Positions 1-64,000 of a DNA stretch of 64,000 bases are shown piece by piece. The notes under the pieces are model-generated. The model did not search any database, was not told the origin of the DNA, and saw only the letters and a list, made by a program, of their open reading frames with translations. This DNA is from Alphaproteobacteria bacterium. GTDB lineage: Bacteria > Pseudomonadota > Alphaproteobacteria > CAAHEQ01 > UBA3637. The stretch spans positions 76,066 to 140,065 of the forward strand of contig SUUT01000003.1 of the NCBI GenBank assembly GCA_015062385.1. The letters run 5' to 3'. Numbering within the stretch: position 1 is the first letter of the stretch; each line of letters begins with the position of its first letter. Position numbers and translations under genes: made by a program.

Positions 1-162
1 AGTAAATTGAGAAAAATCATATTCATTTTTTTTTAAAAGGCAAGAAAAATATAATATCTATGTATGATTATGTTTTTTTTGTTTTTAGAATGTATTTTTT
101 TGAAAAAAAGGATTGTGTTTTTCAGAAAAATATTTTACACTCATTTTTGAGAATTGTTTAAC

Positions 163-177
163 GAACGAAAAGGGAAC
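163..177 (+). promoter_or_regulatory. candidate LexA/SOS box (GAAC-N7-GAAC) upstream of recA
   Basis: gaacGAAAAGGgaac at 163-177 ends 6 nt before the recA ATG. It has the direct-repeat form of the SOS operator described for alphaproteobacteria. It overlaps the probable RBS, so coincidence is possible. Confidence 0.4.
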
Positions 178-182
178 AAAAA

Positions 183-1217
183 ATGGAAAAAGATAAAGCA
201 TTGGAAGCAGCATTAAGTCAAATTGAACGGGCCTTCGGAAAGGGTTCCATTATGCGATTGGGACAAAAAAATAATGCCGTTGAAATTCCAGCAATTTCAA
301 CCGGTTCATTAGGTTTGGATTTGGCTTTGGGAATCGGTGGATTACCCAAAGGTCGTATTATTGAAATTTATGGTCCGGAAAGTTCCGGTAAAACAACGTT
401 GGCCCTTCATGTTGTGGCAGAAGCTCAAAAACAGGGTGGTACGTGTGCTTATATTGATGCAGAACATGCGATGGATCCGATTTATGCCGGAAAATTAGGT
501 GTTAATATTAATGAGTTATTGATTTCTCAGCCGGATACAGGTGAGCAGGCATTGGAAATTGCTGATACATTGGTTCGTTCCGGAACAATTGATGTGCTGG
601 TTGTAGATTCGGTTGCTGCTTTGGTTCCGAAAGCGGAATTAGAGGGAGAAATGGGAGATTCTCATATGGGTTTACAAGCTCGTTTGATGAGTCAGGCCTT
701 GCGTAAAATTACGGCTTCTGTTGCACGGGCAAATACATTAGTTATCTTTATTAACCAGATTCGTATGAAAATCGGTGTTATGTTTGGAAATCCTGAAACA
801 ACAACAGGTGGTAATGCTTTGAAATTTTATGCATCTGTTCGGTTAGATATTCGTCGGATTGGAGCGGTTAAAGATAAAGATAATACAGTTGGAAATCAAA
901 CCCGTGTGAAAATTGTTAAAAATAAAGTTTCTCCACCGTTTAAAACAGTTGATTTTGATATTTTGTACGGGGAAGGGATTTCTAAAACAGGAGAATTGTT
1001 GGATTTGGGTGTTAAAGCCGGTATTATTGAAAAGGCTGGTTCATGGTTTTCTTGTAAAGGGGAACGAATTGGTCAGGGACGTGAATCCGCAAGGGCTTAT
1101 TTAAAAGCAAATCCGGAAGTTGCCGAAGCTATTGAAAAACAAGTGCGAGATCAGGCAAAAGATATTTCACAAAAATTAATGGTTGCCGATGGGGCGGATG
1201 ATTCATCGATAGATTAG
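183..1217 (+). CDS. recA: recombinase RecA
   Basis: 344 aa. Walker [10 protein letters not shown], and [11 protein letters not shown] and [15 protein letters not shown] motifs. Colinear with RecA throughout. Confidence 0.97.
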
Positions 1218-1227
1218 ATAAAAACAT

Positions 1228-1254
1228 CTTCGCCGGTCTAAAAAGCCGGCGAAG
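1228..1254 (+). terminator. rho-independent terminator after recA
   Basis: GC-rich hairpin cttcgccgg/ccggcgaag directly after the recA stop. Confidence 0.6.
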
Positions 1255-1309
1255 GTGTATTAATTTCAAGGACGTCATACGTGTTATCAAGTAACATGGA
1301 GCAGGTAAA

Positions 1310-1807
1310 ATGATGTTTGAGTTTAATTTTAAGGAAAGATTGGATTGGATTCTTTATACATTAAAGCATAAAGTTGCTTTTTTGAAGGTTGAAAAACAAT
1401 TACGAGGAAGAAATACATTTAGGGGATTACTTCATGATTTAGATAAAGTTTTTCTTTATATGATTCCATGGATTAACTTAGAGGATGCCCATAAACATCA
1501 TGTTAAAAAGTCTTCGCATCATTTAAGTGCTGATAAGCCTAAGACATTGGAGAATATTGAAGAAGCTGTTATTGATTGGGAATGTGCACCGTTAACGAAG
1601 CCAGATAAACCGTTAAATGCTTATGAAACATTGTATAAATATTATCCAGAGTATATAAAAGATGTGTTGCCGGTTATTCAAAAATGGTTGCCACATCAAA
1701 TTATACGTGAAGAAGACAAAATAAAATCAATATCAGGTACATACAGAGATGTGACAGAAAGAGGCTCTGTTAAAGAAATTGAAGATGTTCATGTATCCAA
1801 AGGATAG
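1310..1807 (+). CDS. hypothetical protein with His-rich motifs (LLHDLDK, HKHHVKKSSHH)
   Basis: 165-aa ORF between recA and alaS. No family recognised with confidence. Not RecX-like. Confidence 0.55.
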   Translation: MMFEFNFKERLDWILYTLKHKVAFLKVEKQLRGRNTFRGLLHDLDKVFLYMIPWINLEDAHKHHVKKSSHHLSADKPKTLENIEEAVIDWECAPLTKPDKPLNAYETLYKYYPEYIKDVLPVIQKWLPHQIIREEDKIKSISGTYRDVTERGSVKEIEDVHVSKG

Positions 1808-2234
1808 CCCCAAGAGAATCTAAAGAATTTGCAATAACGATTGAGCATCATTCTGCTACGATTCAAACACCATCGTCTATTTAATATTCGAAATAATTAA
1901 AATCATTATTACTGTATTTTATTAAATTAACGTAAAGTTGTTTTATGTGAAAAAGACATATTTTTTGAATAGGTAAAGATTTTTCGTGTTGGGATTGATA
2001 AAACGAAAACGCTATAAAATATCCGATAGGTAATATCGGATATTTTTATTGAAACTGAGTTTTATAAGTCGTTTGTGTATAAAAATGTTTATGGGGTTTT
2101 GATGATTGATTTCCCAGTGTTTGAACAGACAAATAAGATGTTTGTTTGAAACAACGGAAATATATTGAAAAAAAATAAAAAATATTGTATAAAAACGTAT
2201 CGTTAAATTTTAGGTTAAAGAAAAAGAGGAAAAA

Positions 2235-4883
2235 ATGAGTCAGAACATTACCGCTCAGGTTCGTAAAAAATTTATTGATTATTTTCAAAAACAAGATCAT
2301 GTTATTGTGCCGGCCAGTTCATTGGTTCCTAAAAATGATCCGACTTTGATGTTTACCAATTCCGGTATGGTACAGTTTAAAAATTATTTTACAGGTGCAG
2401 AAAAAGCTCCGTTTTTGCGAGCAGCAACCGTTCAAAAATCTGTACGGGCAGGGGGTAAACATAATGATTTGGATAATGTCGGTTACACAAAGCGACATCA
2501 TACCTTTTTTGAAATGCTCGGTAATTTTTCTTTTGGAGATTATTTTAAAGAAAAAGCCATTTATTATGCATGGGAATTATTAACAAAAGAAATCGGTTTG
2601 GATAAGTCAAAACTTTTGGTGACAGTTTATCACACAGATGATGAAGCGTTTGATTTATGGAAAAAAATTGCCGGTTTTTCAGATCGTGATATTATTCGGA
2701 TTGCAACAAAAGATAATTTTTGGCAAATGGGGGATACCGGACCATGCGGACCGTGTTCTGAAATTTTTTATGATCACGGGGAACAGTATTGGGGCGGTCG
2801 TCCGGGAACACCGGAAGAAGATGGTGATAGATTTATTGAAATTTGGAATTTGGTTTTTGATCAATATGAAGACTTACCTTCCGGAGAAAGAATTAGTATT
2901 CCTAAAAAATGTATTGATACTGGTTCAGGGTTAGAACGTGTCAGTGCTATTTTGCATGGAACAAATGATAATTATGGTATTGATATTTTTACTTCTTTAA
3001 TTGAAAATGCAGCAGAATTGGCACATGTGGATCCGTATGGTGAAAGCAAAACATCTTTACGGGTTATTGCCGATCATTTGCGGTCAGCATCGTTTTTGTT
3101 GGCTGATGGAGTTATGCCTTCCAATGAAGGACGGGGTTATGTTTTACGGCGGATTATGCGTAGAGCTATGCGTCATGCTCATTTAATCGGATGTAAAGAA
3201 CCGTTAATGTATCAATTGGTTCCGAATTTAATTAATACAATGGGGGAGGCTTATCCGGAGTTAATTAAAAATCAACAGTTGATTGTTGAAGCACTAAAAA
3301 TGGAAGAAGAAAAATTTAAGCAGACATTAGATAAAGGATTAAAATTATTGGCAGACGAAACTGTTTCATTAAATAGTGGTGATTCTCTATCCGGTGATGT
3401 AGCCTTCAAATTATATGATACGTATGGATTTCCATTGGATTTAACGCAAGATGCTCTGCGTTCCAAAGGAATTATGGTTGATACGGACGGATTTAATCAA
3501 GCAATGGAAAAACAACGGGCAGAAGCTCGTAAATCATGGGCAGGTTCCGGAGATAGTGCTGATGAAAAAATCTATTTTCAAATTGCCGATAAAACTGGTT
3601 CTACTGAATTTTTGGGATATGATTCGGATGAAGTTGAAGCACAAATTGTTTCCTTGCTTCAAAACGGAGAAGAAGTAAATGCTGTTGGTAAAGGGATGAC
3701 AGTTTCTGTTATTGCCAATCAAACACCATTTTATGGGGAAATGGGTGGACAAATTGGGGATACCGGTACAATTAAAACTGCAACGGCATTGTTGACAGTG
3801 ACGGATACGGTACGAAAAGCCGATTCTGCTTTAATTGTTCATATCTGCAAAGTTGAAGAAGGAACGGTTTGTGTTGGCGATACAGGATTATTTGCTATTG
3901 ATTCAAAACGGCGGTTTAGTATTCGGGCACACCATTCGGCAACGCACCTTTTGCAGGCAGCTTTACAAAAAGTACTTGGAAATCATGTTCACCAAAAGGG
4001 GTCATTAGTTATGGCAGACGGATTTAGATTTGACTTTACTTATCCAAAGGCAATGACAAATGAACAAATTATAGCAGTTGAACAATTAGTCAATGATATG
4101 ATTTTATCCAATGTGCCTGTTATTACGGAATTGATGACTCCGGAAGCAGCAGTTGAACAAGGGGCAATGGCATTGTTTGATGAAAAGTACGGTGAAACAG
4201 TTCGTGTTGTTTCGATGGGGATTGGAGATAATCGTTATTCTTGTGAATTATGCGGGGGGACCCATGCTCGTGCAACAGGGGATATCGGTTTATTTAGATT
4301 GATTTCAGAATCCGGTATTTCTGCCGGTGTACGACGGATTGAAGCTGTTGTCGGAAAAAGTGCTCTTGCATTAATGCAACGTCAAAATAATATTATTGAA
4401 ACGGTTATGTCTTTATTGAAATCAACGGGTACAGATGATATGCTTGCCAAAGTGACAGCCTTGCAAGAGGACAAAAAACATTTGGAAAAAGAAGTTGTTG
4501 ATTTGCGACGTAAGGTTGCTATGGGCGGGGCTTCTGGAAGTCAAACGGGACAAGATGTAATGACTGTAAATGGCACTTCATTTATTGGAAAGATTTTACC
4601 TGATACGCCGGCGAAGGAATTGAAACCGCTGGTTGATGAGTTTAAAAAGAAAATCGGTAGTGGTGTAATTGCTTTAATTGCTTCATTTGAAGAAAAAGTA
4701 TCTGTTGTAGTGGGTGTGACGTCAGATTTAACGGACAAATATAATGCTGTTGATTTTGTACGTTTAGCAGCAGGAATTGTTGGTGGTAAGGGCGGTGGTG
4801 GTCGTCCGGATATGGCTCAGGCCGGCGGTTCGGATGTTTCTAAAATGCAGAACGCCCTTCAAAAAATTCAGGAAAATTTATAA
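2235..4883 (+). CDS. alaS: alanine--tRNA ligase
   Basis: 882 aa. N-terminal class II core (FTNSGMVQFK), editing-domain HSATHLL and CGGTH motifs, C-terminal GGGGGRPDMAQAGG. Confidence 0.97.
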   Translation: MSQNITAQVRKKFIDYFQKQDHVIVPASSLVPKNDPTLMFTNSGMVQFKNYFTGAEKAPFLRAATVQKSVRAGGKHNDLDNVGYTKRHHTFFEMLGNFSFGDYFKEKAIYYAWELLTKEIGLDKSKLLVTVYHTDDEAFDLWKKIAGFSDRDIIRIATKDNFWQMGDTGPCGPCSEIFYDHGEQYWGGRPGTPEEDGDRFIEIWNLVFDQYEDLPSGERISIPKKCIDTGSGLERVSAILHGTNDNYGIDIFTSLIENAAELAHVDPYGESKTSLRVIADHLRSASFLLADGVMPSNEGRGYVLRRIMRRAMRHAHLIGCKEPLMYQLVPNLINTMGEAYPELIKNQQLIVEALKMEEEKFKQTLDKGLKLLADETVSLNSGDSLSGDVAFKLYDTYGFPLDLTQDALRSKGIMVDTDGFNQAMEKQRAEARKSWAGSGDSADEKIYFQIADKTGSTEFLGYDSDEVEAQIVSLLQNGEEVNAVGKGMTVSVIANQTPFYGEMGGQIGDTGTIKTATALLTVTDTVRKADSALIVHICKVEEGTVCVGDTGLFAIDSKRRFSIRAHHSATHLLQAALQKVLGNHVHQKGSLVMADGFRFDFTYPKAMTNEQIIAVEQLVNDMILSNVPVITELMTPEAAVEQGAMALFDEKYGETVRVVSMGIGDNRYSCELCGGTHARATGDIGLFRLISESGISAGVRRIEAVVGKSALALMQRQNNIIETVMSLLKSTGTDDMLAKVTALQEDKKHLEKEVVDLRRKVAMGGASGSQTGQDVMTVNGTSFIGKILPDTPAKELKPLVDEFKKKIGSGVIALIASFEEKVSVVVGVTSDLTDKYNAVDFVRLAAGIVGGKGGGGRPDMAQAGGSDVSKMQNALQKIQENL

Positions 4884-4903
4884 TTTTTAATAAATAATTT
4901 TTT

Positions 4904-4937
4904 GAACCTCTTTTGTTTTTAACAAAGGAGGTTTTTC
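4904..4937 (+). terminator. rho-independent terminator after alaS
   Basis: Hairpin aacctcttttgtt/aacaaaggaggtt followed by a T-run. Confidence 0.55.
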
Positions 4938-4946
4938 CTTATCTGT

Positions 4947-5120
4947 AAAAAAAGGGACGTATAAATGCAACACTTTTTTTCACATTTTGGTATTTTTTTT
5001 GATTTTAACTAACCAATTCAATAAAAACAATAATCTTTCATTTTTTTTAGAAACCGATTTTACCGATTCGAAGCGGGAAAAAAAGGTCCCTTTTATTACA
5101 CTCACTTTATAAATGCAACT
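4947..5120 (+). promoter_or_regulatory. conserved 5' cassette of the pilin-like gene family (copy 1)
   Basis: Near-identical ~175-bp sequence lies upstream of all four paralogues, in the same orientation relative to each gene (4947-5120, 12135-12308 rc, 25092-25260, 58286-58452). Confidence 0.8.
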
Positions 5121-5141
5121 TTATGATGTGAGGAGAAGATT

Positions 5142-7355
5142 ATGCGAATCAAACCGAATGAACACGGACGGAGTATGGTAGAAATCCTTGGGGTTTTGGC
5201 AATTATCGGGATTTTATCAATCGGCGGAATGGCGGGCTATCAATATGCATATTCATCATATCAAGCGGGACAGATTCAAGATGTTGTCAGTAAGGCTAAA
5301 TTATTGGCAACACAAAATAATCGTTCTTCGCATGTAAAAGAAGTACGGCGTTTTGTGGAAAATATGTTATCTAAGTATAAACCGGCTGATACGACACCAA
5401 TGGTTACACACCGTGACGGGAAATATATTGTCGATTTGTTTAACATCTCTGATTCGGTTTGTGAAAAACTCCAAAACAGACGGGATATATTCAATTCTAT
5501 GCGAATTGGTATGACACCGGAAGCGTGTACAACAGCTGAAATGAGTATGCAATTTATGTTTGACAGTATTGTCATCGGGGGAAGCAGTTCCGGGGGAGCG
5601 GAAAGCGGATATGATGACCCGAACAATCCGGATATAGGACGATGTCCGGATAAACAAGTCTGGCGACAAAAGGAAGACGGGACATATGGCTGTGTTTGTC
5701 GGCATGCATATGAATATGGAGAAGATTGTACCCGATGTGAACCGCCTCGCAGTTGGAATCAAGGTAATCAGAGTTGCCAATGTCCGGCAGATAAACCGAT
5801 ATGGGAATATGGTGTCTGTAAATGTATAGCCGATACAGACTGTCAATACAGTGGCACGGGTTTTTGTTGTGATGATACGGAACAAGTGTGTCGACAATGT
5901 GATGAAACGGATTGTGATAAAGCCAAAGGATTAACATTGGCAGATGGACGGTGTGTTTGTTCGGGACGGAAAGAATGGCGACAAGATGAGGGGGATTCTG
6001 AACCGAGTTGTAAATGTCCCGTTAATACGCCAACAGAAGCAAATTCTAAAACGTGCGAATGTCCGGACGGAAAAGATAATGTTGATGAGGACGGAGACGG
6101 GATGAACGAATGTGTCACATCTTGTCCGAGTGATACGGGATTTACGGGATTGAGAAATCGCACGACAGGGAATTGTTTATGTGATACGAGTAAAGGATAC
6201 AAGGCTGAATCGGAAACGGTCGGAGGGGTACAAACGTGCGTGTGTGATGACACACAGTCATATTATGAAAACACAAGTGGAGGATGTACAAAATGTTTTC
6301 GTACAACAAAAGAATGGTGTGAAATTCAGAATAAATCATGGTTAGATGTTGATTGCAACAGTATGAATGAAGAAGTTTGGGGATGTCGAATATATAAAAA
6401 AACATCAGAAGGTACATTTATGTATAATCCTTCCACAAAAAAATATTGTGAAGGAAAATTTGAAGTTTTAGTAAAAGATGAGAATGGTAAATTTGTATGC
6501 ACGAATGCTTGTGGTACGGCATATGGAACCGGTGGAACAGGAAAGGGCAATCGCTATAATTCAAATGGATGGTGTGGTTGTGTTCACTTTACTGTTTGGG
6601 AAAACGAAGAATGTGTTAATAAATGTAGTAATGGAATGTTATGGAATGGAAAATGTACACCTTGTCGAACAGGACACTGGACAACAGATGGTATTAAATG
6701 TAATAGTGGTTGCAATGATATTATGAGTGGACCATTCGGAACGGCATTTTCTTATCAACAATGGTTAAGAAAAACAGATAAAGCTACTTGTCATCCTAAT
6801 GAAGATGATGGTATTTCCGGTCGTGCTTTTCAATCAACGGATCCAAATTCACCGTGTTTTTACGGTAAGGGCTGTTATGTAATAAGTCAAAATTTAGCAA
6901 CATGTACATATGGTAATATTATTACGGAAGATTGCAAATGTTCAACCGGTGGGAGTGTTGGTCAATATTGTTGTTCGGCATCAACATATCCGACATCAAC
7001 GGGGTGTGTTTCTTGTCCGATAGGTCAAGTGCCAAACTCTACCCGTACAGGATGTACAATGTGTGAGCCGAACAAAATTACACAAAACGGAAAATGTGTT
7101 AAATGTGATAAAGGATATTATCCGAGCAGTCAACAAAACCGGTGTTTGGCTTGTCCGGCAGACAGAACAACCGATGAAGACGGGTTAACGTGTAGCGTTT
7201 GTGTGGATAGTTTAAAAGTGTTTAATATGATAACAAATAAGTGCGAATGTAAAAACGGTTATGAAGAAAATCCGGTTAACGGAAGTTGTATTTTGTTTGA
7301 GGATGAGATGGAAGAAAGCGAAGTATCTGAAAGTGCTGAAATATATATTAATTAA
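5142..7355 (+). CDS. giant cysteine-rich protein with type IV prepilin-type N-terminal leader
   Basis: 737 aa. N-terminus MRIKPNEHG/RSMVEILGVLAIIGILSIGG has Gly at -1, Glu at +5 and a hydrophobic helix. The rest is dense in Cys with many CxxC and CxC pairs. RBS gaggag upstream. Confidence 0.85.
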   Translation: MRIKPNEHGRSMVEILGVLAIIGILSIGGMAGYQYAYSSYQAGQIQDVVSKAKLLATQNNRSSHVKEVRRFVENMLSKYKPADTTPMVTHRDGKYIVDLFNISDSVCEKLQNRRDIFNSMRIGMTPEACTTAEMSMQFMFDSIVIGGSSSGGAESGYDDPNNPDIGRCPDKQVWRQKEDGTYGCVCRHAYEYGEDCTRCEPPRSWNQGNQSCQCPADKPIWEYGVCKCIADTDCQYSGTGFCCDDTEQVCRQCDETDCDKAKGLTLADGRCVCSGRKEWRQDEGDSEPSCKCPVNTPTEANSKTCECPDGKDNVDEDGDGMNECVTSCPSDTGFTGLRNRTTGNCLCDTSKGYKAESETVGGVQTCVCDDTQSYYENTSGGCTKCFRTTKEWCEIQNKSWLDVDCNSMNEEVWGCRIYKKTSEGTFMYNPSTKKYCEGKFEVLVKDENGKFVCTNACGTAYGTGGTGKGNRYNSNGWCGCVHFTVWENEECVNKCSNGMLWNGKCTPCRTGHWTTDGIKCNSGCNDIMSGPFGTAFSYQQWLRKTDKATCHPNEDDGISGRAFQSTDPNSPCFYGKGCYVISQNLATCTYGNIITEDCKCSTGGSVGQYCCSASTYPTSTGCVSCPIGQVPNSTRTGCTMCEPNKITQNGKCVKCDKGYYPSSQQNRCLACPADRTTDEDGLTCSVCVDSLKVFNMITNKCECKNGYEENPVNGSCILFEDEMEESEVSESAEIYIN

Positions 7356-7445
7356 AATGACAAATAAATAGATTTGTTTGTTTTCTAAAAAAAATGTTGT
7401 TTTTTCAATTTTATTTGATATAATATTCTTATAAGGAGATTTATC

Positions 7446-8495
7446 ATGAAAAAATTATGCCTTTTATTGTTGACAACGGCTCTTTCTCTACCTGCTTTTG
7501 CCGGTTTTGTTGAAGGAGAACAAGCATTTAAAGACCAGCATTATTCGCAAGCATTTTCAGAATTTTTACCATTGGCAAATGCCGGTGATTTTCGTTCACA
7601 ATACTATGTCGGATATTTGTATGTTAACGGATACGGTGTAACACAAAATAAAAAAGAGGGATTGCGATATCTGCAAATGTCCATTGATCAAAATTATGAT
7701 ATGGCTCAGGCTTTAATGGCTTACTTATATTCAGAAGGGCAACTTGTTCCGAAAGACAAAAAGAAAGCGATTGAATTATATCAACAAGCAGCTCGTCAGA
7801 ATAATATTTCAGCCAATTTAAATTTAGGCGTTATGTATTATATGGGCGATTCGGTTGCACGTGATTATAAAACTGCATTAGATTATTTTCAAAAAGTTCC
7901 ATTGGATCAACAACCGATTGTCAGTAGATATTTAGGAGATATTTATTTAAATAATGCTACATTAAGAGATTATAATAAAGCATTATTTTATTATGAAGTG
8001 TCTGCTCGTCAAAATGATTTAAGTTCTTATTATAATTTGGGCGAAATATATAAGAAGGGTTTAGGTGTTGGGCAAGATATGAATAAAGCCATAAATTATT
8101 ACAAATATGCGGCAACACAAAATTATGGTCCGGCACAATATATGTTAGGTATTATCCATGCCAATGGTGAAGGTGTGACTAGAGATATTTATAAAGCATT
8201 TGCATGGTTTCAATTGGCAGAAGAACAAGGATTGACTATTGCCGGAGAAGCAAAAGAAAAATTAGAAAAAAATATGTCTTTATCAGATATGGACATGGCT
8301 CGCAGACAAGTTGTTTTAATTCAACAAAATGAAATGGGTAAAGTCGAACCGCCATTTCAGGATATGGTTGCAACCAAGGCAATGGAAAATGCTACCGGAA
8401 GTACTGCACTTACTGCTGCAGGAGCAACAGCCGGTGCTGTTGCAGGTAAAAAAGTAACAACTAAAAAACGAGTTTTACGTAGACGTAGGAGATAA
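7446..8495 (+). CDS. Sel1-like repeat (SLR/TPR) protein, secreted
   Basis: Signal peptide, then about seven repeats of the Sel1 pattern (A..Y..AA.QG...AQ..LG.MY..G.GV..D). Basic RRRRR tail. Confidence 0.85.
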   Translation: MKKLCLLLLTTALSLPAFAGFVEGEQAFKDQHYSQAFSEFLPLANAGDFRSQYYVGYLYVNGYGVTQNKKEGLRYLQMSIDQNYDMAQALMAYLYSEGQLVPKDKKKAIELYQQAARQNNISANLNLGVMYYMGDSVARDYKTALDYFQKVPLDQQPIVSRYLGDIYLNNATLRDYNKALFYYEVSARQNDLSSYYNLGEIYKKGLGVGQDMNKAINYYKYAATQNYGPAQYMLGIIHANGEGVTRDIYKAFAWFQLAEEQGLTIAGEAKEKLEKNMSLSDMDMARRQVVLIQQNEMGKVEPPFQDMVATKAMENATGSTALTAAGATAGAVAGKKVTTKKRVLRRRRR

Positions 8496-8497
8496 CT

Positions 8498-8911
8498 ATG
8501 TTAAGAAAAACAGATAATATAAAAAAACAATCAAAACAGACCGTAGAATCTAAAACAAGTGTTGATAAGTTGGTATCGGGTTCATCAGGTGGTTTTGTTT
8601 CTGCCATATTTAAATCTATTTTTCGTTTTAGATTTATTACGATTATCGGTTTTTTTATTGGATGTATCATATATGATATACATTCCGAAACAAATCCGTT
8701 ATCTAATATTTTAAAAACAGTGGATTTATATATAATCGGATGCTTTATGGTATTTGTGTTACACTTTGTTTTATGGATTTTTACTGATAAGGCAACATTT
8801 TATAATATTAAAGGTCGTGTTTTAAACTTCTTTGGTGATGTATTTTTCTTGTTTGCATCAACGCTTGGAACTGTTGGTTCGTTGTTTTTGTTAAATGCGT
8901 TTATTTTGTAA
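8498..8911 (+). CDS. hypothetical membrane protein
   Basis: 137 aa with 3-4 predicted TM segments. Starts 2 nt after the Sel1 gene stop. Confidence 0.5.
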   Translation: MLRKTDNIKKQSKQTVESKTSVDKLVSGSSGGFVSAIFKSIFRFRFITIIGFFIGCIIYDIHSETNPLSNILKTVDLYIIGCFMVFVLHFVLWIFTDKATFYNIKGRVLNFFGDVFFLFASTLGTVGSLFLLNAFIL

Positions 8912-9076
8912 TATTCAAAATTTGAGGTCTTCATCAGTCGTTTTGGTTACCTCTTTATTATAGCAATATAGTATTGTTTAAAAAAAAGACAAACTTTCGC
9001 ATATTTTTCTCTTGATTTTTATTAAAAATAACGCCATACTACTGCTTGTAATTCATTTTATTGAAGGAGTTTCGTT

Positions 9077-9523
9077 ATGAAAAAACAAATTGCTACAATC
9101 GTGTTATCATCAACACTTTTATTATCAGGTTGTGCCAACTGGTGCGATGAATGTGCCGATGGTTCCTGTGATGTTGTCACAACAAAAACAGAATTAGCAG
9201 CTGATACATTATTTGCTTTTGATTCTGCTACATTATCTGCATCTGCTGATGCTGCTTTAACACCTATTGTTGAAAGATTAAAAGCTGATTCAACAGAAAA
9301 AGTCAGAATCGCCGGTTATACAGACAGTACAGGTTCGGAAGCATACAATATGAAATTATCTGAACGTCGTGCAAATGCCGTTGCAGCTTACTTTGAAGCA
9401 CATGGTATTTCCTGCGATCGTATTGAAACAAGAGGTTTCGGCGAATCTCATCCGGTTGCTTCTAATGCAACAGCTGCCGGTCGTCAACAAAACCGTCGTG
9501 CTGTTGTTGTCACTGTTCAATAA
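9077..9523 (+). CDS. OmpA-family (Pal-like) lipoprotein
   Basis: Lipobox LLLSGC. OmpA C-terminal domain motifs (FDSATL, GYTDSTGSEAYNMKLSERRANAV, NRRAVV). Confidence 0.9.
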   Translation: MKKQIATIVLSSTLLLSGCANWCDECADGSCDVVTTKTELAADTLFAFDSATLSASADAALTPIVERLKADSTEKVRIAGYTDSTGSEAYNMKLSERRANAVAAYFEAHGISCDRIETRGFGESHPVASNATAAGRQQNRRAVVVTVQ

Positions 9524-9549
9524 GAACAATGCAACTTGTTTATACAAAA

Positions 9550-9577
9550 CAGCGTGTTTTTTACACGCTGTTTTTTT
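9550..9577 (+). terminator. rho-independent terminator
   Basis: cagcgtg-tttttta-cacgctg followed by T7. Confidence 0.7.
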
Positions 9578-9751
9578 GTTTTCACAGCTATAATTCTATT
9601 TAAACCTAATAACTCATATGAATAAAAAATGGTTTAATTTTGTTTTATGCTCTTTTATAGATATAATTTTACGATATCATTACAGTACCTGTTAATCAAC
9701 TATTTTTAGTTGATTAACAGGCGTGGTTCTACAAACGAAGTTTTTATTTTT

Positions 9752-12109
9752 TTAAATTGAACTACCATTCAAAACACAGTATTGTCCATCTAATGTCCGA
9801 TTAATGCAACTACACTTTGTTTCATCTCCTCCAACATCAATCGGTAGTGGTTCATTACATGGATGACAAATACCATTTTTGTCTTCTAGTGGTGCAATTT
9901 CCGAACAATAATCTCTTATACAAGAATTTACATTTAAACTTCTATTTCCACAAATATTGGAACACCTATATGTTGAATAAATTGCTTCTTGATATACGCT
10001 TTCATTATAATTGCAGGCGTAGCATTGTCCGTCGTATCGTGCTAATGGTTTATCCGCAACTGTTGTGCCGGTAACGCCACATAGAGCCGACCACGAACTA
10101 TTACCCCATGTTCCAACGATATACCGTTTCGGACAAGCTTTTTGAGCCTCTTCTTCTACGCCTTTTACATTAACACCGGCTTCTTCTTCACAGGAATAAC
10201 ATTTTCCGTCTTTATCTTTTAATGGTTTTCCGGTTGGGCAATCTTTTAAGACACAATAACCATTTTCCATTTTTCTATTCGGACAAACAGTGCTGCATTC
10301 TCCATTAATTGCATCGGGTGATACAGCTTGGTTATAATAACAATCGTGACAAGTGCCATTTGCATCTATAATTGGTTTTGGTTCTTCTCCTTCTAATTTA
10401 GGACATTTTGGATAACAATGATTAACACTTCCGTTTGAACGTTCATTTTTACATACGGATAAGCATTTATATTGCGAATAAATTGCTTCTTGATATACGC
10501 CATCATTATAATTACAAGCATAGCATTGTCCGTCATATCGTGCCAATGGTTTATCCGCAACTGTTGTTCCGGCAACGCCACATAGAGCCGACCACGAACT
10601 ATTACCCCATGTTCCAACGATATACCGTTTCGGACAAGCTTTTTGAGCCTCTTCTTCTACGCCTTTTACATTAACACCGGCTTCTTCTTCACAGGAATAA
10701 CATTTTCCGTCTTTATCTTTTAATGGTTTTCCGGTTGGGCAATCTTTTAAGACACAATAACCATTTTCCATTTTTCTATTCGGACAAACAGTGCTGCATT
10801 CTCCATTAATTGCATCGGGTGATACAGCTTGGTTATAATAACAATCGTGACAAGTGCCATTTGCATCTATAATTGGTTTGGGTTCTTCTGCTTCTAATTT
10901 AGGACATTTTAGGTAACAATGATTAACACTTCCGCATGAACGTTCATTTTTACATACGGATAAGCATTTATATTGCGAATAAATCGCTTCTTGATATACT
11001 TGACCACTATAATTACATGCATAACATTGTCCGTCGTATCGTGCTAATGGTTTATCTGCAACCGTTGTTCCGGCAACACCACATAGAGCCGACCACGAAC
11101 TACCACCCCATGTTCCAACGATATATCGTTTTGGACAAGCTTTTTCAGCCGAATTTTCTACGCCTTTTACATTAACACCTGTTGCTGTATCACAAGTATA
11201 ACATTTACCATTTGTATCCATTAAAGGTTTATTTTCATTACTCGTTCCTTTTAATCCGCACTTTAAAACACAGTATTTTTTAGAACCGGATACTAACCGA
11301 TTGGAACAAACCGCACAATTTTCTACCATTCCCTCCACATTCACTTGTGTTTCATCATCACACGCATAACAATTTCCATCTTTATCTCTAAGTGGCTTAT
11401 CTGCCGGACAACATTTATTGTTTGAATCGCAACACTCTCCATTTTCTCCGACATGTGTACAACACAAGCCACTTACGATACTCTCTTTTAAGCAACACAT
11501 CCAAGAATTGGGATTATCATAGCTTTTGGCACATCCGCTATTTTCAGGACACATTGTTTTACATAAGCCTTGTTCACACGTGGCACATTTGCAATCATTA
11601 TCCCGATAACACCGCCATGTTTCATGTCGTTCTTCTTCCTCTATATATTTCTTTTCCGTTAAGTCATCTTTAAATTCATAGGCTAGTGTGACAGTTTCCG
11701 CTTCATTACAAATGCTTGCATCAATTTCATATTCGGTTGTGCCGACAAAAATAGAATAAGGGATTGTCCATTGTGATTTTAACAGTTGCCGACAAACACC
11801 ACTGGGAACTTCATCTAAAAACACTTCAAAGTAATCTGCGTACTGCGGGCTGATACGAGCTCGAATCGGGTAGCCCATACGGGTATGGTCACCCATTTCA
11901 TCTACGGATAATTCAATTATTCCATTCAACATTTGACGGGATAAATCAGCGACTCGAATCTGTAATTCATTCAGTGTTTCATTTGCCCGATATTTATCCA
12001 TAGCGAACCGATATCCCATTATACCACCGACACTTAATACGCCGGTAACGGCAAGCACACCAAGCATTTCTACCATACTCCGACCGATTTCATTGAATTT
12101 AACTTTCAT
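9752..12109 (-). CDS. giant cysteine-rich protein with type IV prepilin-type leader (paralogue 2)
   Basis: 785 aa. MKVKFNEIG/RSMVEMLGVLAVTGVLSVGG leader. Conserved ~140-aa head, then Cys-rich modules including internal 167-aa tandem repeats. Confidence 0.85.
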   Translation of the reverse strand: MKVKFNEIGRSMVEMLGVLAVTGVLSVGGIMGYRFAMDKYRANETLNELQIRVADLSRQMLNGIIELSVDEMGDHTRMGYPIRARISPQYADYFEVFLDEVPSGVCRQLLKSQWTIPYSIFVGTTEYEIDASICNEAETVTLAYEFKDDLTEKKYIEEEERHETWRCYRDNDCKCATCEQGLCKTMCPENSGCAKSYDNPNSWMCCLKESIVSGLCCTHVGENGECCDSNNKCCPADKPLRDKDGNCYACDDETQVNVEGMVENCAVCSNRLVSGSKKYCVLKCGLKGTSNENKPLMDTNGKCYTCDTATGVNVKGVENSAEKACPKRYIVGTWGGSSWSALCGVAGTTVADKPLARYDGQCYACNYSGQVYQEAIYSQYKCLSVCKNERSCGSVNHCYLKCPKLEAEEPKPIIDANGTCHDCYYNQAVSPDAINGECSTVCPNRKMENGYCVLKDCPTGKPLKDKDGKCYSCEEEAGVNVKGVEEEAQKACPKRYIVGTWGNSSWSALCGVAGTTVADKPLARYDGQCYACNYNDGVYQEAIYSQYKCLSVCKNERSNGSVNHCYPKCPKLEGEEPKPIIDANGTCHDCYYNQAVSPDAINGECSTVCPNRKMENGYCVLKDCPTGKPLKDKDGKCYSCEEEAGVNVKGVEEEAQKACPKRYIVGTWGNSSWSALCGVTGTTVADKPLARYDGQCYACNYNESVYQEAIYSTYRCSNICGNRSLNVNSCIRDYCSEIAPLEDKNGICHPCNEPLPIDVGGDETKCSCINRTLDGQYCVLNGSSI
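9983..11175 (-). repeat. in-frame tandem repeat, period 501 bp, ~2.4 copies
   Basis: The sequence starting ccacatagagccgaccacgaac at 10077 recurs at 10578. Partial copies flank both sides. Units are nearly identical by eye. Confidence 0.9.
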
Positions 12110-12134
12110 CTTTTTCCCCTCTCACAGTATAAAA

Positions 12135-12308
12135 GTTGCATTTATAAAGTGAGTGTAATAAAAGGGACCTTTTTTTCCCGCTTCGAATCAGAAGAATCAG
12201 ATTTTTGAGAAAATGAAAGATTATTGTTTGAGTTGAATTAGTTAGTCAAAATCAAAAAAATTGCTAAAATGTGAAAAAAAATGTTGCATTTATACGTCCC
12301 TTTTTTTA
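12135..12308 (-). promoter_or_regulatory. conserved 5' cassette of the pilin-like gene family (copy 2)
   Basis: Reverse complement aligns with 4947-5120 along its whole length. Confidence 0.8.
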
Positions 12309-12331
12309 CGGATAAAAATACCAAAAACTTT

Positions 12332-12360
12332 CCCCCCCGTTATTCATCTAACGGGGGGGG
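12332..12360 (-). terminator. GC hairpin terminator downstream of the MORN-repeat gene
   Basis: cccccccgtta-ttcatc-taacgggggggg. On the minus strand it is followed by a T-rich run. Confidence 0.55.
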
Positions 12361-12380
12361 AGGGAGCTTATTTTATTTAT

Positions 12381-13472
12381 CTATTCACAAACTTCTTTGT
12401 CATTAACAAGTTTACAAGTTTGAATAACTTTTCCGGCACTATCAAATGTTTGAGAAATTTGTTTTTTGCCATCTTCAAAAACGGTTCGTCTTAACAAAAT
12501 GCCATTTTTATCAAATGTTTGTGATAATCCGTGTGGTTTTCCGTTCCAAAATTCATATTCCTCAGATACAACATTATTAGCACTAAAAACTCGATATGTG
12601 CCGGAAATCGGTTGTTTTGTTTCTTTATCATAAACCAATCCATTTTGCTGATACGTATTTTGAGGCGTATGAATCATCGTTTTTGAGTTTAATTCAATGA
12701 TTTGTTTTGCCGTTAAAGGAACTTCTTTGCCGTCTTGTACAAGAATACCACTGATAACTTGTCCGTCATTATAAATTCTTTTTTGTGCCAATGTTCCATC
12801 TTCATTGAAATTAACACTTTCGCCATCGAGTCTATTTTTAACAAAATGCATCTCAAACTGAGGATTGCCGTTCGGATAAAATGTTTTTGAAACACCTTCA
12901 CGTTCATTGTTCACAAAATGACTAACTGAACGAATTGTTCCGTCTGCATAATATTCTCTTGCCTCGCCATTTAATAAATTATTTTTATAAAGTGATTCGG
13001 ATTTTGTTTTTCCGGAATCATAATAGTTAATCCGAGGACCATTCAACAAATCATCCTGATAAATTTCTGTTAAATACAGTTTTCCGTTTGGATAATATGC
13101 TGTAAATTGTCCGTTTAATTTGTTATTTTTATAGGTTGCTTCAGCAATTAAACGTCCGTTTTCATCATACTTTTTAAATGCCCCATCTTTAATGTTGTTT
13201 TTGAATACGATTGTATGTTCAGTTGCTCCATTTTCGAAAAATCCGACTGATTCGCCATTTAAAACTCCGTTTTCAAAGGTACTGGCTGCTCGTTTTGCTC
13301 CACTTGGAAAGGTTCGAATCAATGTTCCTGTTAAGGGTTGTTGTGTTTCTTTTAAATAAAAAATTTCTCCTTTTTTTTCAACAGCCGATGCCGAATAATC
13401 TACTGCAAGTGCAATTGAACTGAAACAAGTACTTGCAAATAAAGCAAGAGACAGAAGAACGGTATTTTTCAT
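12381..13472 (-). CDS. MORN-variant (YwqK-like) repeat protein, secreted
   Basis: Signal peptide plus about ten repeats of the pattern Y..NG.....(Y/F).(N/D)..(L/K).G. Confidence 0.75.
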   Translation of the reverse strand: MKNTVLLSLALFASTCFSSIALAVDYSASAVEKKGEIFYLKETQQPLTGTLIRTFPSGAKRAASTFENGVLNGESVGFFENGATEHTIVFKNNIKDGAFKKYDENGRLIAEATYKNNKLNGQFTAYYPNGKLYLTEIYQDDLLNGPRINYYDSGKTKSESLYKNNLLNGEAREYYADGTIRSVSHFVNNEREGVSKTFYPNGNPQFEMHFVKNRLDGESVNFNEDGTLAQKRIYNDGQVISGILVQDGKEVPLTAKQIIELNSKTMIHTPQNTYQQNGLVYDKETKQPISGTYRVFSANNVVSEEYEFWNGKPHGLSQTFDKNGILLRRTVFEDGKKQISQTFDSAGKVIQTCKLVNDKEVCE

Positions 13473-13614
13473 TATAAGCCCTTTCCTTTTGTTAAAATAA
13501 TCAGATGAATTTTATCGTATTCTTTTTTTTATAGCTTTTCAAGCAGAAAATGAGACTCCTCTCTATTTTTTAAAAACAGCTAAAACCTAAAAAATTGTTT
13601 ATATGAATCCTGTT

Positions 13615-13833
13615 TTAACCAACATCATTTTCATATCGTTGGCGAAATTCGTTTAAAATATAAACCCGCAAAGAACTGGATAAGTTACTTGTTCGGGTAT
13701 TATCTATCTGAATAATTAATTTGCGAACCGATGTATTTTTTTGTTGGGCAATTTGTTGTAACGCTTGCCAAAATTCAGGTTCTAAAGAAATGCTGGTTCT
13801 ATGTCCGGTAAGTTGAATGGATTTTTTTTGCAT
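13615..13833 (-). CDS. ribbon-helix-helix domain protein (RHH_4-like)
   Basis: 72 aa. GHRTSISLEPEFWQAL...NLSSSLRVYIL matches my recollection of the alphaproteobacterial RHH family. Confidence 0.6.
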   Translation of the reverse strand: MQKKSIQLTGHRTSISLEPEFWQALQQIAQQKNTSVRKLIIQIDNTRTSNLSSSLRVYILNEFRQRYENDVG

Positions 13834-13840
13834 ATGTGAC

Positions 13841-14269
13841 CTATTTCTTTCTTAATTTTCTAACTTCATCAATGCTGATAATTTTGGCACAGTGTACGGT
13901 AGATGATTCAGCTTGTTTTTCTGCCGCCTTTTCGGGAATTAATGCCAAACCGAACTGATGATTGGGATCGGCAAATGCTTTTAAGGCAATAAACGGAACA
14001 CAAACGGTTGACAGAACACCGCCAAAAGATACATCTGCTTGGATATCCGTATCCGTTACAATTAAATTTTCAAATTGATTCTCAAAAACAAGTGTAATTT
14101 CTTCCGGATATTTTACCCGCACAAATTCGGGTAAAACAACGTCCGGTCGATTGGTTTCAAAAGTCAGATAGTATGCACAGTTTTGTTGTAATCCGTTTTG
14201 GGCTACGTCTGTTAAAATATCATGAACCGTTGTGCGAAATGCTTTTTGTAAATAGGGTGTATAATCCAT
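13841..14269 (-). CDS. sspB: ClpXP adaptor SspB (alpha-type)
   Basis: 142 aa. YYLTFETNRPDVVLPEFVRVKYPEEITLVFENQF...VPFIALKAFADPNHQFGL follows the SspB core pattern. Lies next to ssrA. Confidence 0.75.
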   Translation of the reverse strand: MDYTPYLQKAFRTTVHDILTDVAQNGLQQNCAYYLTFETNRPDVVLPEFVRVKYPEEITLVFENQFENLIVTDTDIQADVSFGGVLSTVCVPFIALKAFADPNHQFGLALIPEKAAEKQAESSTVHCAKIISIDEVRKLRKK

Positions 14270-14413
14270 AATAATATCTCCATATATTTTTCGAATTTAT
14301 TATACTCATTTTTATTTGTTTTTCAAGGAAAAATTATTGTTTTTTAAACATATATATGTATGAAAATAAAAAAAATACTTTATTTTTATCTAAACAAAAA
14401 CACTGTTTCAGAT

Positions 14414-14712
14414 AAAAAAAGACAGGGTATCCTGTTGCTGGGAACCCTGCAAACCCCACCGCCCCGCTCAATATGGAGACGGAATTAATGGCCAGAAGCT
14501 ACTCAAATTAAGCAGCTAAAGCGGCCGGAGCAAAATTATCATTTGCGTTTATATTTTCAGCCCGATAACGGTGGTACAATACCGGATACAAGAGAAAGCC
14601 TTTATTATGCGTGTCGATCCTATTTCACCCCCATTAGCTTATTTGGTGGAGGTGTCGGGTACCGCCCCCGAGTCCACAGACATCTATTCTGCTTTTCGTT
14701 TAGCATCATAGC
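14414..14712 (-). ncRNA. ssrA: two-piece (circularly permuted) tmRNA
   Basis: On the minus strand the T-arm TCGGG-GGCGGTA-CCCGA and 3' acceptor strand CACCTCC-ACCA end at 14644. An 11-nt linker follows. GGGGGTG at 14632-14626 pairs with CACCTCC. The tag ORF GCA AAT GAT AAT TTT GCT CCG GCC GCT TTA GCT GCT TAA (14546-14508) encodes ANDNFAPAALAA. A terminal hairpin with T7 ends at 14414. The 5' end is approximate. Confidence 0.85.
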
Positions 14713-14791
14713 CGATTAATATCGGCAAATATTATTATAACAATATTTTATTTGAAAAACAAGTTTTATATGCGATTAATGTATAGAAAAA

Positions 14792-15904
14792 TTAATCAAC
14801 ATCCGGCAATAACAGTAAAATAAGTTGATTGAGCATTAAAAAACCTGTTTCAGTCGGATAAAACAAATTGTTTTTGATTGTTCCCCATTTATATTGAATT
14901 GCTTTTTGAATGCCGATTTCATTTAATAATCGACAAGGAAACCCTTCCTCCATTAATCGAAGTCCCATTAAAATGCGTTCTTCCTGTTTTTCTTGATCAG
15001 TTAATAATACACAATTTGGAAGATTTTTTATCCATTGCTGAACAGAGCGAGGATTTTGGGTTGCTAATTTACCGATACGCCCATGTGCCGCCGGTCCAAT
15101 TCCCAAATAATTTTCACCTCTCCAATAAGTTAAATTATGTATGCATTGATTATTTTTGTGGGCATAATTTGAAATTTCATAGGGCGGACAATTATTTTTT
15201 CGCATAATTTCATTTGTTTTTAAGTAAAAATCAGCACAAAGTGAATCATCCGGAATTTGAACACATTGTTGAAAAAACGGAGTTCCTTCTTCAATCGTCA
15301 ACTGATAAAGCGAGTAATGGGACAATCCTAAATCAAGAGCTTGATTGAGTTCTTTTTCCCAATTTTCCAGTGTTTGATTCGGACGGGCATAAATTAAATC
15401 CATATTAACTGCCGAAAAAACTTCTTGTGCTTCCCGAATTCTTTGCAATGCTGTTTGAACAGAATGCCGACGTCCCAAAAATTTCAAATCATCTTCATTT
15501 AAAGATTGTACCCCCAGGGATAAACGGGTTACCCCTCCTTTTTGAAACTGTATCATTTTTTCATAATCAATGGCGTCCGGATTGGCTTCTAACGTTATTT
15601 CAACAGCATCGGAAAAAACAAATTGACCTTTTAAAAATGACATCAATTCCGCAAAAAATTCAATCGGCATGAGAGATGGTGTTCCGCCACCAAAAAAAAT
15701 ACTTGTGACCGGCGTTTGAAGTACATCTTGATTTTTAAAAAACAAAACATCACGTTTATAAGTGTTTAACAATTCAGTGTAATCCGTTTGAGTTGAAACA
15801 TGGCTGAAAAAATCACAATACGGGCATTTTGACAAACAATACGGCCAATGAATATAAATTCCGAAGAGAGGATTTGATAAAGGTAACATAACGCCTCTTG
15901 ACAT
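14792..15904 (-). CDS. hemW: radical SAM heme chaperone HemW (HemN-like)
   Basis: 370 aa. YIHWPYCLSKCPYCDF radical-SAM CxxxCxxC motif and HemN-like C-terminus. Confidence 0.9.
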   Translation of the reverse strand: MSRGVMLPLSNPLFGIYIHWPYCLSKCPYCDFFSHVSTQTDYTELLNTYKRDVLFFKNQDVLQTPVTSIFFGGGTPSLMPIEFFAELMSFLKGQFVFSDAVEITLEANPDAIDYEKMIQFQKGGVTRLSLGVQSLNEDDLKFLGRRHSVQTALQRIREAQEVFSAVNMDLIYARPNQTLENWEKELNQALDLGLSHYSLYQLTIEEGTPFFQQCVQIPDDSLCADFYLKTNEIMRKNNCPPYEISNYAHKNNQCIHNLTYWRGENYLGIGPAAHGRIGKLATQNPRSVQQWIKNLPNCVLLTDQEKQEERILMGLRLMEEGFPCRLLNEIGIQKAIQYKWGTIKNNLFYPTETGFLMLNQLILLLLPDVD

Positions 15905-15966
15905 TTTAAAAAAAACGGGTTAAGCTGAATTTCTAGGTTAAATTTTATAACAGGAAAGAAAAAACA

Positions 15967-16515
15967 ATGCAAATATTAATTTCCGGACAACAAATCAATT
16001 TAGGGGATAATTTCCGTGTTTATGCCGAAGGGGCATTGGATACGGCTGTTTCCAAGTATTTTGACGAAGCCGTTAGTGCTGATATTAAAGTAACAAAAGA
16101 AGGAACAGATATTAAAACAGAAGTGACTGTTCACCCAAAAACAGGGGCAATCATTCGTTCTTCTGCAATTTCTGCTGATGCTTATGCATCATTAGATGGG
16201 GCTGTTTCTCGTATTTCCAGACAATTACGTAAATATAAAAATCGTATTGTGGATCATAAGGCTCCCGTTATTGAAATGGTAGATATGTCTGTTATCGAAA
16301 CATCCATTGAAACGGAAGAAGTCGGTGATGCCCCGATTATTATTGCCGAAATGCAAACACAATTACCGGTGTGTACCGTCAGTGAAGCCGTTATGAAAAT
16401 GGATTTGGAAGGCTTGTCTGCTTTGATGTTTAAAAATACGGCTCATGGTGGATTAAACATGGTCTATCGTCGTTCAGACGGCAACATCGGTTGGGTTGAC
16501 CCGAAACAAAAATAG
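15967..16515 (+). CDS. hpf: ribosome hibernation promoting factor (long HPF)
   Basis: 182 aa. S30AE/RaiA N-domain plus C-terminal dimerisation domain (MVYRRSDGNIGWV). Confidence 0.9.
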   Translation: MQILISGQQINLGDNFRVYAEGALDTAVSKYFDEAVSADIKVTKEGTDIKTEVTVHPKTGAIIRSSAISADAYASLDGAVSRISRQLRKYKNRIVDHKAPVIEMVDMSVIETSIETEEVGDAPIIIAEMQTQLPVCTVSEAVMKMDLEGLSALMFKNTAHGGLNMVYRRSDGNIGWVDPKQK

Positions 16516-16523
16516 GTCAAACA

Positions 16524-16985
16524 ATGCAAATTTGTGATATATTATCAAAGACTTGTATTGTTGTAAATAAAGAACCGAACAACAAGAAGCAGGTTTTAGA
16601 ACAATTGGCTGAATTTGCCACCAAACAAACAGGTGTTGAAACCAACGTTATTTTAGATGCGTTGATTGAACGGGAACGTTTGGGAACAACGGGGGTTGGT
16701 CGTGGTGTTGCGTTGCCACATACACGGTTAATCGGATTAAACAAAATCTTTTGTGCTTTTATGAAAACGACACCGATTGATTTTGAATCCGTTGACGGCA
16801 AATTGGTTGATTTGGTTTTCTTGTTGCTTGTACCCGAAGAAGCCGGAGCCGACCATTTAAAGGCTTTGGGGCATTTGTCTCGTTTGTTAAGGGATGATTC
16901 AATTGCCAATCAATTGCGAATGGCAAATACAATTGACGGGTTATATCAGATTATTACGGAAAATGATTCCGCAGAAGATGCCTAA
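16524..16985 (+). CDS. ptsN: PTS IIA-like nitrogen regulatory protein PtsN
   Basis: 153 aa. RERLGTTGVGRGVALPH active-site His motif. hpf-ptsN synteny. Confidence 0.9.
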   Translation: MQICDILSKTCIVVNKEPNNKKQVLEQLAEFATKQTGVETNVILDALIERERLGTTGVGRGVALPHTRLIGLNKIFCAFMKTTPIDFESVDGKLVDLVFLLLVPEEAGADHLKALGHLSRLLRDDSIANQLRMANTIDGLYQIITENDSAEDA

Positions 16986-16999
16986 ATTGAAAGATAAAG

Positions 17000-17034
17000 G
17001 AACCTCTGGCTTTTCAGCGGAGGTTCTTTTTTTT
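17000..17034 (+). terminator. rho-independent terminator after ptsN
   Basis: gaacctc...gaggttc hairpin followed by T8. Confidence 0.7.
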
Positions 17035-17054
17035 GCCTTTTTGATGAGGATAAA

Positions 17055-17504
17055 ATGAAAAAAATTGAACTTTATACCGATGGAGCTTGCTCCGGAAATC
17101 CCGGAAATGGTGGTTGGGGATATTTATTAAAGTATCGGGATGTTCAAAAAGAAAATTATGGGGGATTACCTCAAACAACAAATAATCAAATGGAGTTGAC
17201 AGCCGTTATTGAAGGGCTAAAAGCATTAAAAGAGCCATGTCATATTGATTTATACACCGATAGCAAATATGTTTTGGAAGGAGCCACAAAATGGCTTGTC
17301 GGATGGAAAGAAAAAGGTTGGAAAAAGGCAGATAAAAAAACGGTCTTAAATCAGGAACTTTGGCAAGAACTTGATTCATTATTATCACAACATCAAATAG
17401 AGTGGCATTGGGTTAAAGGACATGCGGGTCATCCCGAAAATGAAAGAGTTGATAAGCTGGCTTGTCAAGGACGAGATTTATTTGCCCCCAAATCAAAACA
17501 GTAA
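17055..17504 (+). CDS. rnhA: ribonuclease HI
   Basis: 149 aa. [24 protein letters not shown] and [17 protein letters not shown] motifs. Confidence 0.95.
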
Positions 17505-17512
17505 TGTTTTTT

Positions 17513-19435
17513 TTATTTTAATAAACCGATTTGTACAAGATATTTTTTCCAATCAGCTATTTCCAAATAGGTATTAGGAATATAAATTCCGTTTGGATAT
17601 GTTGGACTATATAAGATATTAAAAGAAATTCCGTTTGTGGAATTATAGTAGTGGGATAATTTTTTACCAATACTATTTGTCTGATCAGCCGTCATCAATA
17701 AAAGATTTTCATTTTGTACAAATGATTCTGTCGGATAGAGGTATTTTGCACTTAACTGATTAGCCATACAGGTAATACATGGATTTTTCTGAACGGAAAC
17801 GAAAACACTTTTATTATCTTGAAGTGCAGTTTTCAATGCCGATTCGGTAAAATTATTTTGAGGTGGAAAAAGTGTTAAATAAAGTAATAAACTTGTCCAT
17901 CCCAGCAGTATAATTAAAGGCAAACGAATAAGTTTATTTAACGGTTTTTGAGCTTGTTCTAATGCTTGAAAAAATTGTGGACATTTTTGGAGTAGTAAAA
18001 AGGGAAGAATACAACAAAATCCCCACCAAGCGGATAAAACAAATGCCATAATCGAATATCTCGGAAATGTTAAAAAATATTCATATAAGTATGGATACGG
18101 CATTAAAAGCAAAAAAACAAATGCTTTTTTAATCTGAACAAACGGATGCCATAATAAATACAAGAGAATTCCGAGTTGAACAATTAGCAAAATCGGATGT
18201 AACATTATATTACCAAGAGGTACATTTGCATACAACAGAATCCCCAAAACTAACGCAACTAAAACACCTAATTGTTTAATAATTTTAATAATTTTCTTTA
18301 ATTCTTGATGGTTTTGAGGACGAATTGACCAAAATAACAAATAAAAAACAGAAAAGAACAGCAATATAAAACCGCTTAACAAGGCATTGAACCAGCTAAA
18401 CATCGGCGGAATTGTTTCAAAAGGTTTTTTATCCGGAAAAATTGTTGTTTCATACCAATTATCAGGCGTTAACAGTTTTAACATTAGCGGTTGCGTAAAC
18501 TCAATGTTTGTATCGGACTGGATAAGTACAATAGCTTTATTTTTGTGAATAACTTTTTTTTGAATTTGAAAAGAGAACTCATTATCAATTTTAAGTTCAA
18601 AATCCTTGATATTATGTGGATAAGTCACAATTATCTGTAATTGATTGTTAATCCCATGAGCAAGTACTTGTACATTTTGAGGTAAAGGTGTTGTTGATTT
18701 ATTTATTTCACTTAAAATAGCCGGACAAATATCCGTTTGATACCCTTTTCCGTTATCAACCGTTAATTGATATAATTGTGTGTGTGTAATACAATTATTT
18801 TGTTTACAAGCTGTTAAAGCAATTTCTTTTTCCATATGAAACGGTTTAAGCGGATTTATTAATTGATAAATAATCGGAAATAAAACGGATGATTCGTACG
18901 TTTGTGAATGCTTACGATTCAAACGTAGCGGGTACAAAATGGTTTCTTGCTCTATTGCCGTTGATGTCTGCAACGGAATATTTGGTTTTTTTAAAGACCA
19001 ATCAGGATTTAATTGAACATGTAAGGCGGTAATTAACGTATTTTGATTGTTTAAATTACCCATACAAGAGACAAGACCCGCTGAACCGAAATCAAAGGAG
19101 TGTTTTTTGCCCAAGCCCTTTTCTCCAGTTAAAATACCGGCATCCTTTGTTCCTAAAAAAAACAGAGTATATAAATTCATATTTTCCGGTTTATCGACAA
19201 GAGATATATCTGCCGGCGTTTGATTTTTAGCCATTTCGATTTTTTTGCTATTGAGGTGTTTTAAAAACTCTAATTTCTCCATCCAGCCTTGTGGTTGCTG
19301 TTCGGATGTTGTCACATTTACGGTGTTTGTTAGCGGAACTTGTGGTGTGTTTTCTGTTAACACATCATTTTCGGCAAATAAATTTGTCGGTAAAAATGAT
19401 AAAATCAGAAAAAAAAGATAAAAAACGCACTTCAT
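17513..19435 (-). CDS. multi-pass membrane protein with C-terminal thioredoxin-like CxxC domain (DsbD/ScsB-like, tentative)
   Basis: 640 aa. Signal peptide, periplasmic N-domain, ~6-8 TM segments, C-terminal VSVQKNPCITCMANQ thioredoxin-like motif. The canonical DsbD TM cysteines are not obvious. Confidence 0.4.
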   Translation of the reverse strand: MKCVFYLFFLILSFLPTNLFAENDVLTENTPQVPLTNTVNVTTSEQQPQGWMEKLEFLKHLNSKKIEMAKNQTPADISLVDKPENMNLYTLFFLGTKDAGILTGEKGLGKKHSFDFGSAGLVSCMGNLNNQNTLITALHVQLNPDWSLKKPNIPLQTSTAIEQETILYPLRLNRKHSQTYESSVLFPIIYQLINPLKPFHMEKEIALTACKQNNCITHTQLYQLTVDNGKGYQTDICPAILSEINKSTTPLPQNVQVLAHGINNQLQIIVTYPHNIKDFELKIDNEFSFQIQKKVIHKNKAIVLIQSDTNIEFTQPLMLKLLTPDNWYETTIFPDKKPFETIPPMFSWFNALLSGFILLFFSVFYLLFWSIRPQNHQELKKIIKIIKQLGVLVALVLGILLYANVPLGNIMLHPILLIVQLGILLYLLWHPFVQIKKAFVFLLLMPYPYLYEYFLTFPRYSIMAFVLSAWWGFCCILPFLLLQKCPQFFQALEQAQKPLNKLIRLPLIILLGWTSLLLYLTLFPPQNNFTESALKTALQDNKSVFVSVQKNPCITCMANQLSAKYLYPTESFVQNENLLLMTADQTNSIGKKLSHYYNSTNGISFNILYSPTYPNGIYIPNTYLEIADWKKYLVQIGLLK

Positions 19436-19512
19436 ATTGGTAATATAGCAAAAAAAAACTTGATTGTCTTGTAAAAAATGTGTAAATTACACCTGTTTAT
19501 ATTAATATTTTA

Positions 19513-20079
19513 ATGGAGGACGTTATTAAACCGAATATTTCAGGTGCTTATGGCAACGACCATGCGACAGACAAGTCCGCTTTTCGTATGAATGAGCAAA
19601 TTACAAATCCGCAGGTGCGGTTAATTTTGGCAAATGGTGAAAATGTCGGAATTATTTCTACCCGTGAGGCTTTATTTAAAGCACAGGAAGAAGGATTGGA
19701 TTTAATTGAAATTGCCCCGAACGGGGAATTTCCGGTTTGTAAAATTTTAGATGCCGGAAAATATCGTTATGAAATGCAAAAACGCAAAGCCGAGGCAAAG
19801 AAAAAACAAAAAACGGTGGAAATTAAAGAAATTAAATTCACTCCGAATATCGGGGATAATGATTATGCTGTTAAAATGCGTGCAGCCCGTCGGTTTTTGG
19901 AAGACGGAAACAAAGTAAAGTTTACTTTGCGTTTTCGAGGGCGAGAAATGTCTTATATTGAATCCGGTTCAGAAGTTTTAAAAAGAGCGAAAGCCGATTT
20001 AGAAGGCATTGCCAAAGTGGAACAAGAAGCTAAATTGGAAGGTCGCCAAATGGGTATGTTGGTTGCTCCCGTTAAGTAA
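19513..20079 (+). CDS. infC: translation initiation factor IF-3
   Basis: 188 aa. RMNEQITNPQVRLI..., LDLIEIAPN and KFTLRFRGREM motifs. The true start codon is uncertain. Confidence 0.93.
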   Translation: MEDVIKPNISGAYGNDHATDKSAFRMNEQITNPQVRLILANGENVGIISTREALFKAQEEGLDLIEIAPNGEFPVCKILDAGKYRYEMQKRKAEAKKKQKTVEIKEIKFTPNIGDNDYAVKMRAARRFLEDGNKVKFTLRFRGREMSYIESGSEVLKRAKADLEGIAKVEQEAKLEGRQMGMLVAPVK

Positions 20080-20232
20080 TTAACCGTTATTAAATAAAAC
20101 CGTCTAAAATCAAACCATCTGTATTTTTAAAGATAGTTACGATTAAGACGGTTTTTTTATTGAAAATTTTGTTTGATAACGACTTATTAATAATTAAACA
20201 ATATACTCAATAAAAAAACAAAGGAGAATTTT

Positions 20233-20652
20233 ATGTCGGTTATTCTTATTTTGGATATTGTTCTCATCACATTGCTTGTAGTTGCAATTATTTATGCTGT
20301 TATTTTGGATAATCATTTATCGGCAACAAAAGAAAACCATCGAATGTTATCTCATTTAATCGAGCAATTTTATCAAGCTTCACAACGGATGCAGGAAGAG
20401 TTAACAACGGTTCAACAATCTGAAAATGAAATGAGACAAAATTTAATGACCCAAATTGATAAAGCCTCTTTATTAAAAGATGAATTAGCTAATCTGTTAA
20501 ATCAGATAGAACAAAAAACACATACAATGGAAAACTTAAAACTACGAAGACCGCTTATTTCTCGTGAGTCCGATTTGTCTCAAAATTTAAATGAGATGGA
20601 TTTATCCGATTCGGAAAAAGAACTTTTAACTGCATTAAATGAATTGAAATAA
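20233..20652 (+). CDS. hypothetical membrane-anchored coiled-coil protein
   Basis: 139 aa. N-terminal TM helix, remainder helical and charged. Confidence 0.5.
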   Translation: MSVILILDIVLITLLVVAIIYAVILDNHLSATKENHRMLSHLIEQFYQASQRMQEELTTVQQSENEMRQNLMTQIDKASLLKDELANLLNQIEQKTHTMENLKLRRPLISRESDLSQNLNEMDLSDSEKELLTALNELK

Positions 20653-20757
20653 TATGAAAATTTCAGTTAAAAAACTTTTTAGGTTTTCAACTTTATTTAT
20701 CATAGTCGCTTTAATTATGATAGGTTTTCGTTTAATTTCCGTATTCGGATAAAATTC

Positions 20758-21699
20758 TTATTCCGAGGGGAATGTTTTAAATTGAGCATGATCCAATTCT
20801 TTAATAAGCCCCTGTTGATAAACGTTTTGTATTTTTTCCGGATAGTTTTTATCCCAATCCATATACTCATGAATATAATAAACCAATTCCGGTCCGAGAT
20901 ATTTAACATTTGCGTAAGGGATAAGTTTATTGCGTAATTCCCGAAATTCCAACAATTGCGTACGGGAATTTAATTGTGCGGCAAAACTGTCAGTTGCAAC
21001 AACTAACGAATCAAACGGTAATGGTTCGTAATGTGTTTTATCAGTCCATCCGTATTCACCATATATTGATTTTTGATTTTTCCTTCCCCAATCGGTAAAC
21101 AATATAGCCTGTGCAACAGCAATAGATGGTGGAATAATATCCACTTTTTCAAACAAATCTTTGAGTTGATTATCTCTTTTTTTAGTTAGAAACACATCGT
21201 ATTTTTTCACAAGATGATTAAACAAATCTGTTTCTTCTTGTGTCCACTCAATTTGACGCAAATGTTTTTCCTGTAATTGTTGTAAGGCCAATTTTTCTGC
21301 TTGAATCTTTTCATTTGTGTGTAAAATCAAAGCCGTTATAATTTTCATAAATAAGGTTTTATCAGCCGTACTTCTGATTTGCCAATCCGGCGGAAGCGAA
21401 TCAATAAAGATATGCGGAATTTCAAGCATTGTAATATTTTTATAAATATGTTCTACCTCTGCTTGACTTTTCGGATGAATAATTTGTGGTTTTCCGGTAT
21501 CTGTTAATTGTTGAAACCCCTGAATGGATTTTTCCTGTTTTGTTAACTGTGTTTCAGGTTGATATTGTGGCACAAGTTCAACGATTGATTGCGATGGTTT
21601 CTTTTGGGGAACAATCTGTTTTCTGATAAAGTAGAAAGTTGTAGTGATTAAAGCTAATACCGATATGGTAATTAATCCCTTTTTAATTGATAATTTCAT
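20758..21699 (-). CDS. possible glucosaminidase-domain (Bax/FlgJ-like) protein
   Basis: 313 aa. N-terminal TM anchor. AVAQAILFTDWGRK resembles the AQAALESGWG motif. Overlaps the murJ stop by 4 nt. Confidence 0.4.
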   Translation of the reverse strand: MKLSIKKGLITISVLALITTTFYFIRKQIVPQKKPSQSIVELVPQYQPETQLTKQEKSIQGFQQLTDTGKPQIIHPKSQAEVEHIYKNITMLEIPHIFIDSLPPDWQIRSTADKTLFMKIITALILHTNEKIQAEKLALQQLQEKHLRQIEWTQEETDLFNHLVKKYDVFLTKKRDNQLKDLFEKVDIIPPSIAVAQAILFTDWGRKNQKSIYGEYGWTDKTHYEPLPFDSLVVATDSFAAQLNSRTQLLEFRELRNKLIPYANVKYLGPELVYYIHEYMDWDKNYPEKIQNVYQQGLIKELDHAQFKTFPSE

Positions 21700-23294
21700 T
21701 TGTTCTCCTTTAGATTTGATCGCTTGATAAGTGTTTTAATATCTTTAAGTAAAATGCTTTTTGTAAAAATAAGTGTAGTACAGAAAAAGGCCAAAGTTAA
21801 GCCGATTAATATAAATAACAATAAGGCTGATGTTAAATTGCTTTGATGCGTCCAATTCGGAAATAATCTATTTAACACATGTGTCGTTCCGATCAGAAAA
21901 ACACCCATTGAGATACATGATACTAAAATGCGTGGCAATCTGTATCGGCACAAAGAATCTAAATAAATATCTCCTCGTTTATATAAACGAACAACATATT
22001 GAATTGCGTTAATCCAAACAGTAATTCCGGTTGCCAATGCAATACCTAAATATCCCCAAAACTGCATAAAGGTCAATGCTAAAATTGCATTTAAAATAAC
22101 CCCCATAATTGCAATTTTAACCGGTGTTGACGTATCTCCTTTTGCATAAAAAAACGGTGAAACCGTTTTGGTAAGCATATAGGCAGGCAGTCCGATTGAA
22201 AAAACCATTAAAGCACGTGCCGTATGTAATGAATCGAGAGAAGTAAAAGCCCCCCGTTCAAACAAAATGCGGATAATCGGTTCTGCCAAACAAATAAGTC
22301 CGATAAAAGAAGCCAGTGACATAGTTAAAGAAATTTCCAATGCTCTGTTCATTTGTGCAACGGCTTCCTGCTGATTATTTAATTTGATATGTTTTGATAA
22401 AACCGGTAACAATGCTGTTCCGACTGCCGTTCCGATAATACCGATTGGTAATTGAAATAGATGATGTGCATAATTTAGCCAAGAAATAGCTCCGGCCCCG
22501 ACAAAGGAAACAAACAGCGTATCAAAAAACAAATTAATCTGATAAACACCTGAACCGAGAACCCCTGGAGCCATTTTACGTAAAAGTGTTTTAACTCCGT
22601 TTGACAAATGAAACAATGCTTTTATCGGATTAATCAACCCGATGGTTAAGCCAGCCTTCTTGATTTGTCGCCCCAAAAACACAAACTCAATAATGCCGGC
22701 AATTAATACACCCCAAGAAAGAGCATATGCCGGTGCATATGGATTCGTAATAAATGGCGTAATTACAAATAAAGATGTAATCATAACAATATTAAGAATT
22801 GTCGGTGTAAAGGCAGCGGCCCAAAATCGTCCGACAGCATTTAACATTCCGGAAAATAACGATACCAAAGAAACAAATAGCAGAAAAGGAAACGTAATGC
22901 GACTTAACTCAACGGTTAAGGTCATTTTACCGGCAATAGAATCAAAACCGGGAGCTAATATAAACATTAAGTTAGGCATTAATATTTCCATTAATATTGT
23001 GAAAATCAATAAGATATAGAATAAAAAACTAAATGCTGCCCGAGCAAAACAACGGGCATGTTTTATTCCTTTTGTATGAATTTCACCGGATAACAAGGGT
23101 ACAAAAGCCACATTTAATGTGCCTTCGGCAAACAGGCTTCTAAATAAATTTGGAAACCGTAAAGCTACAAAAAAAGCATCAGCCATCATACTGGCCCCTA
23201 AAAATTTCGCGATTAAAATATCCCGAACAAAACCAATAATTCGACTTACGGCGGTTCCTCCGCCAATGGTGATAACAGACTTTATTAATGACAT
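21696..23294 (-). CDS. murJ: lipid II flippase MurJ
   Basis: 532 aa. SRIIGFVRDILIAKFLGAS..ADAFFVALRFPNLFRSLFAEG N-terminus and ~14 TM segments. Confidence 0.93.
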   Translation of the reverse strand: MSLIKSVITIGGGTAVSRIIGFVRDILIAKFLGASMMADAFFVALRFPNLFRSLFAEGTLNVAFVPLLSGEIHTKGIKHARCFARAAFSFLFYILLIFTILMEILMPNLMFILAPGFDSIAGKMTLTVELSRITFPFLLFVSLVSLFSGMLNAVGRFWAAAFTPTILNIVMITSLFVITPFITNPYAPAYALSWGVLIAGIIEFVFLGRQIKKAGLTIGLINPIKALFHLSNGVKTLLRKMAPGVLGSGVYQINLFFDTLFVSFVGAGAISWLNYAHHLFQLPIGIIGTAVGTALLPVLSKHIKLNNQQEAVAQMNRALEISLTMSLASFIGLICLAEPIIRILFERGAFTSLDSLHTARALMVFSIGLPAYMLTKTVSPFFYAKGDTSTPVKIAIMGVILNAILALTFMQFWGYLGIALATGITVWINAIQYVVRLYKRGDIYLDSLCRYRLPRILVSCISMGVFLIGTTHVLNRLFPNWTHQSNLTSALLLFILIGLTLAFFCTTLIFTKSILLKDIKTLIKRSNLKENK

Positions 23295-23407
23295 GCCAAT
23301 AGTATAAGTTAATTACATTTTATTTACAAGATAAAAAATGGCTTTATTTTTTTTTAATAATATGTATAATGACCGCATTGTTACATTTATTATTGAAAGG
23401 ATATATT

Positions 23408-24355
23408 ATGAATACAGCATTTGTTTTTCCCGGACAAGGTTCTCAAACGGTTGGTATGGGACAAGAATTATATCAACAATTTAGCATAGCAAAACAGGTC
23501 TTTGAGGAAGTAGATGATGCATTGAATCTTAAATTATCTGATTTAATGTTTTCCGGAGACATAGCTGAATTAACACAAACAGAAAATGCTCAACCGGCAA
23601 TTATGGCTGTTAGCATGGCCGTTGTTCGGGTTTTGGAACAGGAAACAGGACGAAAAATAAATGAATTGGCAACCTGTGTTGCCGGACATTCTCTGGGAGA
23701 ATATAGTGCATTATGTGCATCCGGAGCATTAAGTGTTGCTGATACCGCTCAGCTATTAAGAACACGTGGATTGGCTATGAAAGAAGCCTCCGTGGATGCT
23801 CCTGGGGCAATGGCTGCCATTTTGGGGTTAGATATGAAACAGGTATCTAAAATTGTCAATGAAGCTTCTCAAAATAGAGAAATTTGTGTTATTGCAAATG
23901 ATAATTGTCCGGGTCAGGTTGTTATCAGTGGCTATTTAAATGCAATTGACAGAGCAATTGACATTGCATTACAGTCTGGTGCCAAAAAGGCTCTTAAATT
24001 ACCGGTATCCGGAGGGTTCCATTCTCCGTTAATGGGACGTGCTGCCGATAAAATGAAATCTGTCTTAGAGGAATTAACAATTCAAAAACCGCAAGTCCCC
24101 ATTGTTGCTAATATAACAGCAGAATTTGAACAAAACCCACAACGCATTAAAGAATTATTGGTTGCACAAGTGACAGGCTCTGTTCGTTGGACGGAATCTG
24201 TTCAATATATGACATCACAAGGCATTACGGATTTTGTGGAATGCGGAAACGGTAAAGTATTATGTGGACTAATTAAACGTATTAACGGAGAAGCTCGTTC
24301 TATTGCCGTTGGCAACAAAGATGGCATTACACAAGGCCTTGCCTTTTTATCTTAA
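23408..24355 (+). CDS. fabD: malonyl CoA-ACP transacylase
   Basis: AFVFPGQGSQ, GHSLGEYSAL and GGFHSPLM motifs. Start moved to the internal ATG (MNTAFVF) of ORF 23369-24355. Confidence 0.93.
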   Translation: MNTAFVFPGQGSQTVGMGQELYQQFSIAKQVFEEVDDALNLKLSDLMFSGDIAELTQTENAQPAIMAVSMAVVRVLEQETGRKINELATCVAGHSLGEYSALCASGALSVADTAQLLRTRGLAMKEASVDAPGAMAAILGLDMKQVSKIVNEASQNREICVIANDNCPGQVVISGYLNAIDRAIDIALQSGAKKALKLPVSGGFHSPLMGRAADKMKSVLEELTIQKPQVPIVANITAEFEQNPQRIKELLVAQVTGSVRWTESVQYMTSQGITDFVECGNGKVLCGLIKRINGEARSIAVGNKDGITQGLAFLS

Positions 24356-24374
24356 TCAATCTATATGAAAATTA

Positions 24375-25043
24375 TTGACGGGAAGAAAACAGATGTTTCG
24401 TTTAAAAAAATGGATACTTATTGTGAGTGGTATCAGCAGTCTTTTTTTGCTGATTTCATGGGGTATTCATTCTTTTATCGGCTCGATTGTTGTAGAACAA
24501 GTTCCTCGACAAATACAAAGGTTTTCTTCTCGCTATGCACAAATTAATTATACTGATTTAAACACAGAAAATTGTTTTTTTTCAACCTGTCTAAGTGCCG
24601 ATAATGTTTCGATTCGACTTAAAACAATGCCTCCTGTTTCTTTATACTTGGGGCGGGTTCAGATTGAAAAGGGTCTTGGTGGAAATTATAAAATCCAAAC
24701 ACAAACAGATGCATCAAAACATCCTGAAAACATTCATCTGAATTTACAAATTGATACAGATTTGAATAATTGGACTGTTCAACAAGCAAATTTTAACCAA
24801 ATCAATTCGTCTTTTAAAGGGCAATTAACAGGGTATATTAACATTCAAGACAAACGGATAGAGTTAACCGGGCAAGGTGCAGGATTATCTGATTTTTTCA
24901 AGCAATTTATTCCACCGGATTTTCATTTTATCAGCAAAATGTTTCTAAAAAATCAATTACAGGATATTTCTGTTAAAACAGATGATGATTGGATAAAAAT
25001 TTTAAATATTCCCGTTATTTCTAAAAAGATAATTTTTAAATAA
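24375..25043 (+). CDS. hypothetical membrane-anchored protein
   Basis: 222 aa. One N-terminal TM helix. No recognisable family. Confidence 0.5.
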   Translation: MTGRKQMFRLKKWILIVSGISSLFLLISWGIHSFIGSIVVEQVPRQIQRFSSRYAQINYTDLNTENCFFSTCLSADNVSIRLKTMPPVSLYLGRVQIEKGLGGNYKIQTQTDASKHPENIHLNLQIDTDLNNWTVQQANFNQINSSFKGQLTGYINIQDKRIELTGQGAGLSDFFKQFIPPDFHFISKMFLKNQLQDISVKTDDDWIKILNIPVISKKIIFK

Positions 25044-25091
25044 TATGCAAGTACCAAAAGTCTTTTTTATCTGCTTAAATTTTCTATCTGC

Positions 25092-25260
25092 AAAAAAAGG
25101 GACGTATAAATGCAACACTTTTTTTCACATTTTGGGATTTTTTTTAATTTTAGATAAATTATTCAATTAAAACAACAATCTTTTATTTTTTAAAAAATTT
25201 GATTTTTCCGATTCGAATAGGGAAAAAAAGGTCCCTTTTATTACACTCACTTTATAAATG
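25092..25260 (+). promoter_or_regulatory. conserved 5' cassette of the pilin-like gene family (copy 3)
   Basis: Aligns with 4947-5120. Confidence 0.8.
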
Positions 25261-25282
25261 AAGTTTATAAAAGGAGAAAAAT

Positions 25283-27199
25283 ATGCAATCTAAAATCAAT
25301 GAAATCGGTCGGAGTATGGTGGAAATGCTGGGAGTACTTGCTGTTATCGGTATTTTAAGTGTTGGGGGCATAATGGGTTATAAATTTGCCATGCTTAAAT
25401 ATCGTGTCAATGAAACCGTCAATGAACTCAATATACGGACAAATGAAATTTATCAATATTTTTCCGTTCAGGAAAATGAAAATTTACCGACACAAACGGT
25501 CGGAGCAGAAATTAAAATGTCACTTGGAGAAACAATGCGAACCGGTTATCCGATAAGTGCATTTGTTTCAGCCAATAACGAATCGTTTTTTGAGTTGGAA
25601 CTTCAACAAGTTGAAACAGAAATGTGTCAACAGTTGATGCAAATTTATAAGGTGCCGGATGTTATATTCGTTAACGAACAACAATATTTAAATGATTTAT
25701 CATTATGTGGCAACAAAGATTTTGTTAAATTAAATTTTATTTATAATAAGACATTCAACAAAAAAACGGCATGTGATAATCGCAGTGAATTTGATTCGAT
25801 ATCTTTAAAATGTCGATGTAAAGGGGATTCCTATTTGGATATTGTGAGTAATACATGTAAATGTGCCGGTGGAGAAATATGGAGTTCAAGTGAGCAAAAG
25901 TGCATTGTTTCTGTCTGTGAAGAAGGATATTTTGAAACACAACAAGACGGATGCCAACCGTGCAACGGTTCGGAAACTTATCTGATATCCAAAAATCAAG
26001 AGCAATATTGTAATGCATGTTCGCCAGAAACAAAGAGAGTTGTTTATAAATATGCAAGTGGTTTGTTATATTGTGCAGTTAAGTGTCCACAAGATATGTT
26101 TTGGGACGGGAATCGCAGAAAGTGTCAATTATGTACATTTTCCGATTTTGGTGGCAGTTATGATGAGATATCAAAAGCCGAATGTTTAGCTTGTTCAAGT
26201 ACTTCACGAGAATTATTTCGAAAAACTGAATGTCGTTTATCCGATTGGTGCCCATCATCTGAGCGAAAATTCTTTGGTGTAGATGAACAATCTACAAACA
26301 TGCGGTCTTATTTTAAATGTATGTCTTGTGATACAATAAAACAACTGTTATTACAAGGAGATTCCAAGGCAATAGCAGCGTGTAATGCTTGTGTAGATGA
26401 AAATAACCAATCAAACAGACAAGTTATTAATGATTATTGTGTTAAAAAAACGTGTTCCGATGGAGAATTTATGGGAGCTGATGGTATTTGTTATTCTTGT
26501 TCAGATGAACGGTCTGTTGCTGTTTTGCCTCAACAGGAAGAAGCGTGTACATCATCTGCTTGTCAACGCAGGGTTGTAAACGGATATTGTCAAATACAAG
26601 ATTGTCCATCGGAAACACATATACGATTATCAAATGGTGATTGTTATTCTTGTTCGGAAGAGAGAGGATTCATCAGTACCGAAGAAGAGTGTGATAAGTG
26701 TGGCAATAAACGGGGATATGTTATTGCTCACAATGGTCAGATTGGATATTGTCGGATTAATAATTGTGCTAAAGGAAGTAGTTATCCTTATAATCTTCCA
26801 GATAATTTGAATTCCTGCATTAGTTGTCAAAAGCCTTGGTATACCGGGGAAACGGCATATAGTATGGAATATTGTGAAGCCTGTGGAGATGGATATTATG
26901 TTTCCGGTAATGTTTGTTATGGACCTGATTTTTGTCAGACGGGTTCGCAACTGATATCAAACAGTGGTACAGAATGTATTGATTGTACTGTTGTTGAAAA
27001 AATTTATGTTGGTATGCATGAAAAACATCGTACATATAGTGACAATTGTGTAACTGTCAATCGTTTTATTGTTGAAGATTATTCTTATCGGTGTGATACG
27101 AGAGAAAATATACCGGTCTTTTTAGAGGCTGATAAAAAATCCTGTATCAATTGTCGCATACGTTCCGTTGTAGATGATGTTTGTGTGTTGACACAATAA
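25283..27199 (+). CDS. giant cysteine-rich protein with type IV prepilin-type leader (paralogue 3)
   Basis: 638 aa. MQSKINEIG/RSMVEMLGVLAVIGILSVGG leader. At least 13 CxxC pairs (CQPC, CNAC, CQLC, CLAC, CMSC, CYSC...). Confidence 0.85.
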   Translation: MQSKINEIGRSMVEMLGVLAVIGILSVGGIMGYKFAMLKYRVNETVNELNIRTNEIYQYFSVQENENLPTQTVGAEIKMSLGETMRTGYPISAFVSANNESFFELELQQVETEMCQQLMQIYKVPDVIFVNEQQYLNDLSLCGNKDFVKLNFIYNKTFNKKTACDNRSEFDSISLKCRCKGDSYLDIVSNTCKCAGGEIWSSSEQKCIVSVCEEGYFETQQDGCQPCNGSETYLISKNQEQYCNACSPETKRVVYKYASGLLYCAVKCPQDMFWDGNRRKCQLCTFSDFGGSYDEISKAECLACSSTSRELFRKTECRLSDWCPSSERKFFGVDEQSTNMRSYFKCMSCDTIKQLLLQGDSKAIAACNACVDENNQSNRQVINDYCVKKTCSDGEFMGADGICYSCSDERSVAVLPQQEEACTSSACQRRVVNGYCQIQDCPSETHIRLSNGDCYSCSEERGFISTEEECDKCGNKRGYVIAHNGQIGYCRINNCAKGSSYPYNLPDNLNSCISCQKPWYTGETAYSMEYCEACGDGYYVSGNVCYGPDFCQTGSQLISNSGTECIDCTVVEKIYVGMHEKHRTYSDNCVTVNRFIVEDYSYRCDTRENIPVFLEADKKSCINCRIRSVVDDVCVLTQ

Positions 27200-27240
27200 C
27201 GACAAATGGTAAAAAATAATAGAAGATATTGACGTCATAC

Positions 27241-27326
27241 TTATTAGATAACGAAGCAAATCCGCATTAACGGTATTTGATTATGCTGTTTTAAATTCCA
27301 ATAAAGGAGCAAGCGTTTTGAATTGA
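27241..27326 (+). pseudogene. 3' remnant of an ankyrin-repeat gene (copy 1 of 3)
   Basis: Translates LLDNEANPH / VFDYAVLNSNKGASVLN*, which is homologous to the C-terminus of ORF 37699-37974 (LLEKGANPH...TAFDYAIRNPNQWARILNY) with an internal deletion. A hairpin at ~27340-27366 follows. Confidence 0.6.
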
Positions 27327-27385
27327 GTTAAAAACATTAAAAACGGTTACAACATGTAACCGTTTTTATATGGTTAATTGTTTAA

Positions 27386-27598
27386 TTAACTGCAATATTT
27401 TTGCCGACATACGTCTTGTGAATAATGCCATTCATTCATACATGTATTCATACAATTATCATCTAAATTTTTAAAATATAATCCAATTGCAAAAGTGATT
27501 GTTCCAATGAGTGCAAAAAACATAAGAACAAAACTAAATAAAATAGTAAAAAACAATGGAATATTCTTATGGATTGTACTTTTGACTGATGAGGTCAT
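27386..27598 (-). CDS. small single-TM protein with C-terminal Cys motif (putative partner/immunity of the SAA-like protein)
   Basis: 70 aa from the internal ATG (MTSSVKS...) with RBS aaggaaa. TM helix, then CMNTCMNEWHYSQDVCRQKYCS. Overlaps the 3' end of the upstream gene by 32 nt. Confidence 0.6.
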   Translation of the reverse strand: MTSSVKSTIHKNIPLFFTILFSFVLMFFALIGTITFAIGLYFKNLDDNCMNTCMNEWHYSQDVCRQKYCS

Positions 27599-28278
27599 GA
27601 CAATTTCCTTGTGGATATGTTCGTCCGATGTTTCTTCCATAAATATTAGCCTCCATATCAGCATCACTTGCTTGTGATGTGTTTTCATTAAATAATACAT
27701 CATAACTTTCTTTAAGTCCAGATAATATTTGCGAAACTTTTTCTGATTTACTACCATGTTGTGCCATCAAACAATTTATCATAGCATGTTTGTATTTGTC
27801 ATTTACATTCATTGGTTCATATTGGTTGTTATAATTAATAATATTTTTAAAACTGTTAATATATCCATTTGGGTTTTGGATGTCTGAATTAATATATCCT
27901 AATCCATAACCTAAATAATATCCCGGATTAATAGATAAATCATTTGTTTTTAAGTTTCTATTATTTGGCAATATTGTAGAATTAAATTTTTCTGTATTTA
28001 GATTTTTTGTTTTATATTCGCTTCCACTGAATCCATAATTATTTTTCAGGTGAAACACTCCAAAAGTCAGAGCCATATTGTTTATAATTACCTGTTATAC
28101 CCATATTGCGTTGTTGTTGCATGAGTTCTTCTTCCCGTTTAACTCGTTTGTCTTGAGATTCTACTTCTTCTCTTGTTGTAAATTGAGAATGATCTACACC
28201 ATAAGTATCATATCCGTTCTCTAAAGTTCTGTATCCCAAGGGGGATTGGTAGTCGTTATAAAATTGATTCTCTGTCAT
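27567..28278 (-). pseudogene. SAA-like domain protein, frameshifted paralogue
   Basis: ORFs 28039-28278 and 27567-28076 are two frames of one gene. The first 75 aa match 29433-30113 with two substitutions. A 1-nt longer A-run (T5 on + at 28042-28046) breaks the frame. The C-terminus has DKYKHAMINCLMAQHG...SDADMEANIYGRNIG. Confidence 0.75.
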
Positions 28279-28650
28279 ATTTTTCTCCTTTTGTTTAATA
28301 TATAGTCCAATTTTAAAACATATCTTTCATATGCACTAAAACCATTGAAAAATAAAGATATCTTACCAAATATTACCCATAAATCCCGATTGCTTCCGTA
28401 GAATGCAGTTTTTGTTTCGTATGCAAATCTTCCTTTGTATTTTTATAATTATTCTGTTTAATTATTTCTCTGAAACCCCGTATTTTGTAAAATATAGAAT
28501 GCGAACTCATTTGACAATGGATCAAATCCGCATTAACGGTATTTGATTATGCTGTTTTAAATTCCAACAAATAAGCAAACGTTTTGAAGTGGATTGTGTT
28601 AAAAATATTAAAAAAGGGCTACATGTTGTAACCGTTTAGTATAAATTTAA
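28020..28650 (-). repeat. duplicated block: 5' end of SAA-like gene, its upstream region and an ankyrin remnant (copy A)
   Basis: Near-identical to 29865-30482 by eye. Confidence 0.85.
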
Positions 28651-28704
28651 TATATTATCATATGAATTAAAATCGTTTCTTTGGGATTTCTTGAGTTTTT
28701 CTTT

Positions 28705-28911
28705 CTATTTTGGATAAAAATCAGTTTTTATAATACAAATCTGAGATGTTAAGCCGTTTAAACACCATTCATTTGATTGTTTTTGTGGATTGGGATTATC
28801 AAGCACAATAGCTCCAACAATACCAACCAAAATACCCGCACAAAATAATCCATATAAATACAAAAGAATATATAGTGAATATTTAAACGTTTTTTTTAAT
28901 ATGTTTTTCAT
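28705..28911 (-). CDS. small single-TM two-Cys protein
   Basis: 68 aa. TM helix, then NEWCLNGLTSQIC. Confidence 0.55.
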   Translation of the reverse strand: MKNILKKTFKYSLYILLYLYGLFCAGILVGIVGAIVLDNPNPQKQSNEWCLNGLTSQICIIKTDFYPK

Positions 28912-28929
28912 GTATGTTTCCTTTATATT

Positions 28930-29124
28930 TTATGCCCACCGATTTAAACAGGTATGATAATCATTTCCGTCATTAACACATTCTTCCATAAATTGATGAA
29001 AATCATCTCTTGTTAAAAACTCATCTGTCATAAGAAAAGCCAAAAATGAAATAATAAAAATAACACCTAATGAAACAAATAAAAGAATGGAATGTAATAT
29101 GATCTTAAAAACCTTTTTTAACAT
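28930..29124 (-). CDS. small single-TM two-Cys protein
   Basis: 64 aa. TM helix, then FHQFMEECVNDGNDYHTCLNRW. Confidence 0.6.
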   Translation of the reverse strand: MLKKVFKIILHSILLFVSLGVIFIISFLAFLMTDEFLTRDDFHQFMEECVNDGNDYHTCLNRWA

Positions 29125-29126
29125 AT

Positions 29127-29345
29127 TTACTCCATTTGTGTATCCTTAAAATGACAATTTTGATATGTACGACCTGAGTCTATACATTGTTTCATAAATT
29201 GATAATAATCTTCTTGATAAAGAAAATCACGGGTTTCCAAATAACTGAATGAAGCAACAATCACAATGATACAAATCGAAAAAATACCAATAAGTCCGTA
29301 ACAAGTGTATTTTAATATTTTTTGAATTGTCTGGAATCCAGTCAT
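29127..29345 (-). CDS. small single-TM two-Cys protein
   Basis: 72 aa. TM helix, then YYQFMKQCIDSGRTYQNCHF. Paralogue of 28930-29124. Confidence 0.6.
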   Translation of the reverse strand: MTGFQTIQKILKYTCYGLIGIFSICIIVIVASFSYLETRDFLYQEDYYQFMKQCIDSGRTYQNCHFKDTQME

Positions 29346-29432
29346 TTGAAAACCTTTTATAAAATTAAACTTATGTTAGTATATAAGAGTTTTGTATATT
29401 TGTCTAGATAATTTTAAAAATATAAGATAATT

Positions 29433-30113
29433 TTACTTTATAATATACTGTTCCAGCATGTCTTCACAATTTCCATTTGGATATTTTGTTCCGATTAATC
29501 GCCCGATTTTATTAGCGTAATTATCAGCATTACTTTCATCTACAGTATTTTGTTTAGTTATATATATATCGCTTAATTCTTTTACATCTGAGAACATTGA
29601 TGCTAAATTATGCCCACCATAACCATATTGTGCACTCTTGCAGTTGAGCAATGCATGCTTAAATTTATCTGAAATGTTTTTGTTCTTTAGATTTTTATAT
29701 CCATTTACTATATTTATTCCTCCGGCAAGTGTTGATTTAACAAACGGCAAAGGGGATTGATATTCGGGTTTTATTTCTCCACCTTCTCGTGCAACAATAT
29801 CTTCATAAATGTGCTTCCCTTCTTGTTCGGTTTCCCAATATCTTGGCTTTATTTCACTTCCCTCGAATCCATAGTTATTTTCGGGAGAGGCACTCCAAAA
29901 GTCAGAGCCATATTGTTTATAATTACCCGTTATACCCATATTGCGTTGTTGTTGCATGAGTTCTTCTTCCCGTTTAACACGTTTGTCTTGATATTCTACT
30001 TCTTCTCTTGTTGTAAATTGAGAATGATCTACACCATAAGTATCATATCCGTTCTCTAAAGTTCTGTATCCCAAGGGGGATTGGTAGTCGTTATAAAATT
30101 GATTCTCTGTCAT
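29433..30113 (-). CDS. serum amyloid A (SAA)-like domain protein
   Basis: 226 aa, no signal peptide. The C-terminal ~75 aa (SDKFKHALLNCKSAQYGYGG...FSDVKE...SNADNYANKIGR) align with the vertebrate SAA core ([20 protein letters not shown]...ISDARE...SLADQAANEWGR). Confidence 0.7.
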   Translation of the reverse strand: MTENQFYNDYQSPLGYRTLENGYDTYGVDHSQFTTREEVEYQDKRVKREEELMQQQRNMGITGNYKQYGSDFWSASPENNYGFEGSEIKPRYWETEQEGKHIYEDIVAREGGEIKPEYQSPLPFVKSTLAGGINIVNGYKNLKNKNISDKFKHALLNCKSAQYGYGGHNLASMFSDVKELSDIYITKQNTVDESNADNYANKIGRLIGTKYPNGNCEDMLEQYIIK

Positions 30114-30482
30114 ATTTTTCTCCTTTCGTTTAATATATAGTCCAATTTTAAAACATATCTTTCATATACACTAAAACCATTGAAAAATAAAGATATCTTA
30201 CAAATATTACCCATAAATCCCGATTGCTTCCGTAGAATGCAGTTTTTGTTTCGTATGTAAATCTTCCTTTGTATTTTTATAATTATTCTGTTTAATTATT
30301 TCTCTGAAACCCCGTATTTTGTAAAATATAGAATGCGAACTCATTTGACAACGGAGCAAATCCGCATTAACGGTATTTGATTATGCTGTTTTAAATTCCA
30401 ATAAAGGAGCAAGCGTTTTGAAGTGGTTGTGTTAAAAGTATTAAAAAAGGGCTACATGTTGTAACCGTTTAGTATAAATTTC
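29865..30482 (-). repeat. duplicated block (copy B), includes ankyrin remnant copy 3 at ~30351-30430
   Basis: See 28020-28650. Confidence 0.85.
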
Positions 30483-30490
30483 AATTTATT

Positions 30491-31006
30491 CTATAACTTT
30501 TTCAGTAACCTAAAACAACCAATAACTAGCATAAGCGGTATTATATAGAGTATCGTTCCGAGAAGTGTTAAGAATAAAACAGAGAGCGAAAGAGTTGTCT
30601 GTGTAGTTGTCATATAGACTAAATAGCCCCAATATCCCAAAGTTAAAAGAATTGTTTGTATTAGCCATAATTTGAATGTTGAGTCGTTTCCTATTTGAAC
30701 GGTGAGAGGTTTGTTGAAAATTTTCTGATAAAAATACTTAAATGCTTTAAAAATAAAATAAAATAATCCATACAAAACAAGAAGTACAATATAGGACATC
30801 ACATATGTTTGTGTCGTAAAAAAACAAGGTTGGTTATTTAAAAACCATTGATAGACTGTGTTATAATGCGGTACATACACGCAACTTTCACCCAGATTGT
30901 TTGTATCGGTCATAGGCATAAGATTTAAAATAACAACTGATAAACAGAAGCTCATCCATAATAGTTGCATACATTGTTTAAAAATCATTTCTTTATTGTA
31001 TTTCAT
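30491..31006 (-). CDS. hypothetical multi-pass membrane protein
   Basis: 171 aa, ~5 TM segments. Lies 13 nt downstream of the transglycosylase-like ORF. Confidence 0.5.
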   Translation of the reverse strand: MKYNKEMIFKQCMQLLWMSFCLSVVILNLMPMTDTNNLGESCVYVPHYNTVYQWFLNNQPCFFTTQTYVMSYIVLLVLYGLFYFIFKAFKYFYQKIFNKPLTVQIGNDSTFKLWLIQTILLTLGYWGYLVYMTTTQTTLSLSVLFLTLLGTILYIIPLMLVIGCFRLLKKL

Positions 31007-31019
31007 ATTAATTCCTTTT

Positions 31020-31433
31020 TTATTCTAACCATGGTTTTGTTTCATATGCTGTTTTAATACGAGCTCCAACATCATTGATTTGATCTGCACTTGTATCATT
31101 CCACAAGGTGCCAATTCTATCAGGAGTTGGATTGTCTAAAGAGTTTTGAATGTTTTTTAATATTTGAGTCCCTAATTCAATATTTTGATCAGAATTATAT
31201 GTGTCATATTGTTTTCCATTAAAATCTCCCCAAATATTTCCCTTGATATTCATTGGCATTTGGCTTCCTGAATAATGTGACAAATCAGCTGATTGATTTA
31301 ATCCAAATTTATAACCAGTTGATGCTTCCGTATACATAACTGTTTTTACTAAATCAGAATTTATCTGATACTTTTTGGCATATTTGTCAATTTGATTATT
31401 ATATTTATTAACGTAATAAACTCCTACAAAATC
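31020..31433 (-). pseudogene. 5'-truncated lytic transglycosylase (SLT)-like gene
   Basis: The frame is open upstream of the annotated ATG and reads KYQINSDLVKTVMYTEASTGYKFGLNQ...YDTYNSDQNIELGTQIL. This resembles the SLT motifs (E-S, GLMQ, Y..N...G..YL). The frame ends at a stop at ~31434 beside a relic island arm, and no plausible start covers the catalytic Glu. Confidence 0.45.
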
Positions 31434-31500
31434 TAACTAATCGGGCAAAAATCATCATTATCTTTGAAATCCGTTCGGACAAAAATGTATGAAATTCTTA
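31430..31500 (+). repeat. relic copy of the island's tRNA-proximal arm
   Basis: ~72 bp (aaaatctaactaatcgggcaaaaatcatcatt...ccgttcggacaaaaatgtatgaaattcttat) is highly similar by eye to 56148-56216. Confidence 0.75.
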
Positions 31501-31554
31501 TTTAACATTATAGTAAAAGGACTGTATAGCTGTCCTTTCATATAATTTATTTTA

Positions 31555-31920
31555 TTATCCGCCTTTTAATATAACGCCACTAGGACAAGGGTATGTTAAA
31601 TCTTCAATACATTTACTGTGTTGATACATCTTTTTTAAGTCAGGATTAAAATATATTAATCCAACAACTAGAATAATAGAAACAATCAATGCTAAATTAT
31701 TCCATTTATTAAAAGGTCTTAAAATATACCACAAACAGATTATATAAAACAAGGTTCCTGTTGTTTTTAACCATACCAATACTGAATTATTTGAATAATA
31801 GTCATTTCCTGCTGTTATTATATCAATTAATAACATTGTTACACACAATATCGGTATAATTAAAATTAAACTTCTTTTAATACAACCAAGACAATATTTT
31901 AAAATTTGTTTAAATGTCAT
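31555..31920 (-). CDS. hypothetical membrane protein
   Basis: 121 aa, 3-4 TM segments. C-terminal CIEDLTYPC. Confidence 0.5.
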   Translation of the reverse strand: MTFKQILKYCLGCIKRSLILIIPILCVTMLLIDIITAGNDYYSNNSVLVWLKTTGTLFYIICLWYILRPFNKWNNLALIVSIILVVGLIYFNPDLKKMYQHSKCIEDLTYPCPSGVILKGG

Positions 31921-31982
31921 TTAGATCATCTTCCAATAAAATAATTATATTAAAAACAAGATAAAAGTCAAGATTAATTAAA

Positions 31983-32260
31983 TTATTTATAATACTCCGG
32001 ATTAAAATAAACCTTTGGATCAGTTGGACACGCATCTTTTAAACTTAAACCTTGTTGAGCACTATTCCAACCCATTTACAATCTTTTCGTATGTCAGATA
32101 GTGGGGCTCCTGTTACCAAGCCGTATATTTCTCTACCGATACTAATTGCTTTTCCTACACCGGCTCCCCAATTACCTCGTTTTGCAGCCTCATAGTTGGC
32201 TTTACAATGGAAGAAATTAAAATCCAAATCAAAATCATGTTTATTAGATATATATAGACA
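31983..32260 (-). pseudogene. SAA-like domain gene fragment (third copy, degraded)
   Basis: ORF 32045-32227 encodes FFHCKANYEAAKRGNWGAGVGKAISIGREIYG...SDIRKDCKWVG, the closest match here to SAA [28 protein letters not shown]. It lacks the N-terminal region. A shifted frame continues as ...KDACPTDPKVYFNPEYYK*, which resembles the SAA C-terminus KDPNHFRPAGLPEKY. Confidence 0.6.
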
Positions 32261-32312
32261 AAGAAAACAAAATATGATAGAAAAAATTAATAATAAAAAT
32301 AAAGAGGTATCT

Positions 32313-32516
32313 ATGAATATTTTAAAAATAATTGGAAAACTTTTTCTTTATAGTTTTATTTTTGTTTTTTCTATCATTGTTTTCTTCTTCGCTTATATAA
32401 TGGGAGTATTGAGCGGAAAGGACTATATTTATGCTGAATACAACACAGAATATATAGAAATTTGCATAAAATACGGATATCCGGAACGCCGTTGTACGAA
32501 GGATGTTTATTGGTAA
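32313..32516 (+). CDS. small single-TM two-Cys protein
   Basis: 67 aa from the internal ATG with RBS aaagagg. TM helix, then YIEICIKYGYPERRCTKDVYW. Confidence 0.6.
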   Translation: MNILKIIGKLFLYSFIFVFSIIVFFFAYIMGVLSGKDYIYAEYNTEYIEICIKYGYPERRCTKDVYW

Positions 32517-32529
32517 AGGATAAAATATA

Positions 32530-32733
32530 ATGCGTTATTTGGTTTATGGAATACTTTATTTTATTATTTTAATAATGATTGGAATATGTGTTGGATTTAT
32601 AACAGAAATTAAGACAAATAAAGCTAATCCGAGTGAAGATAAGCGGATTTTTGTTGAAAAATGTATGAAAGAAGGCAAAACAAAAGAATTATGCATTGAT
32701 AATTTTTATGGGTTTCCACGCAAAAATAATTAA
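32530..32733 (+). CDS. small single-TM two-Cys protein
   Basis: 67 aa. TM helix, then IFVEKCMKEGKTKELCIDNFY. Confidence 0.6.
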   Translation: MRYLVYGILYFIILIMIGICVGFITEIKTNKANPSEDKRIFVEKCMKEGKTKELCIDNFYGFPRKNN

Positions 32734-32756
32734 GATTAAACTTTATGCCTAAACGG

Positions 32757-33044
32757 TTACAATATGTAACCGTTTTTAATATTTTTCAACACAATCCAAT
32801 TTAACACTTTTGCCCAATTGTTAGGGTTTTGAATGACATAATCAAAGGCATTCAATCCAAACTTATCTTTTTGAAATGAATTAACCCCTTGTTCAAGTAA
32901 GTATTCAATCGGTTTAGTGTCAAAAGTCATAATACAACACAGATCCTGATTGCCATTAACAGGAGAATTGATATCTGTAATATCGGACAAGATTTTTTTT
33001 AAATCCTCAACATCATCTATAAAATAGTTATCTTTATTTATCAT
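32757..33044 (-). CDS. short ankyrin-repeat protein
   Basis: 95 aa. Paralogue of 37699-37974 (MINKDNYFIDDVEDLKKILSDITDINSPVN versus MMNKDNYFIDDIEDLKEILSEITDINAPVN). Confidence 0.7.
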   Translation of the reverse strand: MINKDNYFIDDVEDLKKILSDITDINSPVNGNQDLCCIMTFDTKPIEYLLEQGVNSFQKDKFGLNAFDYVIQNPNNWAKVLNWIVLKNIKNGYIL

Positions 33045-33087
33045 TTTATCATTTTTTTATACTTAAAAATGCCTGAAATTAGGGCAA

Positions 33088-33140
33088 AAAAAAGCCCTTA
33101 AAGATAAGACTTTAAGGGATAAATGGTGCCGATTGGGTGA
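33088..33140. repeat. attL: 53-bp direct repeat (tRNA-Thr 3' 17 nt plus 36 nt downstream)
   Basis: aaaaaagcccttaaagataagactttaagggataaatggtgccgattgggtga is identical to 56300-56352. Confidence 0.9.
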
Positions 33141-33430
33141 CGGATAAGGTTAACTATTTGAAATAATTGAAAAAGTTGTGAAATTTTTGACGATTTTTGC
33201 CCCTTAATTTTCGGTGACGGGAACACGTCACAACACACTTTCACAACCTCATAAATTCACTCTATCAAACACTTTCCAGCGATTCATTATCTATCTATAA
33301 CTGTCTTAAATGTTTTATGATGCTTTATATCATCTGTCTTCAAATCTGTATTGTCTTATCTATCCAATCGGGCAAATGTCTTAAATTCCTTTAATATCTA
33401 AACGGGTATTTAAACAAATTTCTTTATTTG

Positions 33431-33805
33431 CTAAAAGTATTTTAATAGTCTTTTTGTTATTAAATCTTTCCCTTCATCATAAAGATTGTCAATCTTAAAA
33501 GGGTTATCTGGTGTATCATTTAATTCACTGATTGATTTGATTAAAAAATGTAATGCGTCTATGGATGGTTGCCTTTGTTCGGATAGTATCATTCCAAAGT
33601 AATACTTGTTTTTATTTAAAAATCTTTCGCTAAATTCATATTGAGATGTAATGTAGCCTGTATTTTTTAAATAATTAAATACTTTAATTAAATACTCATT
33701 GTCAGGATTTTGTTTATTTTCTTGTAAGCCTTTCTTTTTAATTAAAGATGCTCTGACTTGTGCTAATAATTCATCTAATTTTTGTATGGTTGTGTTCATA
33801 TTCAT
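33431..33805 (-). CDS. hypothetical protein
   Basis: 124-aa ORF downstream of the integrase gene, inside the island. Confidence 0.5.
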   Translation of the reverse strand: MNMNTTIQKLDELLAQVRASLIKKKGLQENKQNPDNEYLIKVFNYLKNTGYITSQYEFSERFLNKNKYYFGMILSEQRQPSIDALHFLIKSISELNDTPDNPFKIDNLYDEGKDLITKRLLKYF

Positions 33806-33955
33806 TCCTCTGGTTAATTTATGTAGGTATTTATTGAAGGTCTGATTAAATACTGGAATGAATACAAAAAAACTCTGTCGGATGACAGAGTTTTAATAAT
33901 TTATTTTCTACAATAAAAACTTTCTTGTATCAATGTCTTAAATTCTTTTAGTTCC

Positions 33956-35641
33956 TTACTGAGTGGATAAGATATTTTGGATAGTTCTTCCAACATAACT
34001 TTTATTACCATACAGTCTTTGACCAATTCCTCTATCTGCCCAACCACAAAGTGCATTTTGGTATTCTGCAGGTATTCTCACTTCTACTGCCTTTGTTTCA
34101 AATGTATGTCTAAATGAATGGAAGACCTTATCTGAACCTGTTATGTCTATTTTATCTAAATATCTTCCAAACCAATGTTGAACAGAATTACTATAACGTC
34201 CCCGTTCTATTTGTGTTAATTCGCTAAATAACTTTTTGGCTTTGTTTTTTCTTTGAAACTCTACATATCTTAAAAATCCTAATTCGATTATTTGAGGGTG
34301 AATGGGTATAATTCTTTCAGATGTCTTGTTTTTAACTGATTTATCTTTGTCATTCCCATGAATAGATATACAGGGTATCCCTTTTTTACTCACAATATCT
34401 GTTACATCTAATTGGCAGATTTCATTTAAACGACATCCATGATATAATGCAATTATCGGAACCCAAAATTTGGCTTGATTGTTTCTCATCTTCGGACTGG
34501 GATATGTCTTGGGATTAAATATCTTATGTAGTTCCGAATTATCAAACGGGTTTCTTGCTTCTTTTTCTATCTTAATCGGTTTATCTATGTAATCATTCAT
34601 ATTGTTTTCAATAATGTCTTCTCGAACTGCATATCTCATAAAGTTGGTAAAGACATTCAGATATCCTTTTATTGTTTGCTTCCCTAATGCTTTATTTTCT
34701 GATTTCGTTAATATCTCTTTTATGGTTTTACCTTTTTCTATCTCAGTATGCCATTTTTTAGGAACTTGATAAATCTTTTCACTTAATTTGCGACAGTCTT
34801 GTTTTGTTATTTCTTCTATATATTCTCTTCCCATAATTAAAAAGGCTAATTTAATTGACAAATACATAGTCCTGATGCGTTCGTCTGGTATTCCTTTTAA
34901 ATTCTTTTTATTCTGAGCATACTTTTTAAAGAACTTTTCCCAATGGGTTTTGGTCATGGATTTAGTCAGACGTTCTGTGGTCTTCATGTTATCATAACTT
35001 TTAAGTAAAGTTTTAACCTTGGGATTGCTTGGGTTATAAGGTTTGTCTTTCTTAATTGCTTTGATACTTTTTTCTGCATATCTTTCTAATGCAGAAACAT
35101 GACTGCCAAAACTTTTAAACCATTCATACCCATCTTTTGCTTTGTCTTCTAAACCCAGTTCAATCTCTTTTTCCTTTAACTTGGTATAGGTTGTGCGAAG
35201 AGTAATATTGGCTTGAGAGTTTTCAACCAAACTCCTTAAATAGTCCAATATCATTTGAACCATTAACTCTTTTCTTTGTTCTGTGGGTAGTTTGATGTCT
35301 TCAATGGTTTTCTTGCCTTCTACAATATTCTCAGCATTTTCTTCCAAAAAGTATTGAATTTGACTAAGTCTTGCCAGCAATATCTTATCAACATCATTTT
35401 CATCCAGAACAACTTTGTTTTCTTTGTTAATTTTCATAATAATATCCTCAAATACATCCATAAATGTTTGTAAATGAGCAATTTCTGTTCGCCATCTGGC
35501 AACAGCAAGTTTGTAATCTGATGTGTCTAATGTATAACAAATCTCTTTACATTTTGCCAATGTCCAATACTTTCTGGGTACACCGACCCTAAAATAAAAA
35601 GCACGACCTTTGACAATCAGTCCCGGATATCTTTGAACCAT
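33956..35641 (-). CDS. tyrosine-type site-specific integrase
   Basis: 561 aa. N-terminal GRAFYFRVGVPRKYW arm-type domain. Catalytic region LYHGCRLNE (Arg), HSFRHTF (H-x-x-R), C-terminal Tyr region. Confidence 0.85.
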   Translation of the reverse strand: MVQRYPGLIVKGRAFYFRVGVPRKYWTLAKCKEICYTLDTSDYKLAVARWRTEIAHLQTFMDVFEDIIMKINKENKVVLDENDVDKILLARLSQIQYFLEENAENIVEGKKTIEDIKLPTEQRKELMVQMILDYLRSLVENSQANITLRTTYTKLKEKEIELGLEDKAKDGYEWFKSFGSHVSALERYAEKSIKAIKKDKPYNPSNPKVKTLLKSYDNMKTTERLTKSMTKTHWEKFFKKYAQNKKNLKGIPDERIRTMYLSIKLAFLIMGREYIEEITKQDCRKLSEKIYQVPKKWHTEIEKGKTIKEILTKSENKALGKQTIKGYLNVFTNFMRYAVREDIIENNMNDYIDKPIKIEKEARNPFDNSELHKIFNPKTYPSPKMRNNQAKFWVPIIALYHGCRLNEICQLDVTDIVSKKGIPCISIHGNDKDKSVKNKTSERIIPIHPQIIELGFLRYVEFQRKNKAKKLFSELTQIERGRYSNSVQHWFGRYLDKIDITGSDKVFHSFRHTFETKAVEVRIPAEYQNALCGWADRGIGQRLYGNKSYVGRTIQNILSTQ

Positions 35642-35719
35642 AAGTAGTCTCCTTATGTCATTAGAATACCGTACTTTTTCTTATCCGTCCGTCAAAATCT
35701 GAACAGAAATTGCTTTTTT

Positions 35720-36310
35720 TTACTGTTTTAATTCATTTTCAATTAAGGTTCTTAACTCTGGAATAACTTGATGGTCTAAAGCCAATTTTATGTCCCATTC
35801 CCCAAATTCAAAAACATCTTTATGTTCCAGAGTCCACTCAACAACCTCTCTGCGAGGGTTCATTAAAAGATATGCGTATATCCAACTTCCTTCTCCATCC
35901 CATGAGTTTTCAACTGTCTTTTTAATATCTTTACCACAAAAAAGTGCTTTAATTCCTTCAAGATTACAAGTTGCAAATTCTGCCTTTTTCATCCAAGCGA
36001 ACTTTTCTCCACAAGTATACTCAAATTCCTCATCTAAAAACCATTCTCGAATATGGTGATACAAATAAAGATATTTAGAAGTCATAATATATGTTATTAT
36101 AGGTTTCAAATTAGTTCCCTCGTTAGGTTCAAACCAAACTTCTGTATAATATGTATCATAATCATTTGGATGGTAAATATTAGCATATTCTTCTATTTCT
36201 TCCCATAAATCTATTATTTTTTGTTTTTCATAATTAACTTCATTATTAATTTTTTCAGTTAATTCATAAACTTTTTTTTCAAATTCTTCTTGTGTTATTG
36301 TTTCATTCAT
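35720..36310 (-). CDS. hypothetical protein
   Basis: Start placed at MNETITQ with RBS aaagga. No recognised domain. Confidence 0.5.
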   Translation of the reverse strand: MNETITQEEFEKKVYELTEKINNEVNYEKQKIIDLWEEIEEYANIYHPNDYDTYYTEVWFEPNEGTNLKPIITYIMTSKYLYLYHHIREWFLDEEFEYTCGEKFAWMKKAEFATCNLEGIKALFCGKDIKKTVENSWDGEGSWIYAYLLMNPRREVVEWTLEHKDVFEFGEWDIKLALDHQVIPELRTLIENELKQ

Positions 36311-36388
36311 AATATAATTCCTTTGTAATTTAAGTTTTACATTCGGATAGTCATAAGAGTTGCCGCTCTTATAACTATCCACTCGTTT

Positions 36389-36922
36389 TTAAGCCACTTG
36401 CGGTAAATGTTTCATGGCTTCTTCATTTGCTTGCTTTTCTGCTTCCCATGCTTTTAACAAGGCCAATTTTCTTTCGTTTCTTAAATCTTGTTTCTTTTTG
36501 TTATTTGCTTTTCTCCTTTCTTCTTTAAGTTTCACTTCATTTTCACAGAATGTTTCAATCTGAGTATCTAGAATCCCTTTTGACACAGCTTCATAGAACT
36601 TAGTCAAAAAAGCAATCTTTTGATCTGTTGGAAATAATGGACATGAGCATCTGTAAATTCTTTTACCACCCAATCTGACTGAAAAAACAGAAGTATTCTT
36701 TTTTTCATCCAAGTCAATTAACAACTTATTCATTTGATTGCTTTTATCCCAAGAATTATCTCTGAAATTTTTGATGTTCATTGTAATCAAATCCAAAATT
36801 CGTTGCTTACAACTGCCTTTGGATAATAACCCTTCATCTTTTTGTGTTTCCAATCGAGTAATGCCAAATGATGACATAAAATCTTCAATGTTTAATGTAT
36901 TAATCGTTGCTGTATTTAACAT
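36389..36922 (-). CDS. hypothetical protein
   Basis: Start placed at MLNTATI with RBS aaagga. Basic coiled-coil C-terminus. Confidence 0.5.
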   Translation of the reverse strand: MLNTATINTLNIEDFMSSFGITRLETQKDEGLLSKGSCKQRILDLITMNIKNFRDNSWDKSNQMNKLLIDLDEKKNTSVFSVRLGGKRIYRCSCPLFPTDQKIAFLTKFYEAVSKGILDTQIETFCENEVKLKEERRKANNKKKQDLRNERKLALLKAWEAEKQANEEAMKHLPQVA

Positions 36923-37241
36923 AGTGTATCCTTTCAGTTTGTTGTTCCCGAACAGACCCATTCCATCTGGTATACTTTTATTTTACCAGTCTTTTTTGTC
37001 TTCAAAAAGCATCTTGATTAGACAAAAATCGTTTTTCCGTCCAGATGGAGTCATATGCTTTCATATGCGTTCATATTCATTCCCTTTTTCTTTCACAAGA
37101 TTTCTGAATTTTGTTAACTTTGCTGTATTTTTGTTCTTAAACAATAAAAAATCATACCGAATCCTTGCGAATCGGATTCGTTTTTTTTGTAATCATTCCG
37201 TTTTTTAATCAAGTGAAGATAAATAGATATATAGCAACCAG

Positions 37242-37709
37242 ATGGAGAAAGTAATGGAAATAAGCGAACCAATTATGATTAACAAAAAATATTATCCAAT
37301 CCCAGAAGATTTAGAAACCTTAAAAGAAATTGAAAAACATTTGATTTATATTAACCAGCCGATTAATAGTAGATTATCCAGTTTATTACAGGTTGTTTGT
37401 GTAAATACGAGAAACCCGAAACTTGTTGAATATCTGTTAAAACAACAAGCCAATCCTTATTATATGGATATCAATGGATATACGGCTTTTGATTATGCTT
37501 TGGAAAATAAAGTGGGATTAAAAGACTGGTTGTTTATTTTGTTGGGAAAATATCAGCACCGTTTTAAACAACGAGATATGACAGAAAGAAAAGAATTTGT
37601 TTACCATCTCATTCAATCCGAAATCATTAAATATGAACTGCAAAAACGAGAAAGTGAAGCTTTATTATTACAAGAATTAGAAGAGTTGGAGATACCCGAT
37701 GATGAATAA
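37242..37709 (+). CDS. ankyrin-repeat protein
   Basis: 155 aa. LVEYLLKQQANPYYMDINGYTAFDYAL repeat. Confidence 0.65.
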   Translation: MEKVMEISEPIMINKKYYPIPEDLETLKEIEKHLIYINQPINSRLSSLLQVVCVNTRNPKLVEYLLKQQANPYYMDINGYTAFDYALENKVGLKDWLFILLGKYQHRFKQRDMTERKEFVYHLIQSEIIKYELQKRESEALLLQELEELEIPDDE

Positions 37710-37974
37710 AGATAATTATTTTATTGATGACATCGAGGATTTAAAGGAAATCCTTTCTGAAATCACAGACATCAATGCCCCTGTTAATAAGAATCTAGCA
37801 ACCTTACTTCACTTATGTTGTATCATGAGTTGTGATACAGCCCCGATTGAATACTTATTAGAGAAAGGAGCAAATCCTCATATCAAAGACAAGTTTGGCT
37901 TAACTGCTTTTGATTATGCCATCCGAAACCCCAACCAATGGGCAAGAATTCTAAATTATATTGCATTAAAATAA
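37699..37974 (+). CDS. short ankyrin-repeat protein
   Basis: 91 aa. IEYLLEKGANPHIKDKFGLTAFDYAI. Confidence 0.7.
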   Translation: MMNKDNYFIDDIEDLKEILSEITDINAPVNKNLATLLHLCCIMSCDTAPIEYLLEKGANPHIKDKFGLTAFDYAIRNPNQWARILNYIALK

Positions 37975-38004
37975 AAGGACTGTTCATCAGTCCTTTTCGT
38001 TATC

Positions 38005-39243
38005 TTATATATCTAAACTGTTAGGGTTAAGTAGAAACTCTTTTAATCCCATAATTAAAATCCCATTTTCATCATAGTTTGGTAATCTTGATCCACCAAC
38101 AATAATAATTTTCTTAAATGAATCAGGAATATTCAACAACGGTCTTTCTTCTTGTTCTCTTTTTTCAACTGTTGGTAAGGCATAGGCAGATTGAATGTAA
38201 TATCTTTTGCTTCCATTATTCACAACAAAATCTACTTCAACTTTCTTTTCTTTTCCTTTTTCTGCAATTTCTAACACACCCACATCTACTTTATAGCCTC
38301 TGACATTTAATTCATTAAAGATAATATTTTCCATTAAATGTGTTTCTTCATGTTGTCTAAAATCTATTTTAGCATTTCTAAGACCTACATCTGTAAAATA
38401 ATATTTTGATGGTGTATTGATATACTTTTTTCCTTTTATATCATATCTTAATGCTTTTTCAATCAAGAATGAATCAAGTAAATAGTCTAAATATTGTTTA
38501 ATTGTTGGTGCTGAAAGAGATATCTTTTTACTCTTAAAAGTATCTGCCAATTTTTGAGGGTTTAATAATCCTCCGACACTGGATGAAATAATGGATAACA
38601 ATTCATCTAACTCTTCGGAGTGTTGAATGCTGTTTCTGGCAATCATATCTTTCAAATATGTTTCTTTATATAAGTTTTGAAGATACTTTACTTTTTCTTC
38701 ATTTGTTTTGAATGCAAACAAAGCAGGCATTCCTCCGAATGTGCAATATTCTGACCAAGCATCTGACCAATCCCCCCCCTTTGTGGAATAATATTCAGCA
38801 AAACTCAATGGATAAACTCTGATTTCATCTCCACGTCCTCTAAACTCTGTCACAATATCTGTGGAGAGGAACTTGGAATTACTACCGGTTACATAAACAT
38901 CTAAATTCCTAATATGTAAAAAACCGTTTAACACATCTTCAAATGCTTCCATCATTTGTACTTCATCTATAAGCAAATAATGCATTTTGTCATCAGATAT
39001 CTTTGAATTGACATAATGATAGCAATTATCCGGATTTCTATACTTCTTGTTTGCATAGTCATCCAACGCTAAATGAATAATGTGGTCTTCATTAACTCCA
39101 GTTTCTAAAAGGTGTGTTCTAAACAATTCGGATAAAAGATATGATTTCCCACATCTTCTTATCCCGCTGACTATCTTAATAAAACCATTATGTTTATGGT
39201 TGATTAACTGATTTAAATAAAAATCTCTTTGAATAATCTGCAT
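38005..39243 (-). CDS. AAA-type ATPase with DUF4143-like C-terminal domain
   Basis: 412 aa. Walker A GIRRCGKSYLL and Walker B LLIDEVQ. The architecture is typical of the ATPase+DUF4143 family. Confidence 0.7.
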   Translation of the reverse strand: MQIIQRDFYLNQLINHKHNGFIKIVSGIRRCGKSYLLSELFRTHLLETGVNEDHIIHLALDDYANKKYRNPDNCYHYVNSKISDDKMHYLLIDEVQMMEAFEDVLNGFLHIRNLDVYVTGSNSKFLSTDIVTEFRGRGDEIRVYPLSFAEYYSTKGGDWSDAWSEYCTFGGMPALFAFKTNEEKVKYLQNLYKETYLKDMIARNSIQHSEELDELLSIISSSVGGLLNPQKLADTFKSKKISLSAPTIKQYLDYLLDSFLIEKALRYDIKGKKYINTPSKYYFTDVGLRNAKIDFRQHEETHLMENIIFNELNVRGYKVDVGVLEIAEKGKEKKVEVDFVVNNGSKRYYIQSAYALPTVEKREQEERPLLNIPDSFKKIIIVGGSRLPNYDENGILIMGLKEFLLNPNSLDI

Positions 39244-39388
39244 TTGTAGCCCCTCTTTATGTCGTTTTAGATTTTACCGATTTATCGGAACTTTATAAAA
39301 TGATTATGGCATTAAAAGTACCAAAAGTCAAGAATTATTTTAGATTTTTCCGATTTATCGGAGTTTTCTAAAATAAAAGGACTGTTCA

Positions 39389-39937
39389 TCAGTCCTTTTT
39401 CTCATTATCTTGTATTGCTTTTTCTAATTGCTCTTCTGAAACACCATTTTTATAAAACAAATTCTCTAACTTTGTTGTTCTGTTTTCCAACTTTGCTATC
39501 CTTTCCTCTAATTCCTTTACTTTTCTTGTCAGTTCTTCATTTGTTAAGATTAAATCTGTCTTTTCTGAAACTAAATTATTCACTCGTCCTTCTGTGTAGG
39601 TTAATTGTTCTTGTAAGTATAGGTTTTCATTGACTGCTGTATCTCTTTCTGATTTTAACACCTTCTTATCTACATTAGTCATATCAAGACACAATCTTTT
39701 ATATTCTTTACCAGTCAAAGATAAAACTCGTCTGCCTTTTTTATCTATTTCCTTATAAAGGTATCCATCCCTTATTAAATCATTTATAAATGTTTTTGCT
39801 GTATTCACTGTCAAACCAATTGCCTCTGCTATGAACTCATTATTGGCAAAAAAGGCATAGTTATTACGGGTCTTAAACCATATATACTCTAACATATATC
39901 GTTTGGTTATTGACAATTCTGATTTTGATTTACTCAT
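39389..39937 (-). CDS. winged-helix DNA-binding protein with coiled-coil tail (possible replication or regulatory protein)
   Basis: 182 aa. N-terminal wHTH-like AEAIGLTVNTAKTFINDLIRDGYL and heptad-rich C-terminus. Iteron-like repeats lie immediately upstream. Confidence 0.5.
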   Translation of the reverse strand: MSKSKSELSITKRYMLEYIWFKTRNNYAFFANNEFIAEAIGLTVNTAKTFINDLIRDGYLYKEIDKKGRRVLSLTGKEYKRLCLDMTNVDKKVLKSERDTAVNENLYLQEQLTYTEGRVNNLVSEKTDLILTNEELTRKVKELEERIAKLENRTTKLENLFYKNGVSEEQLEKAIQDNEKKD

Positions 39938-40023
39938 CTTAAACTCCTGTTTTATTCATCACAGGGGTATTTATTCGGGTAAATATCCAAATTTTCATTT
40001 GAACAAAAAAATATTCGGGATAT

Positions 40024-40160
40024 TGTTATGTTCGGCATTTTAAGCCTTGAAGACTCTTATGTTCAGGACGTTAAAAAATGGAGGCTGTTATGTTCAACCT
40101 GAGGACCGATATGTTTTTTACCGAAGATGCTTATTCTCACTTCGGGAGGCTGTTATGTTC
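40024..40160. repeat. iteron-like direct repeats (TGTTATGTTC x3 exact plus 2 variants)
   Basis: tgttatgttc at 40024, 40086 and 40151. Variants at ~40055 and ~40108. The extended unit GGAGGCTGTTATGTTC occurs twice. Confidence 0.7.
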
Positions 40161-40723
40161 GCCTTATTTCTCTAAACCCCTTGTATTCATTGGTGTTTAG
40201 GGGTGTTTTTATTGTCTATAATAGTAATTATAATAGAAATAAAAAAGGATATATTATAATAAGTCAAAATAAAGACATTAGACCTCTTTTTTTCTTTGGA
40301 TTAAACCAGCAAAGGAATGTAATGGGAGTAATGTGGTGGGATAGTTATTAGATTAAATAACTAAACCCATATTATATTCAGTAAAGTAATCAGGGAATTA
40401 AAAGCAATTATATCCAACTGCCTGAGGCCATTAGATCAGATCAAAATATAAATTAGGAAAACCAACTGCTCGTGGGTGGCAACTGGTTTTGTGTGTGGTT
40501 GCTTTGGGGAAATTTGAAATGTTGCTACATAGAAAACCACCCAGAAAAGTTCTCAGAAAACTTTTAAAATTTCGGAGTAAAGTTCGGAGAAAACTTTTTT
40601 AAGTAAGGAGAAAAGTAAGGAGAAAAATCAAAAAAGTAAGGAAAAAACTAACCAACAAAACAATTTTAATGTAAATAAGTATTCATGCTTGAAAAATATA
40701 AGCAATTGGATTAAACTGCTTAT

Positions 40724-43621
40724 ATGTTAAACGCAGAAGAAATCAAAGCAAAATATTGGGCATTGGAGGTAATTTCATCTTCCAACCAATCGGACATTGC
40801 CAATTTGTCCGGTTCTTTGGAAACCTCCAAAATTGATTTAAATCCTCATCAAATTGAAGCCGCTTTGTTTGCTTTGAACTCCCCTGTATCACAAGGTGTT
40901 ATTTTGGCAGATGAAGTTGGTCTTGGTAAGACAATTGAAGCAGGTCTTGTAATTTCTGAATACTTTTCACGAGGTTGGACATCCGTCATAGTTGTTGCTC
41001 CCGCAAGTCTTTGTGCTCAATGGCAAGTTGAAATGCAAGACAAATTTAATTTGCCAACGCAAATTATAGATATAAAACTTTACAATTCGGCATTAAAAGA
41101 AAACAAAGATTTGTTTCAATTTAAAGGTATCTCAATTTGTTCATATAATTGTGTTCTTCAATTAAAAAAACAAATGAAAAATAAAGATTGGCATTTAGTT
41201 GTTATAGATGAAGCCCATAAATTAAGAAATCTTTACAAGGGTAAAACACAAATAGCCGAAGGGATATATAAAACATTTGAAAATCGAAAGAAACTATTAT
41301 TAACAGCAACACCGATACAAAACTCATTGATGGATATATTTTCACTTGTTAGTGTTATTGATACAAGCATCTTAGGTAATCAGTATTCATTTATGGAAAA
41401 CTATTTATATTCGGAAAAACACCATCAAGAACTAAAAGAACGGTTGAAATGTGTTTTACATCGCACTTTAAGAAAAGATGTTCTGGAATACATTAAATAT
41501 ACCAATCGTGAAGCAATGACAGTTGCATTTAATCCAACACCGGCCGAAGAAACATTATATTGTGCCGTTTCAAAATACATTCAAGAAGTCTCACAAATTG
41601 CCATTACAACTCGATTTAGAACATTGATTGTTTTAATGATACGCAAATTAATGAGTTCATCTACATCTGCTGTTAAAGGTACTCTTGAAGGACTAATGAA
41701 CAGATTAAATCGGATAGAACAAGTTCAGTCAGATATAGAAGATTTAAGTGATATTATCAAAGATGAAGATATTTTAAGAGAATATGCCGAAACAACCGAA
41801 TATCCGATAAAACAACAACTTTATTTTAAACAAAAACCTTTGTTGCAAAACATTGAATGGGAAAAGAAATGCTTACAACAACTGATGGATTTAGCATCTG
41901 AAATCAAAGTTGATGGAAAGACTGAAAAATTGATTGAAGCCCTTCATCAAGGGTTTGATAAGATACAAGCCAAAGGAGGGCAAAGAAAGGCTATTATCTT
42001 TACAGAAAGCAACAGAACATTGAATTATTTGTTTAATTACCTATCAAAAAATGGTTTTAAAGATAAAATCGTAACTTTTAATGGGCAAAATAATTCTCCA
42101 CTATGCAATCAAATATACAGTGATTTTGTAGAAAATCATTCATCAGATTTAACAGGTTCTCGAACAAATGACATGAAAAAAGCACTTGTAAATGCTTTTA
42201 AAGAAAATGCCGAGATTATGATTGCAACAGAGGCTGCTGCTGAGGGTTTAAACTTGCAGTTCTGTTCTCTTTTGGTCAATTATGACTTGCCTTGGAATCC
42301 TCAAAGAGTGGAACAACGAATTGGGCGTGTTCATCGGTACGGTCAAAAGTCTGATGTTGTTATCATTAACTTTATTAACAAGAAAAATGTTGCTGATGTA
42401 AGACTTTATGACATTTTGCAACACAAATTTAAGTTGTTTGATGGTGTATTCGGAGCAAGTGATGAGATTTTGGGAACACTCTCAGATGGCGTTGATTTTG
42501 AAAAAGCCGTTGCCTCCATTTTTGAACTTTGCCGAACAACAGAAGAAATCAACCGTGCTTTTGATGAATTACAAGAAAGACTAGGTGTTAAAAGAGAAGA
42601 AAAACTTGAAGAAGCCAAACAACTGGTATTAGAGAACTTAACGCCTACAACACAAGAAAAACTTCATCTTCGCCAACAACAAGTTGAAGATTATTTAGAA
42701 AGACGGAAACAAATCTTTTGGGATTTAACAGTTATTATGTTAAAGAAAAACCATCCGGATATGTTTATCAATGAACGGAGTAAAAAATTCGGTCCGTTTG
42801 AAGATCAAGTATTTGACATATACGATGAAGACAAAAAATACGGACACAATTTTAATTTTAAATTGGATTTTAATAAACGAGAATTTGAAATTCCTAAATA
42901 TATGATGTTACCAAGTGACAGAAAAGCCTTAAAACGTGCTCCGACTTCATATAATCCAGACTCAGGATATGGGAAAAGAATATTAGATGAAGCCATCCGA
43001 ACAAAAAGCCCATCCATTCATTTAATCTTAAATCCAACAGATAAATTAACCCCCGGATTAAAAGGACGATTAAAATTATCTCTTTATAAAATGATGGCAC
43101 CGGAAGATATGAAACACATGATATATACTGTTATCGGAGAGACAGGGGGCATATTAAAATTAAGTGCAGCAGATATTTTTGATAACATCAAAGAAGTTCA
43201 AGACAAATCCACTATTGGATATCAAGACTATCTGAATCAACTTCATCAAGAAAATATCAAAAAGTATGAAAAGTCCCAACAAAAACGAATAGATATGCTT
43301 TTGAAAGAGGAAATAGATAAACTCAATCGTTGGCTGATAGATGAAAAGCAAGCCATCCATTTAAAGGGAGAAAAGGAAAAGAATAAGATAACAAATCTTA
43401 AAAGACAATTAAAGATGGAAAAGGATTTTGAGGCAAAGCTGAAATTAAAAGCCGAAATCAAAGAGTTAGAAAATCAAATGAACAGCAACGAATTCAACAC
43501 ATTTGATACAGAACGAGAACTTGAAAAGAAATGTAACCGTTTAATTGGTGGCAAGAAACGAAGTCTTAAACTTGTTCATTCTGTTGAGGATGTGTTTGAT
43601 GTGTCGTGGAGTGTGGGGTAA
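40724..43621 (+). CDS. SNF2-family helicase with long uncharacterised C-terminal region
   Basis: 965 aa. ADEVGLGKTIEAG (motif I), VVIDEAHKLRN (motif II), LTATPIQN (motif III), helicase-C NPQRVEQRIGRVHRYGQ. The last ~350 aa are unassigned. Confidence 0.85.
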   Translation: MLNAEEIKAKYWALEVISSSNQSDIANLSGSLETSKIDLNPHQIEAALFALNSPVSQGVILADEVGLGKTIEAGLVISEYFSRGWTSVIVVAPASLCAQWQVEMQDKFNLPTQIIDIKLYNSALKENKDLFQFKGISICSYNCVLQLKKQMKNKDWHLVVIDEAHKLRNLYKGKTQIAEGIYKTFENRKKLLLTATPIQNSLMDIFSLVSVIDTSILGNQYSFMENYLYSEKHHQELKERLKCVLHRTLRKDVLEYIKYTNREAMTVAFNPTPAEETLYCAVSKYIQEVSQIAITTRFRTLIVLMIRKLMSSSTSAVKGTLEGLMNRLNRIEQVQSDIEDLSDIIKDEDILREYAETTEYPIKQQLYFKQKPLLQNIEWEKKCLQQLMDLASEIKVDGKTEKLIEALHQGFDKIQAKGGQRKAIIFTESNRTLNYLFNYLSKNGFKDKIVTFNGQNNSPLCNQIYSDFVENHSSDLTGSRTNDMKKALVNAFKENAEIMIATEAAAEGLNLQFCSLLVNYDLPWNPQRVEQRIGRVHRYGQKSDVVIINFINKKNVADVRLYDILQHKFKLFDGVFGASDEILGTLSDGVDFEKAVASIFELCRTTEEINRAFDELQERLGVKREEKLEEAKQLVLENLTPTTQEKLHLRQQQVEDYLERRKQIFWDLTVIMLKKNHPDMFINERSKKFGPFEDQVFDIYDEDKKYGHNFNFKLDFNKREFEIPKYMMLPSDRKALKRAPTSYNPDSGYGKRILDEAIRTKSPSIHLILNPTDKLTPGLKGRLKLSLYKMMAPEDMKHMIYTVIGETGGILKLSAADIFDNIKEVQDKSTIGYQDYLNQLHQENIKKYEKSQQKRIDMLLKEEIDKLNRWLIDEKQAIHLKGEKEKNKITNLKRQLKMEKDFEAKLKLKAEIKELENQMNSNEFNTFDTERELEKKCNRLIGGKKRSLKLVHSVEDVFDVSWSVG

Positions 43622-43624
43622 GTG

Positions 43625-44395
43625 TTATTTTCCTTTTAAACAACGAAAAACAGTAGAAAAAAATATCTTTACTTTCTGGTTTTGATTACTTTTTTTTGCT
43701 TGAATTATTTCTTCACATCTTTTTATAGATTTTCTCCCTTTTTTCGATAAAGGGTAATAATCTGAACATATATGATTTTTTAATTCAGGCCAAAAATCTT
43801 TATCATCTATTCCCCATTCTTCTTTTTGACAACACAACCATTCTTCTTCAGGAGCTTCAGGACATTCCCCCATTCCAAATTCTTCTTTTAGTGGAAACTT
43901 ATTCCAAATAGTTTCTTTTTTTAAAGAATTTTGCATAACAGCCTTTTTAAAAACATCATTTACTTTCATAAAAGATGTTTGTTTTTCAATTCGTTCTTCC
44001 TTTTCTTTTAGTTTTTTATTATATTCTTCAATGTATGCATCTTTTTCCCTTTGTTCTTTTCCAAAAAAAGATAAATCGCCTTTTCCTAATAATTGAATTT
44101 CTTTGTCTGTTAGATTTTTTTTATCCGTATAATAATTGCCATTGCCAATAATGTTTGGTCGTTCATAGTATTCTTTACAATGCATACAAAAAGCACATTT
44201 GGTACAGTTTCTTTTTTTGCGTACAACTTTCTTTATGTTGTTATAACCGATTAAAGTGATCAAAAAAACTATTACAGAGATAGTAAGAACAATTAAGGTA
44301 TAACTTACTATTTTGTATTCAAAATTTATATAATGGTTTTCTAAAAAAACAATTTTATTAAAAATCCAAGCAAAAACACTATTTCTTATTCCCAT
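43625..44395 (-). CDS. hypothetical membrane-anchored Cys-motif protein, translationally coupled to mod
   Basis: ATG lies 2 nt after the mod stop. One TM helix, then CTKCAFCMHC, then a further Cys-containing C-terminal region. Confidence 0.55.
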   Translation of the reverse strand: MGIRNSVFAWIFNKIVFLENHYINFEYKIVSYTLIVLTISVIVFLITLIGYNNIKKVVRKKRNCTKCAFCMHCKEYYERPNIIGNGNYYTDKKNLTDKEIQLLGKGDLSFFGKEQREKDAYIEEYNKKLKEKEERIEKQTSFMKVNDVFKKAVMQNSLKKETIWNKFPLKEEFGMGECPEAPEEEWLCCQKEEWGIDDKDFWPELKNHICSDYYPLSKKGRKSIKRCEEIIQAKKSNQNQKVKIFFSTVFRCLKGK

Positions 44396-44396
44396 A

Positions 44397-46034
44397 CTAC
44401 CCCTCATTTTCTTCTTCAAATTCAAAGTCTTCATCTTTTGGGGTGTAGTCTTTGAGGTTAAGAGGGTATCCGGCACGACCCCATTCGCATTTGGATAAAA
44501 TGGCTGTTGGAATCTTTTTAACCGTTATATTCGGATAATTGTTTGGATTTCCCATAAAGGCTTTGCAACAGATTAACAGGTTATTATCCCCCACTTCTTC
44601 GGCAATTTTAGCTAAAGAAGTTTCTTGTAAGCCCATTGTTGTGGTATAGATAAAACTCTTTTCGGATGAATAGCCTTGTTTCCAATACTTTTCTGTATCG
44701 GGTTTATAGTGATAGCCCAAAACCTTACACATGGCTTCGGCGAGCATATCGGCATTATATTCGGGGGAAATAATATCCATACCAAAAGAATCTTTGACGA
44801 TTAAAGAAGATGCTAATTCATAGAATTTGAACCCACCACCACAAGTCCAACCGGTTGCTTTGGTAACACCGCCGGCATCTTCACCTTTAATAACTTTTTG
44901 AAGTCTTGGTAAACAATGGGTATAGATATGGTCTCCCATTTCTACACCAATCCATCTACGTCCCATTTTATGAGCAACAGCACAAGTTGTTCCTGACCCC
45001 AAGAAACTATCAAGAACGATGTCGCCCGGGTTTGTTGCTAAATGTAAAATTCTATTGATAAGTTTCTCAGGTTTTGGGGTATCAAAAACATTCACAGAAT
45101 TAAAAGCAATCACTTCTTTTTTGGCATCTTGATTATGTCCAACTTCTTGATGTGTCCAAATGGTCATTGATGTCATACCATCTTTTACTTCTGATAAAAA
45201 ACGTTTAATTCTCGGAACACTATCTCCCTTGGGACCAAACCATATTCTGTTATCTTTTATCATATTATCCAGTGTTTCTTTACTTAATCTCCAACTTGTC
45301 CCAACAGGGGGCATAACCTCTCTCCCAGAAGGTGTTGTAATTGAGTATATATCTTTTTCAGTAATACGTTTAACTGAAATATCACCAGATGTCCAAGGTC
45401 CTCTTGGATCATTGTCAGGGTTTTTATAACGAGCATTCATTTCATCTGTTCTTGGAAGTAAATTTGGTTTCCATTCAAATTTATTTTTTGCATAAACCAT
45501 TATAAAATCATGATTGTCTGACAGCCATTTTGCATCATTTTGTGGAGAGAATTTTTTTTGCCAAATAACATTATTTACGAAATTTGCACGACCAAAAATC
45601 TCATCACATAACACTTTACAATAGGCTTGTTCATTATCATCTAATGAAATCCAAATACTTCCATCTTCCGATAACAATCGTCTTAAAATCTCTAATCTAT
45701 CACGCATTAAGGAAAGCCAGATAGAGTGTTCCAAGCCGTCATCATAGTGTTCAAAAGCATTACCTGTGTTATAGGGTGGATCAATATAAATACATTTAAT
45801 CTTACCTGTATAATCTTGTTCTAAAGCCTTTAATGCCAACAGATTATCCCCATGGATGAGCATATTGTCATAAGTTAGCTTGACTTTTTGTTCTTCAAAC
45901 AATCCATTCGGAGTTGTATCAGCTTCATAAGAAAATGACTTTTCTTTATCTTCTAACAAAATGCGAGGTTCCGGATTAAATCTATCCTCTTTCCCCGGCC
46001 ATGTTAACTCTAATCTCGTCAATTTACTTGTCAT
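44397..46034 (-). CDS. mod: Type III R-M DNA methyltransferase (Mod, N6-adenine, beta class)
   Basis: 545 aa. IYIDPPYNTGN catalytic motif upstream of DSFLGSGTT SAM-binding motif. The N-terminus LTWPGKE is typical of Mod. Confidence 0.85.
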   Translation of the reverse strand: MTSKLTRLELTWPGKEDRFNPEPRILLEDKEKSFSYEADTTPNGLFEEQKVKLTYDNMLIHGDNLLALKALEQDYTGKIKCIYIDPPYNTGNAFEHYDDGLEHSIWLSLMRDRLEILRRLLSEDGSIWISLDDNEQAYCKVLCDEIFGRANFVNNVIWQKKFSPQNDAKWLSDNHDFIMVYAKNKFEWKPNLLPRTDEMNARYKNPDNDPRGPWTSGDISVKRITEKDIYSITTPSGREVMPPVGTSWRLSKETLDNMIKDNRIWFGPKGDSVPRIKRFLSEVKDGMTSMTIWTHQEVGHNQDAKKEVIAFNSVNVFDTPKPEKLINRILHLATNPGDIVLDSFLGSGTTCAVAHKMGRRWIGVEMGDHIYTHCLPRLQKVIKGEDAGGVTKATGWTCGGGFKFYELASSLIVKDSFGMDIISPEYNADMLAEAMCKVLGYHYKPDTEKYWKQGYSSEKSFIYTTTMGLQETSLAKIAEEVGDNNLLICCKAFMGNPNNYPNITVKKIPTAILSKCEWGRAGYPLNLKDYTPKDEDFEFEEENEG

Positions 46035-46046
46035 TTTCTTGTTCCT

Positions 46047-46484
46047 TTACATATATTCATTTTCAATTTGTTGAGATAACTCTTTAAAAGTTTGCAATTT
46101 ATCACACATATCTTTTGCATCCAACAAATTATCCACTCTATCTAACAAATTATAAATTCTTTGAAGTTTTTGATTGTCTTTTAGTTTTTTAAGGGAGTAG
46201 TCCATTGGCATTTGAAAATAGGAACTATCTGAAAAATCAGAAACAAGTCGTATTCTATCTGGCACACCGAACTGCCTAAACATATCATTTGTTGCTTGTC
46301 GCTCTTCAGGAGACATTTTAAAGTTAATTTCTTCCTTTTGCATCATTTTCATACAAGCCATAATAAGTGTCTTAAAATATGGTGAACAATTTTCCATCAA
46401 GTATCCCATAGCAAGATTCCTCAACTTTCTCATGATACTGATAAATTTCTCTGCAATTTTATTTTCTAACTCTTTATTAGTCAT
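46047..46484 (-). CDS. hypothetical protein
   Basis: 145 aa, helical. Overlaps the upstream ORF by 8 nt. Confidence 0.5.
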   Translation of the reverse strand: MTNKELENKIAEKFISIMRKLRNLAMGYLMENCSPYFKTLIMACMKMMQKEEINFKMSPEERQATNDMFRQFGVPDRIRLVSDFSDSSYFQMPMDYSLKKLKDNQKLQRIYNLLDRVDNLLDAKDMCDKLQTFKELSQQIENEYM

Positions 46485-47253
46485 TAGTTTTATCCTTTAT
46501 CTTTTTATTATATTCTTCTAATTCTTGTTTTGCTGTTTTAAATTCAACAGAAAAATGTTTAAGGTAAACACTATCCAGTTTTAATTTTTTCTTCTTTTGG
46601 GGAAGTGAAGATGTTTTTTCTATTAATTCTTCTGTTCTTAACAACAAATCATTTATATGCATAATATTTCTTCTAACATTCATTTTATCTTCAGCAATTA
46701 AATTAGTGACTCTTAAAAGTTTAGCTTCTTGATTTTCACAACAACCAATATCTTGTAAAATTTTATTTCTATGTTGCACTAATTCTGTAATAATATAACT
46801 TCTTTGAATTATTACAAGTAAATCAACAACATAATTGCCATCCAATTCTATGCATGATGAATATTTTGATGCATTTATTGTATCAAGAAGTGAAAGTCTA
46901 AAATAGTTACATTCTCCTAGTTCATGAGAATGTTTTGTTAAAACTTCTACAGGAGATAAAGATATAATATTTTGTAATTTTAGAAATCTTTGTTTTAAAT
47001 CTATCAAAGGTTGAATACTGGCATATAATACAGATAGTAATAAATTTAAATTATTTCTCAATTCTCTTAACTCTTTTTGTTTTTCTGCACGACTTGCCCC
47101 AAAAAGCCAACTTAACCACCATATAAGTAAAGGAATAGCAATAGCACCTATTAGTGGAATAATTATGTCCTTCCACCAATCATATGCAGTAGTAGAAGAT
47201 TGTGTTGATGTTGTAAAGTTTTCAATAAAAACCGTTAAAGACATTCTACTCAT
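46477..47253 (-). CDS. hypothetical protein with N-terminal TM helix
   Basis: 258 aa. IIIPLIGAIAIPLLIWWLSWLF, then a helical region. Confidence 0.5.
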   Translation of the reverse strand: MSRMSLTVFIENFTTSTQSSTTAYDWWKDIIIPLIGAIAIPLLIWWLSWLFGASRAEKQKELRELRNNLNLLLSVLYASIQPLIDLKQRFLKLQNIISLSPVEVLTKHSHELGECNYFRLSLLDTINASKYSSCIELDGNYVVDLLVIIQRSYIITELVQHRNKILQDIGCCENQEAKLLRVTNLIAEDKMNVRRNIMHINDLLLRTEELIEKTSSLPQKKKKLKLDSVYLKHFSVEFKTAKQELEEYNKKIKDKTND

Positions 47254-47264
47254 CCTTTTTGTTG

Positions 47265-47657
47265 TTAATATGGCTCATTATTGATTTTTGATACAAAATC
47301 TTGCAAACGTTCTCGGTCTTCATTTGCTTTGTCCCCTTTAAAATAAATCTCAACAAATGTTATTAGCCGTTTTTCTTCTTCCCATACAAAAACAACTCTA
47401 ATCCCTGATTTTGCTCCTCGCCCTTTTAATGTTCTACATGAAAATTTTCTAACTTTGTTAGATGTGTAGTTTTCATCACAAAATCCTTCTATCAGAACAA
47501 ATGCAGTTGTCGGTTCTCCTTTTTCATAAAAAGTCTCAATGGTATATTTTTTCATATACTCAAAATCTGTTTCCAAAGACTTAAAGCGTTTTAGCAATAA
47601 TTTAAAATCTTTATTAAATTCAGGAAGTTTTGTGTAATTAATCATTTTAATCTTCAT
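47265..47657 (-). CDS. RelE/ParE-superfamily-like toxin (candidate PanT)
   Basis: 130 aa. GAKSGIRVVFVWEEEKRLITFVEIYFKGDKANED resembles the RelE/HigB C-terminal pattern. Overlaps the upstream antitoxin gene by 11 nt. Confidence 0.55.
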   Translation of the reverse strand: MKIKMINYTKLPEFNKDFKLLLKRFKSLETDFEYMKKYTIETFYEKGEPTTAFVLIEGFCDENYTSNKVRKFSCRTLKGRGAKSGIRVVFVWEEEKRLITFVEIYFKGDKANEDRERLQDFVSKINNEPY

Positions 47658-48411
47658 ACTCCCGTAATGAAGTGCTTTCGTTTCTGTAAAAAACGGCTTC
47701 GTAATCTAAAACATCTCCCATTTCAGCCCCAATCCAAGGAATATCTTTGTGCGAATAATTGGATAACTCTGTTCCTGTTTTATCAGACAATCTATCTAAT
47801 TCCTTATCAATGTGTTCTAATTCACGAGCAGATAAAAGTGTTAAATCCGGCTTCTTTATTGGCAAATACTTTGTTTGTTCATGCTTGAAGAATTTTGTTT
47901 TAACTTCTTCCAATTCTCCATCTTTTTCCATTTCTTTAATTAATTTTGCAAAATCTACCGGCGTTGGTCCATAAGTGTTTTTTATGTATTCTAATCCCAT
48001 TAATTGTTCTTCATATAATTCATAGTAATCAAAATCTATAAAATATAACAATTTGTAAATAACTGTTTGTCCGACATTGGGTTTAGCCCCAACTTTGTTT
48101 AAAATATAAAGCAAAACCTGTTTAAATTTTTCAATATTTTTTTGAGGAATATCTATGCGAATATCTTCTTTAACATCTTCATCATTACTTTGTATGATAT
48201 TATATGCTGGTTTAACAGGCATTTTATTATCTATAAAACATGCATAATCAACATCAAAAATATTTGCTAGTTTTTTGATGATGTCTATTGGCAAAGAAGA
48301 TGTTTCATTTTCATATTTTCCCAATGTTTGACGAGCGATTCCTAACTCTTCTGCTAATTGTTCTTGGGAAATACCTTTTTCTTCTCGTAAAAGTTTTATA
48401 ATGTTAATCAT
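47647..48411 (-). CDS. XRE-HTH plus Panacea (DUF4065/SocA-like) antitoxin
   Basis: The N-terminus LREEKGISQEQLAEELGIARQTLGKYENE is an XRE HTH. The central KLLYFIDFDYYELYEEQLMGLEYIKNTYGPTP matches the DUF4065 core. Start placed at MINIIK with RBS aaagga. Confidence 0.7.
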   Translation of the reverse strand: MINIIKLLREEKGISQEQLAEELGIARQTLGKYENETSSLPIDIIKKLANIFDVDYACFIDNKMPVKPAYNIIQSNDEDVKEDIRIDIPQKNIEKFKQVLLYILNKVGAKPNVGQTVIYKLLYFIDFDYYELYEEQLMGLEYIKNTYGPTPVDFAKLIKEMEKDGELEEVKTKFFKHEQTKYLPIKKPDLTLLSARELEHIDKELDRLSDKTGTELSNYSHKDIPWIGAEMGDVLDYEAVFYRNESTSLREYED

Positions 48412-48541
48412 TGTAAATCCTTTCATCTTACCACATAATAGTAACATATTTTTTAAAAAATGTCAACAACTATTAACATAAATTTGTTAAATAATGATTA
48501 CATTTTTTGTTTTTTTCATTCTTTTTCAACTTTTTTCTTAA

Positions 48542-49381
48542 TTACTCATCCTTTTTGTCTTCAATGTGTTGATGTAAGTTTTTAGCATTTCGGGAAGTTA
48601 TGACCTTTTTACCTGTTTTGCTTTCAAGTTCTTTTCTTGCTTTGTTTGCAACTTCACCACCAGCACGAGCAACTTTTTTATGTTGTTCTAAACCTTTGGG
48701 ATTTTGTGCTTGTGATATTTCTGTTGCAGAAACTTCTGCCAACATATTCAGAACTAATTCCATATTGGTCATATTATCTCGTAAATTTTCTTTTTTAAGA
48801 CCTTTTAAGTCTTTATATGTGCGAGTTGTCATACCCGACCATGCTTTGGTTATTTCATCAGTTAAAATAGCATATTCTAAACCTTTTTGAATGCCACCTC
48901 TGTCCCATTCATCCGTTAAACCTTTTCTGATTTCAATAGATTTAAGACGTTGATTAACCCAAGATTCAGAATAACCTTTTTTCAAATAGGTTTCTAATGC
49001 ACGATTGATTGCTATTTCAGGGTCTTCCATTTCATCAATTCGTTCACGACCGACTTTGGCAAGCCACATCTTAAAAGGCTCTGCCTTTGGACTTGGAATG
49101 CTTTGAATAAGACGTAAAAGTTGTTCTGTATCAGCAACATCAGTTAGATACATCTTACCATCTGCAGCCTTCATTTTCAGTTGACTACAATTTGTAGTCA
49201 ACTCACTTCCTTCTGATTTCAACCTTGTTTTTAGAACACTCCAATATTTTCTTGGATTCGGGCTTTGAGTAAGTATAGAAATAACATCAACAATAGAAAA
49301 ATACCATTTTTCTTGGTTTTCATCCCATTCTACACGAACTTTCTGTTCTTCAAATAATTTTATGGCAGTTTCTTTATTCAT
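48542..49381 (-). CDS. Bro-N domain (DinD/antirepressor-like) protein
   Basis: 279 aa. FEEQKVRVEWDENQEKWYFSIVDVISIL is a Bro-N-like N-terminus. Confidence 0.6.
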   Translation of the reverse strand: MNKETAIKLFEEQKVRVEWDENQEKWYFSIVDVISILTQSPNPRKYWSVLKTRLKSEGSELTTNCSQLKMKAADGKMYLTDVADTEQLLRLIQSIPSPKAEPFKMWLAKVGRERIDEMEDPEIAINRALETYLKKGYSESWVNQRLKSIEIRKGLTDEWDRGGIQKGLEYAILTDEITKAWSGMTTRTYKDLKGLKKENLRDNMTNMELVLNMLAEVSATEISQAQNPKGLEQHKKVARAGGEVANKARKELESKTGKKVITSRNAKNLHQHIEDKKDE

Positions 49382-49383
49382 CT

Positions 49384-52098
49384 CTAACCCTCTTTACAAT
49401 CTGCGACCAACTTATCAAAAGTCCGATTGAGAACAACCATTGTGTCAGGTATCAACAAATAATGCCAAGGCTTGTCGTTGTGTTCTTCTTCAAACTTTGT
49501 AGCAATTTCACACCATCTGACAGCTGCATCCTTTTTGGCTTGAACTGTTTTGTCATCAATGTCTTTTTCGGCTTTTGTTTCAATCATATACTTGGCTTTT
49601 GTCGTTTCCACAATAAAGTCAGGCAGATATGTTTTAACTTCATGGGTTGATACATCTTGATATTTGATGTCAAAGATTTCTCTTGCTCTGTCGTTGTTGA
49701 TTTTAAACCACTTTAACACTTCCGGAGCACTTTCTAAAATCTCGCAAAGGTCTTTTTCTGTACATGAATCAAACTTTTGTTTGGCAAACAGGCATTTATT
49801 AAATCCTTCAAATGCCATATTGCGAATTTTTGATTTGTCTTGAATATGTGCTTTATAATTCACACTTTCAGCCCCTTCGGTGACGGTGATTTTGTAAGAA
49901 GCCGTTGTAATGGTTGCATAACCACTATCTACACGAATGTTTAACTTTACAGGGGCTTGCTTTACATGGTCTTTGATTTGTTTATAAATCTTTTTGGCAA
50001 TATCCTTGTTATTAAAGAACAAAATCTTTCTGGTGTTCAATTCACTGCCAGAATATGAAGTAATGTGGTCAATTACTTGATTAACCAATTTGTTTAACAA
50101 GTCGGCATTTGTATCATAGTCAATTAAAATTTCATCAATTAACAAGGTTAAAAGATAGTGAGTGATGTTTTCATATCTATCCACAAATTCAGCATTGAAC
50201 TCATCTCGGGCAGATTTGCTCAATAGTTCTTCAACCAACATTTTTTGTGGAATAGGTTCATATCCATTAAAATCAGATGTGGCAATGTCAAAATCTTCAA
50301 TGGTAAAATCACCTTCTTGTTCATACCAGATTTTAATACGGGGTGTGTCAATGCTCAATTTTCTGAAATTTTCTGTATATCGTTTCAGGGTTTCTTTGAC
50401 ATCAACTAATGGTTCCAAAGAAAGTTCTGATTTTTCCAATGCAATGTTTTTCAATCTGGTTTCAACCATTTCTTGCATTTTTTCTTGTGTCTCTTGAGTA
50501 CTTAAATCGGCTGAACTCATCACATAACGGCTTGTTTCGTTAATAACTTCCCGAACAGTTTCGGCAATTCGTCTGTTATCTTCATTTGAGAAAACAGGCA
50601 ATTTTTCTTGGGTTTGTGTTTTCCTTTGAACAACAACATTGCCTTCTTGAATTAACTTATCTAATTTACTTTCATTTTCAACAACAACCTTACCAATTAA
50701 GCCTTCATCAGAGTTATCAATATATTCCTGTTGAAATTCATAAGCCCCGGCACGAGCAGCTGAAATGATATCATTAAACTTATCATGAGCAATCACATGC
50801 AAACGGTCAATCATCTTATCTCCCGTCAATTCCCCAAAAGGCAAGCGAAGACCACGACCGATAGATTGTTCAACCAAAATCTTTGAATTTGCGGCTCTCA
50901 ATGGAACAATGGTATAAAGGTTATTAACGTCCCATCCTTCACCAAGCATGTTCACATGAATAACAATTTCTGTTGGTTCATTCGGGTCTTCAATATCCAA
51001 AAGTCTTTGAACCATTTCATCTTTTAATTCACCATTTTGTTTGGAGTGAACAATGATGACTTTTCCTTTATATCGTCCATCTTCAAAATCATCACTATCA
51101 ATACGGGTCAAAATTTCTTCTGCATGCCCTGTATTTTCTGCCACAATCATAATAAATGGTTTGACAAGTTTTGTTTTCTTGTTATCTGCATAAACTTGTA
51201 ATTCTGCCTTAATGCTTTCATGAACTTTAATGGCATCCACAATTTTAAGGTTTTCTAATTCAACCGAGTTGGCTCCATACAATTCTTTATCAAAATTAGA
51301 ACGACCAACAACCGATGGTTTCTTGACATATCCATCTGTAATCGCATGGGCAAGGTTATATTCATAAGCAATATTTCTAAATGCTTTTCCCTTAGCACCT
51401 GTTGATTTGGCTGTTGCCGTTAATTCAATTCCCAATACCGGATGCAACTCATTAATAGCTGCCATACCAGCACTAGCTCTGTATCTATGAGCTTCATCCA
51501 TAATTAAAACAAGGTCTTTTAATCCAGCCAAATAATCAAAGTATGATTGTCCTAAATATTCTGCCATTCTACGAACCCTTGGTGTTCCACGAGAATCTTG
51601 GTCAGAGTTGATTTTTGAAATGTTAAAGATGTTAATTCGTAATCTGTCATCATTTGGATTATCAAACAATCCACCCACTTGATTGTAATCATCACCTGTA
51701 ATAATTTGAGGTGTTCCCACATATTCTGTTAAACCTGGAAAGACATATTTCGGTGTATTGGGTGTAAAATCCTGCTTTAATTTGTTATAAATGGTTAAGT
51801 TTGGGGCTAAAACCATAAAGTTTTTAACCTTATATTCGGCATGAATATAGGCAATCATTGCACCCATCAATCTTGTTTTACCAACACCGGTTGCAATTGC
51901 AAAACAAAGACAAGGGAAAATTCTTTCAAAATCTTTTACAGATGGATGAATTTCTTGAATAATACGAAGGGTTTCTTCAAGTGAAATATCCTTTTTTAAT
52001 TCAATTCGTTCAAGGATTTGAGCCAATATATCTAAACTATCTTTTTGAGGCTGTCTTAAAGAGAGTGCTTGTTCAATTCGTCTTTGTGTATTGTTCAT
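49384..52098 (-). CDS. res: Type III restriction endonuclease subunit (Res)
   Basis: 904 aa. ATGVGKT (motif I), LIMDEAHRYR (DEAH), helicase-C, C-terminal PD-(D/E)xK-like LPDFIV...MIETKAEKD. Confidence 0.85.
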   Translation of the reverse strand: MNNTQRRIEQALSLRQPQKDSLDILAQILERIELKKDISLEETLRIIQEIHPSVKDFERIFPCLCFAIATGVGKTRLMGAMIAYIHAEYKVKNFMVLAPNLTIYNKLKQDFTPNTPKYVFPGLTEYVGTPQIITGDDYNQVGGLFDNPNDDRLRINIFNISKINSDQDSRGTPRVRRMAEYLGQSYFDYLAGLKDLVLIMDEAHRYRASAGMAAINELHPVLGIELTATAKSTGAKGKAFRNIAYEYNLAHAITDGYVKKPSVVGRSNFDKELYGANSVELENLKIVDAIKVHESIKAELQVYADNKKTKLVKPFIMIVAENTGHAEEILTRIDSDDFEDGRYKGKVIIVHSKQNGELKDEMVQRLLDIEDPNEPTEIVIHVNMLGEGWDVNNLYTIVPLRAANSKILVEQSIGRGLRLPFGELTGDKMIDRLHVIAHDKFNDIISAARAGAYEFQQEYIDNSDEGLIGKVVVENESKLDKLIQEGNVVVQRKTQTQEKLPVFSNEDNRRIAETVREVINETSRYVMSSADLSTQETQEKMQEMVETRLKNIALEKSELSLEPLVDVKETLKRYTENFRKLSIDTPRIKIWYEQEGDFTIEDFDIATSDFNGYEPIPQKMLVEELLSKSARDEFNAEFVDRYENITHYLLTLLIDEILIDYDTNADLLNKLVNQVIDHITSYSGSELNTRKILFFNNKDIAKKIYKQIKDHVKQAPVKLNIRVDSGYATITTASYKITVTEGAESVNYKAHIQDKSKIRNMAFEGFNKCLFAKQKFDSCTEKDLCEILESAPEVLKWFKINNDRAREIFDIKYQDVSTHEVKTYLPDFIVETTKAKYMIETKAEKDIDDKTVQAKKDAAVRWCEIATKFEEEHNDKPWHYLLIPDTMVVLNRTFDKLVADCKEG

Positions 52099-52265
52099 CT
52101 TTTAGTCCTTTACGGTTTAACGTCTTATGTTAGTTTAAAACCTTATAAAAAGCAAGAAAATAAAGAAAAAAAAGATGTTTAAGTTTATAAAGAAAAACAA
52201 TGCTTTTAAGCCTATCAAAATAAGATGGATTTTTACCTATATTAAAAAAAATCATCAAAACTGCA

Positions 52266-52303
52266 TTTTTTTGCGGACGAAAGGTAAAAAGTACGACAGG
52301 ATA
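52266..52303 (+). promoter_or_regulatory. conserved island promoter/operator motif (TTGCGGACG-N-AAAAAGTACG)
   Basis: Identical 38-mer tttttttgcggacgaaaggtaaaaagtacgacaggata at 55419-55456. A related copy (ttgacggacggataagaaaaagtacgg) lies on the minus strand at 35663-35695, upstream of the integrase gene. Confidence 0.6.
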
Positions 52304-52346
52304 GTTATCAGATAACAAAATGATACTATTCTGAAAGGATTTTTAT

Positions 52347-52727
52347 ATGTCTGCAACTACTCAACATTCCACAATTAAATCAAATGATTTAGAACACATT
52401 ATGTCCTATTGTTATGGGACAGAGAACTATTATAAAATTCCCCAATATTCATTCAAATATACTGATGGAGTAAAGACCTTCTGTGAAAAGGCTGATGCTT
52501 ATTGGCTGTTGGATATTGTGGCCAGCATCTCTCGCCATTACAAACAAATGCATGAAGACTTTATCATCATAGACCTTATCGTTGGCGAAGATAATAAAGC
52601 CACCATAACCTTTGAAGACACGAAAGGCATTTTCTTTAAACAAGACATTCCCTTTACAGATTGCCCAAAAGGTCTATGGAAATTCTATTTTGACAACAAT
52701 GTCTTTTTGGGGAACGGAGAGTATTGA
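52347..52727 (+). CDS. DUF6876-like protein
   Basis: 126 aa. YTDGVKTFCEKADAYWLLDIV...FTDCP...YFDNNVFLGNGEY matches my recollection of this plasmid/ICE-associated family. Confidence 0.55.
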   Translation: MSATTQHSTIKSNDLEHIMSYCYGTENYYKIPQYSFKYTDGVKTFCEKADAYWLLDIVASISRHYKQMHEDFIIIDLIVGEDNKATITFEDTKGIFFKQDIPFTDCPKGLWKFYFDNNVFLGNGEY

Positions 52728-52776
52728 TTGCGGTTTTAAATCAATAAATACTTATATATATGTATAAGGAACAAAA

Positions 52777-53238
52777 ATGGATAAGTTAGTCATTCGTGTC
52801 GCAGAACAGAATTTAAGTAAAATAAAAGAACTCATCAATCAAGGATATGATTTAAATAAACCTTATAACGAGCATGGTTGGACACCATTTACTTTGGCAG
52901 TTGCTCAAAAGTTTCAAGTATCTTTTATAAATGAATTGATTAAACTGGGTGGTGATATCAACCAACCAATCAAAGATGGTAGAACTCCTATTATGCTATC
53001 TTGTATATCCAGACAATACCCCAATGTTTTGAAACTACTTATTAAATATGGAGCAGATATAAATGCTCAGGACAAGAATGGTTTTACTGCTTTGATGCAA
53101 GTTTTAAAACAAAATAACATATCTGAAAGAAAAGCATTTATCAAAACCCTGATAGATAATGGAGCAGACTTAACAACCATTAAGAACATTTATGGAGAAA
53201 CTGCTTTAGATTTGATATTGGATTTAATAACGAGATGA
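52777..53238 (+). CDS. ankyrin-repeat protein
   Basis: 153 aa, about four ANK repeats (GWTPFTLAV, DGRTPIMLS, NGFTALMQV, GETALD). Confidence 0.85.
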   Translation: MDKLVIRVAEQNLSKIKELINQGYDLNKPYNEHGWTPFTLAVAQKFQVSFINELIKLGGDINQPIKDGRTPIMLSCISRQYPNVLKLLIKYGADINAQDKNGFTALMQVLKQNNISERKAFIKTLIDNGADLTTIKNIYGETALDLILDLITR

Positions 53239-53621
53239 AAAATATGAATATTATAAACATATTTAACAAATTAGAATTGATTTTATCTAACAAATCAAAA
53301 ATACTCAAAAGAGATGATGTTGCTTCAATGATAATCAAAGGAGCAAGTATTTCAGTCAATAAACATATTCCTTTGACATTTGAAAACCTGCTTAAACTTT
53401 GGACAGAGAACACCTGTTGGACTATTCATCGAAATGATGATGTTATATATATCTATAAAATGAAGAAAAAAGAAAATAATTTAAGCATTAAAGTTTATGG
53501 TTGGTCTAAAAATACTCAAAAACCGATTGTCTTACAAGGTCAGTCATATCATCAACTGTATAAAGACGCCATAAATGTCGGGATTAAATGTCATCATTTA
53601 AAAGTTGGTGTTAATGATTGA
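53235..53621 (+). CDS. hypothetical protein
   Basis: 128 aa. Overlaps the ankyrin gene stop by 4 nt. Confidence 0.5.
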   Translation: MKNMNIINIFNKLELILSNKSKILKRDDVASMIIKGASISVNKHIPLTFENLLKLWTENTCWTIHRNDDVIYIYKMKKKENNLSIKVYGWSKNTQKPIVLQGQSYHQLYKDAINVGIKCHHLKVGVND

Positions 53622-53622
53622 A

Positions 53623-55215
53623 TCATTTATCTTCTTTTGATTTATACTTTTTCCTTAATTCTTTTAATGTATTCCAATCTTGTTGTTTAAAGGCTGTTAA
53701 AGCATCAACCGGATATTGAATATCTTTTCCTTCTCCGATATATGGTATAGATTCTCGGGTAATTTTCTTTCGGTCAAGCATTCGCTTTTTTGATAAGTAT
53801 GATGGAGATTTGTTTAAAAAATAGGCTGCATATTCCGATTTTAAAAAGCCTGTTTCAAGTGCTGCAAGATATGCAGTCTTATTATCAAACTTTTGTTTTT
53901 TATCGGTCATTCCTTGTGGTAAAATATTTTGTTCTAAGGCTGTTTGTTCAAATTTGTTTTCAACCAATAAATGATATAAATTTTGTCTGGAATGTTTTAT
54001 TTTCAAATCTTCATTAGTAGCAACACAAATGTTTTTTATTATACTGTTTCTTCCTAATTTTATATCTTTTGTGGTAAATGATGATAAAAATGTTATGTAT
54101 TTTAAAATTATATCAATGTCTTTTATATAATTTAAAATCATTTCTCCTTCTAACTGGCTATTTTCAATAATAATTTTATCATCATATCCGTCAGACCTAA
54201 TATTTTCTATAGTCAAGTTACTCTCATTTTCAAAAAAGCAATGATGTATCCATATATAAGTATCTTTTAAGTTTATTTGGGCAATACAAAATTCCCCTCT
54301 CATTATACAATTATCAAATTCTACATGGTGCTGGATACATCCTAACAAATCAAACTTTTTTTCAAATACACAATGTTGAAAAATAAGTCTTCCGGGAGTG
54401 TTTGAAATAGATATGTTTGTAAATTGACAATCTCTAAAACAAATAGCATTTATAAATTCATCATTTATTTCTAATAATTCATATAAGGACTTATTTGCAT
54501 TGTTTTGGATAAAATCAAAACCTTCAAAAATAATGCAGTTATCCAGAACTCTAATACCATTAGGTGTTTTGTTTAATATGTTATCATTATCTTCTTTCGG
54601 TTCTTGAATAGAAAAATAAATATTTTTTATACCAATGGCCTCAATTAACAAATTAAATGCGAATTGTCTTAAATATTCAATCTGTGCTGAAAAATGTTTT
54701 AATGTCTTAAAAACAGCATATTGTCCATTTGTCCATATAAAAAAACGTAAAATGGATATTTTATTCAAAATTGTATCATCTATTTCATCATCATTATCAA
54801 TAACAAATATATTACATAATTCATTTTCTACAAATGCTTGAACTAATTTATCCGAATGTTTTGTTTGAGACGCTAGTAATATTTGATAAGATTTTTTTGA
54901 ATAACGAGCACTAGATATTTTGTCTTGTAGTCTATCTATATCAATTAAATTGTTAAATTTAATATTACAATAATAACATTGTTGTAATATGGTTAGAATC
55001 TGAGCACACAATCCGATTTTATGTTCCTCATTTATGAAAAAGATGTTTTTTACAGTATTACAGAAATAATCAACTTTGTTTTTCATTAAAAGAGGAAAAA
55101 TATCTGTATCAAAATCAAAATTAACCAATTGATACCTTTTTTCACGATTATATAGGATTGTATTAAAATGTTCTTCACTTCTTCCGAAATCATAATCTTG
55201 AATATATTGTCTCAT
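53623..55215 (-). CDS. hypothetical protein with beta-helix-like repeat region and C-terminal HTH-like segment
   Basis: 530 aa. The central region has repeated hydrophobic-Cys/Asn ladders (FRDCQFTNISI, FQHCVFEKKF, FDNCIMRGEF, IHHCFFENES). The C-terminus resembles excisionase/AlpA-type HTH. Confidence 0.5.
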   Translation of the reverse strand: MRQYIQDYDFGRSEEHFNTILYNREKRYQLVNFDFDTDIFPLLMKNKVDYFCNTVKNIFFINEEHKIGLCAQILTILQQCYYCNIKFNNLIDIDRLQDKISSARYSKKSYQILLASQTKHSDKLVQAFVENELCNIFVIDNDDEIDDTILNKISILRFFIWTNGQYAVFKTLKHFSAQIEYLRQFAFNLLIEAIGIKNIYFSIQEPKEDNDNILNKTPNGIRVLDNCIIFEGFDFIQNNANKSLYELLEINDEFINAICFRDCQFTNISISNTPGRLIFQHCVFEKKFDLLGCIQHHVEFDNCIMRGEFCIAQINLKDTYIWIHHCFFENESNLTIENIRSDGYDDKIIIENSQLEGEMILNYIKDIDIILKYITFLSSFTTKDIKLGRNSIIKNICVATNEDLKIKHSRQNLYHLLVENKFEQTALEQNILPQGMTDKKQKFDNKTAYLAALETGFLKSEYAAYFLNKSPSYLSKKRMLDRKKITRESIPYIGEGKDIQYPVDALTAFKQQDWNTLKELRKKYKSKEDK

Positions 55216-55487
55216 TGTTTATCCCCCATTAGTACTTTAGTTTAATATTTCTATGTTCAAAAGTCCAGATGATTCAAAAATGTTAAAAAAGATACATTTT
55301 TTAACATTATCTCTAAAAGTGTTGGTTTTCAGGGATTTTAAATAAAGGATAAAATATCTCAAAATCCAAAATGTTAAAGTTTGTTAGGTATCATTACTTT
55401 TTTTAACATTTTATGTATTTTTTTGCGGACGAAAGGTAAAAAGTACGACAGGATATATTCAGATGATAAAAACTGAAAGGAAACCCT

Positions 55488-56069
55488 ATGATTAACCAAA
55501 CTTACATTGATGATAAAAAAGTCAAAGACATTTTGACTTACATTTCAGGAATGAGACATTCAGAACAAATCAGAATGATGTTCTTGTGTTCATTGAATGG
55601 GATGAGAAGCATTAACTTCTGTTATCTACAAATCAAAGATGTCTATCATCCCGACCTGAGTGTTAAAGATGTTATTTGTCTTGATGAGAATAAAAACAAA
55701 GGCAAGTTCGGGGCAAACTATTATTTAAACAGTCAAATGAAGAAGGAGTTTAAAGAATATTTGAAATACTTAAAATCAAAAAATGATGAATTAAATCCAG
55801 ATGATTACCTTTTTAAATCTCAAAAGTTAGGCAAACCTTATAACAGAGTTTCAATTAGTAGATTGTTTGCAAACATCTATAAGAAGTTCAACATTCATGG
55901 AGCAAGTCATTTAGGCAGACATCTATTCGTGTCTAAGTTGGTTAATAGTGGTGTCAATATTTGTTTAGTTCAAAGATTAGCCAATCACAGGAATATCAGC
56001 ACAACTCAAAGATACTTCAACTATAATCCTCAAATGTTATCCAATGCTGTGGAAAGTTTAAAGATATAA
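55488..56069 (+). CDS. small tyrosine recombinase (integrase catalytic domain only)
   Basis: 193 aa. NGMRSINF (Arg), SHLGRHLF (H-x-x-R), NHRNISTTQRY (His...Tyr). Confidence 0.75.
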   Translation: MINQTYIDDKKVKDILTYISGMRHSEQIRMMFLCSLNGMRSINFCYLQIKDVYHPDLSVKDVICLDENKNKGKFGANYYLNSQMKKEFKEYLKYLKSKNDELNPDDYLFKSQKLGKPYNRVSISRLFANIYKKFNIHGASHLGRHLFVSKLVNSGVNICLVQRLANHRNISTTQRYFNYNPQMLSNAVESLKI

Positions 56070-56299
56070 TATCCAATGGGGCAAATATGTTTAATATCTG
56101 CAATAGGCAATCAGTCAAAAAAATGATTCATGTTCAATCATTCGAAAAATCTAATCGGGAAAAAGTCATCATTGTATTTAAAATCCGTTCGGGTAAAAAT
56201 GTATGAAAATCTTATGCTATGAGTGTGGTAAAATATCCATAACGGGCAAAGTGACGTGCAACTGTGACGGGAAAGTAAAATTATTGAAAAATAAGCAAT

Positions 56300-56335
56300 A
56301 AAAAAGCCCTTAAAGATAAGACTTTAAGGGATAAA

Positions 56336-56352
<17 letters not shown>
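56300..56352. repeat. attR: 53-bp direct repeat overlapping the tRNA-Thr 3' end and its terminator
   Basis: Identical to 33088-33140. Confidence 0.9.
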
Positions 56353-56411
<59 letters not shown>

Positions 56412-56637
56412 CTTGTTTATTTGCTTATACATTTTTTTTTATTAAAATGCAAGTAAAAAAATGATGCTTATAACGTTTTATTCTCTTTTTGATGATAAAT
56501 GTCAAATATCAATAATAAAAATCTTTTTTATTTAATATTATCCGAAAATACTTTAATTCAATATTAGGTAAATAAAAAGAATTGACAAACGTTAACCCCA
56601 CTAACGTTAATCGGTAGAAATTTTTATAGATGCATTA

Positions 56638-57255
56638 TTAAAAATTTTTACCCATTTCCTTTAAGGCTAACCGAATTAATTCTCCGGTTGATATATCTGT
56701 ATTTTCTTTGAGTATTTGAGCAATTACAATTCCTGCTTCTGTTCGAGCATATCCTAAATTGACAAGTGCCGATAGGGCATCATCTAGTATTTTGTTGCTT
56801 ATTTGATTGTTTGTTGTTACACCGAGTATTTGTAACTCTTCATTTGTTCCCAAGCTACCAAGTTTTCCTTTTAATTCCGTTACTAAACGGGTTGCCAATT
56901 TAGGACCTATTCCGGAAACACGTGTAAATGCCTTTGCATCACCGGACATAACAGCTATTTGAATTTCTTGTACGGATAAAGCGGATAAAATAGCTAACCC
57001 GACTTTTGCCCCCACACCTTGAACAACGGTTAGTGTATTAAATAAATCTTGTTCTGTTGGTGTTAAAAAACCAAATAATCGAATGGAATCTTCTCGGACT
57101 TGTGTTTCAATAAAAAGTGACACGGGTTGATTAACGCCAGATAAGTTTGAAATTGTTTTGGTAGAACAAAAAACTCGATACCCTACACCAGATACGTTGA
57201 CAATAACATATCCATCCCAAATGCTGTCTAAAATACCCATTAATTTTGCAATCAT
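56638..57255 (-). CDS. ruvA: Holliday junction branch migration complex subunit RuvA
   Basis: 205 aa. MIAKL.G...VIVNVSGVGYRV N-terminus, HhH motifs (VQGVGAKVGLAIL, VSGIGPKLATRLV). Confidence 0.93.
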   Translation of the reverse strand: MIAKLMGILDSIWDGYVIVNVSGVGYRVFCSTKTISNLSGVNQPVSLFIETQVREDSIRLFGFLTPTEQDLFNTLTVVQGVGAKVGLAILSALSVQEIQIAVMSGDAKAFTRVSGIGPKLATRLVTELKGKLGSLGTNEELQILGVTTNNQISNKILDDALSALVNLGYARTEAGIVIAQILKENTDISTGELIRLALKEMGKNF

Positions 57256-57432
57256 ATCTTATTATCCTTTCAAAATAAAGCATAACAAAACATTATTCGA
57301 AAATCAAGAATATTTATTATTGGTGTCGTATGGACTTTTTATTGTCAACAGAAAAAGATATCAAAAATTTTAAAACAAAAAGCGGGGAAAAATCCCCGCT
57401 TTATTCAAAGAACGTCCCCTCTAAAACCTAAA

Positions 57433-57723
57433 TTAGGCCATAGCTTTTTTTGTTTTTTGAATAGATTGTGCTTTAACTGATTTTGAAGCCAAAGAACATG
57501 CACTTGCTTTTACAGCTGTTTTTTTTGTTGCTGATTTTGTAGCAGATGCTTTACATGATTTTGTAGATTTCTTATTGCAAGTGCTATTGTTGGAACCAGC
57601 AGCAAACAATTGTTCACAAGCTTTAATCCAACATTCTTTTTCTTGACCTTCCGGACGACCTGCTTGTTCCCAAATGTAATAAGCAGCTACCCGAATATTG
57701 TCTTCGTTTAATTGATTTGTCAT
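57433..57723 (-). CDS. DUF2934-like small protein
   Basis: 96 aa. IRVAAYYIWEQAGRPEGQEKECW matches the DUF2934 signature. Lys/Ala/Ser-rich tail. Confidence 0.65.
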   Translation of the reverse strand: MTNQLNEDNIRVAAYYIWEQAGRPEGQEKECWIKACEQLFAAGSNNSTCNKKSTKSCKASATKSATKKTAVKASACSLASKSVKAQSIQKTKKAMA

Positions 57724-58285
57724 TATTAACTCCTTAATATAAATTCAAAACCCGATTATCAATATAAAACAAATATTCTTTCTTTGCAATGCTTTTTTAG
57801 ATTTTTTTCAAAAAAAACATACTTTTTTAATATATTTTACATAATAAACCTTATATTCAGACTCTATTTTAATTTTTTTGTATTCATAAAATAAACAATA
57901 CCCTCCCCCTGTATAGATTTTGTTAACTTTTATATCTTTTCAAAATAGGTATTTTCTGCGAATCGTTTTTTTATACACCCCATACCTATATTTATATGAT
58001 TTTATTTTGATTTTTTAATTGTATGAAGAATGTTTTTTACAAAGGTTAAAATTCGAGTTATTAGAAACGCATGTTTATTGCTTTATTTTGTTAAAAAAAA
58101 TATCCAAAAACATAAAAAAGTGTTATATTTTTAGTAATAAGATAAAAAAATAAGAACAAAAGTAGAAAGTTAAAAATTTTTAATAAAAATATATTTCTTT
58201 ACTTCTTTTTAAATTGAGAACATAAAAATCATCAATGTAATGCGTATCATTCATGTTTGTGGAAATTTTGCATATGAGATATCCG

Positions 58286-58452
58286 AAAAAAAAGGGACGT
58301 ATAAATGCAACACTTTTTTTCACATTTTTGCATTTTTTTTGATTTTAACTAACCAATTCAATAAAAACAATAATCTTTTATTTTTTTTAGAAACTGATTT
58401 TGCCGATTCGAAGCGGGAAAAAAAGGTCCCTTTTATTACACTCATTTTATAA
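58286..58452 (+). promoter_or_regulatory. conserved 5' cassette of the pilin-like gene family (copy 4)
   Basis: Aligns with 4947-5120 and diverges only in the last ~20 bp. Confidence 0.8.
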
Positions 58453-58478
58453 CTAATATTTTATAAAAGGGGTGTATT

Positions 58479-60536
58479 ATGAAACAAAGAATACAAAAAG
58501 AACATCAAAAACAAGTAATTTTGAATGAACAAGCCATTCATTTAAGCACATTAACCAATCCAAAGGAAAAAGGGCGTTCCATGGTGGAAATGCTGGGTGT
58601 TTTAGCTGTTATCGGCGTGTTGAGTGTTGGTGGTATTATGGGTTATAAATATGGGATGATGAAATATCGTGTGAATGAAACCATCAATGAGCTGAATATT
58701 ATGGCAAATACATACGGTGTTCAAATGCAACAGATGGCAGAGGAACAAACTTTACCAACAGAGGGGGAATTACTTAGTGAAGAAAATGCTGTCACTCGTA
58801 TGGGATATGGGTATGAAGTACTCGGCTTTGATAATCATTTTGAAATAGCGTTATTTAATGTGCCGAATCCGGAATGTGAGCAATTACAAAAAACAGGTTG
58901 GGAATTGCCATACGATATACAAGTAGCAGAAGTAACGGTAGAAAAATGCGGTACATTAGTATATTACATTGATAACGGGTTAACGGGAACGCTAACGGAA
59001 TATGTTGATTCGGATAAGGAAGATGCAGAAGAAGATGATGATGACAATAATCCGTGTAATAAAGCCGGCACAGAAAGTTGGGATGGGTCTGTTTGTCATT
59101 GTAAAAGTGGATATTTAGGAACTTATTGTGAGCAATGTGATACGGTCGGAGGATTTGAACGACAAGATGTTAATGGAAAATGTTATTCTAGCGTGTTTTG
59201 TTCAGATGAAGAAACCTGTAATGGTCATGGTAGAGCGTTAATGGGTTCAGTGTATTATTTGGGTATATGTGCTTGTTTTGAGTGTGATGCAGGGTATTAT
59301 GGAACATATTGTGAAAACTATGGTGGTAATGATGTGTGTAGTGGGCATGGTGTTTGGGCGATAGATCATAATGAAGGCTGGAATGGGTGTTTTTGTGATG
59401 AGGGTTATTTTGGTAGAAATTGTGAATTAACAGACAAAGAGAAAGAATGTAGTGGACATGGAGCTGTTATGGGCTATGGACATTGCTTTTGTGAAGAAGG
59501 TTGGTCGGGAGAAAATTGCGAAAAAGAGGAAGCCTATGTAACTAATTGTGTTAATGGGATAACCACCATAATTAACGGAGAAGAACGGTGTGTTTGTAAA
59601 ATGGGATGGAGTGGAGAGACATGTGAAGCACCTGTTTGTAATGGTCGAGGAAGATTGGATGCTGATAATAAGTGTATTTGTGATGAGGATTACTCTCCTG
59701 AATCTAATTGTACGGAACGAGCCTGTGGTGGAAATGGAAGATTAAATGAAAACGGTGAGTGTGAATGTTATTCTGTTGGTGCCTATGAACCAGATTCTAA
59801 TTGCCAAATACGTGCTTGCGGGGGGAATGGTACACTTAACAGTGCGGGACAGTGTGTGTGTAATGCTCGTTCATATTTTAGTAATGGGACATGCGTTCGT
59901 ATAACAACAGAGGCTGCTTGTAATAATCGTGGTATGGTTATTGATGGTAAGTGTGTTTGTTATAAAGAGTATGATCCTAGTACAAATTGTAAAGAAGAAA
60001 TTTGCAATGGACACGGAATTTTAAATGATGATGGAACATGTTCCTGTTATTCCGATTATAACCCTAAAACTGATTGCAAAGAACAAGTTTGCAATGGGGC
60101 AGGTAATTTAAATGATGATGGAACATGTAATTGTTATGCAAGATATGGAGGATTGTTTTGTGAAGAAGCTCCATGTGTGGGAGGATATTATCAGAATGGA
60201 AAATGTTATTGTTCCAGTGGATATGTTAGAAATGGAGATGCGTGTATTCCTGTAACAGGTGAATGTAATAGTAGAGGGGCAAAGATTGATGGTAAGTGTG
60301 TTTGTATTGAAGATTATACGCCGGAATCTAATTGTAAAACACGTGCTTGTAATGGTAATGGATATTTAGATTCCAATGGTAAATGTGTTTGTAATGTTGA
60401 TAAAGGTTATAGAGCTTTTGCCGGTACGGATTGTAGTGTTAATTGTTATGAGACAACAACGTGTCCTGAGAATGCAATTATAGGTGTTTTGAAGAATGAG
60501 TGTACCTGTTTATATGTAGGAAGTGCTGTTCAATAA
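58479..60536 (+). CDS. giant cysteine-rich protein with type IV prepilin-type leader and EGF/tenascin-like repeats (paralogue 4)
   Basis: 685 aa. A 32-aa extension, then KEKG/RSMVEMLGVLAVIGVLSVGG. From ~aa 193 there are repeated C-x-C-x2-G-[YFW]-x4-C units (CHCKSGYLGTYC, CECDAGYYGTYC, CFCDEGYFGRNC, CFCEEGWSGENC, CVCKMGWSGETC) and C(N/S)G(H/R)G starts. Confidence 0.85.
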   Translation: MKQRIQKEHQKQVILNEQAIHLSTLTNPKEKGRSMVEMLGVLAVIGVLSVGGIMGYKYGMMKYRVNETINELNIMANTYGVQMQQMAEEQTLPTEGELLSEENAVTRMGYGYEVLGFDNHFEIALFNVPNPECEQLQKTGWELPYDIQVAEVTVEKCGTLVYYIDNGLTGTLTEYVDSDKEDAEEDDDDNNPCNKAGTESWDGSVCHCKSGYLGTYCEQCDTVGGFERQDVNGKCYSSVFCSDEETCNGHGRALMGSVYYLGICACFECDAGYYGTYCENYGGNDVCSGHGVWAIDHNEGWNGCFCDEGYFGRNCELTDKEKECSGHGAVMGYGHCFCEEGWSGENCEKEEAYVTNCVNGITTIINGEERCVCKMGWSGETCEAPVCNGRGRLDADNKCICDEDYSPESNCTERACGGNGRLNENGECECYSVGAYEPDSNCQIRACGGNGTLNSAGQCVCNARSYFSNGTCVRITTEAACNNRGMVIDGKCVCYKEYDPSTNCKEEICNGHGILNDDGTCSCYSDYNPKTDCKEQVCNGAGNLNDDGTCNCYARYGGLFCEEAPCVGGYYQNGKCYCSSGYVRNGDACIPVTGECNSRGAKIDGKCVCIEDYTPESNCKTRACNGNGYLDSNGKCVCNVDKGYRAFAGTDCSVNCYETTTCPENAIIGVLKNECTCLYVGSAVQ

Positions 60537-60720
60537 ACAATGACTTTTGAAATTTTATATTAAAAAAACGCTTTACTTTGTGTGGAGCGTTTTTTGATTA
60601 GAATGAAAAAATGACGTACAAGACATCAACTTTTGGAGATGTTTGGCTTGAATTTTGCCGAATTTGTCCTAGACAAATGAAAGGTAAATTTATTTGGTCA
60701 GACATTTGAAAGGGGGATGT

Positions 60721-62517
60721 ATGTTTAGTGAAAAACCAAGCGGATTGTTATTGCTGAGTGTTTTATGTTGGGGCGGGTTGATGACGACAACGGCAATTGC
60801 ACAATCCAATCAAAAAATTATTCAAAAGATGCAACCGGTATTAAATCAAAATGCAGTCGGTTTGCCTGTTCAAAAAGAAATGAATGAAACAGGTAATTGG
60901 TATTCAGATAATCAAGCAAAAGCCGGTACTATTGATATGAGTGACAATGTATCCGATTCAGCTGATATGGATGAGTGGCACAATAATGTGGTATCCGATT
61001 CGGCAGATACAGATGAAGAAGTATTGTTTTCGGATGATTTAGATGCTTCCGATATGTCTGATATGACGGATTCGGTTCGTCAGAAAGTGAAAGAAGCACA
61101 AATATATATGGCACAAAAATCAGTAGATGTTCGTCAAAAGTTGGCAAGAAGTACTCAATTAGAACAACAAGTGCGAGCCACTCGAAATACACAAACAGTT
61201 CAATCGGCTGAAAGCGATTTTAAAAAAAGTGATTTGTTTGTTAAAGGTCGTAATGGGGGTGATGATGTCGGTTTGTTAAAAAGTGCTTGCGATTCATTGT
61301 CTGTTTGTCCGATAGGCAGTAATGCCGGAGATGTGCCGGAAGATATGTTTTCAACACATCCGAAACCGATTAAACACGGTAAATCCGTTAAAGGTCGCCA
61401 TTTGAGTAGTCCCGCATTTAAAAATCGGGCAGATGCCGACATTGATAGTTGGGCGAATGCCTATACACATGCTAAAAATGAATTTACCAAAGCAACCGGT
61501 TTAAGTTATACCATTGATGTTTCGGCTGTTGGACAACGGGCGGCTTCGAATGGACATATTACGCCATGGCAGACACAATATTACGGTGCGGCTACATGGG
61601 ATATGTTTCAATCGGATGTTTGGGGAAGTGGTAGTGCCAATATTGCGTATGAATTGGTCCGTTATTGGAATGGAAATGGGGCAGAATTAGGTGGCAATAT
61701 CGGAATTGTGACTCCGTTGAATGATTATACCGAAAAAGCAAATTATTTTTATGAATTAAGTTACACACATCAATTAGCCGGTAAATGGAAATGGTTGTCC
61801 GTCACGTTAGGGCAATTTCCGATGTATAATTTTGATGGAACGACATACAATTCCAATCAGCAAATTAACTTTATAAACGAATCTTTTTCACAAAATGCAA
61901 CCAGTTTGTATCCATCTGCCGGTTTAGGGGGATATGTGACGATTTCACCAAATGATTTTTGGAGTGTTTCGGTTGGTGGACAGGATGCTTCTAATATTGA
62001 GGGGGATCGTATTTCCAGCAGTCATTTTGGGAAAAAGTTTACATCGTTTATCAGTGGAACGATTAATCCAAGTAATCGATTGGGAGATGCAACAATCAGC
62101 GTTTTGTTGTATAATCAGCCGTCAGTTCCCGAACAACCGGAAAAAGTACAGGGATGGAGTATTAACGGACAGCAAAATATCGGTAAAAAATTGGCCGTGT
62201 TTATGCGGGCAAATGGGGTAAATAAAGGATTGAGCGGAATAAAACAATCTTATGTTTTAGGGGGTGTTTATAACAATCCGTTAAATCGAAATGCTTTGGA
62301 TCAAATCGGATTCGCAGCTGCCGTTAATAAGTTGGATAAGGGTATTAACGGGGCAGGATCCCGTTCGGTGGAAAATATGTTGGAAGCCTATTGGGCATGG
62401 GGTATCAGTTCGGTTATGACAATTACGCCGGATATTCAATTTTATATTAATCCTGGTTTAAATCAAAAATCCAATACGGCAACGGTTGCATCTATTCGGG
62501 CAACGTTGATGTTTTAA
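60721..62517 (+). CDS. OprB-family carbohydrate-selective porin-like outer membrane protein
   Basis: Signal peptide, acidic Ser/Asp-rich N-region, then a beta-barrel region ending LEAYWAWGIS..ITPDIQFYINPG...IRATLMF (terminal Phe). Start placed at the ATG with RBS agggggat. Confidence 0.65.
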   Translation: MFSEKPSGLLLLSVLCWGGLMTTTAIAQSNQKIIQKMQPVLNQNAVGLPVQKEMNETGNWYSDNQAKAGTIDMSDNVSDSADMDEWHNNVVSDSADTDEEVLFSDDLDASDMSDMTDSVRQKVKEAQIYMAQKSVDVRQKLARSTQLEQQVRATRNTQTVQSAESDFKKSDLFVKGRNGGDDVGLLKSACDSLSVCPIGSNAGDVPEDMFSTHPKPIKHGKSVKGRHLSSPAFKNRADADIDSWANAYTHAKNEFTKATGLSYTIDVSAVGQRAASNGHITPWQTQYYGAATWDMFQSDVWGSGSANIAYELVRYWNGNGAELGGNIGIVTPLNDYTEKANYFYELSYTHQLAGKWKWLSVTLGQFPMYNFDGTTYNSNQQINFINESFSQNATSLYPSAGLGGYVTISPNDFWSVSVGGQDASNIEGDRISSSHFGKKFTSFISGTINPSNRLGDATISVLLYNQPSVPEQPEKVQGWSINGQQNIGKKLAVFMRANGVNKGLSGIKQSYVLGGVYNNPLNRNALDQIGFAAAVNKLDKGINGAGSRSVENMLEAYWAWGISSVMTITPDIQFYINPGLNQKSNTATVASIRATLMF

Positions 62518-62579
62518 TATTACATCGGACAGAAATTTATATTTTTGTCCGATAATAGATTACTTAAAGGAAGAAACGA

Positions 62580-63515
62580 ATGTTAAACCGCATTATTCAA
62601 CTTGTCAGTTTGTTTTTTTTCGGAGTGGCATTTTGGTTGATTGTAAAAGAAGTGGAGTATGTCGGTCTGTCACGCCTGATAACGCTTATTATTAATACGC
62701 CTTTTTGGGTGTTGGTGTTGGCATTTATATTTGTTGTGGCGGATTACATTGTGTTAATGGTTTATGATGTTTTGGCATTGGACTATATTCGGCGAAAAGT
62801 GCCTTTAAAAACGGTGTTTAAAACATCATTGGTCGGTTTTTCGGTTAGTAATACGGCAGGACATTCTTATTTATCCGGTGGAGCGGTTCGATATTTGTTT
62901 TATACGCCAATCGGTATTTCTCAATCACAAATTTTAGTTATTATTGCATTTGAAACATTAACGTTATTTATGGGGATGGGACTTGTTTATGTATTTGCAA
63001 CGGTGTGTTTGCCGTTTGTTTCCGAATTAATGGAAACAATGCATTATGCATTGTATTTTTGTATTTCCGGATTAATTGTGGTTGCGTTTTTAATGTATTA
63101 TTTTGGCGTTGTGGTTCCAAAGCGAAAATTGAAAATAAAAGGGGTACAGTTAAATGCTCCGTCTAAAATGATGACGGCATTACAGTTACTAACAGGGTTT
63201 GCCGATAATTTTTTGTTATCGCTTATTTTTTACAGTATCCTGCGATATCATATAGATGTTGATTTTTTGCCGGTATTTGTTGTTTTTACATTAGCACAAA
63301 TTACGGCACAGGTGTCACAGGTGCCGGGTGGATTGGGTGTATTTGCTTCTTTATTCTTGTTAATGTTTCCGCATTTGCCGGCAGAAAAAGGTGCCATTTT
63401 AGCAACGTTGTTTGTTTATCGGATACTTTACTTTTTCATTCCGTTTTTTGTTGCTTTGTTTTATTTGGGGTTTTATGAGATTAAAAAAAGAATATATGCT
63501 TCAAGGGATGAATAA
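62580..63515 (+). CDS. UPF0104/LPG-synthase-TM (flippase-like) family membrane protein
   Basis: 311 aa, ~8 TM segments, QVPGGLGVFAS motif. Confidence 0.55.
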   Translation: MLNRIIQLVSLFFFGVAFWLIVKEVEYVGLSRLITLIINTPFWVLVLAFIFVVADYIVLMVYDVLALDYIRRKVPLKTVFKTSLVGFSVSNTAGHSYLSGGAVRYLFYTPIGISQSQILVIIAFETLTLFMGMGLVYVFATVCLPFVSELMETMHYALYFCISGLIVVAFLMYYFGVVVPKRKLKIKGVQLNAPSKMMTALQLLTGFADNFLLSLIFYSILRYHIDVDFLPVFVVFTLAQITAQVSQVPGGLGVFASLFLLMFPHLPAEKGAILATLFVYRILYFFIPFFVALFYLGFYEIKKRIYASRDE

Positions 63516-63667
63516 TAAAATTTTATTTTGTTTTTGTTGTTGTTTTTAAATAATTTTTAGGTGTTTTGTTTGCTTTTGAATTAATTTTTATTCTTTTTTC
63601 TTGACAAAAAAGGTTTTCCCTTTTATGATAAATGAGTCATCAGAATAACGGATAAAGGAAAAATGCT

Positions 63668-63961
63668 ATGAAATTGCTTTCAAAAAAAACACCGGTTCTT
63701 CAAGATTCCCATGCACAATTACCAAAATTAAATCGTGTGACGGGGCAATTGGAAGGTATTAAACGGATGATTGAATCAGACAGAGCCTGTCCGGATGTGC
63801 TTATTCAGTTGCGTTCTGTTCGGGCAGCAATTAAGTCTATTGAAAGCAATTTGTTGAATAATCATTTACAAATGTGTTTGAAAAAATCGTTAAATAATGA
63901 AAAAGAGCAAGAAAAAACACTCAATGAAATTCAAACACTGTTTTCCCGTTTTGAAAATTAA
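63668..63961 (+). CDS. CsoR/RcnR/FrmR-family metal-sensing repressor
   Basis: 97 aa. LNRVTGQLEGIKRMIESDRACPDVLIQLRSVRAAI...HLQMC has the DUF156 pattern with Cys and His ligand positions. Confidence 0.85.
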   Translation: MKLLSKKTPVLQDSHAQLPKLNRVTGQLEGIKRMIESDRACPDVLIQLRSVRAAIKSIESNLLNNHLQMCLKKSLNNEKEQEKTLNEIQTLFSRFEN

Positions 63962-64000
63962 TTATTTTTAAGCAATAAAATGCATTCTTTCATCTAATTC

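Follow-up and report, generated by a model that had tools for sequence, protein, structure and literature searches.

A probable multi-locus repertoire of modular pilin-like proteins behind invertible upstream segments in an alphaproteobacterium

Results

Four large cysteine-rich proteins share a pilin-type head

The window, by which we mean the whole 64,000-nucleotide stretch of DNA that was analysed, carries four genes for large, cysteine-rich proteins that begin like type IV pilins. An initial annotation had picked out these open reading frames by their common N-terminus, and we recovered all four (737, 785, 638 and 685 aa) with their coordinates and invariant residues unchanged. The size range that it had given, 637–785 aa, is correct at its upper end, but the shortest protein has 638 residues. 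The genes are as follows:

5142–7355, + strand: gene 1, modular pilin-like, 737 aa; leader aa 1–9, head to about aa 150
aa 151–737 of gene 1: Cys-rich tail with 66 Cys
9752–12109, − strand: gene 2, modular pilin-like, 785 aa; repeats in the tail
25283–27199, + strand: gene 3, modular pilin-like, 638 aa; 52 Cys
58479–60536, + strand: gene 4, modular pilin-like, 685 aa; 31-aa leader, teneurin-type EGF tail

Alignment of the four N-termini revealed invariant residues at G9, R10, S11, M12, V13, E14, L16–A20, G23, L25, S26, G28, G29, G32 and Y33, and a degenerate DNA pattern of this motif gave exactly 4 matches, compared with 0.03 expected from shuffled sequence. Cleavage, which is inferred, is predicted to fall between the Gly and the Arg of GRSMVE. 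This arrangement had been called a textbook class III signal. Its Gly at −1, Glu at +5 and hydrophobic helix are all present, but the label was too strong, because the +1 residue is Arg in the window proteins, which is atypical for such a signal, because three of the leaders are short (8–9 aa in genes 1–3, compared with 31 aa in gene 4), and because the Pfam N_methyl model (PF07963) stays below threshold. Only genes 1 and 4 give any N_methyl score, at 11.7–11.9 bits (E 0.18–0.2) against a cut-off of 21.2, and apart from these sub-threshold scores no Pfam pilin model matched the full-length window proteins. Type IVb pilins have leaders of about 15–30 aa and a non-Phe residue at +1; the window proteins share the second trait through their Arg, and the first is approached only by the leader of gene 4.

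The gene 3 head alone matched no Pfam family at E ≤ 0.01. A phmmer search with it found 2639 relatives, mostly of about 220 aa and carrying PF08805 PilS_N and PF05307 Bundlin. One relative is named "type II secretion system protein" by NCBI. We aligned the 4 window heads with 28 database relatives, including phmmer relatives at E ≤ 1e-11; among these 32 sequences, PilS_N was matched in 14 (best 4e-19), Bundlin in 11, TcpA in 3 and N_methyl (E ≤ 0.01) in 4. The Gly at −1, the Glu at +5, the hydrophobic stretch and two Cys are invariant throughout the 4 window proteins and the 28 relatives, and each window protein has exactly 2 Cys in its first 150 mature residues. An AF2 model of the gene 3 head (pLDDT 81, pTM 0.72) consists of a 58-residue N-terminal helix (residues 8–65) followed by a β-sheet of 4–5 strands, and its best Foldseek match in the PDB is CofA 9iuf (probability 1.0, TM 0.56), with TcpA 8uhf (1.0) and S. 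Typhi PilS 3fhu (0.97) among the further top matches. TM values for these head matches range from 0.31 to 0.56 and the E-values are modest, 4e-3 at best. Judged by the families of its relatives and by its predicted fold, the head belongs with the type IVb pilins, which would make these proteins modular pilins, a known kind.

The tails are modular and differ between family members

The initial description of pilin-headed, oversized, modular proteins thus agrees with both the PilS_N/Bundlin/TcpA homology and the predicted type IVb fold. Cysteines number 52–71 per protein (8.2–9.6%) and make up 8–10% of the tails, which are mutually unrelated. In genes 1–3 the Cys-rich tails are 480–630 aa long and are predicted to form arrays of β-hairpin modules; for gene 1, AF2 gives strings of short β-hairpins (pLDDT 70–89), and only 22 homologues of this tail were found among 5.8e9 proteins, all within the same MAG clade. 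The gene 4 tail matched EGF models above threshold, namely PF25024 EGF_TEN (4e-23, 82.6 bits against a cut-off of 65) and PF23106 EGF_Teneurin (1e-22, 9 matched stretches). We infer that the tails are disulfide-rich EGF/TNFR/furin-like modules grafted on the head, and likewise infer a role as ligand-binding adhesins.

Tails also vary among relatives. The repeats in the gene 2 tail are 501 nt (167 aa) each with 88–97% nucleotide identity, and P0140 (618 aa) is a strain variant of gene 2 that lacks exactly one repeat unit, while P0191 and P0194 have the same head and different tails. This genome region, its immediate surroundings and co-occurring relatives together hold at least 8 family members. 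Among the best 150 family representatives about 35 exceed 300 aa and about 18 exceed 600 aa, and small members of 145–230 aa have the same N-terminus.

A 157-bp cassette with paired arms precedes each gene

A shared cassette upstream of the four genes had been noted previously, and two cassette probes of 22–29 nt each matched at exactly 4 sites (0.00 expected), solely upstream of the genes and not within coding sequence. The cassette spans 157 bp, in which inverted repeats of ~15 nt enclose an inner segment that is 127 bp long in 4/4 window copies; the arms end 41 nt before the ATG. We define the arrangement found in the window as orientation A and its opposite as orientation B. The features are:

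4944–4958, + strand: locus 1 distal arm, TGTAAAAAAAGGGAC, 15 nt, 93% complementary to 5086–5100
4959–5085, + strand: locus 1 invertible inner segment, 127 bp, orientation A
4965–4970, − strand: locus 1 −35-like TTGCAT, pointing away from gene 1 (inferred from sequence)
5086–5100, + strand: locus 1 gene-proximal arm, GTCCCTTTTATTACA (repeat detection)
5097–5102, + strand: locus 1 −10-like TACACT, across the proximal arm's outer end and its flank (inferred)
12154–12310, − strand: locus 2 switch, orientation A; distal arm 12296–12310, proximal arm 12154–12168
12169–12295, − strand: locus 2 inner segment, with TACACT at 12152–12157
25089–25245, + strand: locus 3 switch, orientation A; distal arm 25089–25103, inner segment 25104–25230, proximal arm 25231–25245
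58284–58440, + strand: locus 4 switch, orientation A; distal arm 58284–58298, inner segment 58299–58425, proximal arm 58426–58440

The four window cassettes are 86–93% identical to each other, more than the coding sequence that they precede, where identity is 66–79% over the first 96 nt after the predicted cleavage site and ~62% over the remaining head. Across 34 cassettes, 85.9% of the arm positions pair, compared with just 38–59% in slid controls, and pairing of the inner 9 bp is kept in ~100%. At one arm position 28 copies have GC and 6 have TA, with no broken pair, and the covariation score of the arms, 0.098 against 0.053 for shuffles, was reached by 0 of 500 shuffles. We propose that the functional core of the repeats is approximately AAAAGGGAC/GTCCCTTTT.

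Terminal inverted repeats, a length of ~157 bp and many copies per genome are also what a MITE with an outward promoter would present, had it inserted in either orientation 5' of pilin genes, and a few copies do lack an adjoining pilin gene (L053 and the first cassette of L050). However, nearly all copies keep the same spacing to a family member's start codon and the gene-proximal flank (TACACT…TATAAATGCAAC…SD) is co-conserved with them, there is no apparent target-site duplication around the arms, and the orthologous locus described below differs in the orientation of its inner segment only. We therefore regard a MITE as very improbable.

The inner segment occurs in both orientations among relatives

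Comparison with related genomes revealed the inverted state at an orthologous locus. Locus 3 corresponds to L033 of a sister MAG in the order fabD, a 216/222-aa gene, cassette and pilin gene; both flanks align forward and stay put, whereas the 127-bp core aligns solely as the reverse complement (score 199, compared with 65 forward), and the breakpoints fall exactly at the repeats. With respect to its gene, the inner segment runs as the reverse complement at L033, at L047 and at L064–L068; besides the orthologous locus, orientation B occurs at L047 and, in 5 samples, at the locus of P0183. Among ~39 distinct cassettes in the clade, ~32 are in orientation A and 3 in orientation B. A single sister MAG holds 28 cassettes, of which 22 adjoin a pilin gene and are in orientation A, so the family is far larger than four. 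Together with the invertible cassettes, this copy number supports the earlier suggestion that the layout resembles a variable surface-protein repertoire.

All contigs of the window species are in orientation A, and both orientations of one identical locus were not seen in one population. The evidence for inversion consequently lies between related genomes and loci and not in reads. Cassettes also appear in mosaic or rearranged form: in another sample, L059 joins the locus 4 gene and its proximal arm to an inner segment and left flank different from those of L058. We propose that recombination between cassettes reshuffles loci and keeps the cassettes alike.

The single orientation in the window species leaves room for another account, in which the cassette would act as a conserved promoter or 5'-UTR region and not as an active switch, its repeats are regulator sites or an RNA stem, the opposite copies are old fixed rearrangements, and similarity is kept by gene conversion among paralogues. 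The mosaic cassettes indicate that gene conversion does happen, and the RNA folding z-score is −2.4, which is modest, with a long-range stem in the MFE structure. Such a stem would have to be transcribed, however, and in orientation A no conserved promoter lies 5' of the distal arm; at cassette 1 it is the alaS terminator that adjoins. Rfam gave no family at threshold for the cassette, and the compensatory arm changes are explained no less well by a recombination site than by an RNA stem. Furthermore, the inverted state has its breakpoints exactly at the repeats with both flanks in place, and the flipped state recurs at three independent loci in two further genomes. For these reasons we consider a static element unlikely by a wide measure, and read the cassette as more than a promoter: as far as its sequence can tell, it is an element that can invert and that exists in either state.

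A proposed split promoter would place the window genes in the OFF state

Alignment of 30 cassettes suggested how inversion could control transcription. A −35-like TTGCA(A/T) is present in 27/30, and after inversion it would stand 17 nt from a −10-like hexamer at the proximal arm in 29/30. This hexamer is TACACT in 18/30, TATAAT in 3/30 and TATACT in 2/30 (23/30 together), and the distal arm is degenerate at the matching positions. At three of three loci in orientation B the sequence reads TTGCAA-17-TACA(C/G)T. Thus one end of the segment may carry the −35 (TTGCAA/T), with the −10 (TACACT) fixed beside the gene, where it occupies the proximal repeat's outer half. In orientation B the two would be 17 nt apart and would form a σ70-type promoter, turning the gene ON; in orientation A the −35 would be ~140 bp off and pointing the other way, leaving the gene OFF. 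Since TTGCA(A/T)-17-TACACT is formed solely in orientation B, the four window genes, all in orientation A, would be OFF on this reading. All four are probably OFF, with the polarity inferred from these motifs.

The polarity could be opposite to that proposed, because a weak internal promoter faces the gene in orientation A. In that case A would be ON through a promoter wholly inside the segment, TT(G/A)ACT-N18-AA(T/C)AAT at ~100 nt 5' of the start codon, and the rarer B would be OFF, so that most members would be co-expressed and the switch would silence single genes. A consensus scan located TTAACT-18-AATAAT at 5005–5034, facing gene 1, and copy 2 has TTGACT there; AA(T/C)AAT is well conserved in the cassette alignment, and orientation A is the majority state everywhere. 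However, the scan for internal promoters found 1 where 1.1 were expected in shuffled sequence, and the candidate −35 varies widely (TTAACT, TTAGAT, TTGATT, TTCAAA, TTATAT). Reversed polarity also gives no account of why TACACT/TATAAT is conserved only proximally, 17 nt from the post-inversion TTGCA(A/T). Nor does the gene of P0183 fit, being intact (730 aa) although it is in orientation B in 5/5 samples, where its degenerate distal arm has possibly locked it. We consider reversed polarity unlikely, while leaving it more room than any other alternative weighed here, and retain orientation B as the putative ON state.

Candidate recombinases and pilus machinery

The window contains one small tyrosine recombinase and, as far as seen, no serine recombinase:

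55488–56069, + strand: tyrosine recombinase, 193 aa, catalytic domain only (PF00589 at 4e-19)

This protein is about the size of FimB/FimE and has 274 homologue clusters at 70–93% identity, and in relatives its neighbours are SNF2, Ank, DUF3768 and resolvase genes. It scores sub-threshold to the NCBIfam "tyrosine-type DNA invertase" NF007370 (E 8.5e-10) and to XerA/C/D. A second small tyrosine recombinase, of 198 aa, is found at L005. Against the NCBIfam invertase cut-off of 221 the two reach only 38.6 and 45.7 bits; both are in mobile-element contexts, and one is missing from some strains. The 193-aa protein is a candidate invertase, not demonstrated as such, and its context suggests a mobile-element integrase.

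The window had been said to lack pilus assembly genes and to have its four genes scattered among housekeeping genes. Both statements stand: we saw no pilus, T2SS or Tad genes in the window, where ORF translations were read and the Pfam/NCBIfam scans were limited to unclear ORFs, and the family members examined are all orphans, surrounded by housekeeping genes. An A24 prepilin peptidase, assembly ATPase, platform protein or secretin was likewise seen neither in the window nor in ~0.69 Mb of related sequence, which is partly redundant and covers only a fraction of any genome. No GspE/PilB-type Walker A or secretin motif occurred at the loci examined, again a fraction of any genome.

The absence of machinery from all sequence examined, the scattered orphan genes, the +1 Arg with a sub-threshold N_methyl and the NCBI name of one relative would all be compatible with proteins that are not pilus subunits in an organism with no type IV pilus. 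The N-terminus would then be a membrane anchor or export signal only, either as an uncleaved signal-anchor with a periplasmic Cys-rich domain or in a T2SS-like substrate or pseudopilin, and the switches would still gate the genes. However, G(−1), E(+5), the α1 helix and the disulfide-closed head are strongly conserved across thousands of relatives, and the predicted fold matches type IVb major pilins that form filaments, which is hard to square with a mere anchor. In addition, the 145–230-aa members that share this N-terminus resemble major subunits, and the machinery search covered just a small part of the genome. We therefore think it unlikely, though far from negligible, that these are not pilus proteins.

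Discussion

We propose that these loci of an uncultured gut alphaproteobacterium probably form a multi-locus, inverton-gated repertoire of alternative pilin-borne adhesins. Each gene encodes a pilin-type head and a modular tail and belongs to a multi-copy family with inverted repeats upstream, and both orientations occur at an orthologous locus; the invertase, the polarity and the display on a pilus are inferred. In the model, each product would have a short leader, a predicted prepilin-peptidase site, a hydrophobic α1 helix and a compact type-IVb-like head with one disulfide. A site-specific recombinase, so far unidentified, would flip the 127-bp segment, and with ~25–30 loci per genome, most of them OFF, one or few adhesins would be displayed per cell. 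Display at the tip of a type IVb-like pilus is inferred, as for CofB, TcpB and PilV. Invertible elements present in both orientations are a standard mechanism for phase-variable repertoires, and phase variation here would let the population switch among alternative adhesins.

A more specific form of this model, which we offer tentatively and would not yet back, is a "distributed shufflon" of ~25–30 complete alternative tip-pilin genes that share one type of split-promoter switch and a single unknown recombinase. The tails would then bring different eukaryote-like modules in each gene (EGF, TNFR/furin-like, lectin-like), and recombination between switches would also rearrange the chromosome. 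In such an uncultured, host-associated lineage this would be, to our knowledge, the largest protein repertoire controlled by invertons, and the earliest known case for type IV pilins, in Alphaproteobacteria.

If the repertoire model holds, it would represent a bacterial analogue of eukaryotic variant-surface-protein systems on a pilus scaffold, and would explain why assemblies of these gut/rumen Alphaproteobacteria fragment at cassette loci. The 157-bp switch is compact and highly conserved, and its recombinase and split-promoter logic are directly testable, while the Cys-rich tails constitute a so far unexplored pool of lineage-restricted binding modules. Ank, Sel1, MORN and SAA-like proteins abound in the same genomes, a hint of intimate association with eukaryotic cells.

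In the literature searched, the signature peptide led to no paper, none brought together "invertons", "pilin" and "Alphaproteobacteria", and a large DeepInverton survey makes no mention of pilins. Each of the two components, the modular pilin and the invertible promoter, is known, but that literature describes no combination of them at this scale.

The initial annotation had mentioned modular pilins with grafted adhesive domains as already described, and indeed a survey counted >1,200 modular pilins in 264 architectures and proposed that they are displayed at the pilus tip and act in adhesion (Raynaud et al. 2021, PMC8179133). S. sanguinis PilB/PilC and the type IVb tip minor pilins CofB and TcpB likewise join an N-terminal pilin module to a C-terminal functional module. 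In contrast to these described proteins, the window tails are disulfide-rich EGF/TNFR-like arrays that mostly lack a database signature, the head is a divergent type-IVb-like one with Arg at +1, and there are dozens of paralogues per genome, each with its own invertible switch, in place of one or two modular pilins. Tip location and adhesion of the window proteins are inferred only.

Unlinked invertible promoters are known from Bacteroides fragilis, where the Mpi recombinase acts on capsular polysaccharide promoters, and from Clostridioides difficile, where RecV acts on cwpV, flgB, cmrRST and pdcB. The present loci resemble both systems in their unlinked positions, similar repeats, short promoter segment, presumably single recombinase and combinatorial surface variation. 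They differ in their alphaproteobacterial host, in having ~25–30 near-identical switches with the whole 127-bp segment conserved, in that all switches serve one protein family and no recombinase has been identified, and in a promoter that is apparently split, with its −35 inside the segment and its −10 outside. The fimS/FimB/FimE system of E. coli is similar in its short repeats, its promoter segment 5' of a pilus subunit gene and its ON/OFF phase variation, and catalytic-domain-only tyrosine recombinases (193 and 198 aa) lie near the loci here. However, fimS is a single 314-bp switch with its promoter entirely inside and serves a chaperone-usher pilus, whereas the recombinases found here fall below the invertase cut-off and sit in mobile-element contexts.

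Two known systems combine inversion with type IV pilins. In the shufflon of R64 and Salmonella Typhi, the Rci recombinase varies the C-terminal part of PilV, a minor pilin of type IVb, so that a pilin-borne adhesin and site-specific DNA inversion come together as proposed here. There, alternative C-terminal exons are attached to one constant gene within a single clustered locus, whereas the window variants are complete genes, scattered over the chromosome, that each have a head and a promoter switch of their own. The window does not show the layout of an Rci/PilV-type shufflon, with several invertible segments in the 3' part of one pilin gene: the cassette probes matched solely upstream of the genes, and the variants are full-length genes with their own heads. 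In Moraxella bovis and M. lacunata, Piv inverts a 2-kb segment in the pilin coding region and so selects between two major pilins. Both that system and the proposed one switch alternative type IV pilins by inversion; in contrast to Moraxella, the segment that inverts here is a 127-bp non-coding one upstream of each gene.

Giant pilin-like proteins with a common head and unrelated tails

The four ORFs that the initial annotation had singled out are all present, and encode proteins of the following lengths.

Genes of the giant pilin-like family in the window
5142-7355, plus strand: gene 1, 737 aa
9752-12109, minus strand: gene 2, 785 aa
25283-27199, plus strand: gene 3, 638 aa
58479-60536, plus strand: gene 4, 685 aa

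The proposed common N-terminus (…G-R-S-M-V-E-(M/I)-L-G-V-L-A-…-G-.-L-S-.-G-G-..-G-Y) was borne out by alignment, with at least 20 invariant positions across the four proteins, and a degenerate DNA probe for the motif matched the window (GC content low, ~33%) at exactly the four gene sites, against 0.03 matches expected by chance. Each protein contains 52-71 cysteines (8-10%), of which exactly two fall within the first 150 mature residues. Past about residue 150 the tails of the four proteins are unrelated to one another. A two-piece alpha-type tmRNA, together with uncultured Alphaproteobacteria MAGs that encode exact copies of the window's proteins, places the window in an alphaproteobacterium. 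Proteins from related MAGs that are identical to the products of these genes are annotated as "hypothetical".

Pfam detected N_methyl on the window proteins only below threshold. A phmmer search with the gene 3 head found 2639 relatives that share the G|RSMVEMLGVLA N-terminus, mostly of ~220 aa and carrying PilS_N and Bundlin domains. We aligned the four window heads with 28 database relatives; among these 32 sequences PilS_N matched 14 (best 4e-19), Bundlin 11 and TcpA 3, and the Gly at -1, the Glu at +5 and two cysteines were invariant. The head as modelled by AlphaFold (pLDDT 81, pTM 0.72) has an N-terminal helix of 58 residues and then a small sheet, and its best fold matches in the PDB were exclusively type IVb pilins, namely CofA, TcpA and S. 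Typhi PilS (probability 0.97-1.0). A sequence search of the PDB with the head profile gave only weak matches, to the N-terminal helix of geopilins (E 0.34-0.98). On the basis of these alignments and the predicted fold, we read the head as a divergent type IVb-like pilin module. An exhaustive profile search returned 6671 cluster representatives at E≤1e-3; lengths above 300 aa were found in about 35 of the best 150 and above 600 aa in about 18, so that oversized members are common in this clade.

Homologues of the gene 1 tail numbered just 22 in 5.8 billion proteins, all from the same MAG clade and with several paralogues per MAG. One related protein (P0191) joins a gene-1-type head to a different tail, and the tail of another (P0194) is different again and has lectin-like motifs. 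Judged from these comparisons, the tails are lineage-restricted and shuffled. Gene 2 contains internal 501-nt repeats that are 88-97% identical in a self-offset scan; Tandem Repeats Finder reported nothing on this gene, presumably because a 501-nt period is beyond its 500-nt limit. The repeat number is polymorphic, since a 618-aa strain variant (P0140) is short by exactly one 167-aa unit. The gene 4 tail scored above the Pfam thresholds for teneurin-type EGF repeats. Genes 1-3 matched no pilin or Cys-rich-domain model in Pfam, and their sole match above cut-off, TFIIIC_sub6 on gene 2 (23.8 versus 22.7 bits, without a separately matched stretch), is borderline and biologically implausible. In an AF2 model of gene 1 the tail forms strings of short beta-hairpin modules (pLDDT 70-89). 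A fold search with this tail showed weak, non-significant resemblance to Cys-rich domains of eukaryotes (EGF, TNFR, furin-like and meckelin; best E 7e-3, TM≤0.11) and we therefore do not assign it to any specific family. We are highly confident that these proteins consist of a pilin-type head with grafted tails. They belong to a known kind, the modular type IV pilins, in which a pilin module carries grafted effector modules (PMC8179133).

Further family members and the search for pilus machinery

Additional family members lie just outside the window, and further pilin-like genes were seen on related contigs.

Family members flanking the window
L005:7362-8477, minus strand: 371-aa member ~1.5 kb before the window start, with its own cassette in orientation A and a lectin/DUF1566-like motif, MNWWDAKSACNAL
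L058:16424-17827, plus strand: 467-aa member ~5.5 kb past the window end, with its own cassette in orientation A

Downstream of some family genes lies a gene (L058:17824-18255 and L064:9047-9451) for a small secreted protein, 134-150 aa long, that contains cysteine and carries the motif …GTYC.S.V.MNWWSAHAWCD..GMKL…. By analogy this may be a partner protein, as the arrangement recalls the CofB-CofJ pairing of type IVb pili. At L043:4370-5465 a variant cassette with an extra ~110-nt leader precedes two tandem small pilins (186 and 163 aa) that share the C-terminal ending …FKQS; these are candidates for the major pilus subunit. A gene 3 variant on a 1.9-kb JGI contig (P0001) shows no difference over 92 aa, after which a frameshift leaves a total of 117 aa; a sequencing error and a frameshift allele are both possible.

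As first reported, we saw no pilus assembly genes in the window, and the family genes are scattered among housekeeping genes; all members examined are orphans in such neighbourhoods. Neither the window nor 0.69 Mb of related sequence, part of it redundant, showed a prepilin peptidase, ATPase, platform protein or secretin, whole genomes being outside this search. Motif scans of the same sequence for the GspE/PilB Walker A, the A24 peptidase GxGDxK and the secretin motif matched only a PriA-like helicase, and ten kb of the source contig beyond each window end held more family members and no machinery. Display of the proteins on a pilus is a reading we hold only tentatively.

A probably invertible cassette upstream of each gene

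The ~190 bp 5' of each gene are 86-93% identical among the four copies, a conservation above that of the coding sequence downstream. Within this region lie 15-nt inverted repeats, TGTAAAAAAAGGGAC and GTCCCTTTTATTACA, around a segment whose length is exactly 127 bp in each of the four window copies. The family member just outside the window start has its repeat cores altered on both sides (CGTAC/GTACG). In a set of 34 cassettes, base pairing between the arms holds at 85.9% of positions (~100% over the inner 9 bp), compared with only 38-59% in slid controls. One compensatory position is G:C in 28 cassettes, T:A in 6 and broken in none, and the arm covariation score of 0.098 (0.053 for shuffles) was reached by 0 of 500 shuffles. 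No Rfam family came near its gathering score on the cassette.

When one genome per species was scanned with a cassette pattern, 28 cassettes came up, every one in the sister MAG RGIG7750 from water-buffalo rectum, mostly 5' of a pilin-like gene encoding 186 to 987 aa. Scanning metagenome contigs with the inner-segment pattern gave 15 loci, among which only L012 was a true cassette, the others being chance A-rich matches. Two cassettes (L053:2166-2328 and L050:1-90) have no pilin-like gene on either side and may be orphan switches or remnants.

The decisive comparison for inversion, between assembled sequences, is that of window locus 3 with its RGIG7750 orthologue (L033), where the order fabD, 216/222-aa gene, cassette, pilin gene is shared. 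Both flanks align forward, whereas the 127-bp core aligns only as its reverse complement (score 199 versus 65). The flipped state was also found at L047 and at the P0183 locus, 5' of gap-pgk, in five independent samples. Among distinct loci we tallied about 32 in orientation A (as in the window) and 3 in the opposite one (B), with 4 left undetermined. The cassette is very probably an invertible DNA element.

In a more distant MAG (GCA_017464685.1, L027:9718-9970) a perfect 23-nt inverted repeat surrounds 207 bp 5' of a 210-aa family member, with TTGCAA abutting the gene-proximal arm, which suggests from sequence comparison that switches with unrelated repeats exist in other genera. A second assembly of this member (L028) diverges inside the 207-bp segment and lacks the left arm; rearrangement and assembly chimera could not be told apart. 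In a related alphaproteobacterium, two opposed hsdS (Methylase_S) genes adjoin a resolvase (L061:1-2028 and L062:1-2029) and resemble a phase-variable switch of type I restriction-modification specificity.

Inversion is predicted to assemble a promoter

In 27 of 30 copies the invertible segment has TTGCA(A/T) at one of its ends. On the gene side, the proximal arm together with its flank carries TACACT (18/30), TATAAT (3/30) or TATACT (2/30), and the distal arm is degenerate at those positions. After inversion the hexamers would be separated by exactly 17 nt in 29 of 30 copies, and the three loci found flipped in nature all have TTGCAA-17-TACA(C/G)T. Inversion to B would thereby join TTGCA(A/T) to the proximal −10 and create a sigma-70-type promoter ~40 nt 5' of the start codon. 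Because this pair forms only after inversion, and orientation A has GGGAAA at the −35 position, we read A as OFF and B as ON, and consider it likely that B is the ON state. The opposite polarity would invoke a weak promoter inside the segment; one does face the gene in orientation A, but its −35 is poorly conserved, and we think this reading improbable. If B is indeed ON, the window's four genes and the two flanking family members would be silent in the consensus sequence. Such silence is to be expected if any one cell expresses one or a few of ~25-30 alternatives.

A sigma-54 promoter (GG-N10-GC in GGGACGTATAAATGCA) was rejected, as the GG belongs to the inverted-repeat core and is GT or TA in other copies, and a conserved enhancer region is absent upstream.

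Candidate recombinases and exchange between cassettes

Two catalytic-domain-only tyrosine recombinases lie nearby, one of 193 aa (55488-56069) and one of 198 aa just upstream of the window. Both are like FimB/FimE in size and score sub-threshold on the NCBIfam tyrosine-type DNA invertase model. Neither could be assigned to the switch. The 193-aa protein is conserved, but the neighbourhood of its relatives resembles an integrated mobile element, so it stays a candidate only; the 198-aa protein is absent from some strains.

Cassettes may also recombine with one another. In one sample (L059:5400-5960, compared with L058), gene 4 keeps its proximal arm but has another inner segment, and its left flank is completely different, with mlaA-mlaC where the ruvA side would be; an identical stretch of ~40-60 nt is shared at the junction. 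Many MAG contigs end shortly past cassette 1. Both observations fit a large rearrangement by recombination between cassettes, an inference from contigs in which an assembly chimera cannot be fully excluded at the L059 junction. Such recombination would also homogenise the cassettes.

Other features of the window

The window holds two islands. The low-GC island contains the SAA-domain proteins and ends at a 561-aa integrase (33956-35641); the second (40724-56411) ends at tRNA-Thr(CGT) (56336-56411) and holds the Ank protein and the 193-aa recombinase.

Additional features of the window
7446-8495: Sel1 protein, eukaryote-like repeat
12381-13472: MORN protein, eukaryote-like repeat
14420-14766, minus strand: two-piece (permuted) alphaproteobacterial tmRNA (231 bits; tag peptide ANDNFAPAALAA)
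17513-19435, minus strand: 640-aa polytopic membrane protein, weak C-terminal thioredoxin-like match (E 0.004)
27567-28076 and 29433-30113, minus strand: two proteins with a Pfam SAA (serum amyloid A) domain (precomputed Pfam)
40724-43621: SNF2-type helicase, second island
44397-46034: DNA methylase-like ORF, second island (labelled from reading the translation only)
49384-52098: 904-aa helicase/restriction-like ORF, second island (restriction label from reading the translation only)
52777-53238: Ank protein, eukaryote-like repeat
Second island: toxin-antitoxin-like pair (labelled from reading the translation only)

The product of 17513-19435 may be a DsbD/ScsB-like disulfide reductase, and if so would be relevant to the folding of proteins with 50-70 cysteines.

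Comparison with known switches

The cassette belongs to a known kind, the invertible promoter, its promoter activity and polarity being inferred from sequence. A search limited to the searchable literature found no description of a system with the features below. Compared with fimS, the Mpi regulon of Bacteroides, the RecV regulon of C. difficile, the R64 shufflon and Moraxella Piv, the system described here differs in having dozens of near-identical switches, every one dedicated to one pilin family, in an alphaproteobacterial host. It is further set apart by an apparently split promoter, and by alternatives that are whole genes rather than exchangeable exons.

Follow-up and report, generated by a model that had tools for sequence, protein, structure and literature searches.

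We propose that the short non-coding cassettes found upstream of four pilin-like genes in the 64,000-nucleotide stretch of DNA analysed here (the window) are site-specific inversion switches (invertons), each of which would set the ON or OFF state of the gene downstream of it. We put the probability of this explanation as a whole at roughly 0.6. In the proposed mechanism, strand exchange within 15-bp inverted repeats, by a recombinase whose gene lies elsewhere, flips a 127-bp core that is rich in A/T tracts. A -10 hexamer (TACACT) would be fixed in the gene-proximal arm, and a -35 hexamer (TTGCA[A/T]), preceded by an A tract, would sit at one end of the core. Flipping would place the -35 exactly 17 nt upstream of the -10 and turn the gene ON, with a transcript that starts at about 5109-5111 in the first cassette and has a leader of ~32 nt. 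In the forward state, which is that of 26 of the 28 cassettes surveyed and of all four window copies, CGGGAA would occupy the -35 position and the gene would be OFF. With at least 13 switches per genome, each cell would express few out of many alternative adhesin-like proteins, all with a type IVb pilin domain.

Cassettes in the window

As an earlier note on this DNA had recorded, four cassettes of ~175 bp each stand upstream of four paralogous genes, at 4947-5120 (+), 12135-12308 (-), 25092-25260 (+) and 58286-58452 (+), and their orientation relative to their own gene is identical (4/4). The inverted repeat that the note had seen at the two cassette ends was recovered as well, and is longer (15 nt) than described there. 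For cassette 1, a repeat search placed the distal arm (IRL, TGTAAAAAAAGGGAC) at 4944-4958 (+) and the gene-proximal arm (IRR, GTCCCTTTTATTACA) at 5086-5100 (+), with one mismatch over 15 nt (93% complementarity) and 127 nt between the arms (core, 4959-5085); the same search returned the same geometry for copies 2 and 3. Cassette 2 (12155-12309, -) comprises an IRL at 12296-12309, a core at 12169-12295 and an IRR at 12155-12168. Cassette 3 (25089-25247, +) comprises an IRL at 25089-25103, a core at 25104-25230 and an IRR at 25231-25245, with the candidate -10 at 25242-25247. In cassette 4 (58284-58442, +), the IRL (58284-58298), core (58299-58425), IRR (58426-58440) and candidate -10 (58437-58442) also follow the 127-nt spacing, as read from motif coordinates, and the arms are complementary over only ~9 nt, at the inner side of the IRL. 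All four cassettes are in the forward state. The motifs GGGACGTATAAATGCAAC and AAGGTCCCTTTTATTACACTCA occur exactly four times each in the window, where shuffled sequences lead one to expect none.

The higher conservation of the non-coding over the coding DNA, as claimed in the earlier note, was also confirmed. Pairwise identity among the four 127-bp cores is 83-96%, whereas the four proteins have the N-terminal helix alone in common and are otherwise 23-24% identical. Within the cores, AA/TT dinucleotides show a 10.5-bp periodicity (mean z about 7) and the A/T tracts are helically phased. As a sequence feature, this would imply an intrinsic curvature of the DNA, which would help the looping of so short a segment.

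Downstream of the core, the second TATAAATGCAAC box is whole in copies 1 (5108-5119, +) and 2 (12136-12147, -) and partial in copies 3 and 4, in agreement with the earlier description. It belongs to the fixed leader and lies at or just past the putative transcription start. We note that this leader box recurs in many related cassettes (L007, L037, L038, L043 and L045), and that in the flipped state it would pair with the -35 box as a 12-nt inverted repeat bracketing the -10.

Inverted cores in related genomes

A search for further copies, covering the window, four related MAGs and further metagenome contigs, yielded 28 distinct gene-linked cassettes, 16 of which came from a pattern containing TACACTCA. 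When the right-arm sequence was scanned against one genome per species, 12 contigs matched, and every one belonged to MAG RGIG7750; one additional fragment (P0243) was without a cassette. The orientation census gave 26 forward and two flipped cassettes. Both flipped cassettes (L004 and L010) are in RGIG7750, and both are inverted exactly between the 15-bp inverted repeats TGTAAAAAAAGGGAC and GTCCCTTTTATTACA.

At L004, the cassette lies downstream of alaS exactly like window copy 1, and the DNA between its arms has the opposite orientation. When L004 was compared with the window by BLAST, a collinear block (2279-4958, 92% identity) was followed by an inverted block (4944-5100, 84%) and by a second collinear block (5086-5200, 79%). 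Adjacent blocks overlap by 15 bp at each of both junctions, that is, over the IRL and the IRR of cassette 1, and these overlaps read as the signature of recombination inside the inverted repeats. The alaS locus is forward in the window, in L032 and in L039. The other flipped copy (L010 4990-5155) is the 13th cassette of RGIG7750; it was detected by profile search, is followed by a 693-aa pilin-like gene on the minus strand, and was recognised as flipped from its fixed flanks. Its positional orthologues in two other samples, L043 and L044, located downstream of groES-groEL, are both forward, ~95% identical to L010 through the gene, and show the same 15-bp junction overlaps.

Two orthologous locus pairs, compared between genomes, differ by a precise inversion of the 127-bp core, and the invertible switch that the earlier note had put forward as a hypothesis is supported by them. 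The cassettes share two features with invertons, namely inverted repeats flanking a short intergenic segment upstream of a gene, and the occurrence in nature of both orientations at the same locus. Our comparisons indicate that site-specific inversion of these cassettes is very probably real.

All window copies, together with those in all other samples of the window's species, are forward; exact-protein look-ups, in a listing where similar places were merged, returned only forward copies for that species, which is a weak negative result. This uniformity would accord with a static shared promoter or operator, or with a structured RNA leader, the flipped contigs then being assembly errors. We consider such a static element very improbable. 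The 15-bp repeat is shorter than assembler k-mers, which we take to mean that real reads must underlie the flipped junctions, and the same exact junctions appear at two independent loci. A plain shared operator or promoter, which the earlier note had listed as an alternative, leaves the flipped copies unexplained. An RNA element was rejected on the grounds that Rfam was empty at gathering thresholds and that the fold z was -0.85; at E <= 1, Rfam gave chance-level matches only, in the alaS terminator region.

All copies examined, the most diverged included, have a core length of 127 bp, apart from two in which it is 126 bp. A diverged cassette (L037 137-293, -), which precedes a more divergent pilin-like gene (GRSILEML), has a TATAAT -10 and a 127-bp core between the arms AAAAAAAGGTAC and GTACCTTTTTTT. 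Both of its arms have changed together (GGTAC / GTACC instead of GGGAC / GTCCC), as would be expected if both crossover regions must match. The junctions themselves form dyads of the pattern 9+2+9, the right junction in the forward state being AAAAAAAGG TC CCTTTTATT and the left junction in the flipped state AAAAAAAGG GA CCTTTTTTT. These dyads may be read as recombinase dimer sites and would fit a 2-bp crossover; examples of the junction sequences expected in the flipped state are AAAGGGACCTTTTTTTCCC and TGCATTTATACGTCCCTTT. At another locus (L020 148-230), unrelated sequence stands in place of the left arm and of the core's left half, and the -10 reads TACAGT. This cassette would be unable to invert, and would thus be locked in the forward state.

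Proposed promoter and ON/OFF state

The pattern of conservation across the cassettes points to a split promoter, with the -10 fixed in the right arm and the -35 inside the flippable core. In cassette 1, the candidate -10 (TACACT, 5097-5102, +) overlaps the outer end of the IRR; its counterpart in cassette 2 (TACACT, 12152-12157, -) lies slightly outside the range listed for that cassette. Of the right-arm hexamers (positions 12-17), 25 read TACACT and the others TATAAT, TATACT or TACTCT, and positions 12, 13 and 17 (T, A and T, corresponding to T1, A2 and T6 of a -10) are invariant in all 28 cassettes. TAnnnT is still kept in the ~14 copies found without the TACACTCA pattern. In the left arm, the mirror positions vary (G/A/T at position 13) and T never occurs at position 17. 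It should be considered that, as the -10 and the inverted repeat overlap, the needs of the recombinase could account for part of this conservation.

At 17 nt upstream of the -10, the flipped state presents TTGCAA or TTGCAT (14 each) and the forward state CGGGAA. TTGCA is invariant and the adjacent 3 nt, which would belong to the spacer, are free to vary. An A7 tract stands ahead of TTGCA in the flipped state, and presumably resembles the proximal subsite of an UP element. In cassette 1, the putative -35 identified by this census (TTGCAT, 4965-4970, -) lies inside the core and at present points away from the gene. When 19 cassettes were flipped in silico and scored, TTGCA[A/T]-17-TACACT (with TATAAT in L014) came out as the best candidate in 18 of them, always at one and the same position; the remaining cassette had been handled on the wrong strand. 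The mean best promoter score was 9.0 in the flipped state vs. 7.0 for forward matches of heterogeneous position. The junction promoter score alone was matched by 11-28% of shuffles and is not significant, so the promoter argument rests on position and conservation. Similar candidate promoters were also seen at other window genes (e.g., recA, TTGTGT-17-TACACT).

Strong terminators are located directly upstream of the IRL in copies 1 and 2. Since they abut the left arm, transcription must start in or after the cassette in these copies, and a switch composed of an upstream promoter and a terminator in the untranslated region (cwpV-like) was ruled out on the same basis. Given inversion, the flipped state is likely to be the ON state through the split promoter, and the forward orientation of all four window copies would probably mean OFF rather than ON.

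A promoter wholly inside the element is usual for fimS and the Bacteroides invertons; here, one that fires toward the gene in the forward state would reverse this polarity, with forward ON and flipped OFF. A consensus scan of the forward state did find TTAACT-18-AATAAT on the plus strand, within the core (TTnAnn-18-AAYAAT, ~5005-5034). We nevertheless regard the opposite polarity as unlikely. The G of the internal -35 is not conserved (TTAACT, TTAGAT, TCAAAT, TTCATT and TTAATT), and the internal candidate -10 begins with A. The candidate lies in the least conserved block of the core and is destroyed in the diverged L037 copy (AAGAAA), where TTGCAT is kept and TATAAT is present. An internal promoter would also leave unexplained why T, A and T are invariant in the right arm only.

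The left TATAAATGCAAC box had been proposed in the earlier note as a -10-like element as well. This is probably not its role, as its three middle bases vary freely and its conserved part, when read from the opposite strand, is TTGCA and fits a -35. Read as a rightward -10, the box has no -35 at 15-18 nt upstream (CCTTAT / CTTATC), and hexamer positions 4-6, the critical last T among them, vary. The split design, if confirmed, would give a very tight OFF state, as a complete promoter would be absent in that state, and would be an unusual design for an inverton.

Pilin-like genes downstream of the cassettes

The genes that the cassettes would control encode pilin-like proteins of 737 aa (gene 1, 5142-7355, +), 785 aa (gene 2, 9752-12109, -), 638 aa (gene 3, 25283-27199, +) and 685 aa (gene 4, 58479-60536, +). 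They have a prepilin-like start, G|RSMVEMLGVLA, with Glu at +5, in which G|RSMVE is invariant. The C-terminal regions are Cys-rich; that of gene 1 follows the prepilin-like N-terminal helix, and that of gene 4 matches teneurin-type EGF repeats. Shorter relatives of ~220 aa carry the Pfam domains bundlin (PF05307) and PilS_N (PF08805), and are labelled pseudopilin or PilE by some sources. An AlphaFold model of the first 170 aa of gene 3 (pLDDT 78) had type IVb pilins as its best matches, with the pilus of ETEC (CofA) first, followed by TcpA and S. Typhi PilS; the top match had a probability of 0.99 but a weak E-value (0.014). The proteins thus show the traits of type IVb pilin-like proteins, i.e., a prepilin-like N-terminus with Glu5 and, as modelled, a pilin fold, and we describe them as a predicted type IVb pilin-like domain fused to Cys-rich EGF-like repeats. 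We take this architecture to resemble that of type IVb minor pilins with extra C-terminal domains.

Sel1-repeat and MORN-repeat proteins (7446-8495, +; 12381-13472, -) adjoin pilin-like genes 1 and 2, and their repeats are, like the EGF repeats, eukaryote-like repeat domains. Two short ENA contigs (P0012 and P0014) contain N-terminal fragments in which a copy-4 start is joined to a copy-2-like continuation. These may have arisen by recombination in the conserved pilin helix, or else as chimeras of the assembly.

Possible exchange between cassettes

The earlier note had also considered a homology block that supports gene conversion between copies. This alternative does not exclude inversion, and the cores do show concerted evolution: cores 1 and 4 are 96% identical to each other and 82-84% identical to their own positional orthologues. 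In another sample, the exact copy-4 protein follows a different core, and the upstream gene is likewise another one, mlaC (L040 1303-1476). In another MAG, the gene at the alaS locus is copy-4-like (L039 6003-6175), and one 737-aa gene occurs in two upstream contexts (L045 5800-5975 vs. L046 1529-1705). The occurrence of the same or a near-identical gene behind different cores suggests that cassettes at different loci recombine, or that assembly produced chimeras at the repeat.

It is conceivable that the cassette is mainly a homology block for gene conversion or rearrangement, and that the flips are rare by-products without a regulatory role. The likeness of cores 1 and 4 to each other rather than to their positional orthologues, and the recurrence of one gene behind different cores and contexts (L040 vs. 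window copy 4, L045 vs. L046, and L039), speak for this reading. However, homology alone needs no fixed 127-bp length, no covarying 15-bp arms and no precise flips at two loci, and the coding DNA just downstream is highly diverged. We therefore judge a purely homology-based role improbable, and continue to favour the inversion switch.

In a more speculative extension, which we hold only tentatively and as rather less likely than not to be correct in full, the system would provide one-of-many expression of alternative type IVb pilus-tip adhesins. The switches would be invertons of the smallest class, with a curved 127-bp core, a split promoter (-10 outside; -35 and UP-like A-tract inside) and swaps of whole genes between sites, like a shufflon that acts at promoters.

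Candidate recombinases

Searches for serine and tyrosine recombinases near the cassettes (phmmer and HMM) returned only a partial resolvase-like ORF on L013 (1515-1856, -). This ORF is cut by the contig end and is apparently without a C-terminal HTH. On its short contig it stands ~650 bp away from a cassette, on the upstream side, with an XRE-type HTH gene between them. No serine invertase was found in the window. The two tyrosine recombinases of the window are both in a low-GC island that ends at a tRNA-Thr. One is a 561-aa integrase inside the island (33956-35641). The other is a 193-aa enzyme (55488-56069, +; Pfam PF00589) that consists of the catalytic domain only, is of the FimB/FimE size class, and sits at the island edge next to the tRNA-Thr, 2.2 kb from cassette 4 with the tRNA-Thr and ruvA between. 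It has a near full-length match to the NCBIfam FimB-type 'tyrosine-type DNA invertase', far below the family cut-offs.

The 193-aa enzyme is, on sequence, a weak candidate for the invertase. Its homologues (70-93% identical, always 193-194 aa) are found in mobile defence islands of other MAGs, with no cassette within 10 kb, and the enzyme is absent from the flanks of all other cassettes. The copy-4 orthologue in RGIG7750 is without synteny to the window in the region upstream. With its homologues lying away from cassettes and synteny lacking in RGIG7750, a link between this enzyme and the cassettes is unsupported. The invertase probably acts in trans and is encoded elsewhere, and the cassette sequences would fit a serine or a tyrosine recombinase alike.

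Four AATGTTAAAAAA motifs in alternating orientation occupy the intergenic DNA just upstream of the 193-aa recombinase gene (55277-55412). They could be operator or recombination sites of this recombinase, and their likeness to the cassette arms is weak. Another motif upstream of the same gene, TGTWAAAAAAG, was set aside as too weak (three occurrences in the window vs. 0.6 expected).

Organism and genomic surroundings

The G+C content of the window is ~33%. The related loci are all from MAGs of uncultured 'Alphaproteobacteria bacterium' and from gut metagenomes, the one stated source being a water-buffalo rectum sample (RGIG7750). The window also encodes a permuted two-piece tmRNA of the alpha type (14417-14766, -) with the tag peptide ANDNFAPAALAA. 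The low-GC region (26-33%) from ~27200 to 56411 looks like a genomic island that ends at the tRNA-Thr (56336-56411). Besides the 561-aa integrase, it contains an SNF2 helicase (40724-43621), a DNA methylase (44397-46034), an HTH-Panacea antitoxin-like protein (47647-48447) and a ResIII/TnsA-like protein (49384-52098), as well as a Bro-N protein, ankyrin-repeat proteins and a DUF6876 protein. Two ORFs in the low-GC stretch directly after pilin-like gene 3 (27567-28076, -; 29433-30113, -) match Serum amyloid A (PF00277; E 2.7e-8 and 5e-12), a domain that is mainly vertebrate.

For the low-GC, uncultured gut Alphaproteobacteria of ruminants and other animals, our analysis would provide a concrete and testable phase-variation system, i.e., a putative phase-variation switch in a lineage and a gene family where none was described. 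The switch would control a large family of proteins that have eukaryote-like EGF repeats and a pilin domain as their anchor; variable adhesins, or surface proteins for immune evasion, are plausible roles for them. Its compact signature (a 15-bp repeat, a 127-bp core and a fixed -10) would allow ON and OFF states to be counted directly in metagenomic reads.

Comparison with known systems

The general kind of system, an invertible promoter switch, is already known, and what is possibly new is the split promoter and the swapping of genes between sites. Searches of full-text literature turned up no account of the cassettes, no inverton reported from this lineage and no inverton promoter of the split type.

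The cassettes resemble E. coli fimS, with its recombinases FimB and FimE, in their short inverted repeats, promoter-bearing segment and association with a pilus gene. FimB and FimE are tyrosine enzymes of ~200 aa, and the 193-aa enzyme of the window matches them in size. fimS, 314 bp long and with 9-bp repeats, exists as a single locus with an internal promoter and adjacent recombinase genes, whereas the present system counts 13 or more loci in a genome, its core is 127 bp long and, at the loci studied here, no tyrosine invertase gene adjoins the switch. In the R64 shufflon (Rci) and the Moraxella Piv system, DNA inversion also varies the specificity of a type IV pilus adhesin or pilin. The inverted DNA is coding in those systems, whereas here the inversion is wholly upstream of the start codon, with both junctions upstream of the ribosome-binding site and ATG.

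The capsular invertons of B. fragilis are served by a trans-acting serine invertase, Mpi, have their promoter wholly inside the element and target polysaccharide operons. Like them, our cassettes are short segments at dispersed loci with a common, near-identical inverted repeat, and the B. fragilis recombinase is encoded away from most of its sites, as would be the case here. The repeat sequences are different, and pilin-like genes take the place of the polysaccharide operons. In M. penetrans, the invertible element is reportedly 135 bp long with 12-bp repeats.

The B. fragilis polysaccharide promoters are switched by a global invertase (PMC2268961), and the mpl (P35) lipoproteins of M. penetrans are described as many surface-protein genes that each have their own invertible promoter (Horino et al. 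2003, as cited in PMC2268961). The mpl family shares with our cassettes a surface-protein family scattered over the chromosome, one short invertible element per gene and independent switching, and its recombinases are thought to act on several loci. The differences are that the phylum and the sequences are unrelated, that the genes here encode type IVb pilin-like proteins and not lipoproteins, and that the promoter of our cassettes is apparently split over the recombination site.

Follow-up and report, generated by a model that had tools for sequence, protein, structure and literature searches.

A probable three-gene Res/Mod/SNF2 core with exchangeable defence-like cargo on a tRNA-Thr island of a human-gut alphaproteobacterium

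The window analysed here, a 64,000-nt stretch of alphaproteobacterial DNA, contains a gene cluster whose minus-strand ORFs were found where the original prediction had placed them. Starting upstream, these are res (49384–52098; 904 aa), which encodes a Type III-like restriction subunit; the gene of a Bro-N domain protein (48542–49381; 279 aa); the gene of an XRE-HTH and Panacea (SocA-like) antitoxin (47647–48411; ORF readable back to 48447); the gene of a putative toxin (47265–47657; 130 aa); tm258 (46477–47253; 258 aa); p145 (46047–46484; 145 aa); mod (44397–46034; 545 aa), which encodes a Type III β-class N6-adenine methyltransferase; and cys256 (43625–44395; 256 aa). The spacing is as first described, with a 2-nt gap after res, an 11-nt overlap between the antitoxin and toxin genes, an 11-nt gap before tm258, an 8-nt overlap of tm258 with p145 and a 12-nt gap before mod. 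The Bro-N/XRE gap measures 94–130 nt, depending on the XRE start chosen, and the mod TAG is separated from the cys256 ATG by 1 nt, where 2 nt had been reported before. The unusual res...mod order was confirmed, with five genes and 3349 nt between the two. Eight genes are co-directional, against the nine first counted; the unit is brought to nine by snf2 (40724–43621, plus strand; 965 aa), encoding a DrmD/BrxHII-like SNF2 helicase, which is convergent with cys256, their stops being 3 nt apart. The boundary first drawn for the unit was too narrow because this gene had been missed. A further ORF of 74 aa, located upstream of snf2, is unlikely to encode a genuine protein. Hereafter, res, mod and snf2 are referred to as the core genes and the other six, all co-directional with res and mod, as cargo: cassettes 1 (Bro-N), 2a and 2b (antitoxin and toxin) and 3a and 3b (tm258 and p145) in the res|mod slot, and cys256 in the mod|snf2 slot.

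Res and Mod appear intact, as had been predicted, and so do the neighbouring genes; Res and Mod are full-length relative to their homologues and possess their catalytic motifs. Res comprises an SF2 helicase and a C-terminal PD-ExK nuclease, the combination (SF2 helicase motifs plus a PD-(D/E)xK nuclease) by which a Type III restriction subunit is recognised. It matched ResIII (5.8e-23) and a TnsA-like endonuclease region in Pfam, and REase_III (4e-171) in PADLOC; its GVGKT (Walker A), DEAH, QSIGRG (motif VI) and PD...ExK (D827/E840/K842) motifs are invariant in 30 homologues. Mod matched N6_N4_Mtase in Pfam (7e-52) and, over its full length, MTase_III in PADLOC (9e-196). The order of its motifs, IDPPYNTG near residue 85 and then FLGSGTT near residue 343, is that of the β-class N6-adenine enzymes (DPPY, target-recognition domain, FxGxG). 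The central part of Mod (45042–45570) is divergent from its counterpart in the related locus L005, a pattern to be expected if the target-recognition domain had been swapped. A search of mod and res for phase-variable repeats found none beyond 8-nt homopolymers.

The SNF2 protein matched SNF2-rel_dom (1.5e-35) and Helicase_C (1.8e-19) in Pfam, and DrmD (2e-192) as well as BrxHII and HmaA in PADLOC. Against the NCBIfam model DrmD_b (NF038318), it scored 637 bits for a cut-off of 950, with positions 23–653 of 868 matched. Its gene stands beside mod/res in 28 of the 29 close loci. Of the distant loci, 53 extend for 8 kb or more upstream of res; among these, mod is present in 52 and an SNF2 homologue in 43, and the gene order is snf2 → mod → res in 43. 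The hosts of these distant triads belong to the Acidobacteriota, Planctomycetota, Verrucomicrobiota, Bacillota, Cyanobacteria and Pseudomonadota, and the triad is also carried by Salmonella IncF and Aeromonas plasmids. The layout of the human-gut clade containing the window is res → mod ← snf2. As judged from these gene neighbourhoods, the SNF2 helicase is a conserved third partner of this Mod/Res family, and the res...mod order goes back to a lineage-specific rearrangement of an ancestral snf2-mod-res order, not to insertions. A full-text literature search for a named system combining SNF2 with Type III Mod/Res found none. The unit has sharp limits in the closely related locus L004, the Res of which is 98% identical (protein) to that of the window: the DNA shared by the two loci is exactly 40724–52172, a segment running from the start of snf2 to a point shortly upstream of res, with different DNA on either side.

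The Bro-N protein matched Bro-N in Pfam (1.2e-10), phrog_15286 (2e-137) and, in full length, the PADLOC candidate PDC-S13 (PDLC04920; 2e-140; residues 1–277 of 286), for which no report of anti-phage activity was found in the literature searched. Its gene is present or absent according to the locus in the gut clade, and 21 of its 22 relatives in IMG/VR contigs have no such res/mod nearby; a megablast comparison of the cluster with plasmids returned just short Bro-N and methylase fragments. The following two genes have the composition of a Panacea toxin-antitoxin (TA) pair, i.e. a Panacea/SocA antitoxin gene beside a small toxin gene. The antitoxin matched HTH_3 (2e-16) and, at residues 131–238, SocA_Panacea (2e-16); its translation probably begins at 48411, where an ATG is accompanied by an AAAGGA Shine-Dalgarno sequence. 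The 130-aa toxin gene accompanies the XRE-Panacea gene in 12 of 12 loci. As to its earlier description as RelE-like, the five best PDB sequence matches are all of the HigB-2/RelE family, but they are weak (E 0.014–0.04; 0.014–0.024 for HigB-2), and the protein has no match in Pfam, PADLOC or NCBIfam, with nothing relevant in Pfam even at E 10. Its single-sequence AF2 model (pLDDT 39.7) was too poor for use.

The tm258 product is predicted to be a single-pass, membrane-anchored, all-helical protein, the AF2 model of which (pLDDT 84) consists of a TM helix and a helical bundle; in a PDB fold search, this model returned generic helical bundles alone, none at E below 0.001. The tm258 family amounts to 38 clusters in a 5.8-billion-protein database and to 65 representatives in a profile search of a 1.84-billion-protein library. 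It occurs in nearly all gut-clade loci, and one stand-alone homologue adjoins Hachiman and a Type II restriction-modification (R-M) system. Neither p145 nor cys256, the latter with a TM helix and a Cys-rich CxxCxxCxxC motif, has a family match in Pfam, PADLOC, NCBIfam or phrog searches. The eight p145 family members all lie in the res|mod slot, and the one other cluster known for cys256 (74% identity) lies in the same mod|snf2 slot. In L004, p145 is replaced by an unrelated 224-aa TM protein, exactly where the homology breaks, and cys256 by a 507-aa protein, so that both are swapped precisely between core genes of 92–96% identity.

The cluster lies on an island of about 23 kb bounded by 65-nt, att-like direct repeats (left copy, 33076–33140; right copy, 56288–56352; 92% identical). 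The right copy takes in the 3'-terminal 17 nt of a tRNA-Thr gene (56336–56411, minus strand), and a 561-aa tyrosine integrase (33956–35641, minus strand; Phage_integrase 1.3e-8, DUF6538 3e-7) is encoded at the left end. A sigma-70-like promoter match (TTGACA-17-TACTAT, TG-extended; 48438–48466, minus strand; a consensus match only) occupies the Bro-N/XRE gap, and its placement before the XRE gene is suggestive; the scan as a whole returned 42 sites for 46 expected by chance. A search of the cluster for terminator-like sites on the minus strand found none, and the convergent cys256/snf2 junction has no stable structure (z-score +1.1). The missing terminator-like sites and the very tight spacing are compatible with one polycistronic unit, so that co-regulation or synergy, hence some functional coupling of the cargo with the core, may exist.

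A survey of gene order in other genomes, called for by the original prediction, revealed that the cargo varies among homologous res/mod loci. In the gut clade, where many loci, recovered from different metagenomes, belong to one species or to sister species and cannot count as independent, 28 of 28 triads have cargo, with res-mod gaps of 748–3586 nt. The cargo sets are tm258 only, TA and tm258, TA only, Bro and tm258, Bro only, or p145-like only; among these loci, the window and L004 alone combine Bro, TA and tm258, and the post-mod gene likewise varies in combination. More than 500 nt separate core genes in 32 of the 54 distant triads (~59%), and 23 are compact (~40%). Embedded ORFs of at least 150 aa, as called with a greedy, longest-ORF heuristic, are overwhelmingly co-directional (147 versus 5 opposite; 97%). 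The families represented are RhuM, YhcG/DUF1016, AIPR, ABC/SMC ATPases, Schlafen-AlbA_2, Fic, PDDEXK_3, RelA_SpoT/PDC-S33, ApeA_NTD1, Abi_C/AbiJ, PDC-S31, PDC-S32 and PDC-M36A, together with PDC-S13 and PDC-M04A/B. Judging from this list of Abi, nuclease, ATPase, toxin and PADLOC-candidate families, the cargo is defence-like. It is nested between core genes in the same orientation, as expected of embedding, and shows the two marks of cargo, variation among homologous systems and non-embedded occurrence, the latter through the relatives of tm258 and Bro-N. The p145 and cys256 families were seen inside the slots only. The PADLOC run that had also been recommended matched REase_III, MTase_III, PDC-S13 and DrmD in the cluster.

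From these lines of evidence, we propose, with a probability of about 0.78, that the locus is a three-gene Res/Mod/SNF2 core with swappable defence cargo in slots, on a tRNA-Thr island. One of the two readings first offered, the R-M operon as an insertion scaffold or defence nest, is supported because the cargo is combinatorial, is swapped exactly at the core borders and, for Bro-N and tm258, has relatives elsewhere; it also fits the compact triads. The core would be a Type III-like R-M system of Res, Mod and an SNF2 helicase, as its conservation suggests, and the island carrying it would have integrated at tRNA-Thr in a human-gut alphaproteobacterium. Comparison of the loci shows the slots to be open to self-contained cassettes of known or candidate defence genes: the res|mod slot accepts the Bro-N/PDC-S13 gene, a Panacea-type TA pair with its own likely promoter and a tm258(+p145) module, and the mod|snf2 slot accepts the Cys-rich membrane protein. 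The conserved core genes may serve as homology anchors for recombination, and cassettes would therefore be exchanged exactly at the core borders; the target-recognition domain of Mod might be shuffled by the same route. Mod presumably methylates the host sites and Res would cut unmethylated incoming DNA, as do Type III enzymes, with the SNF2 helicase assisting or regulating restriction on the DNA. The cargo genes would be independent second-line defences, of the abortive-infection or toxin type, which share operon transcription and mobility with the core and are not subunits of one machine.

The alternative first put forward was an obligate composite, in which the eight genes would form a single machine coupling R-M to TA and membrane effectors, for instance in abortive infection upon restriction failure. 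Such a machine could account for the operon-like spacing and overlaps, the co-directionality of all eight genes, the lack of minus-strand terminator-like sites and the almost constant presence of tm258 in the clade; it does not account for the finding that every cargo module is missing in some close relative with intact res, mod and snf2, or that cargo is wholly lacking in 23 of the 54 distant triads. Unrelated cargo is spaced just as tightly, Bro-N and tm258 relatives are found elsewhere, and the TA pair follows its 94–130-nt gap with its own promoter-like site; we thus regard this alternative as very unlikely. A narrower version, in which tm258, alone or together with p145, forms an integral fourth component specific to the lineage, such as a membrane anchor or regulator of Mod/Res, and only Bro-N, TA and cys256 are true cargo, appears unlikely too. 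Three loci with apparently intact res and mod, L097, L104 and L084, have no tm258 gene, and in two others, L087 and L088, it is duplicated; its divergence is much more rapid than that of the core (25–51% identity versus ~70% for Res), the L004 copy being 51% identical between genes of 97–98% identity, and one homologue stands alone beside Hachiman. These observations outweigh its place immediately upstream of mod with 4–8-nt overlaps in most gut-clade loci, the tiny size of its family and the presence of several members on contigs that they appear to share with Res homologues.

It is hardly credible that the cluster is a decaying relic, an accretion of mobile genes that split and inactivated an R-M operon. 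The non-canonical order, the 3.35 kb between res and mod and the location on an integrative island could be read in this way, but Res, Mod and SNF2 are full-length with intact, invariant catalytic motifs, no transposases or pseudogenes occur in the cluster, and the res → mod ← snf2 layout is kept across a clade with Res identities of 50–98%, which points to purifying selection.

The preferred reading, a core with exchangeable cargo, would extend the principle of embedded defences to a Type III-like family, in which no description of such an embedding habit was found in the literature. It would provide two well-defined slots as places to search for new defence genes (tm258, p145 and cys256 are without known relatives or fold), and it indicates that a conserved SNF2 partner accompanies, in many phyla and on resistance plasmids, a Mod/Res family that is annotated as ordinary Type III. 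This partner raises a testable question about the role of the helicase in DISARM-, BREX- and Hma-like systems. The gut clade is a natural series of near-isogenic loci whose only differences are the cargo and the target-recognition domain of Mod; this series should be useful for studying the turnover of defence repertoires. More tentatively, and with greater doubt than confidence, we consider that SNF2-Mod-Res might be a distinct, unnamed three-component system, in which a Type III-like enzyme needs a DrmD/BrxHII-like remodeller, and that tm258(+p145) and cys256 might be new membrane-anchored anti-phage effectors. If so, the system would lie mechanistically between Type III R-M and DISARM/BREX, and its slots would be a productive source of new defences.

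As compared with known systems, the locus shares with classical Type III R-M (EcoP1I/EcoP15I) a β-class Mod and an SF2 plus PD-ExK Res, MTase_III and REase_III being the best PADLOC matches. Type III enzymes hemimethylate an asymmetric site, and their ATP-dependent cleavage needs two inversely oriented unmethylated sites. Classical systems are adjacent, two-gene mod-res operons, whereas the window has res...mod with intervening DNA, its family adds the conserved SNF2 gene, and its Res is distant from the NCBIfam Type III endonuclease model (E 7e-6). With class 1 DISARM (DrmD, DrmMI, DrmA, DrmB, DrmC), it shares an SNF2 protein that best matches DrmD, beside an adenine methyltransferase; this protein, however, falls short of the DrmD equivalog threshold, and it is accompanied by a methylase resembling Type III Mod and by a Type III Res as the effector. 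No DrmA, DrmB (DUF1998) or PLD genes were found among the cluster and island proteins with Pfam and PADLOC, and the compact triads of other genomes have no large neighbouring helicase genes. BREX type 3, Hma, BREX-related and ARMADA systems similarly combine a RapA/BrxHII-like SNF2 helicase with a DNA methyltransferase (PMC12839542; 10.1101/2025.09.15.676423), but the nuclease partner in the window is Res, and the proteins of the cluster gave no match to a PglZ, BrxC, DUF499 or YprA-family partner; the absence of YprA or DUF499/PglZ partners led us to reject an ARMADA or BREX-related (DUF499) identity.

Similarly to Panacea (PanA) TA pairs, the cargo pair has an XRE-HTH and SocA/Panacea antitoxin followed by a small overlapping ORF, although the toxin of the window lacks a family match beyond its weak HigB-2 similarity. 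[quoted passage not shown] In both cases, the genes are nested in a modification-based system, and the cargo consists mainly of known defences, PDC candidates and unknowns; the Bro-N protein of the window is PDC-S13, and relatives of the locus carry PDC-S31/S32/S33/M04/M36. The scaffold differs, since Type III-like Mod/Res with SNF2 lies outside that survey (10.1101/2024.01.29.577857). Together, these comparisons support the proposal that the locus is an instance of this published phenomenon, in an apparently unnamed SNF2-Mod-Res variant.

The minus strand of the window carries, between positions 43625 and 52098, eight closely packed ORFs placed as in the original prediction, which had counted nine co-directional genes. 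Family matches bear out the identity of res (49384-52098; Pfam ResIII, 5.8e-23; PADLOC REase_III, 4e-171), of the Bro-N gene (48542-49381), whose product matches the PADLOC defence candidate family PDC-S13 over its full length (2e-140), of the XRE-HTH plus Panacea antitoxin gene (2e-16 for each domain) and of mod (44397-46034; N6_N4_Mtase, 7e-52; PADLOC MTase_III, 9e-196). The proteins of 130, 258 (tm258), 145 (p145) and 256 (cys256) amino acids matched no family in Pfam, PADLOC, NCBIfam or PHROGs, and for the 130-aa protein, described as a RelE-like toxin, the similarity found was to HigB-2, with weak matches (E 0.014-0.024). As anticipated, the motifs of Mod and Res are intact: Mod has DPPY followed by FLGSG, and GVGKT, DEAH, QSIGRG and PD...ExK of Res are conserved without exception in 30 aligned homologues. 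The ATG of cys256 lies 1 nt past the mod TAG, and not 2 nt as claimed. No terminator-like site was found on the minus strand within the cluster. An AAAGGA Shine-Dalgarno and a TTGACA-17-TACTAT match at 48466-48438 precede the ATG at 48411, which is probably the start of the XRE gene.

A convergent gene, snf2 (40724-43621, plus strand), which encodes an SNF2 helicase, had been overlooked. Its best match is DrmD (PADLOC 2e-192; NCBIfam DrmD_b, 637 bits against a cut-off of 950), followed by BrxHII and HmaA. It is worth noting that the snf2 and cys256 stop codons are 3 nt apart (43621-43625), that no terminator structure was predicted at this junction and that the convergent 3' ends overlap by as much as 49 nt in relatives, which together imply that the two genes would be transcribed convergently into each other.

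A Res profile scan of one genome per species yielded 80 loci, and a metagenome scan a further 78; their ORFs were called and labelled by tblastn against the window proteins. In loci with Res at about 40% identity, the order snf2, mod, res recurs on a single strand in Acidobacteriota, Planctomycetota, Verrucomicrobiota (including Akkermansia), Bacillota, Cyanobacteria, Nitrospirota and Pseudomonadota, and the triad also occurs on Salmonella IncF and Aeromonas plasmids. Sequence extends 8 kb or more upstream of res in 53 distant loci; mod is present in 52 of these and a SNF2 homologue in 43. The gut clade, comprising human-gut Alphaproteobacteria MAGs with Res 50-98% identical, always has res and mod facing a convergent snf2. 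Furthermore, the DNA common to the window and its relative L004 (Res protein 98% identical) begins at the snf2 start codon and ends some 70 nt upstream of res, covering exactly 40724-52172, with unrelated flanks. From the conservation of the triad, the gut-clade layout and this shared span, we take the unit to be res ... mod ... snf2, and we treat the res-before-mod order, on gene-order comparison, as a lineage-specific rearrangement of it. Some relatives have two or three mod paralogues around a single res, and a Bartonella sp. locus (L028) has three tandem mod genes followed by res. In one gut-clade locus (L104) the order is mod, res, Bro-N, mod and convergent snf2, which looks like an intermediate between the mod-res and res-mod layouts.

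The gaps between the core genes hold cargo. In 32 of 54 distant triads, core genes are separated by more than 500 nt, and 23 are compact, the largest gaps being 5961 nt (snf2-mod) and 1581 nt (mod-res); all 28 complete gut-clade triads have cargo in both slots, with res-mod gaps of 748-3586 nt (3349 nt in the window) and mod-snf2 gaps of 392-2816 nt. Representative cargo of distant triads comprises RhuM, YhcG/DUF1016 nuclease, AIPR, ABC/SMC-type ATPases, Schlafen-AlbA_2, Fic, DUF2130, DUF6119 and PDDEXK_3, and the plasmid triads carry an Abi-family protein and an AAA ATPase plus DUF4276 pair. In relatives, the mod-snf2 slot can hold RelA_SpoT/PDC-S33, ApeA_NTD1 proteins, Abi_C/AbiJ-like proteins, PDC-S31/DUF2971, PDC-S32 or PDC-M36A, among others, and alternatives in the res-mod slot include a second PDC-S13 subfamily and PDC-M04A/B. 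Of the 152 embedded ORFs with a length of 150 aa or more, 147 run in the direction of their host system. On a viral contig (L184; IMG/VR 3300029870_000209, 3490-11772), a Bro-N/PDC-S13 relative has a weakly SNF2-like gene on one side and mod/res-like genes on the other, which makes it a further embedded instance in a different system.

Within the gut clade, the res-mod slot holds tm258 only (L007, L091-093, L102, L151), the TA pair plus tm258 (L094-096, L098, L105, L108, L115, L118), the TA pair only (L097), Bro-N plus tm258 (L086-089, L113, and L090, which starts likewise on a contig ending before mod), Bro-N only, with an extra mod upstream of res (L104), or a p145-like gene only (L084). Bro-N, TA pair and tm258 are combined only in the window and L004, among the gut-clade loci. 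These two loci show unbroken homology across res, Bro-N, XRE, toxin and tm258, then a break exactly at p145 (46502-46048), where L004 has an unrelated 224-aa TM protein; homology resumes through mod, breaks again exactly at cys256 (44411-43628), in whose place L004 has a 507-aa protein, and returns through snf2. Compared with the related locus L005, mod is 87% identical at both ends and diverges in its central part (45042-45570), the pattern that exchange of a target-recognition domain would give, and Mod identity spans 63%-76% among loci with identical res, TA and tm258 genes.

The original prediction had offered either a composite system, with restriction-modification coupled to abortive-infection or TA modules, or an operon serving as an insertion scaffold; the arrangement that it described is confirmed, and its interpretation is sustained in part. 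Comparison of the loci shows that three genes form a conserved core with two cargo slots between them, that cassettes are exchanged at core-gene borders and that the target-recognition domain of Mod is shuffled. The operon-like spacing is no argument for coupling, since gut-clade junctions overlap by 1-8 nt, equally tight whatever the cargo.

The families differ in their occurrence elsewhere. Bro-N has 22 relatives (52-68% identity) on IMG/VR viral contigs, 21 of them without this res/mod nearby, and in the locus L017 a relative lies 4 kb downstream of res, not embedded. The tm258 family (38 clusters among 5.8 billion proteins; 65 representatives among 1.84 billion) is tiny and fast-evolving; the confident tm258 model (pLDDT 84), an N-terminal TM helix leading into an all-helical bundle, matched no PDB fold. 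One tm258 homologue (40% identity) occurs on its own, next to a Hachiman system and an EcoO109I-type R-M, and a second is near a WYL regulator. Relatives of p145 were found only in the res-mod slot, and the single other known cluster of cys256 (74% identity) occupies the same mod-snf2 slot. In genomic terms, Bro-N and tm258 are shown to be autonomous from the scaffold, and autonomy of the TA pair is plausible.

The 530-aa protein at 53623-55215 (minus strand) has no family match; 373-aa relatives (27-28% identical) lie directly upstream of res, co-directional, in several gut-clade loci (L086, L088, L106, L113, L114), and it may be an additional associated gene. A 65-nt direct repeat (33076-33140 / 56288-56352), including 17 nt of the tRNA-Thr 3' end, bounds an island of about 23 kb with an integrase (33956-35641) and a truncated integrase adjoining the tRNA. 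Next to this att-like repeat is a second long direct repeat (31437-31501 / 56151-56215; 65 nt, 88%), which suggests tandem or nested islands at tRNA-Thr. The AAA_14/DUF4143 ATPase of the island (38005-39243, minus strand; PADLOC candidate PDC-S01, 3e-119) is flanked on both sides by identical 31-nt hairpin-like repeats, AAAAGGACTGTTCATCAGTCCTTTT; the repeats around it (37967-37997 / 39369-39399 and 39265-39301 / 39338-39374) may be the sign of an inserted cassette or serve as paired terminators. Between an HTH_36 gene and snf2 (40018-40160) are four copies of a GGAGGCTGTTATGTTC-like 16-mer, three at 31-nt spacing, which look like iterons or operator sites. A 42-nt repeat (52262-52303 and 55414-55455; 98% identity, about 60 nt when extended), which immediately precedes the plus-strand DUF6876 gene and the truncated integrase gene, may be a common 5' leader/promoter or border the DUF6876-ankyrin-p128-p530 segment. 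Elsewhere, about 550 nt are duplicated 1.8 kb apart (28043-28617 and 29878-30451; 92-97% identity), with a third, partial copy at 27223-27325. The tmRNA gene (14417-14737, minus strand; tag peptide ANDNFAPAALAA), the GC content of about 30% and the ankyrin-repeat genes fit the assignment to an uncultured gut Alphaproteobacteria MAG (JAZUBA010000044, Res 98% identical).

By analogy with established Type III biology, we propose that Mod would mark host DNA and that Res, acting with Mod, would cut unmarked DNA, while the SNF2 helicase might assist or regulate the system. The cargo would provide independent second-line defences sharing transcription and mobility with the scaffold, and recombination would be anchored on the conserved core genes.

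The window locus resembles Type III R-M systems in its Mod and Res, but departs from their two-gene definition with adjacent mod-res and has a third conserved gene. DISARM was rejected, as DrmA, DrmB and DrmC are absent and the DrmD score is under the cut-off, and so were BREX, Hma, BREX-related systems and ARMADA, there being no PglZ, BrxC, DUF499 or YprA partner. No named system combining SNF2 with Type III Mod and Res was found in the literature searched, which was limited in extent. The embedding in the SNF2/Mod/Res gaps agrees with "guilt-by-embedding" as published for Hma, BREX, DISARM and Type I R-M systems, in which defence genes are often nested, 96.7% being co-oriented; the PDC models were built from such genes, Type III systems being outside the scope of that survey (bioRxiv 10.1101/2024.01.29.577857). 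Embedding of defence genes is already known; the novelty lies in the scaffold family, in the rearranged form that it takes here and in three cargo families without known relatives.

What the first reader, a model, noticed from the sequence alone, without database searches (positions are those of the whole stretch)
58286..60536. Pilin-like paralogue 4 carries bona fide EGF/tenascin-type repeats
From ~59055 onward the protein contains at least five matches to the EGF-2 signature C-x-C-x2-[GP]-[FYW]-x4-8-C: CHCKSGYLGTYC, CECDAGYYGTYC, CFCDEGYFGRNC, CFCEEGWSGENC and CVCKMGWSGETC. Each is preceded by C(N/S)G(H/R)G, as in tenascin and teneurin EGF arrays.

About eight ~30-aa units follow, of the form (A/V/I)C(N/G)G(N/H/A/R)G.L(N/D)..G.C.C.

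EGF arrays are overwhelmingly eukaryotic extracellular modules. Fusing them to a prepilin leader suggests display of a host-mimicking module on a pilus-like fibre, or secretion through a T2SS-like route. The ankyrin and Sel1 proteins elsewhere in the window point to a host-associated lifestyle.
Basis: partly seen in the sequence, partly recalled or inferred. Interest (0 to 1): 0.7.

Follow-up and report, generated by a model that had tools for sequence, protein, structure and literature searches.

The report
Pilin-like protein carrying EGF-like repeats
An uncultured gut alphaproteobacterium encodes a protein in which a type IV pilin-like front end is joined to a rod of about 14 reduced (four-cysteine) EGF-like repeats, most likely an adhesin shown on a pilus-type fibre.

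Summary
ORF 58479-60536 (+), 685 aa, passes Pfam's curated cut-offs for EGF_TEN (82.6 bits vs 65), EGF_Teneurin (80.1 vs 24.3) and EGF_2. It has 5 strict PROSITE EGF-2 matches against 0.06 expected by shuffling.

The repeats are not canonical. All 14 units have four cysteines; EGF cysteines C1 and C3, a disulfide pair, are both missing.

The N-terminus has the class III signal signature (G-1, E+5, about 20 hydrophobic residues). It is homologous to small stand-alone pilins that hit Pfam PilS/Bundlin (type IVb pilins). AlphaFold2 models it as a 58-residue helix plus a small beta-sheet.

So this is a modular pilin: pilin module, acidic linker, EGF-like stalk and a small C-terminal cap. Among relatives the pilin module is 84-100% identical, the EGF part only 21-50%.

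All four paralogues in the window share a 125-nt upstream element. Relatives occur only in uncultured gut and rumen Alphaproteobacteria MAGs, named "hypothetical protein".

Not shown: a prepilin peptidase or assembly machinery (none in about 200 kb inspected), surface display, host mimicry, or acquisition from a eukaryote. I rate it a new variant of a known kind, of moderate interest.

The parts
58330..58452 (+). Conserved upstream element shared by all four pilin-like paralogues. The 43-nt core is at 58410-58452. It is a candidate common promoter or 5'-UTR control region.
   Evidence: Alignment A4 has 85% mean column identity. The core has 4 matches in the window with 0 expected by chance. 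It also lies upstream of orthologues in L001, L014 and L025-L028.
58466..58472 (+). Shine-Dalgarno-like AAAGGGG, 6 nt before the ATG at 58479.
   Evidence: Read directly from the sequence.
58479..58574 (+). Leader peptide, aa 1-32, ending in G32 (position -1). Cleavage is predicted between G32 and R33.
   Evidence: The motif KG|RSMVEML has E at +5. G, R, S, M and E are invariant in 60 relatives. Both the long leader (32 aa) and a short one (9 aa) occur in the family.
58575..58742 (+). Hydrophobic alpha1-N and amphipathic alpha1-C helix of the pilin module (aa 33-88).
   Evidence: AF2 with a 60-sequence alignment gives a helix over query residues 6-63 (aa 31-88), pLDDT about 90. The profile aligns to TcpA alpha1.
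58743..59003 (+). Small globular head of the pilin module (aa 89-175), with strands, a short helix and the conserved cysteines C133 and C157.
   Evidence: AF2 strands and helix. BLASTP to P0170, a 209-aa Bundlin+PilS-type pilin: 36% identity, E 1e-21, reaching into the head. This part is 84-99% identical in P0001-P0012.
59004..59054 (+). Acidic low-complexity linker (aa 176-192, DSDKEDAEEDDDDNNP).
   Evidence: Read from the sequence. pLDDT is below 50 over residues 166-188.
59055..59624 (+). EGF-like units U1-U5 (aa 193-382), the most canonical ones. They hold four of the five PS01186 matches, and aa 218-246 form an irregular Cys-containing insert.
   Evidence: The best stretches of nearly all outside hits fall within aa 285-392.
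59637..60434 (+). EGF-like units U6-U14 (aa 387-652). They have four cysteines each, the form C-x-G-x-G-x-L...C-x-C...C, and a period of about 30 aa.
   Evidence: Unit table. pLDDT is 70-90 with beta-hairpins. EGF_Teneurin gives 11 stretches.
60435..60536 (+). C-terminal four-cysteine cap (aa 653-685, ...NCYETTTCPENAIIGVLKNECTCLYVGSAVQ) and stop codon.
   Evidence: A similar C...CP.G...C.C(L/V)Y end occurs in P0002, P0003, P0004, P0006, P0022 and P0243 even where the array differs.
5142..7355 (+). Paralogue 1: same leader and pilin module, a different Cys-rich C-terminal part, and no EGF Pfam hit.
9752..12109 (-). Paralogue 2: same leader and pilin module, with a different Cys-rich repeated C-terminal part.
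25283..27199 (+). Paralogue 3: same leader and pilin module, with a different Cys-rich C-terminal part.

Best explanation
The gene encodes a modular type IV (type IVb-like) pilin.

Shown:
- a class III signal peptide signature;
- a pilin-type N-terminal module;
- an acidic linker;
- a stalk of 14 four-cysteine EGF-like units;
- a small conserved C-terminal cap.

Inferred:
- A prepilin peptidase cuts after G32.
- The hydrophobic helix then inserts the subunit into a type 4 filament.
- The subunit probably sits at the tip, as with other bulky minor pilins.
- The thin, disulfide-stiffened EGF rod would be roughly 35-40 nm long, assuming 2.5-3 nm per unit. It would pass the outer-membrane channel and hold the distal units and cap away from the cell, where they bind a host or partner surface.

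The gene is one member of a co-regulated family. The members share the pilin handle and the upstream element but carry different Cys-rich payloads.
For: EGF part:
- Pfam scores are above the curated cut-offs.
- There are 5 PS01186 matches against 0.056 expected.
- HMMER alignments to WIF-1 and teneurin-3 EGF repeats place C2, C4, C5 and C6 in register.
- AF2 pLDDT is 70-90 over the array.
- Foldseek top hits are DLL4, Notch1, Jagged-1, DLL1, teneurin-3 and WIF-1.

Pilin part:
- G-1, E+5 and the hydrophobic stretch are invariant in 60 relatives that average 16% column identity.
- A divergent member, P0243, still keeps the pattern as G|MAVKE.
- Of the 60 relatives, 13 hit Pfam PilS (best 1e-18) and 9 hit Bundlin (best 3e-15).
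- BLASTP to the Bundlin/PilS-type pilin P0170 gives E 1e-21 over about 150 aa.
- The four best PDB sequence hits of the family profile are all type IV pilins, with TcpA first, though E is only 0.19.
- AF2 gives a 58-residue N-terminal helix plus strands, pLDDT 78.

Modularity:
- The pilin module is 84-100% identical in P0001-P0012, while the EGF part is 21-50% identical and varies in length.
- Other family members carry EGF plus a Mucin2_WxxW domain (P0253, 96.7 bits) or arrays up to 2041 aa (P0247).
- Modular pilins are an established class (PMC8179133).

Diderm envelope and disulfide chemistry:
- An OprB porin lies next door.
- MlaA/MlaC and TolC-like genes occur in relatives.
- A DsbA-like gene occurs in a related genome.
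Against: - No prepilin peptidase, assembly ATPase, platform protein or secretin was found in the 64-kb window or in about 140 kb of related neighbourhoods.
- Pilin-like genes in this lineage sit alone among housekeeping genes.
- Pfam N_methyl scores 11.7, below its cut-off of 21.2, and NCBIfam finds nothing.
- Foldseek of the N-module model gives no significant pilin match. The best pilin is C. difficile PilW, E 0.19.
- Arginine at +1 is unusual for a pilin.
- The disulfide pairing, surface exposure and any ligand are all unmeasured.
Confidence: 0.55

Rival explanations
1. The class III-type leader serves only as an export and anchoring device. After cleavage, or without it, the protein stays tethered in the inner membrane by its hydrophobic helix, with the EGF array in the periplasm. 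Alternatively it forms short pseudopilus-like bundles. This would resemble archaeal binding proteins and T2SS pseudopilins rather than subunits of an extended pilus.
For: No secretin or pilus assembly genes were seen in any inspected neighbourhood. The family is very large and scattered: 4 genes in 64 kb, at least 12 loci in one MAG, and 457 relatives. That looks more like a general targeting signal than a set of pilus subunits. JGI names some relatives 'pseudopilin PulG'.
Against: A 500-residue, fast-diverging, disulfide-rich rod with a strictly conserved assembly module is what one expects of an exposed, selected surface. Periplasmic proteins rarely show this pattern. The homology is to type IVb major pilins.
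Confidence: 0.2
2. The N-terminus is an ordinary Sec signal-anchor that only resembles a prepilin leader. The protein would then be a secreted or membrane-bound Cys-rich protein unrelated to pili.
For: N_methyl is below the Pfam cut-off and there is no NCBIfam prepilin hit. Foldseek found no significant pilin.
Against: An invariant Gly, then Glu five residues later inside the hydrophobic core, held across 60 otherwise divergent proteins, is the class III signature and is unfavourable in Sec h-regions. Homology to PilS/Bundlin pilins extends into the globular head. The 58-residue helix is typical of pilins.
Confidence: 0.1
3. The EGF array was recently taken from a eukaryote (a gut protist or the animal host) and works as a molecular mimic of a host EGF-repeat protein.
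For: After the protein's own family, the best hits of the EGF region include protist proteins: Trimastix marina (E 4e-34), Pterocystis and Blepharisma. Pterocystis also has four-cysteine units. Other eukaryote-type domains occur in the window (Ank, Sel1, MORN, serum amyloid A) and in family members (Mucin2_WxxW).
Against: Identity to any outside protein is only 33-48% over short stretches, which is motif-level similarity. High-GC proteins that look bacterial (P0245, P0265) rank equally. All pilin-linked arrays use only the four-cysteine form, while most other outside hits, where named eukaryotic, use the six-cysteine form. The units are diverged, with no DNA-level repeats. GC3 is 0.19, as AT-rich as or richer than the host genes. 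No specific host protein is matched.
Confidence: 0.15

Closest known systems
Modular type IV pilins, e.g. Streptococcus sanguinis PilB (vWA module) and PilC (lectin module) (PMC8179133)
   Same: An N-terminal pilin module is joined by a short linker to a bulky non-pilin module thought to be shown at the filament tip for adhesion. The design is widespread, with 264 architectures reported.
   Different: The payload here is a long array of EGF-like repeats. EGF is not named in that paper's text or in its held supplements. The organism is a diderm alphaproteobacterium. The gene belongs to a multigene family with a shared upstream element. Nothing here has been tested experimentally.
Large minor pilins of type IVb pili (CofB of ETEC, TcpB of Vibrio cholerae)
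   Same: Type IVb-like pilin module plus linker plus C-terminal domains, about 500+ aa in total. CofB is proposed to form a tip complex (PMC8179133).
   Different: CofB carries beta-repeat and beta-sandwich domains, not EGF. CofB and TcpB are encoded inside the pilus operon (own knowledge), whereas this gene stands alone next to a porin gene. No sequence similarity to CofB or TcpB was detected.
Type IVb major pilins: TcpA, bundlin BfpA, PilS (Pfam PF05307, PF08805)
   Same: G-1 and E+5, a long leader, and a hydrophobic alpha1 with a G-x-x-S-x-G pattern. Family relatives hit PilS and Bundlin. The profile aligns to TcpA up to the first D-region cysteine.
   Different: The target itself does not reach the PilS or Bundlin thresholds. 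Arginine is at +1. The head is small (about 90 aa) and is followed by 500 extra residues.
Teneurin and tenascin EGF arrays (Pfam EGF_TEN, EGF_Teneurin, EGF_Tenascin)
   Same: The repeats share the core C-S/N-G-H/R-G ... C-x-C-x2-G-[FYW]-x-G-x2-C and come in tandem arrays of about 30 aa. Scores exceed Pfam cut-offs and units align to teneurin-3.
   Different: There are four cysteines per unit instead of six, with no C1 or C3. There is no YD-shell, FN3 or fibrinogen domain. EGF_Tenascin scores below its cut-off (16 vs 25). The distal units U6-U14 lack the G-aromatic-x-G motif.
EGF-like repeat proteins of other bacteria and of protists (P0245 and P0265, high-GC and apparently bacterial; Pterocystis P0248; Trimastix P0241)
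   Same: Same Pfam families. Pterocystis and parts of P0245 and P0265 also use four-cysteine CxGxG units.
   Different: Those proteins have Sec-type or lipoprotein-like signals, or C-terminal anchors, not a pilin module. Most mix in, or consist of, six-cysteine units.

Membership tests
EGF-like domain (Pfam EGF_TEN PF25024, EGF_Teneurin PF23106, EGF_2 PF07974) | Profile score at or above the curated gathering threshold | tested here: met
   82.6 vs 65, 80.1 vs 24.3 and 26.4 vs 22.1 bits.
EGF-like domain | PROSITE EGF-2 signature C-x-C-x2-[GP]-[FYW]-x4-8-C | tested here: met
   5 matches against 0.056 expected in 20,000 shuffles.
EGF-like domain (canonical) | Six cysteines forming C1-C3, C2-C4 and C5-C6 | tested here: not met
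   All 14 units have 4 cysteines. Alignments to WIF-1 and teneurin-3 put non-Cys residues at C1 and C3. There are 0 six-Cys units in any pilin-linked relative. Losing both partners of one disulfide is self-consistent. The actual pairing was not measured.
EGF-like domain | EGF fold (small two-stranded beta-sheets) | tested here: met
   AF2 pLDDT is 70-90 with paired short strands in each unit. Foldseek top hits are DLL4, Notch1, Jagged-1 and DLL1, with E from 7.5e-5 to 1e-3. TM-scores are low because the array is flexible.
Teneurin / tenascin proteins | Accompanying domains (YD-shell and NHL for teneurin; FN3 and fibrinogen globe for tenascin) | tested here: not met
   No such Pfam hits. Only the repeat type is shared.
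Type IV pilin / class III signal peptide | Gly at -1, Glu at +5, then about 20 hydrophobic residues | tested here: met
   KG|RSMVEMLGVLAVIGVLSVGGIMGY. These positions are invariant in 60 relatives.
Type IV pilin | Curated N-terminal methylation motif models (Pfam N_methyl PF07963; NCBIfam prepilin models) | tested here: not met
   N_methyl scores 11.7 bits against a cut-off of 21.2, and there is no NCBIfam hit. Of 60 relatives, 24 give weak N_methyl hits (best E 0.0017).
Type IV pilin | Long N-terminal alpha-helix packed on an antiparallel beta-sheet head | tested here: inconclusive
   The AF2 model (pLDDT 78, pTM 0.65) has a 58-residue helix, strands and a short helix. Foldseek gave no significant pilin match; the best was PilW at E 0.19.
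Type IVb pilins (Pfam PilS PF08805, Bundlin PF05307) | Sequence homology to family members | tested here: met
   The link is indirect. The target scores E 1e-21 and 7e-21 to P0170 and P0168, which carry PF05307 and/or PF08805. 13 and 9 of 60 relatives hit these families. The target itself does not hit them.
Type 4 filament system | Prepilin peptidase, assembly ATPase, platform protein and (in diderms) a secretin in the same genome | not testable with these tools
   None were found in the window or in 10 related neighbourhoods. The full genome could not be read.
Modular pilins (PMC8179133) | [quoted passage not shown] | tested here: met
   The architecture is leader and pilin module (aa 1-175), acidic linker (176-192) and EGF array (193-652). 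That paper defined the class by InterPro IPR012902, which was not run here.

The most novel reading that the evidence does not exclude
This uncultured gut alphaproteobacterium devotes a large share of its genome to a co-regulated multigene family of type IVb-like modular pilins. The four copies take 13% of this 64-kb window. All copies share one assembly handle and one 125-nt upstream control element. Each copy carries a different fast-evolving, disulfide-rich, eukaryote-type payload, such as a four-cysteine EGF array or, in relatives, a Mucin2 WxxW domain. The family would work as an exchangeable adhesin repertoire on a pilus for attaching to host mucus or epithelium, or to a protist partner. 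It would be a pilin-based counterpart of variable surface-protein families.
Probability: 0.25. Interest if true: 0.8.

Novelty: new variant of a known kind. Interest (0 to 1): 0.55.

Why it matters
Modular pilins explain how simple filaments gain new functions. An EGF-repeat payload was not found in the published survey of modular pilin architectures, in either its text or its held supplements.

The carriers are uncultured Alphaproteobacteria from ruminant and other gut or faecal samples whose biology is almost unknown. Every member of the target's cluster at 90% identity that carries a name is called 'hypothetical protein'.

Three features point to the main interface between these bacteria and their host or partner. 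The assembly module is strictly conserved, the EGF-like or mucin-like payloads are hypervariable, and the paralogues share an upstream element. Together they give a concrete handle for testing that interface through expression, cleavage, localisation and binding.

The four-cysteine unit is also a compact, naturally simplified EGF scaffold. It occurs in both bacteria and protists, which bears on how the EGF fold evolved and spread.

Tried and rejected
- Foldseek of the N-module model against PDB gave no significant match (best E 0.11; best pilin, PilW, at 0.19). Fold-level proof of a pilin head was therefore not obtained.
- NCBIfam gave no hit for the target or the three paralogues.
- A search for pilus or T2SS genes beside family members in ten neighbourhoods (L001-L005, L019-L028) and in the whole window found none.
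- Tandem Repeats Finder found no DNA-level repeat in the EGF region, so the units are old and diverged.
- The sigma-70 and terminator scan gave counts no higher than in shuffles and is uninformative.
- I tried by eye to read the shared upstream core as a sigma-54 or sigma-70 promoter. Neither fits well, so it is left open.
- The GTDB scan did not find the window's own species. The best relative is MAG RGIG7750 from water buffalo rectum, with 57-59% identity.
- Taxonomy below class could not be fixed. Names are only 'Alphaproteobacteria bacterium'. Membership of order Rs-D84 (Ca. Enterousia, PMC12306168) was considered but not tested.
- Calcium-binding EGF was rejected on inspection. The D/N-x-D/N-E/Q-C1 motif cannot exist without C1.
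- The paper on rumen-ciliate symbionts (10.1101/2025.07.29.667580) mentions no Alphaproteobacteria, pili or EGF.
- A unit-level phylogeny was not attempted, because 25-30-aa units would not resolve.
Full report
**1. What is there**

The finding lies in ORF 58479..60536 (+), 685 aa. A Shine-Dalgarno-like AAAGGGG sits 6 nt before the ATG.

The window belongs to an alphaproteobacterium. It carries a two-piece alpha_tmRNA at 14420-14766 (231 bits). GC content is 33%.

The exact protein is in public databases on a 145-kb contig. The other members of its cluster at 90% identity are from MAGs labelled 'Alphaproteobacteria bacterium' and are named 'hypothetical protein'. A 99% identical copy lies on a contig of a metagenome assembly (record XIEF21-1_SAMN15829932). 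By its name this appears to belong to the ruminant gastrointestinal MAG study PMC8199421 (listed).

**2. The EGF claim**

Pfam places the protein above curated cut-offs for three EGF families:
- EGF_TEN, 82.6 bits against 65, spanning aa 262-462
- EGF_Teneurin, 80.1 against 24.3, 11 stretches
- EGF_2, 26.4 against 22.1

EGF_Tenascin is below its threshold (16 against 25).

The strict PROSITE EGF-2 pattern matches five times: at aa 206, 304, 336, 371 and 576. Shuffles of the same Cys-rich region average 0.056 matches, with at most 2 in 20,000.

I count 14 units between aa 193 and 652. There is an irregular insert at aa 218-246, and a four-cysteine cap at aa 653-685.

**3. A reduced EGF**

Every unit has four cysteines, arranged C...C-x-C...C. 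HMMER alignments to WIF-1 and teneurin-3 EGF repeats put these on C2, C4, C5 and C6. Non-cysteine residues sit at C1 and C3.

C1 and C3 are partners in the canonical fold. The two missing cysteines are therefore exactly one disulfide pair. All 64 cysteines after aa 193 could still be paired.

AlphaFold2 with 23 homologues gives pLDDT 70-90 and paired short strands over the array. Foldseek's best PDB hits are EGF arrays: DLL4, Notch1, Jagged-1, DLL1, teneurin-3 and WIF-1. Their E-values (7.5e-5 and weaker) and TM-scores are low, as expected for a flexible rod.

The profiles pass, and the disulfide pattern is a coherent subset of the EGF pattern. Still, 'bona fide' should be read as 'EGF-like, two-disulfide variant'. 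The pairing itself was not measured.

**4. The pilin claim**

The N-terminus reads KG|RSMVEMLGVLAVIGVLSVGGIMGY. Gly is at -1 and Glu at +5, followed by about 20 hydrophobic residues.

Four ORFs in the window carry this leader: 5142-7355 (+), 9752-12109 (-), 25283-27199 (+) and the target. Only the target has EGF hits.

Curated prepilin models do not reach threshold. N_methyl scores 11.7 against 21.2, and NCBIfam finds nothing.

Other evidence supports a pilin module:
- A search with aa 26-191 found 457 relatives.
- In an alignment of 60 of them with 16% mean column identity, the G, R, S, M and E positions are invariant.
- 13 of the 60 hit Pfam PilS (best 1e-18), 9 hit Bundlin (best 3e-15) and 24 hit N_methyl weakly.
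- The target aligns to two small stand-alone pilins, P0170 (Bundlin+PilS) and P0168 (PilS), at E 1e-21 and 7e-21. The similarity runs into the globular head.
- The four best PDB sequence matches of the family profile are all type IV pilins. TcpA is first and aligns up to its first D-region cysteine, but E is only 0.19.
- AlphaFold2 with the 60-sequence alignment gives pLDDT 78 and pTM 0.65. It shows a 58-residue N-terminal helix followed by strands and a short helix.

Foldseek of that model found no significant pilin, so fold-level proof is lacking.

Overall the module is best described as type IVb-like. It has long or variable leaders (9 or 32 aa), a non-aromatic +1 residue, and PilS/Bundlin/TcpA affinities.

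**5. Architecture and evolution**

The layout is:
- leader, aa 1-32
- alpha1 helix, aa 33-88
- small head with C133 and C157, aa 89-175
- acidic disordered linker, aa 176-192
- EGF-like stalk, aa 193-652
- cap, aa 653-685

Among relatives P0001-P0012 the pilin module is 84-100% identical. Units U1-U5 are only 41-68% identical in the non-identical relatives. Units U6-U14 are 21-50% identical and vary in number.

There is no DNA-level repeat. GC3 of the EGF part is 0.19 against about 0.26 for RecA and AlaRS. The array is therefore old and fully adapted to this AT-rich genome.

A constant assembly handle with a fast-changing exposed payload is the pattern expected of a displayed adhesin.

**6. 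A shared control region**

All four paralogues are preceded by a conserved element of about 125 nt, with 85% mean column identity. Its 43-nt core, GAAGCGGGAAAAAAAGGTCCCTTTTATTACACTCAyTTTATAA, occurs four times in the window with none expected by chance. It ends 26-32 nt before each ATG.

The core, or close variants of it, also precedes pilin-like genes in related contigs and in MAG RGIG7750. It does not precede the small PilS-type pilins of more distant relatives.

This suggests common regulation of the large modular paralogues. I could not assign it to a known promoter type.

**7. Distribution**

The EGF-bearing subfamily comprises P0001-P0023, with P0021 the exception (no EGF hit; it looks chimeric). 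All members seen are from metagenomes or MAGs; those that carry a name are labelled 'Alphaproteobacteria bacterium'.

One GTDB genome, RGIG7750 from water buffalo rectum, has at least 12 loci.

Other subfamilies with the same leader but different heads also carry four-cysteine EGF arrays: P0024, P0025, P0028, P0052 and the 2041-aa P0247. P0253 adds a Mucin2_WxxW domain at 96.7 bits.

No pilin-linked protein has a single six-cysteine unit.

**8. Origin of the repeats**

An exhaustive HMMER search with the EGF region alone found only 315 proteins at E<=1e-3 among 1.84 billion representatives.

After the protein's own family, the best hits include:
- Trimastix marina (4917 aa, E 4e-34)
- Pterocystis
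- Blepharisma
- unnamed metagenomic proteins
- high-GC proteins that look bacterial: P0245 has a lipoprotein-like signal, and P0265 has a C-terminus weakly like myxosortase substrates

Identities are 33-48% over short stretches, centred on U3-U5.

Pterocystis also uses four-cysteine units. Most of the other outside hits, where named eukaryotic, use six.

The data do not show a recent transfer or its direction. A eukaryotic origin is possible but unproven.

**9. Context and what is missing**

The gene stands alone. RuvA and a DUF2934 gene lie upstream on the opposite strand. An OprB-family porin and an LPG_synthase_TM gene lie downstream. The downstream pair is conserved in relatives, whereas the upstream side differs (MlaA/MlaC).

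No prepilin peptidase, assembly ATPase, platform protein or secretin is present in the window. None is present in ten related neighbourhoods either.

The inspected DNA totals roughly 200 kb and is spread over several related genomes, so absence there is not decisive. This remains the main gap.

A DsbA-like gene exists in a related genome, so periplasmic disulfide formation is plausible.

**10. Mechanism**

Best reading, confidence 0.55: a modular type IVb-like minor pilin.

Shown: the class III signature, pilin-family homology, the linker, the EGF-like array, and the conserved-handle, variable-payload pattern.

Inferred: cleavage after G32; incorporation through alpha1 into a type 4 filament, probably at the tip as proposed for PilB and CofB (PMC8179133); and the EGF rod acting as a thin rigid spacer that can pass a secretin and present its distal part for binding.

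Rivals:
- an anchored periplasmic or pseudopilus-type protein that is never displayed (0.2)
- a plain Sec signal-anchor (0.1)
- for the origin and function of the array, recent eukaryote-derived mimicry (0.15), which is not exclusive of the main reading

T2SS cargo uses Sec or Tat signals (established knowledge).

**11. Comparison and novelty**

The protein works like known modular pilins (PilB/PilC, CofB/TcpB). Its repeats belong to the teneurin/tenascin-type EGF class by profile.

It differs in several ways: the EGF payload; the four-cysteine form; the multigene organisation with a shared upstream element; and the carrier lineage.

EGF is not mentioned in the modular-pilin survey's text or held supplements. 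That is weak evidence that the architecture is undescribed.

Verdict: real feature, new variant of a known kind, interest 0.55.

Noticed in passing
window 5070-5112(+), 12142-12184(-), 25215-25257(+), 58410-58452(+); wider element about 125 nt: All four pilin-like paralogues share a near-identical upstream element, with none expected by chance. It ends 26-32 nt before each start codon. The core or variants also precede pilin-like genes in related contigs (L001, L014, L017, L025-L028; variants in L009, L010, L013). It may be a common promoter, a 5'-UTR control site or a recombination handle.
   Followed up: partly
window 29433-30113(-) and 27567-28076(-): Two ORFs hit Pfam Serum amyloid A (PF00277) above the gathering cut-off: 46.6 and 34.6 bits against 30.8. 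This is another animal-type domain in this bacterium.
   Followed up: no
window about 33950-56411: This looks like an integrated island bounded by tRNA-Thr(CGT) at 56336-56411(-). It holds an integrase (33956-35641), an integrase fragment (55488-56069), an SNF2 helicase (40724-43621), an N6/N4 DNA methylase (44397-46034), a ResIII+TnsA-like protein (49384-52098), Bro-N, an HTH+SocA/Panacea protein (47647-48447) and an ankyrin protein (52777-53238). A relative (L001/L028) has MlaA/MlaC directly upstream of the EGF-pilin gene instead.
   Followed up: partly
window 5142-7355(+), 9752-12109(-), 25283-27199(+): The three other paralogues have 450-600-aa Cys-rich C-terminal parts with no Pfam family. 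Paralogue 2 has long internal repeats (…GTWGNSSWSALCGV.GTTVADKPLARYDGQCYACNY…). All four end with a similar C-(V/I/T)-(L/C)-L-type motif. These may be undescribed disulfide-rich modules.
   Followed up: no
P0253 (695 aa, metagenome) and P0247 (2041 aa, NCBI/ENA): Relatives with the same pilin leader carry other payloads. P0253 has an EGF array plus a Mucin2_WxxW domain (96.7 bits). P0247 has a 2041-aa giant EGF array (EGF_TEN 237 bits).
   Followed up: partly
window 7446-8495(+), 12381-13472(-), 37242-37709(+); L025/L026 433-2156; L027 198-659: The window encodes Sel1 (5 repeats, 156 bits), MORN-repeat and weak ankyrin proteins. Flanking parts of the same or related contigs encode further ankyrin proteins. 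This fits a host- or partner-associated lifestyle.
   Followed up: no
window 17513-19435(-): A 640-aa ORF has only a weak Thioredoxin_7 hit (17.6 bits, below cut-off). It could relate to the heavy disulfide load of the pilin-like family, but this is unverified.
   Followed up: no
L003 10001-10676 and 16520-18655; L019/L020 7617-8084 and 10001-10456: In related genomes, pilin-like genes with the GRSMVEML leader are scattered singly or in small tandem pairs among housekeeping genes, for example next to ATP synthase, EF-Tu, MatE or mraZ. They are never inside a pilus operon.
   Followed up: partly
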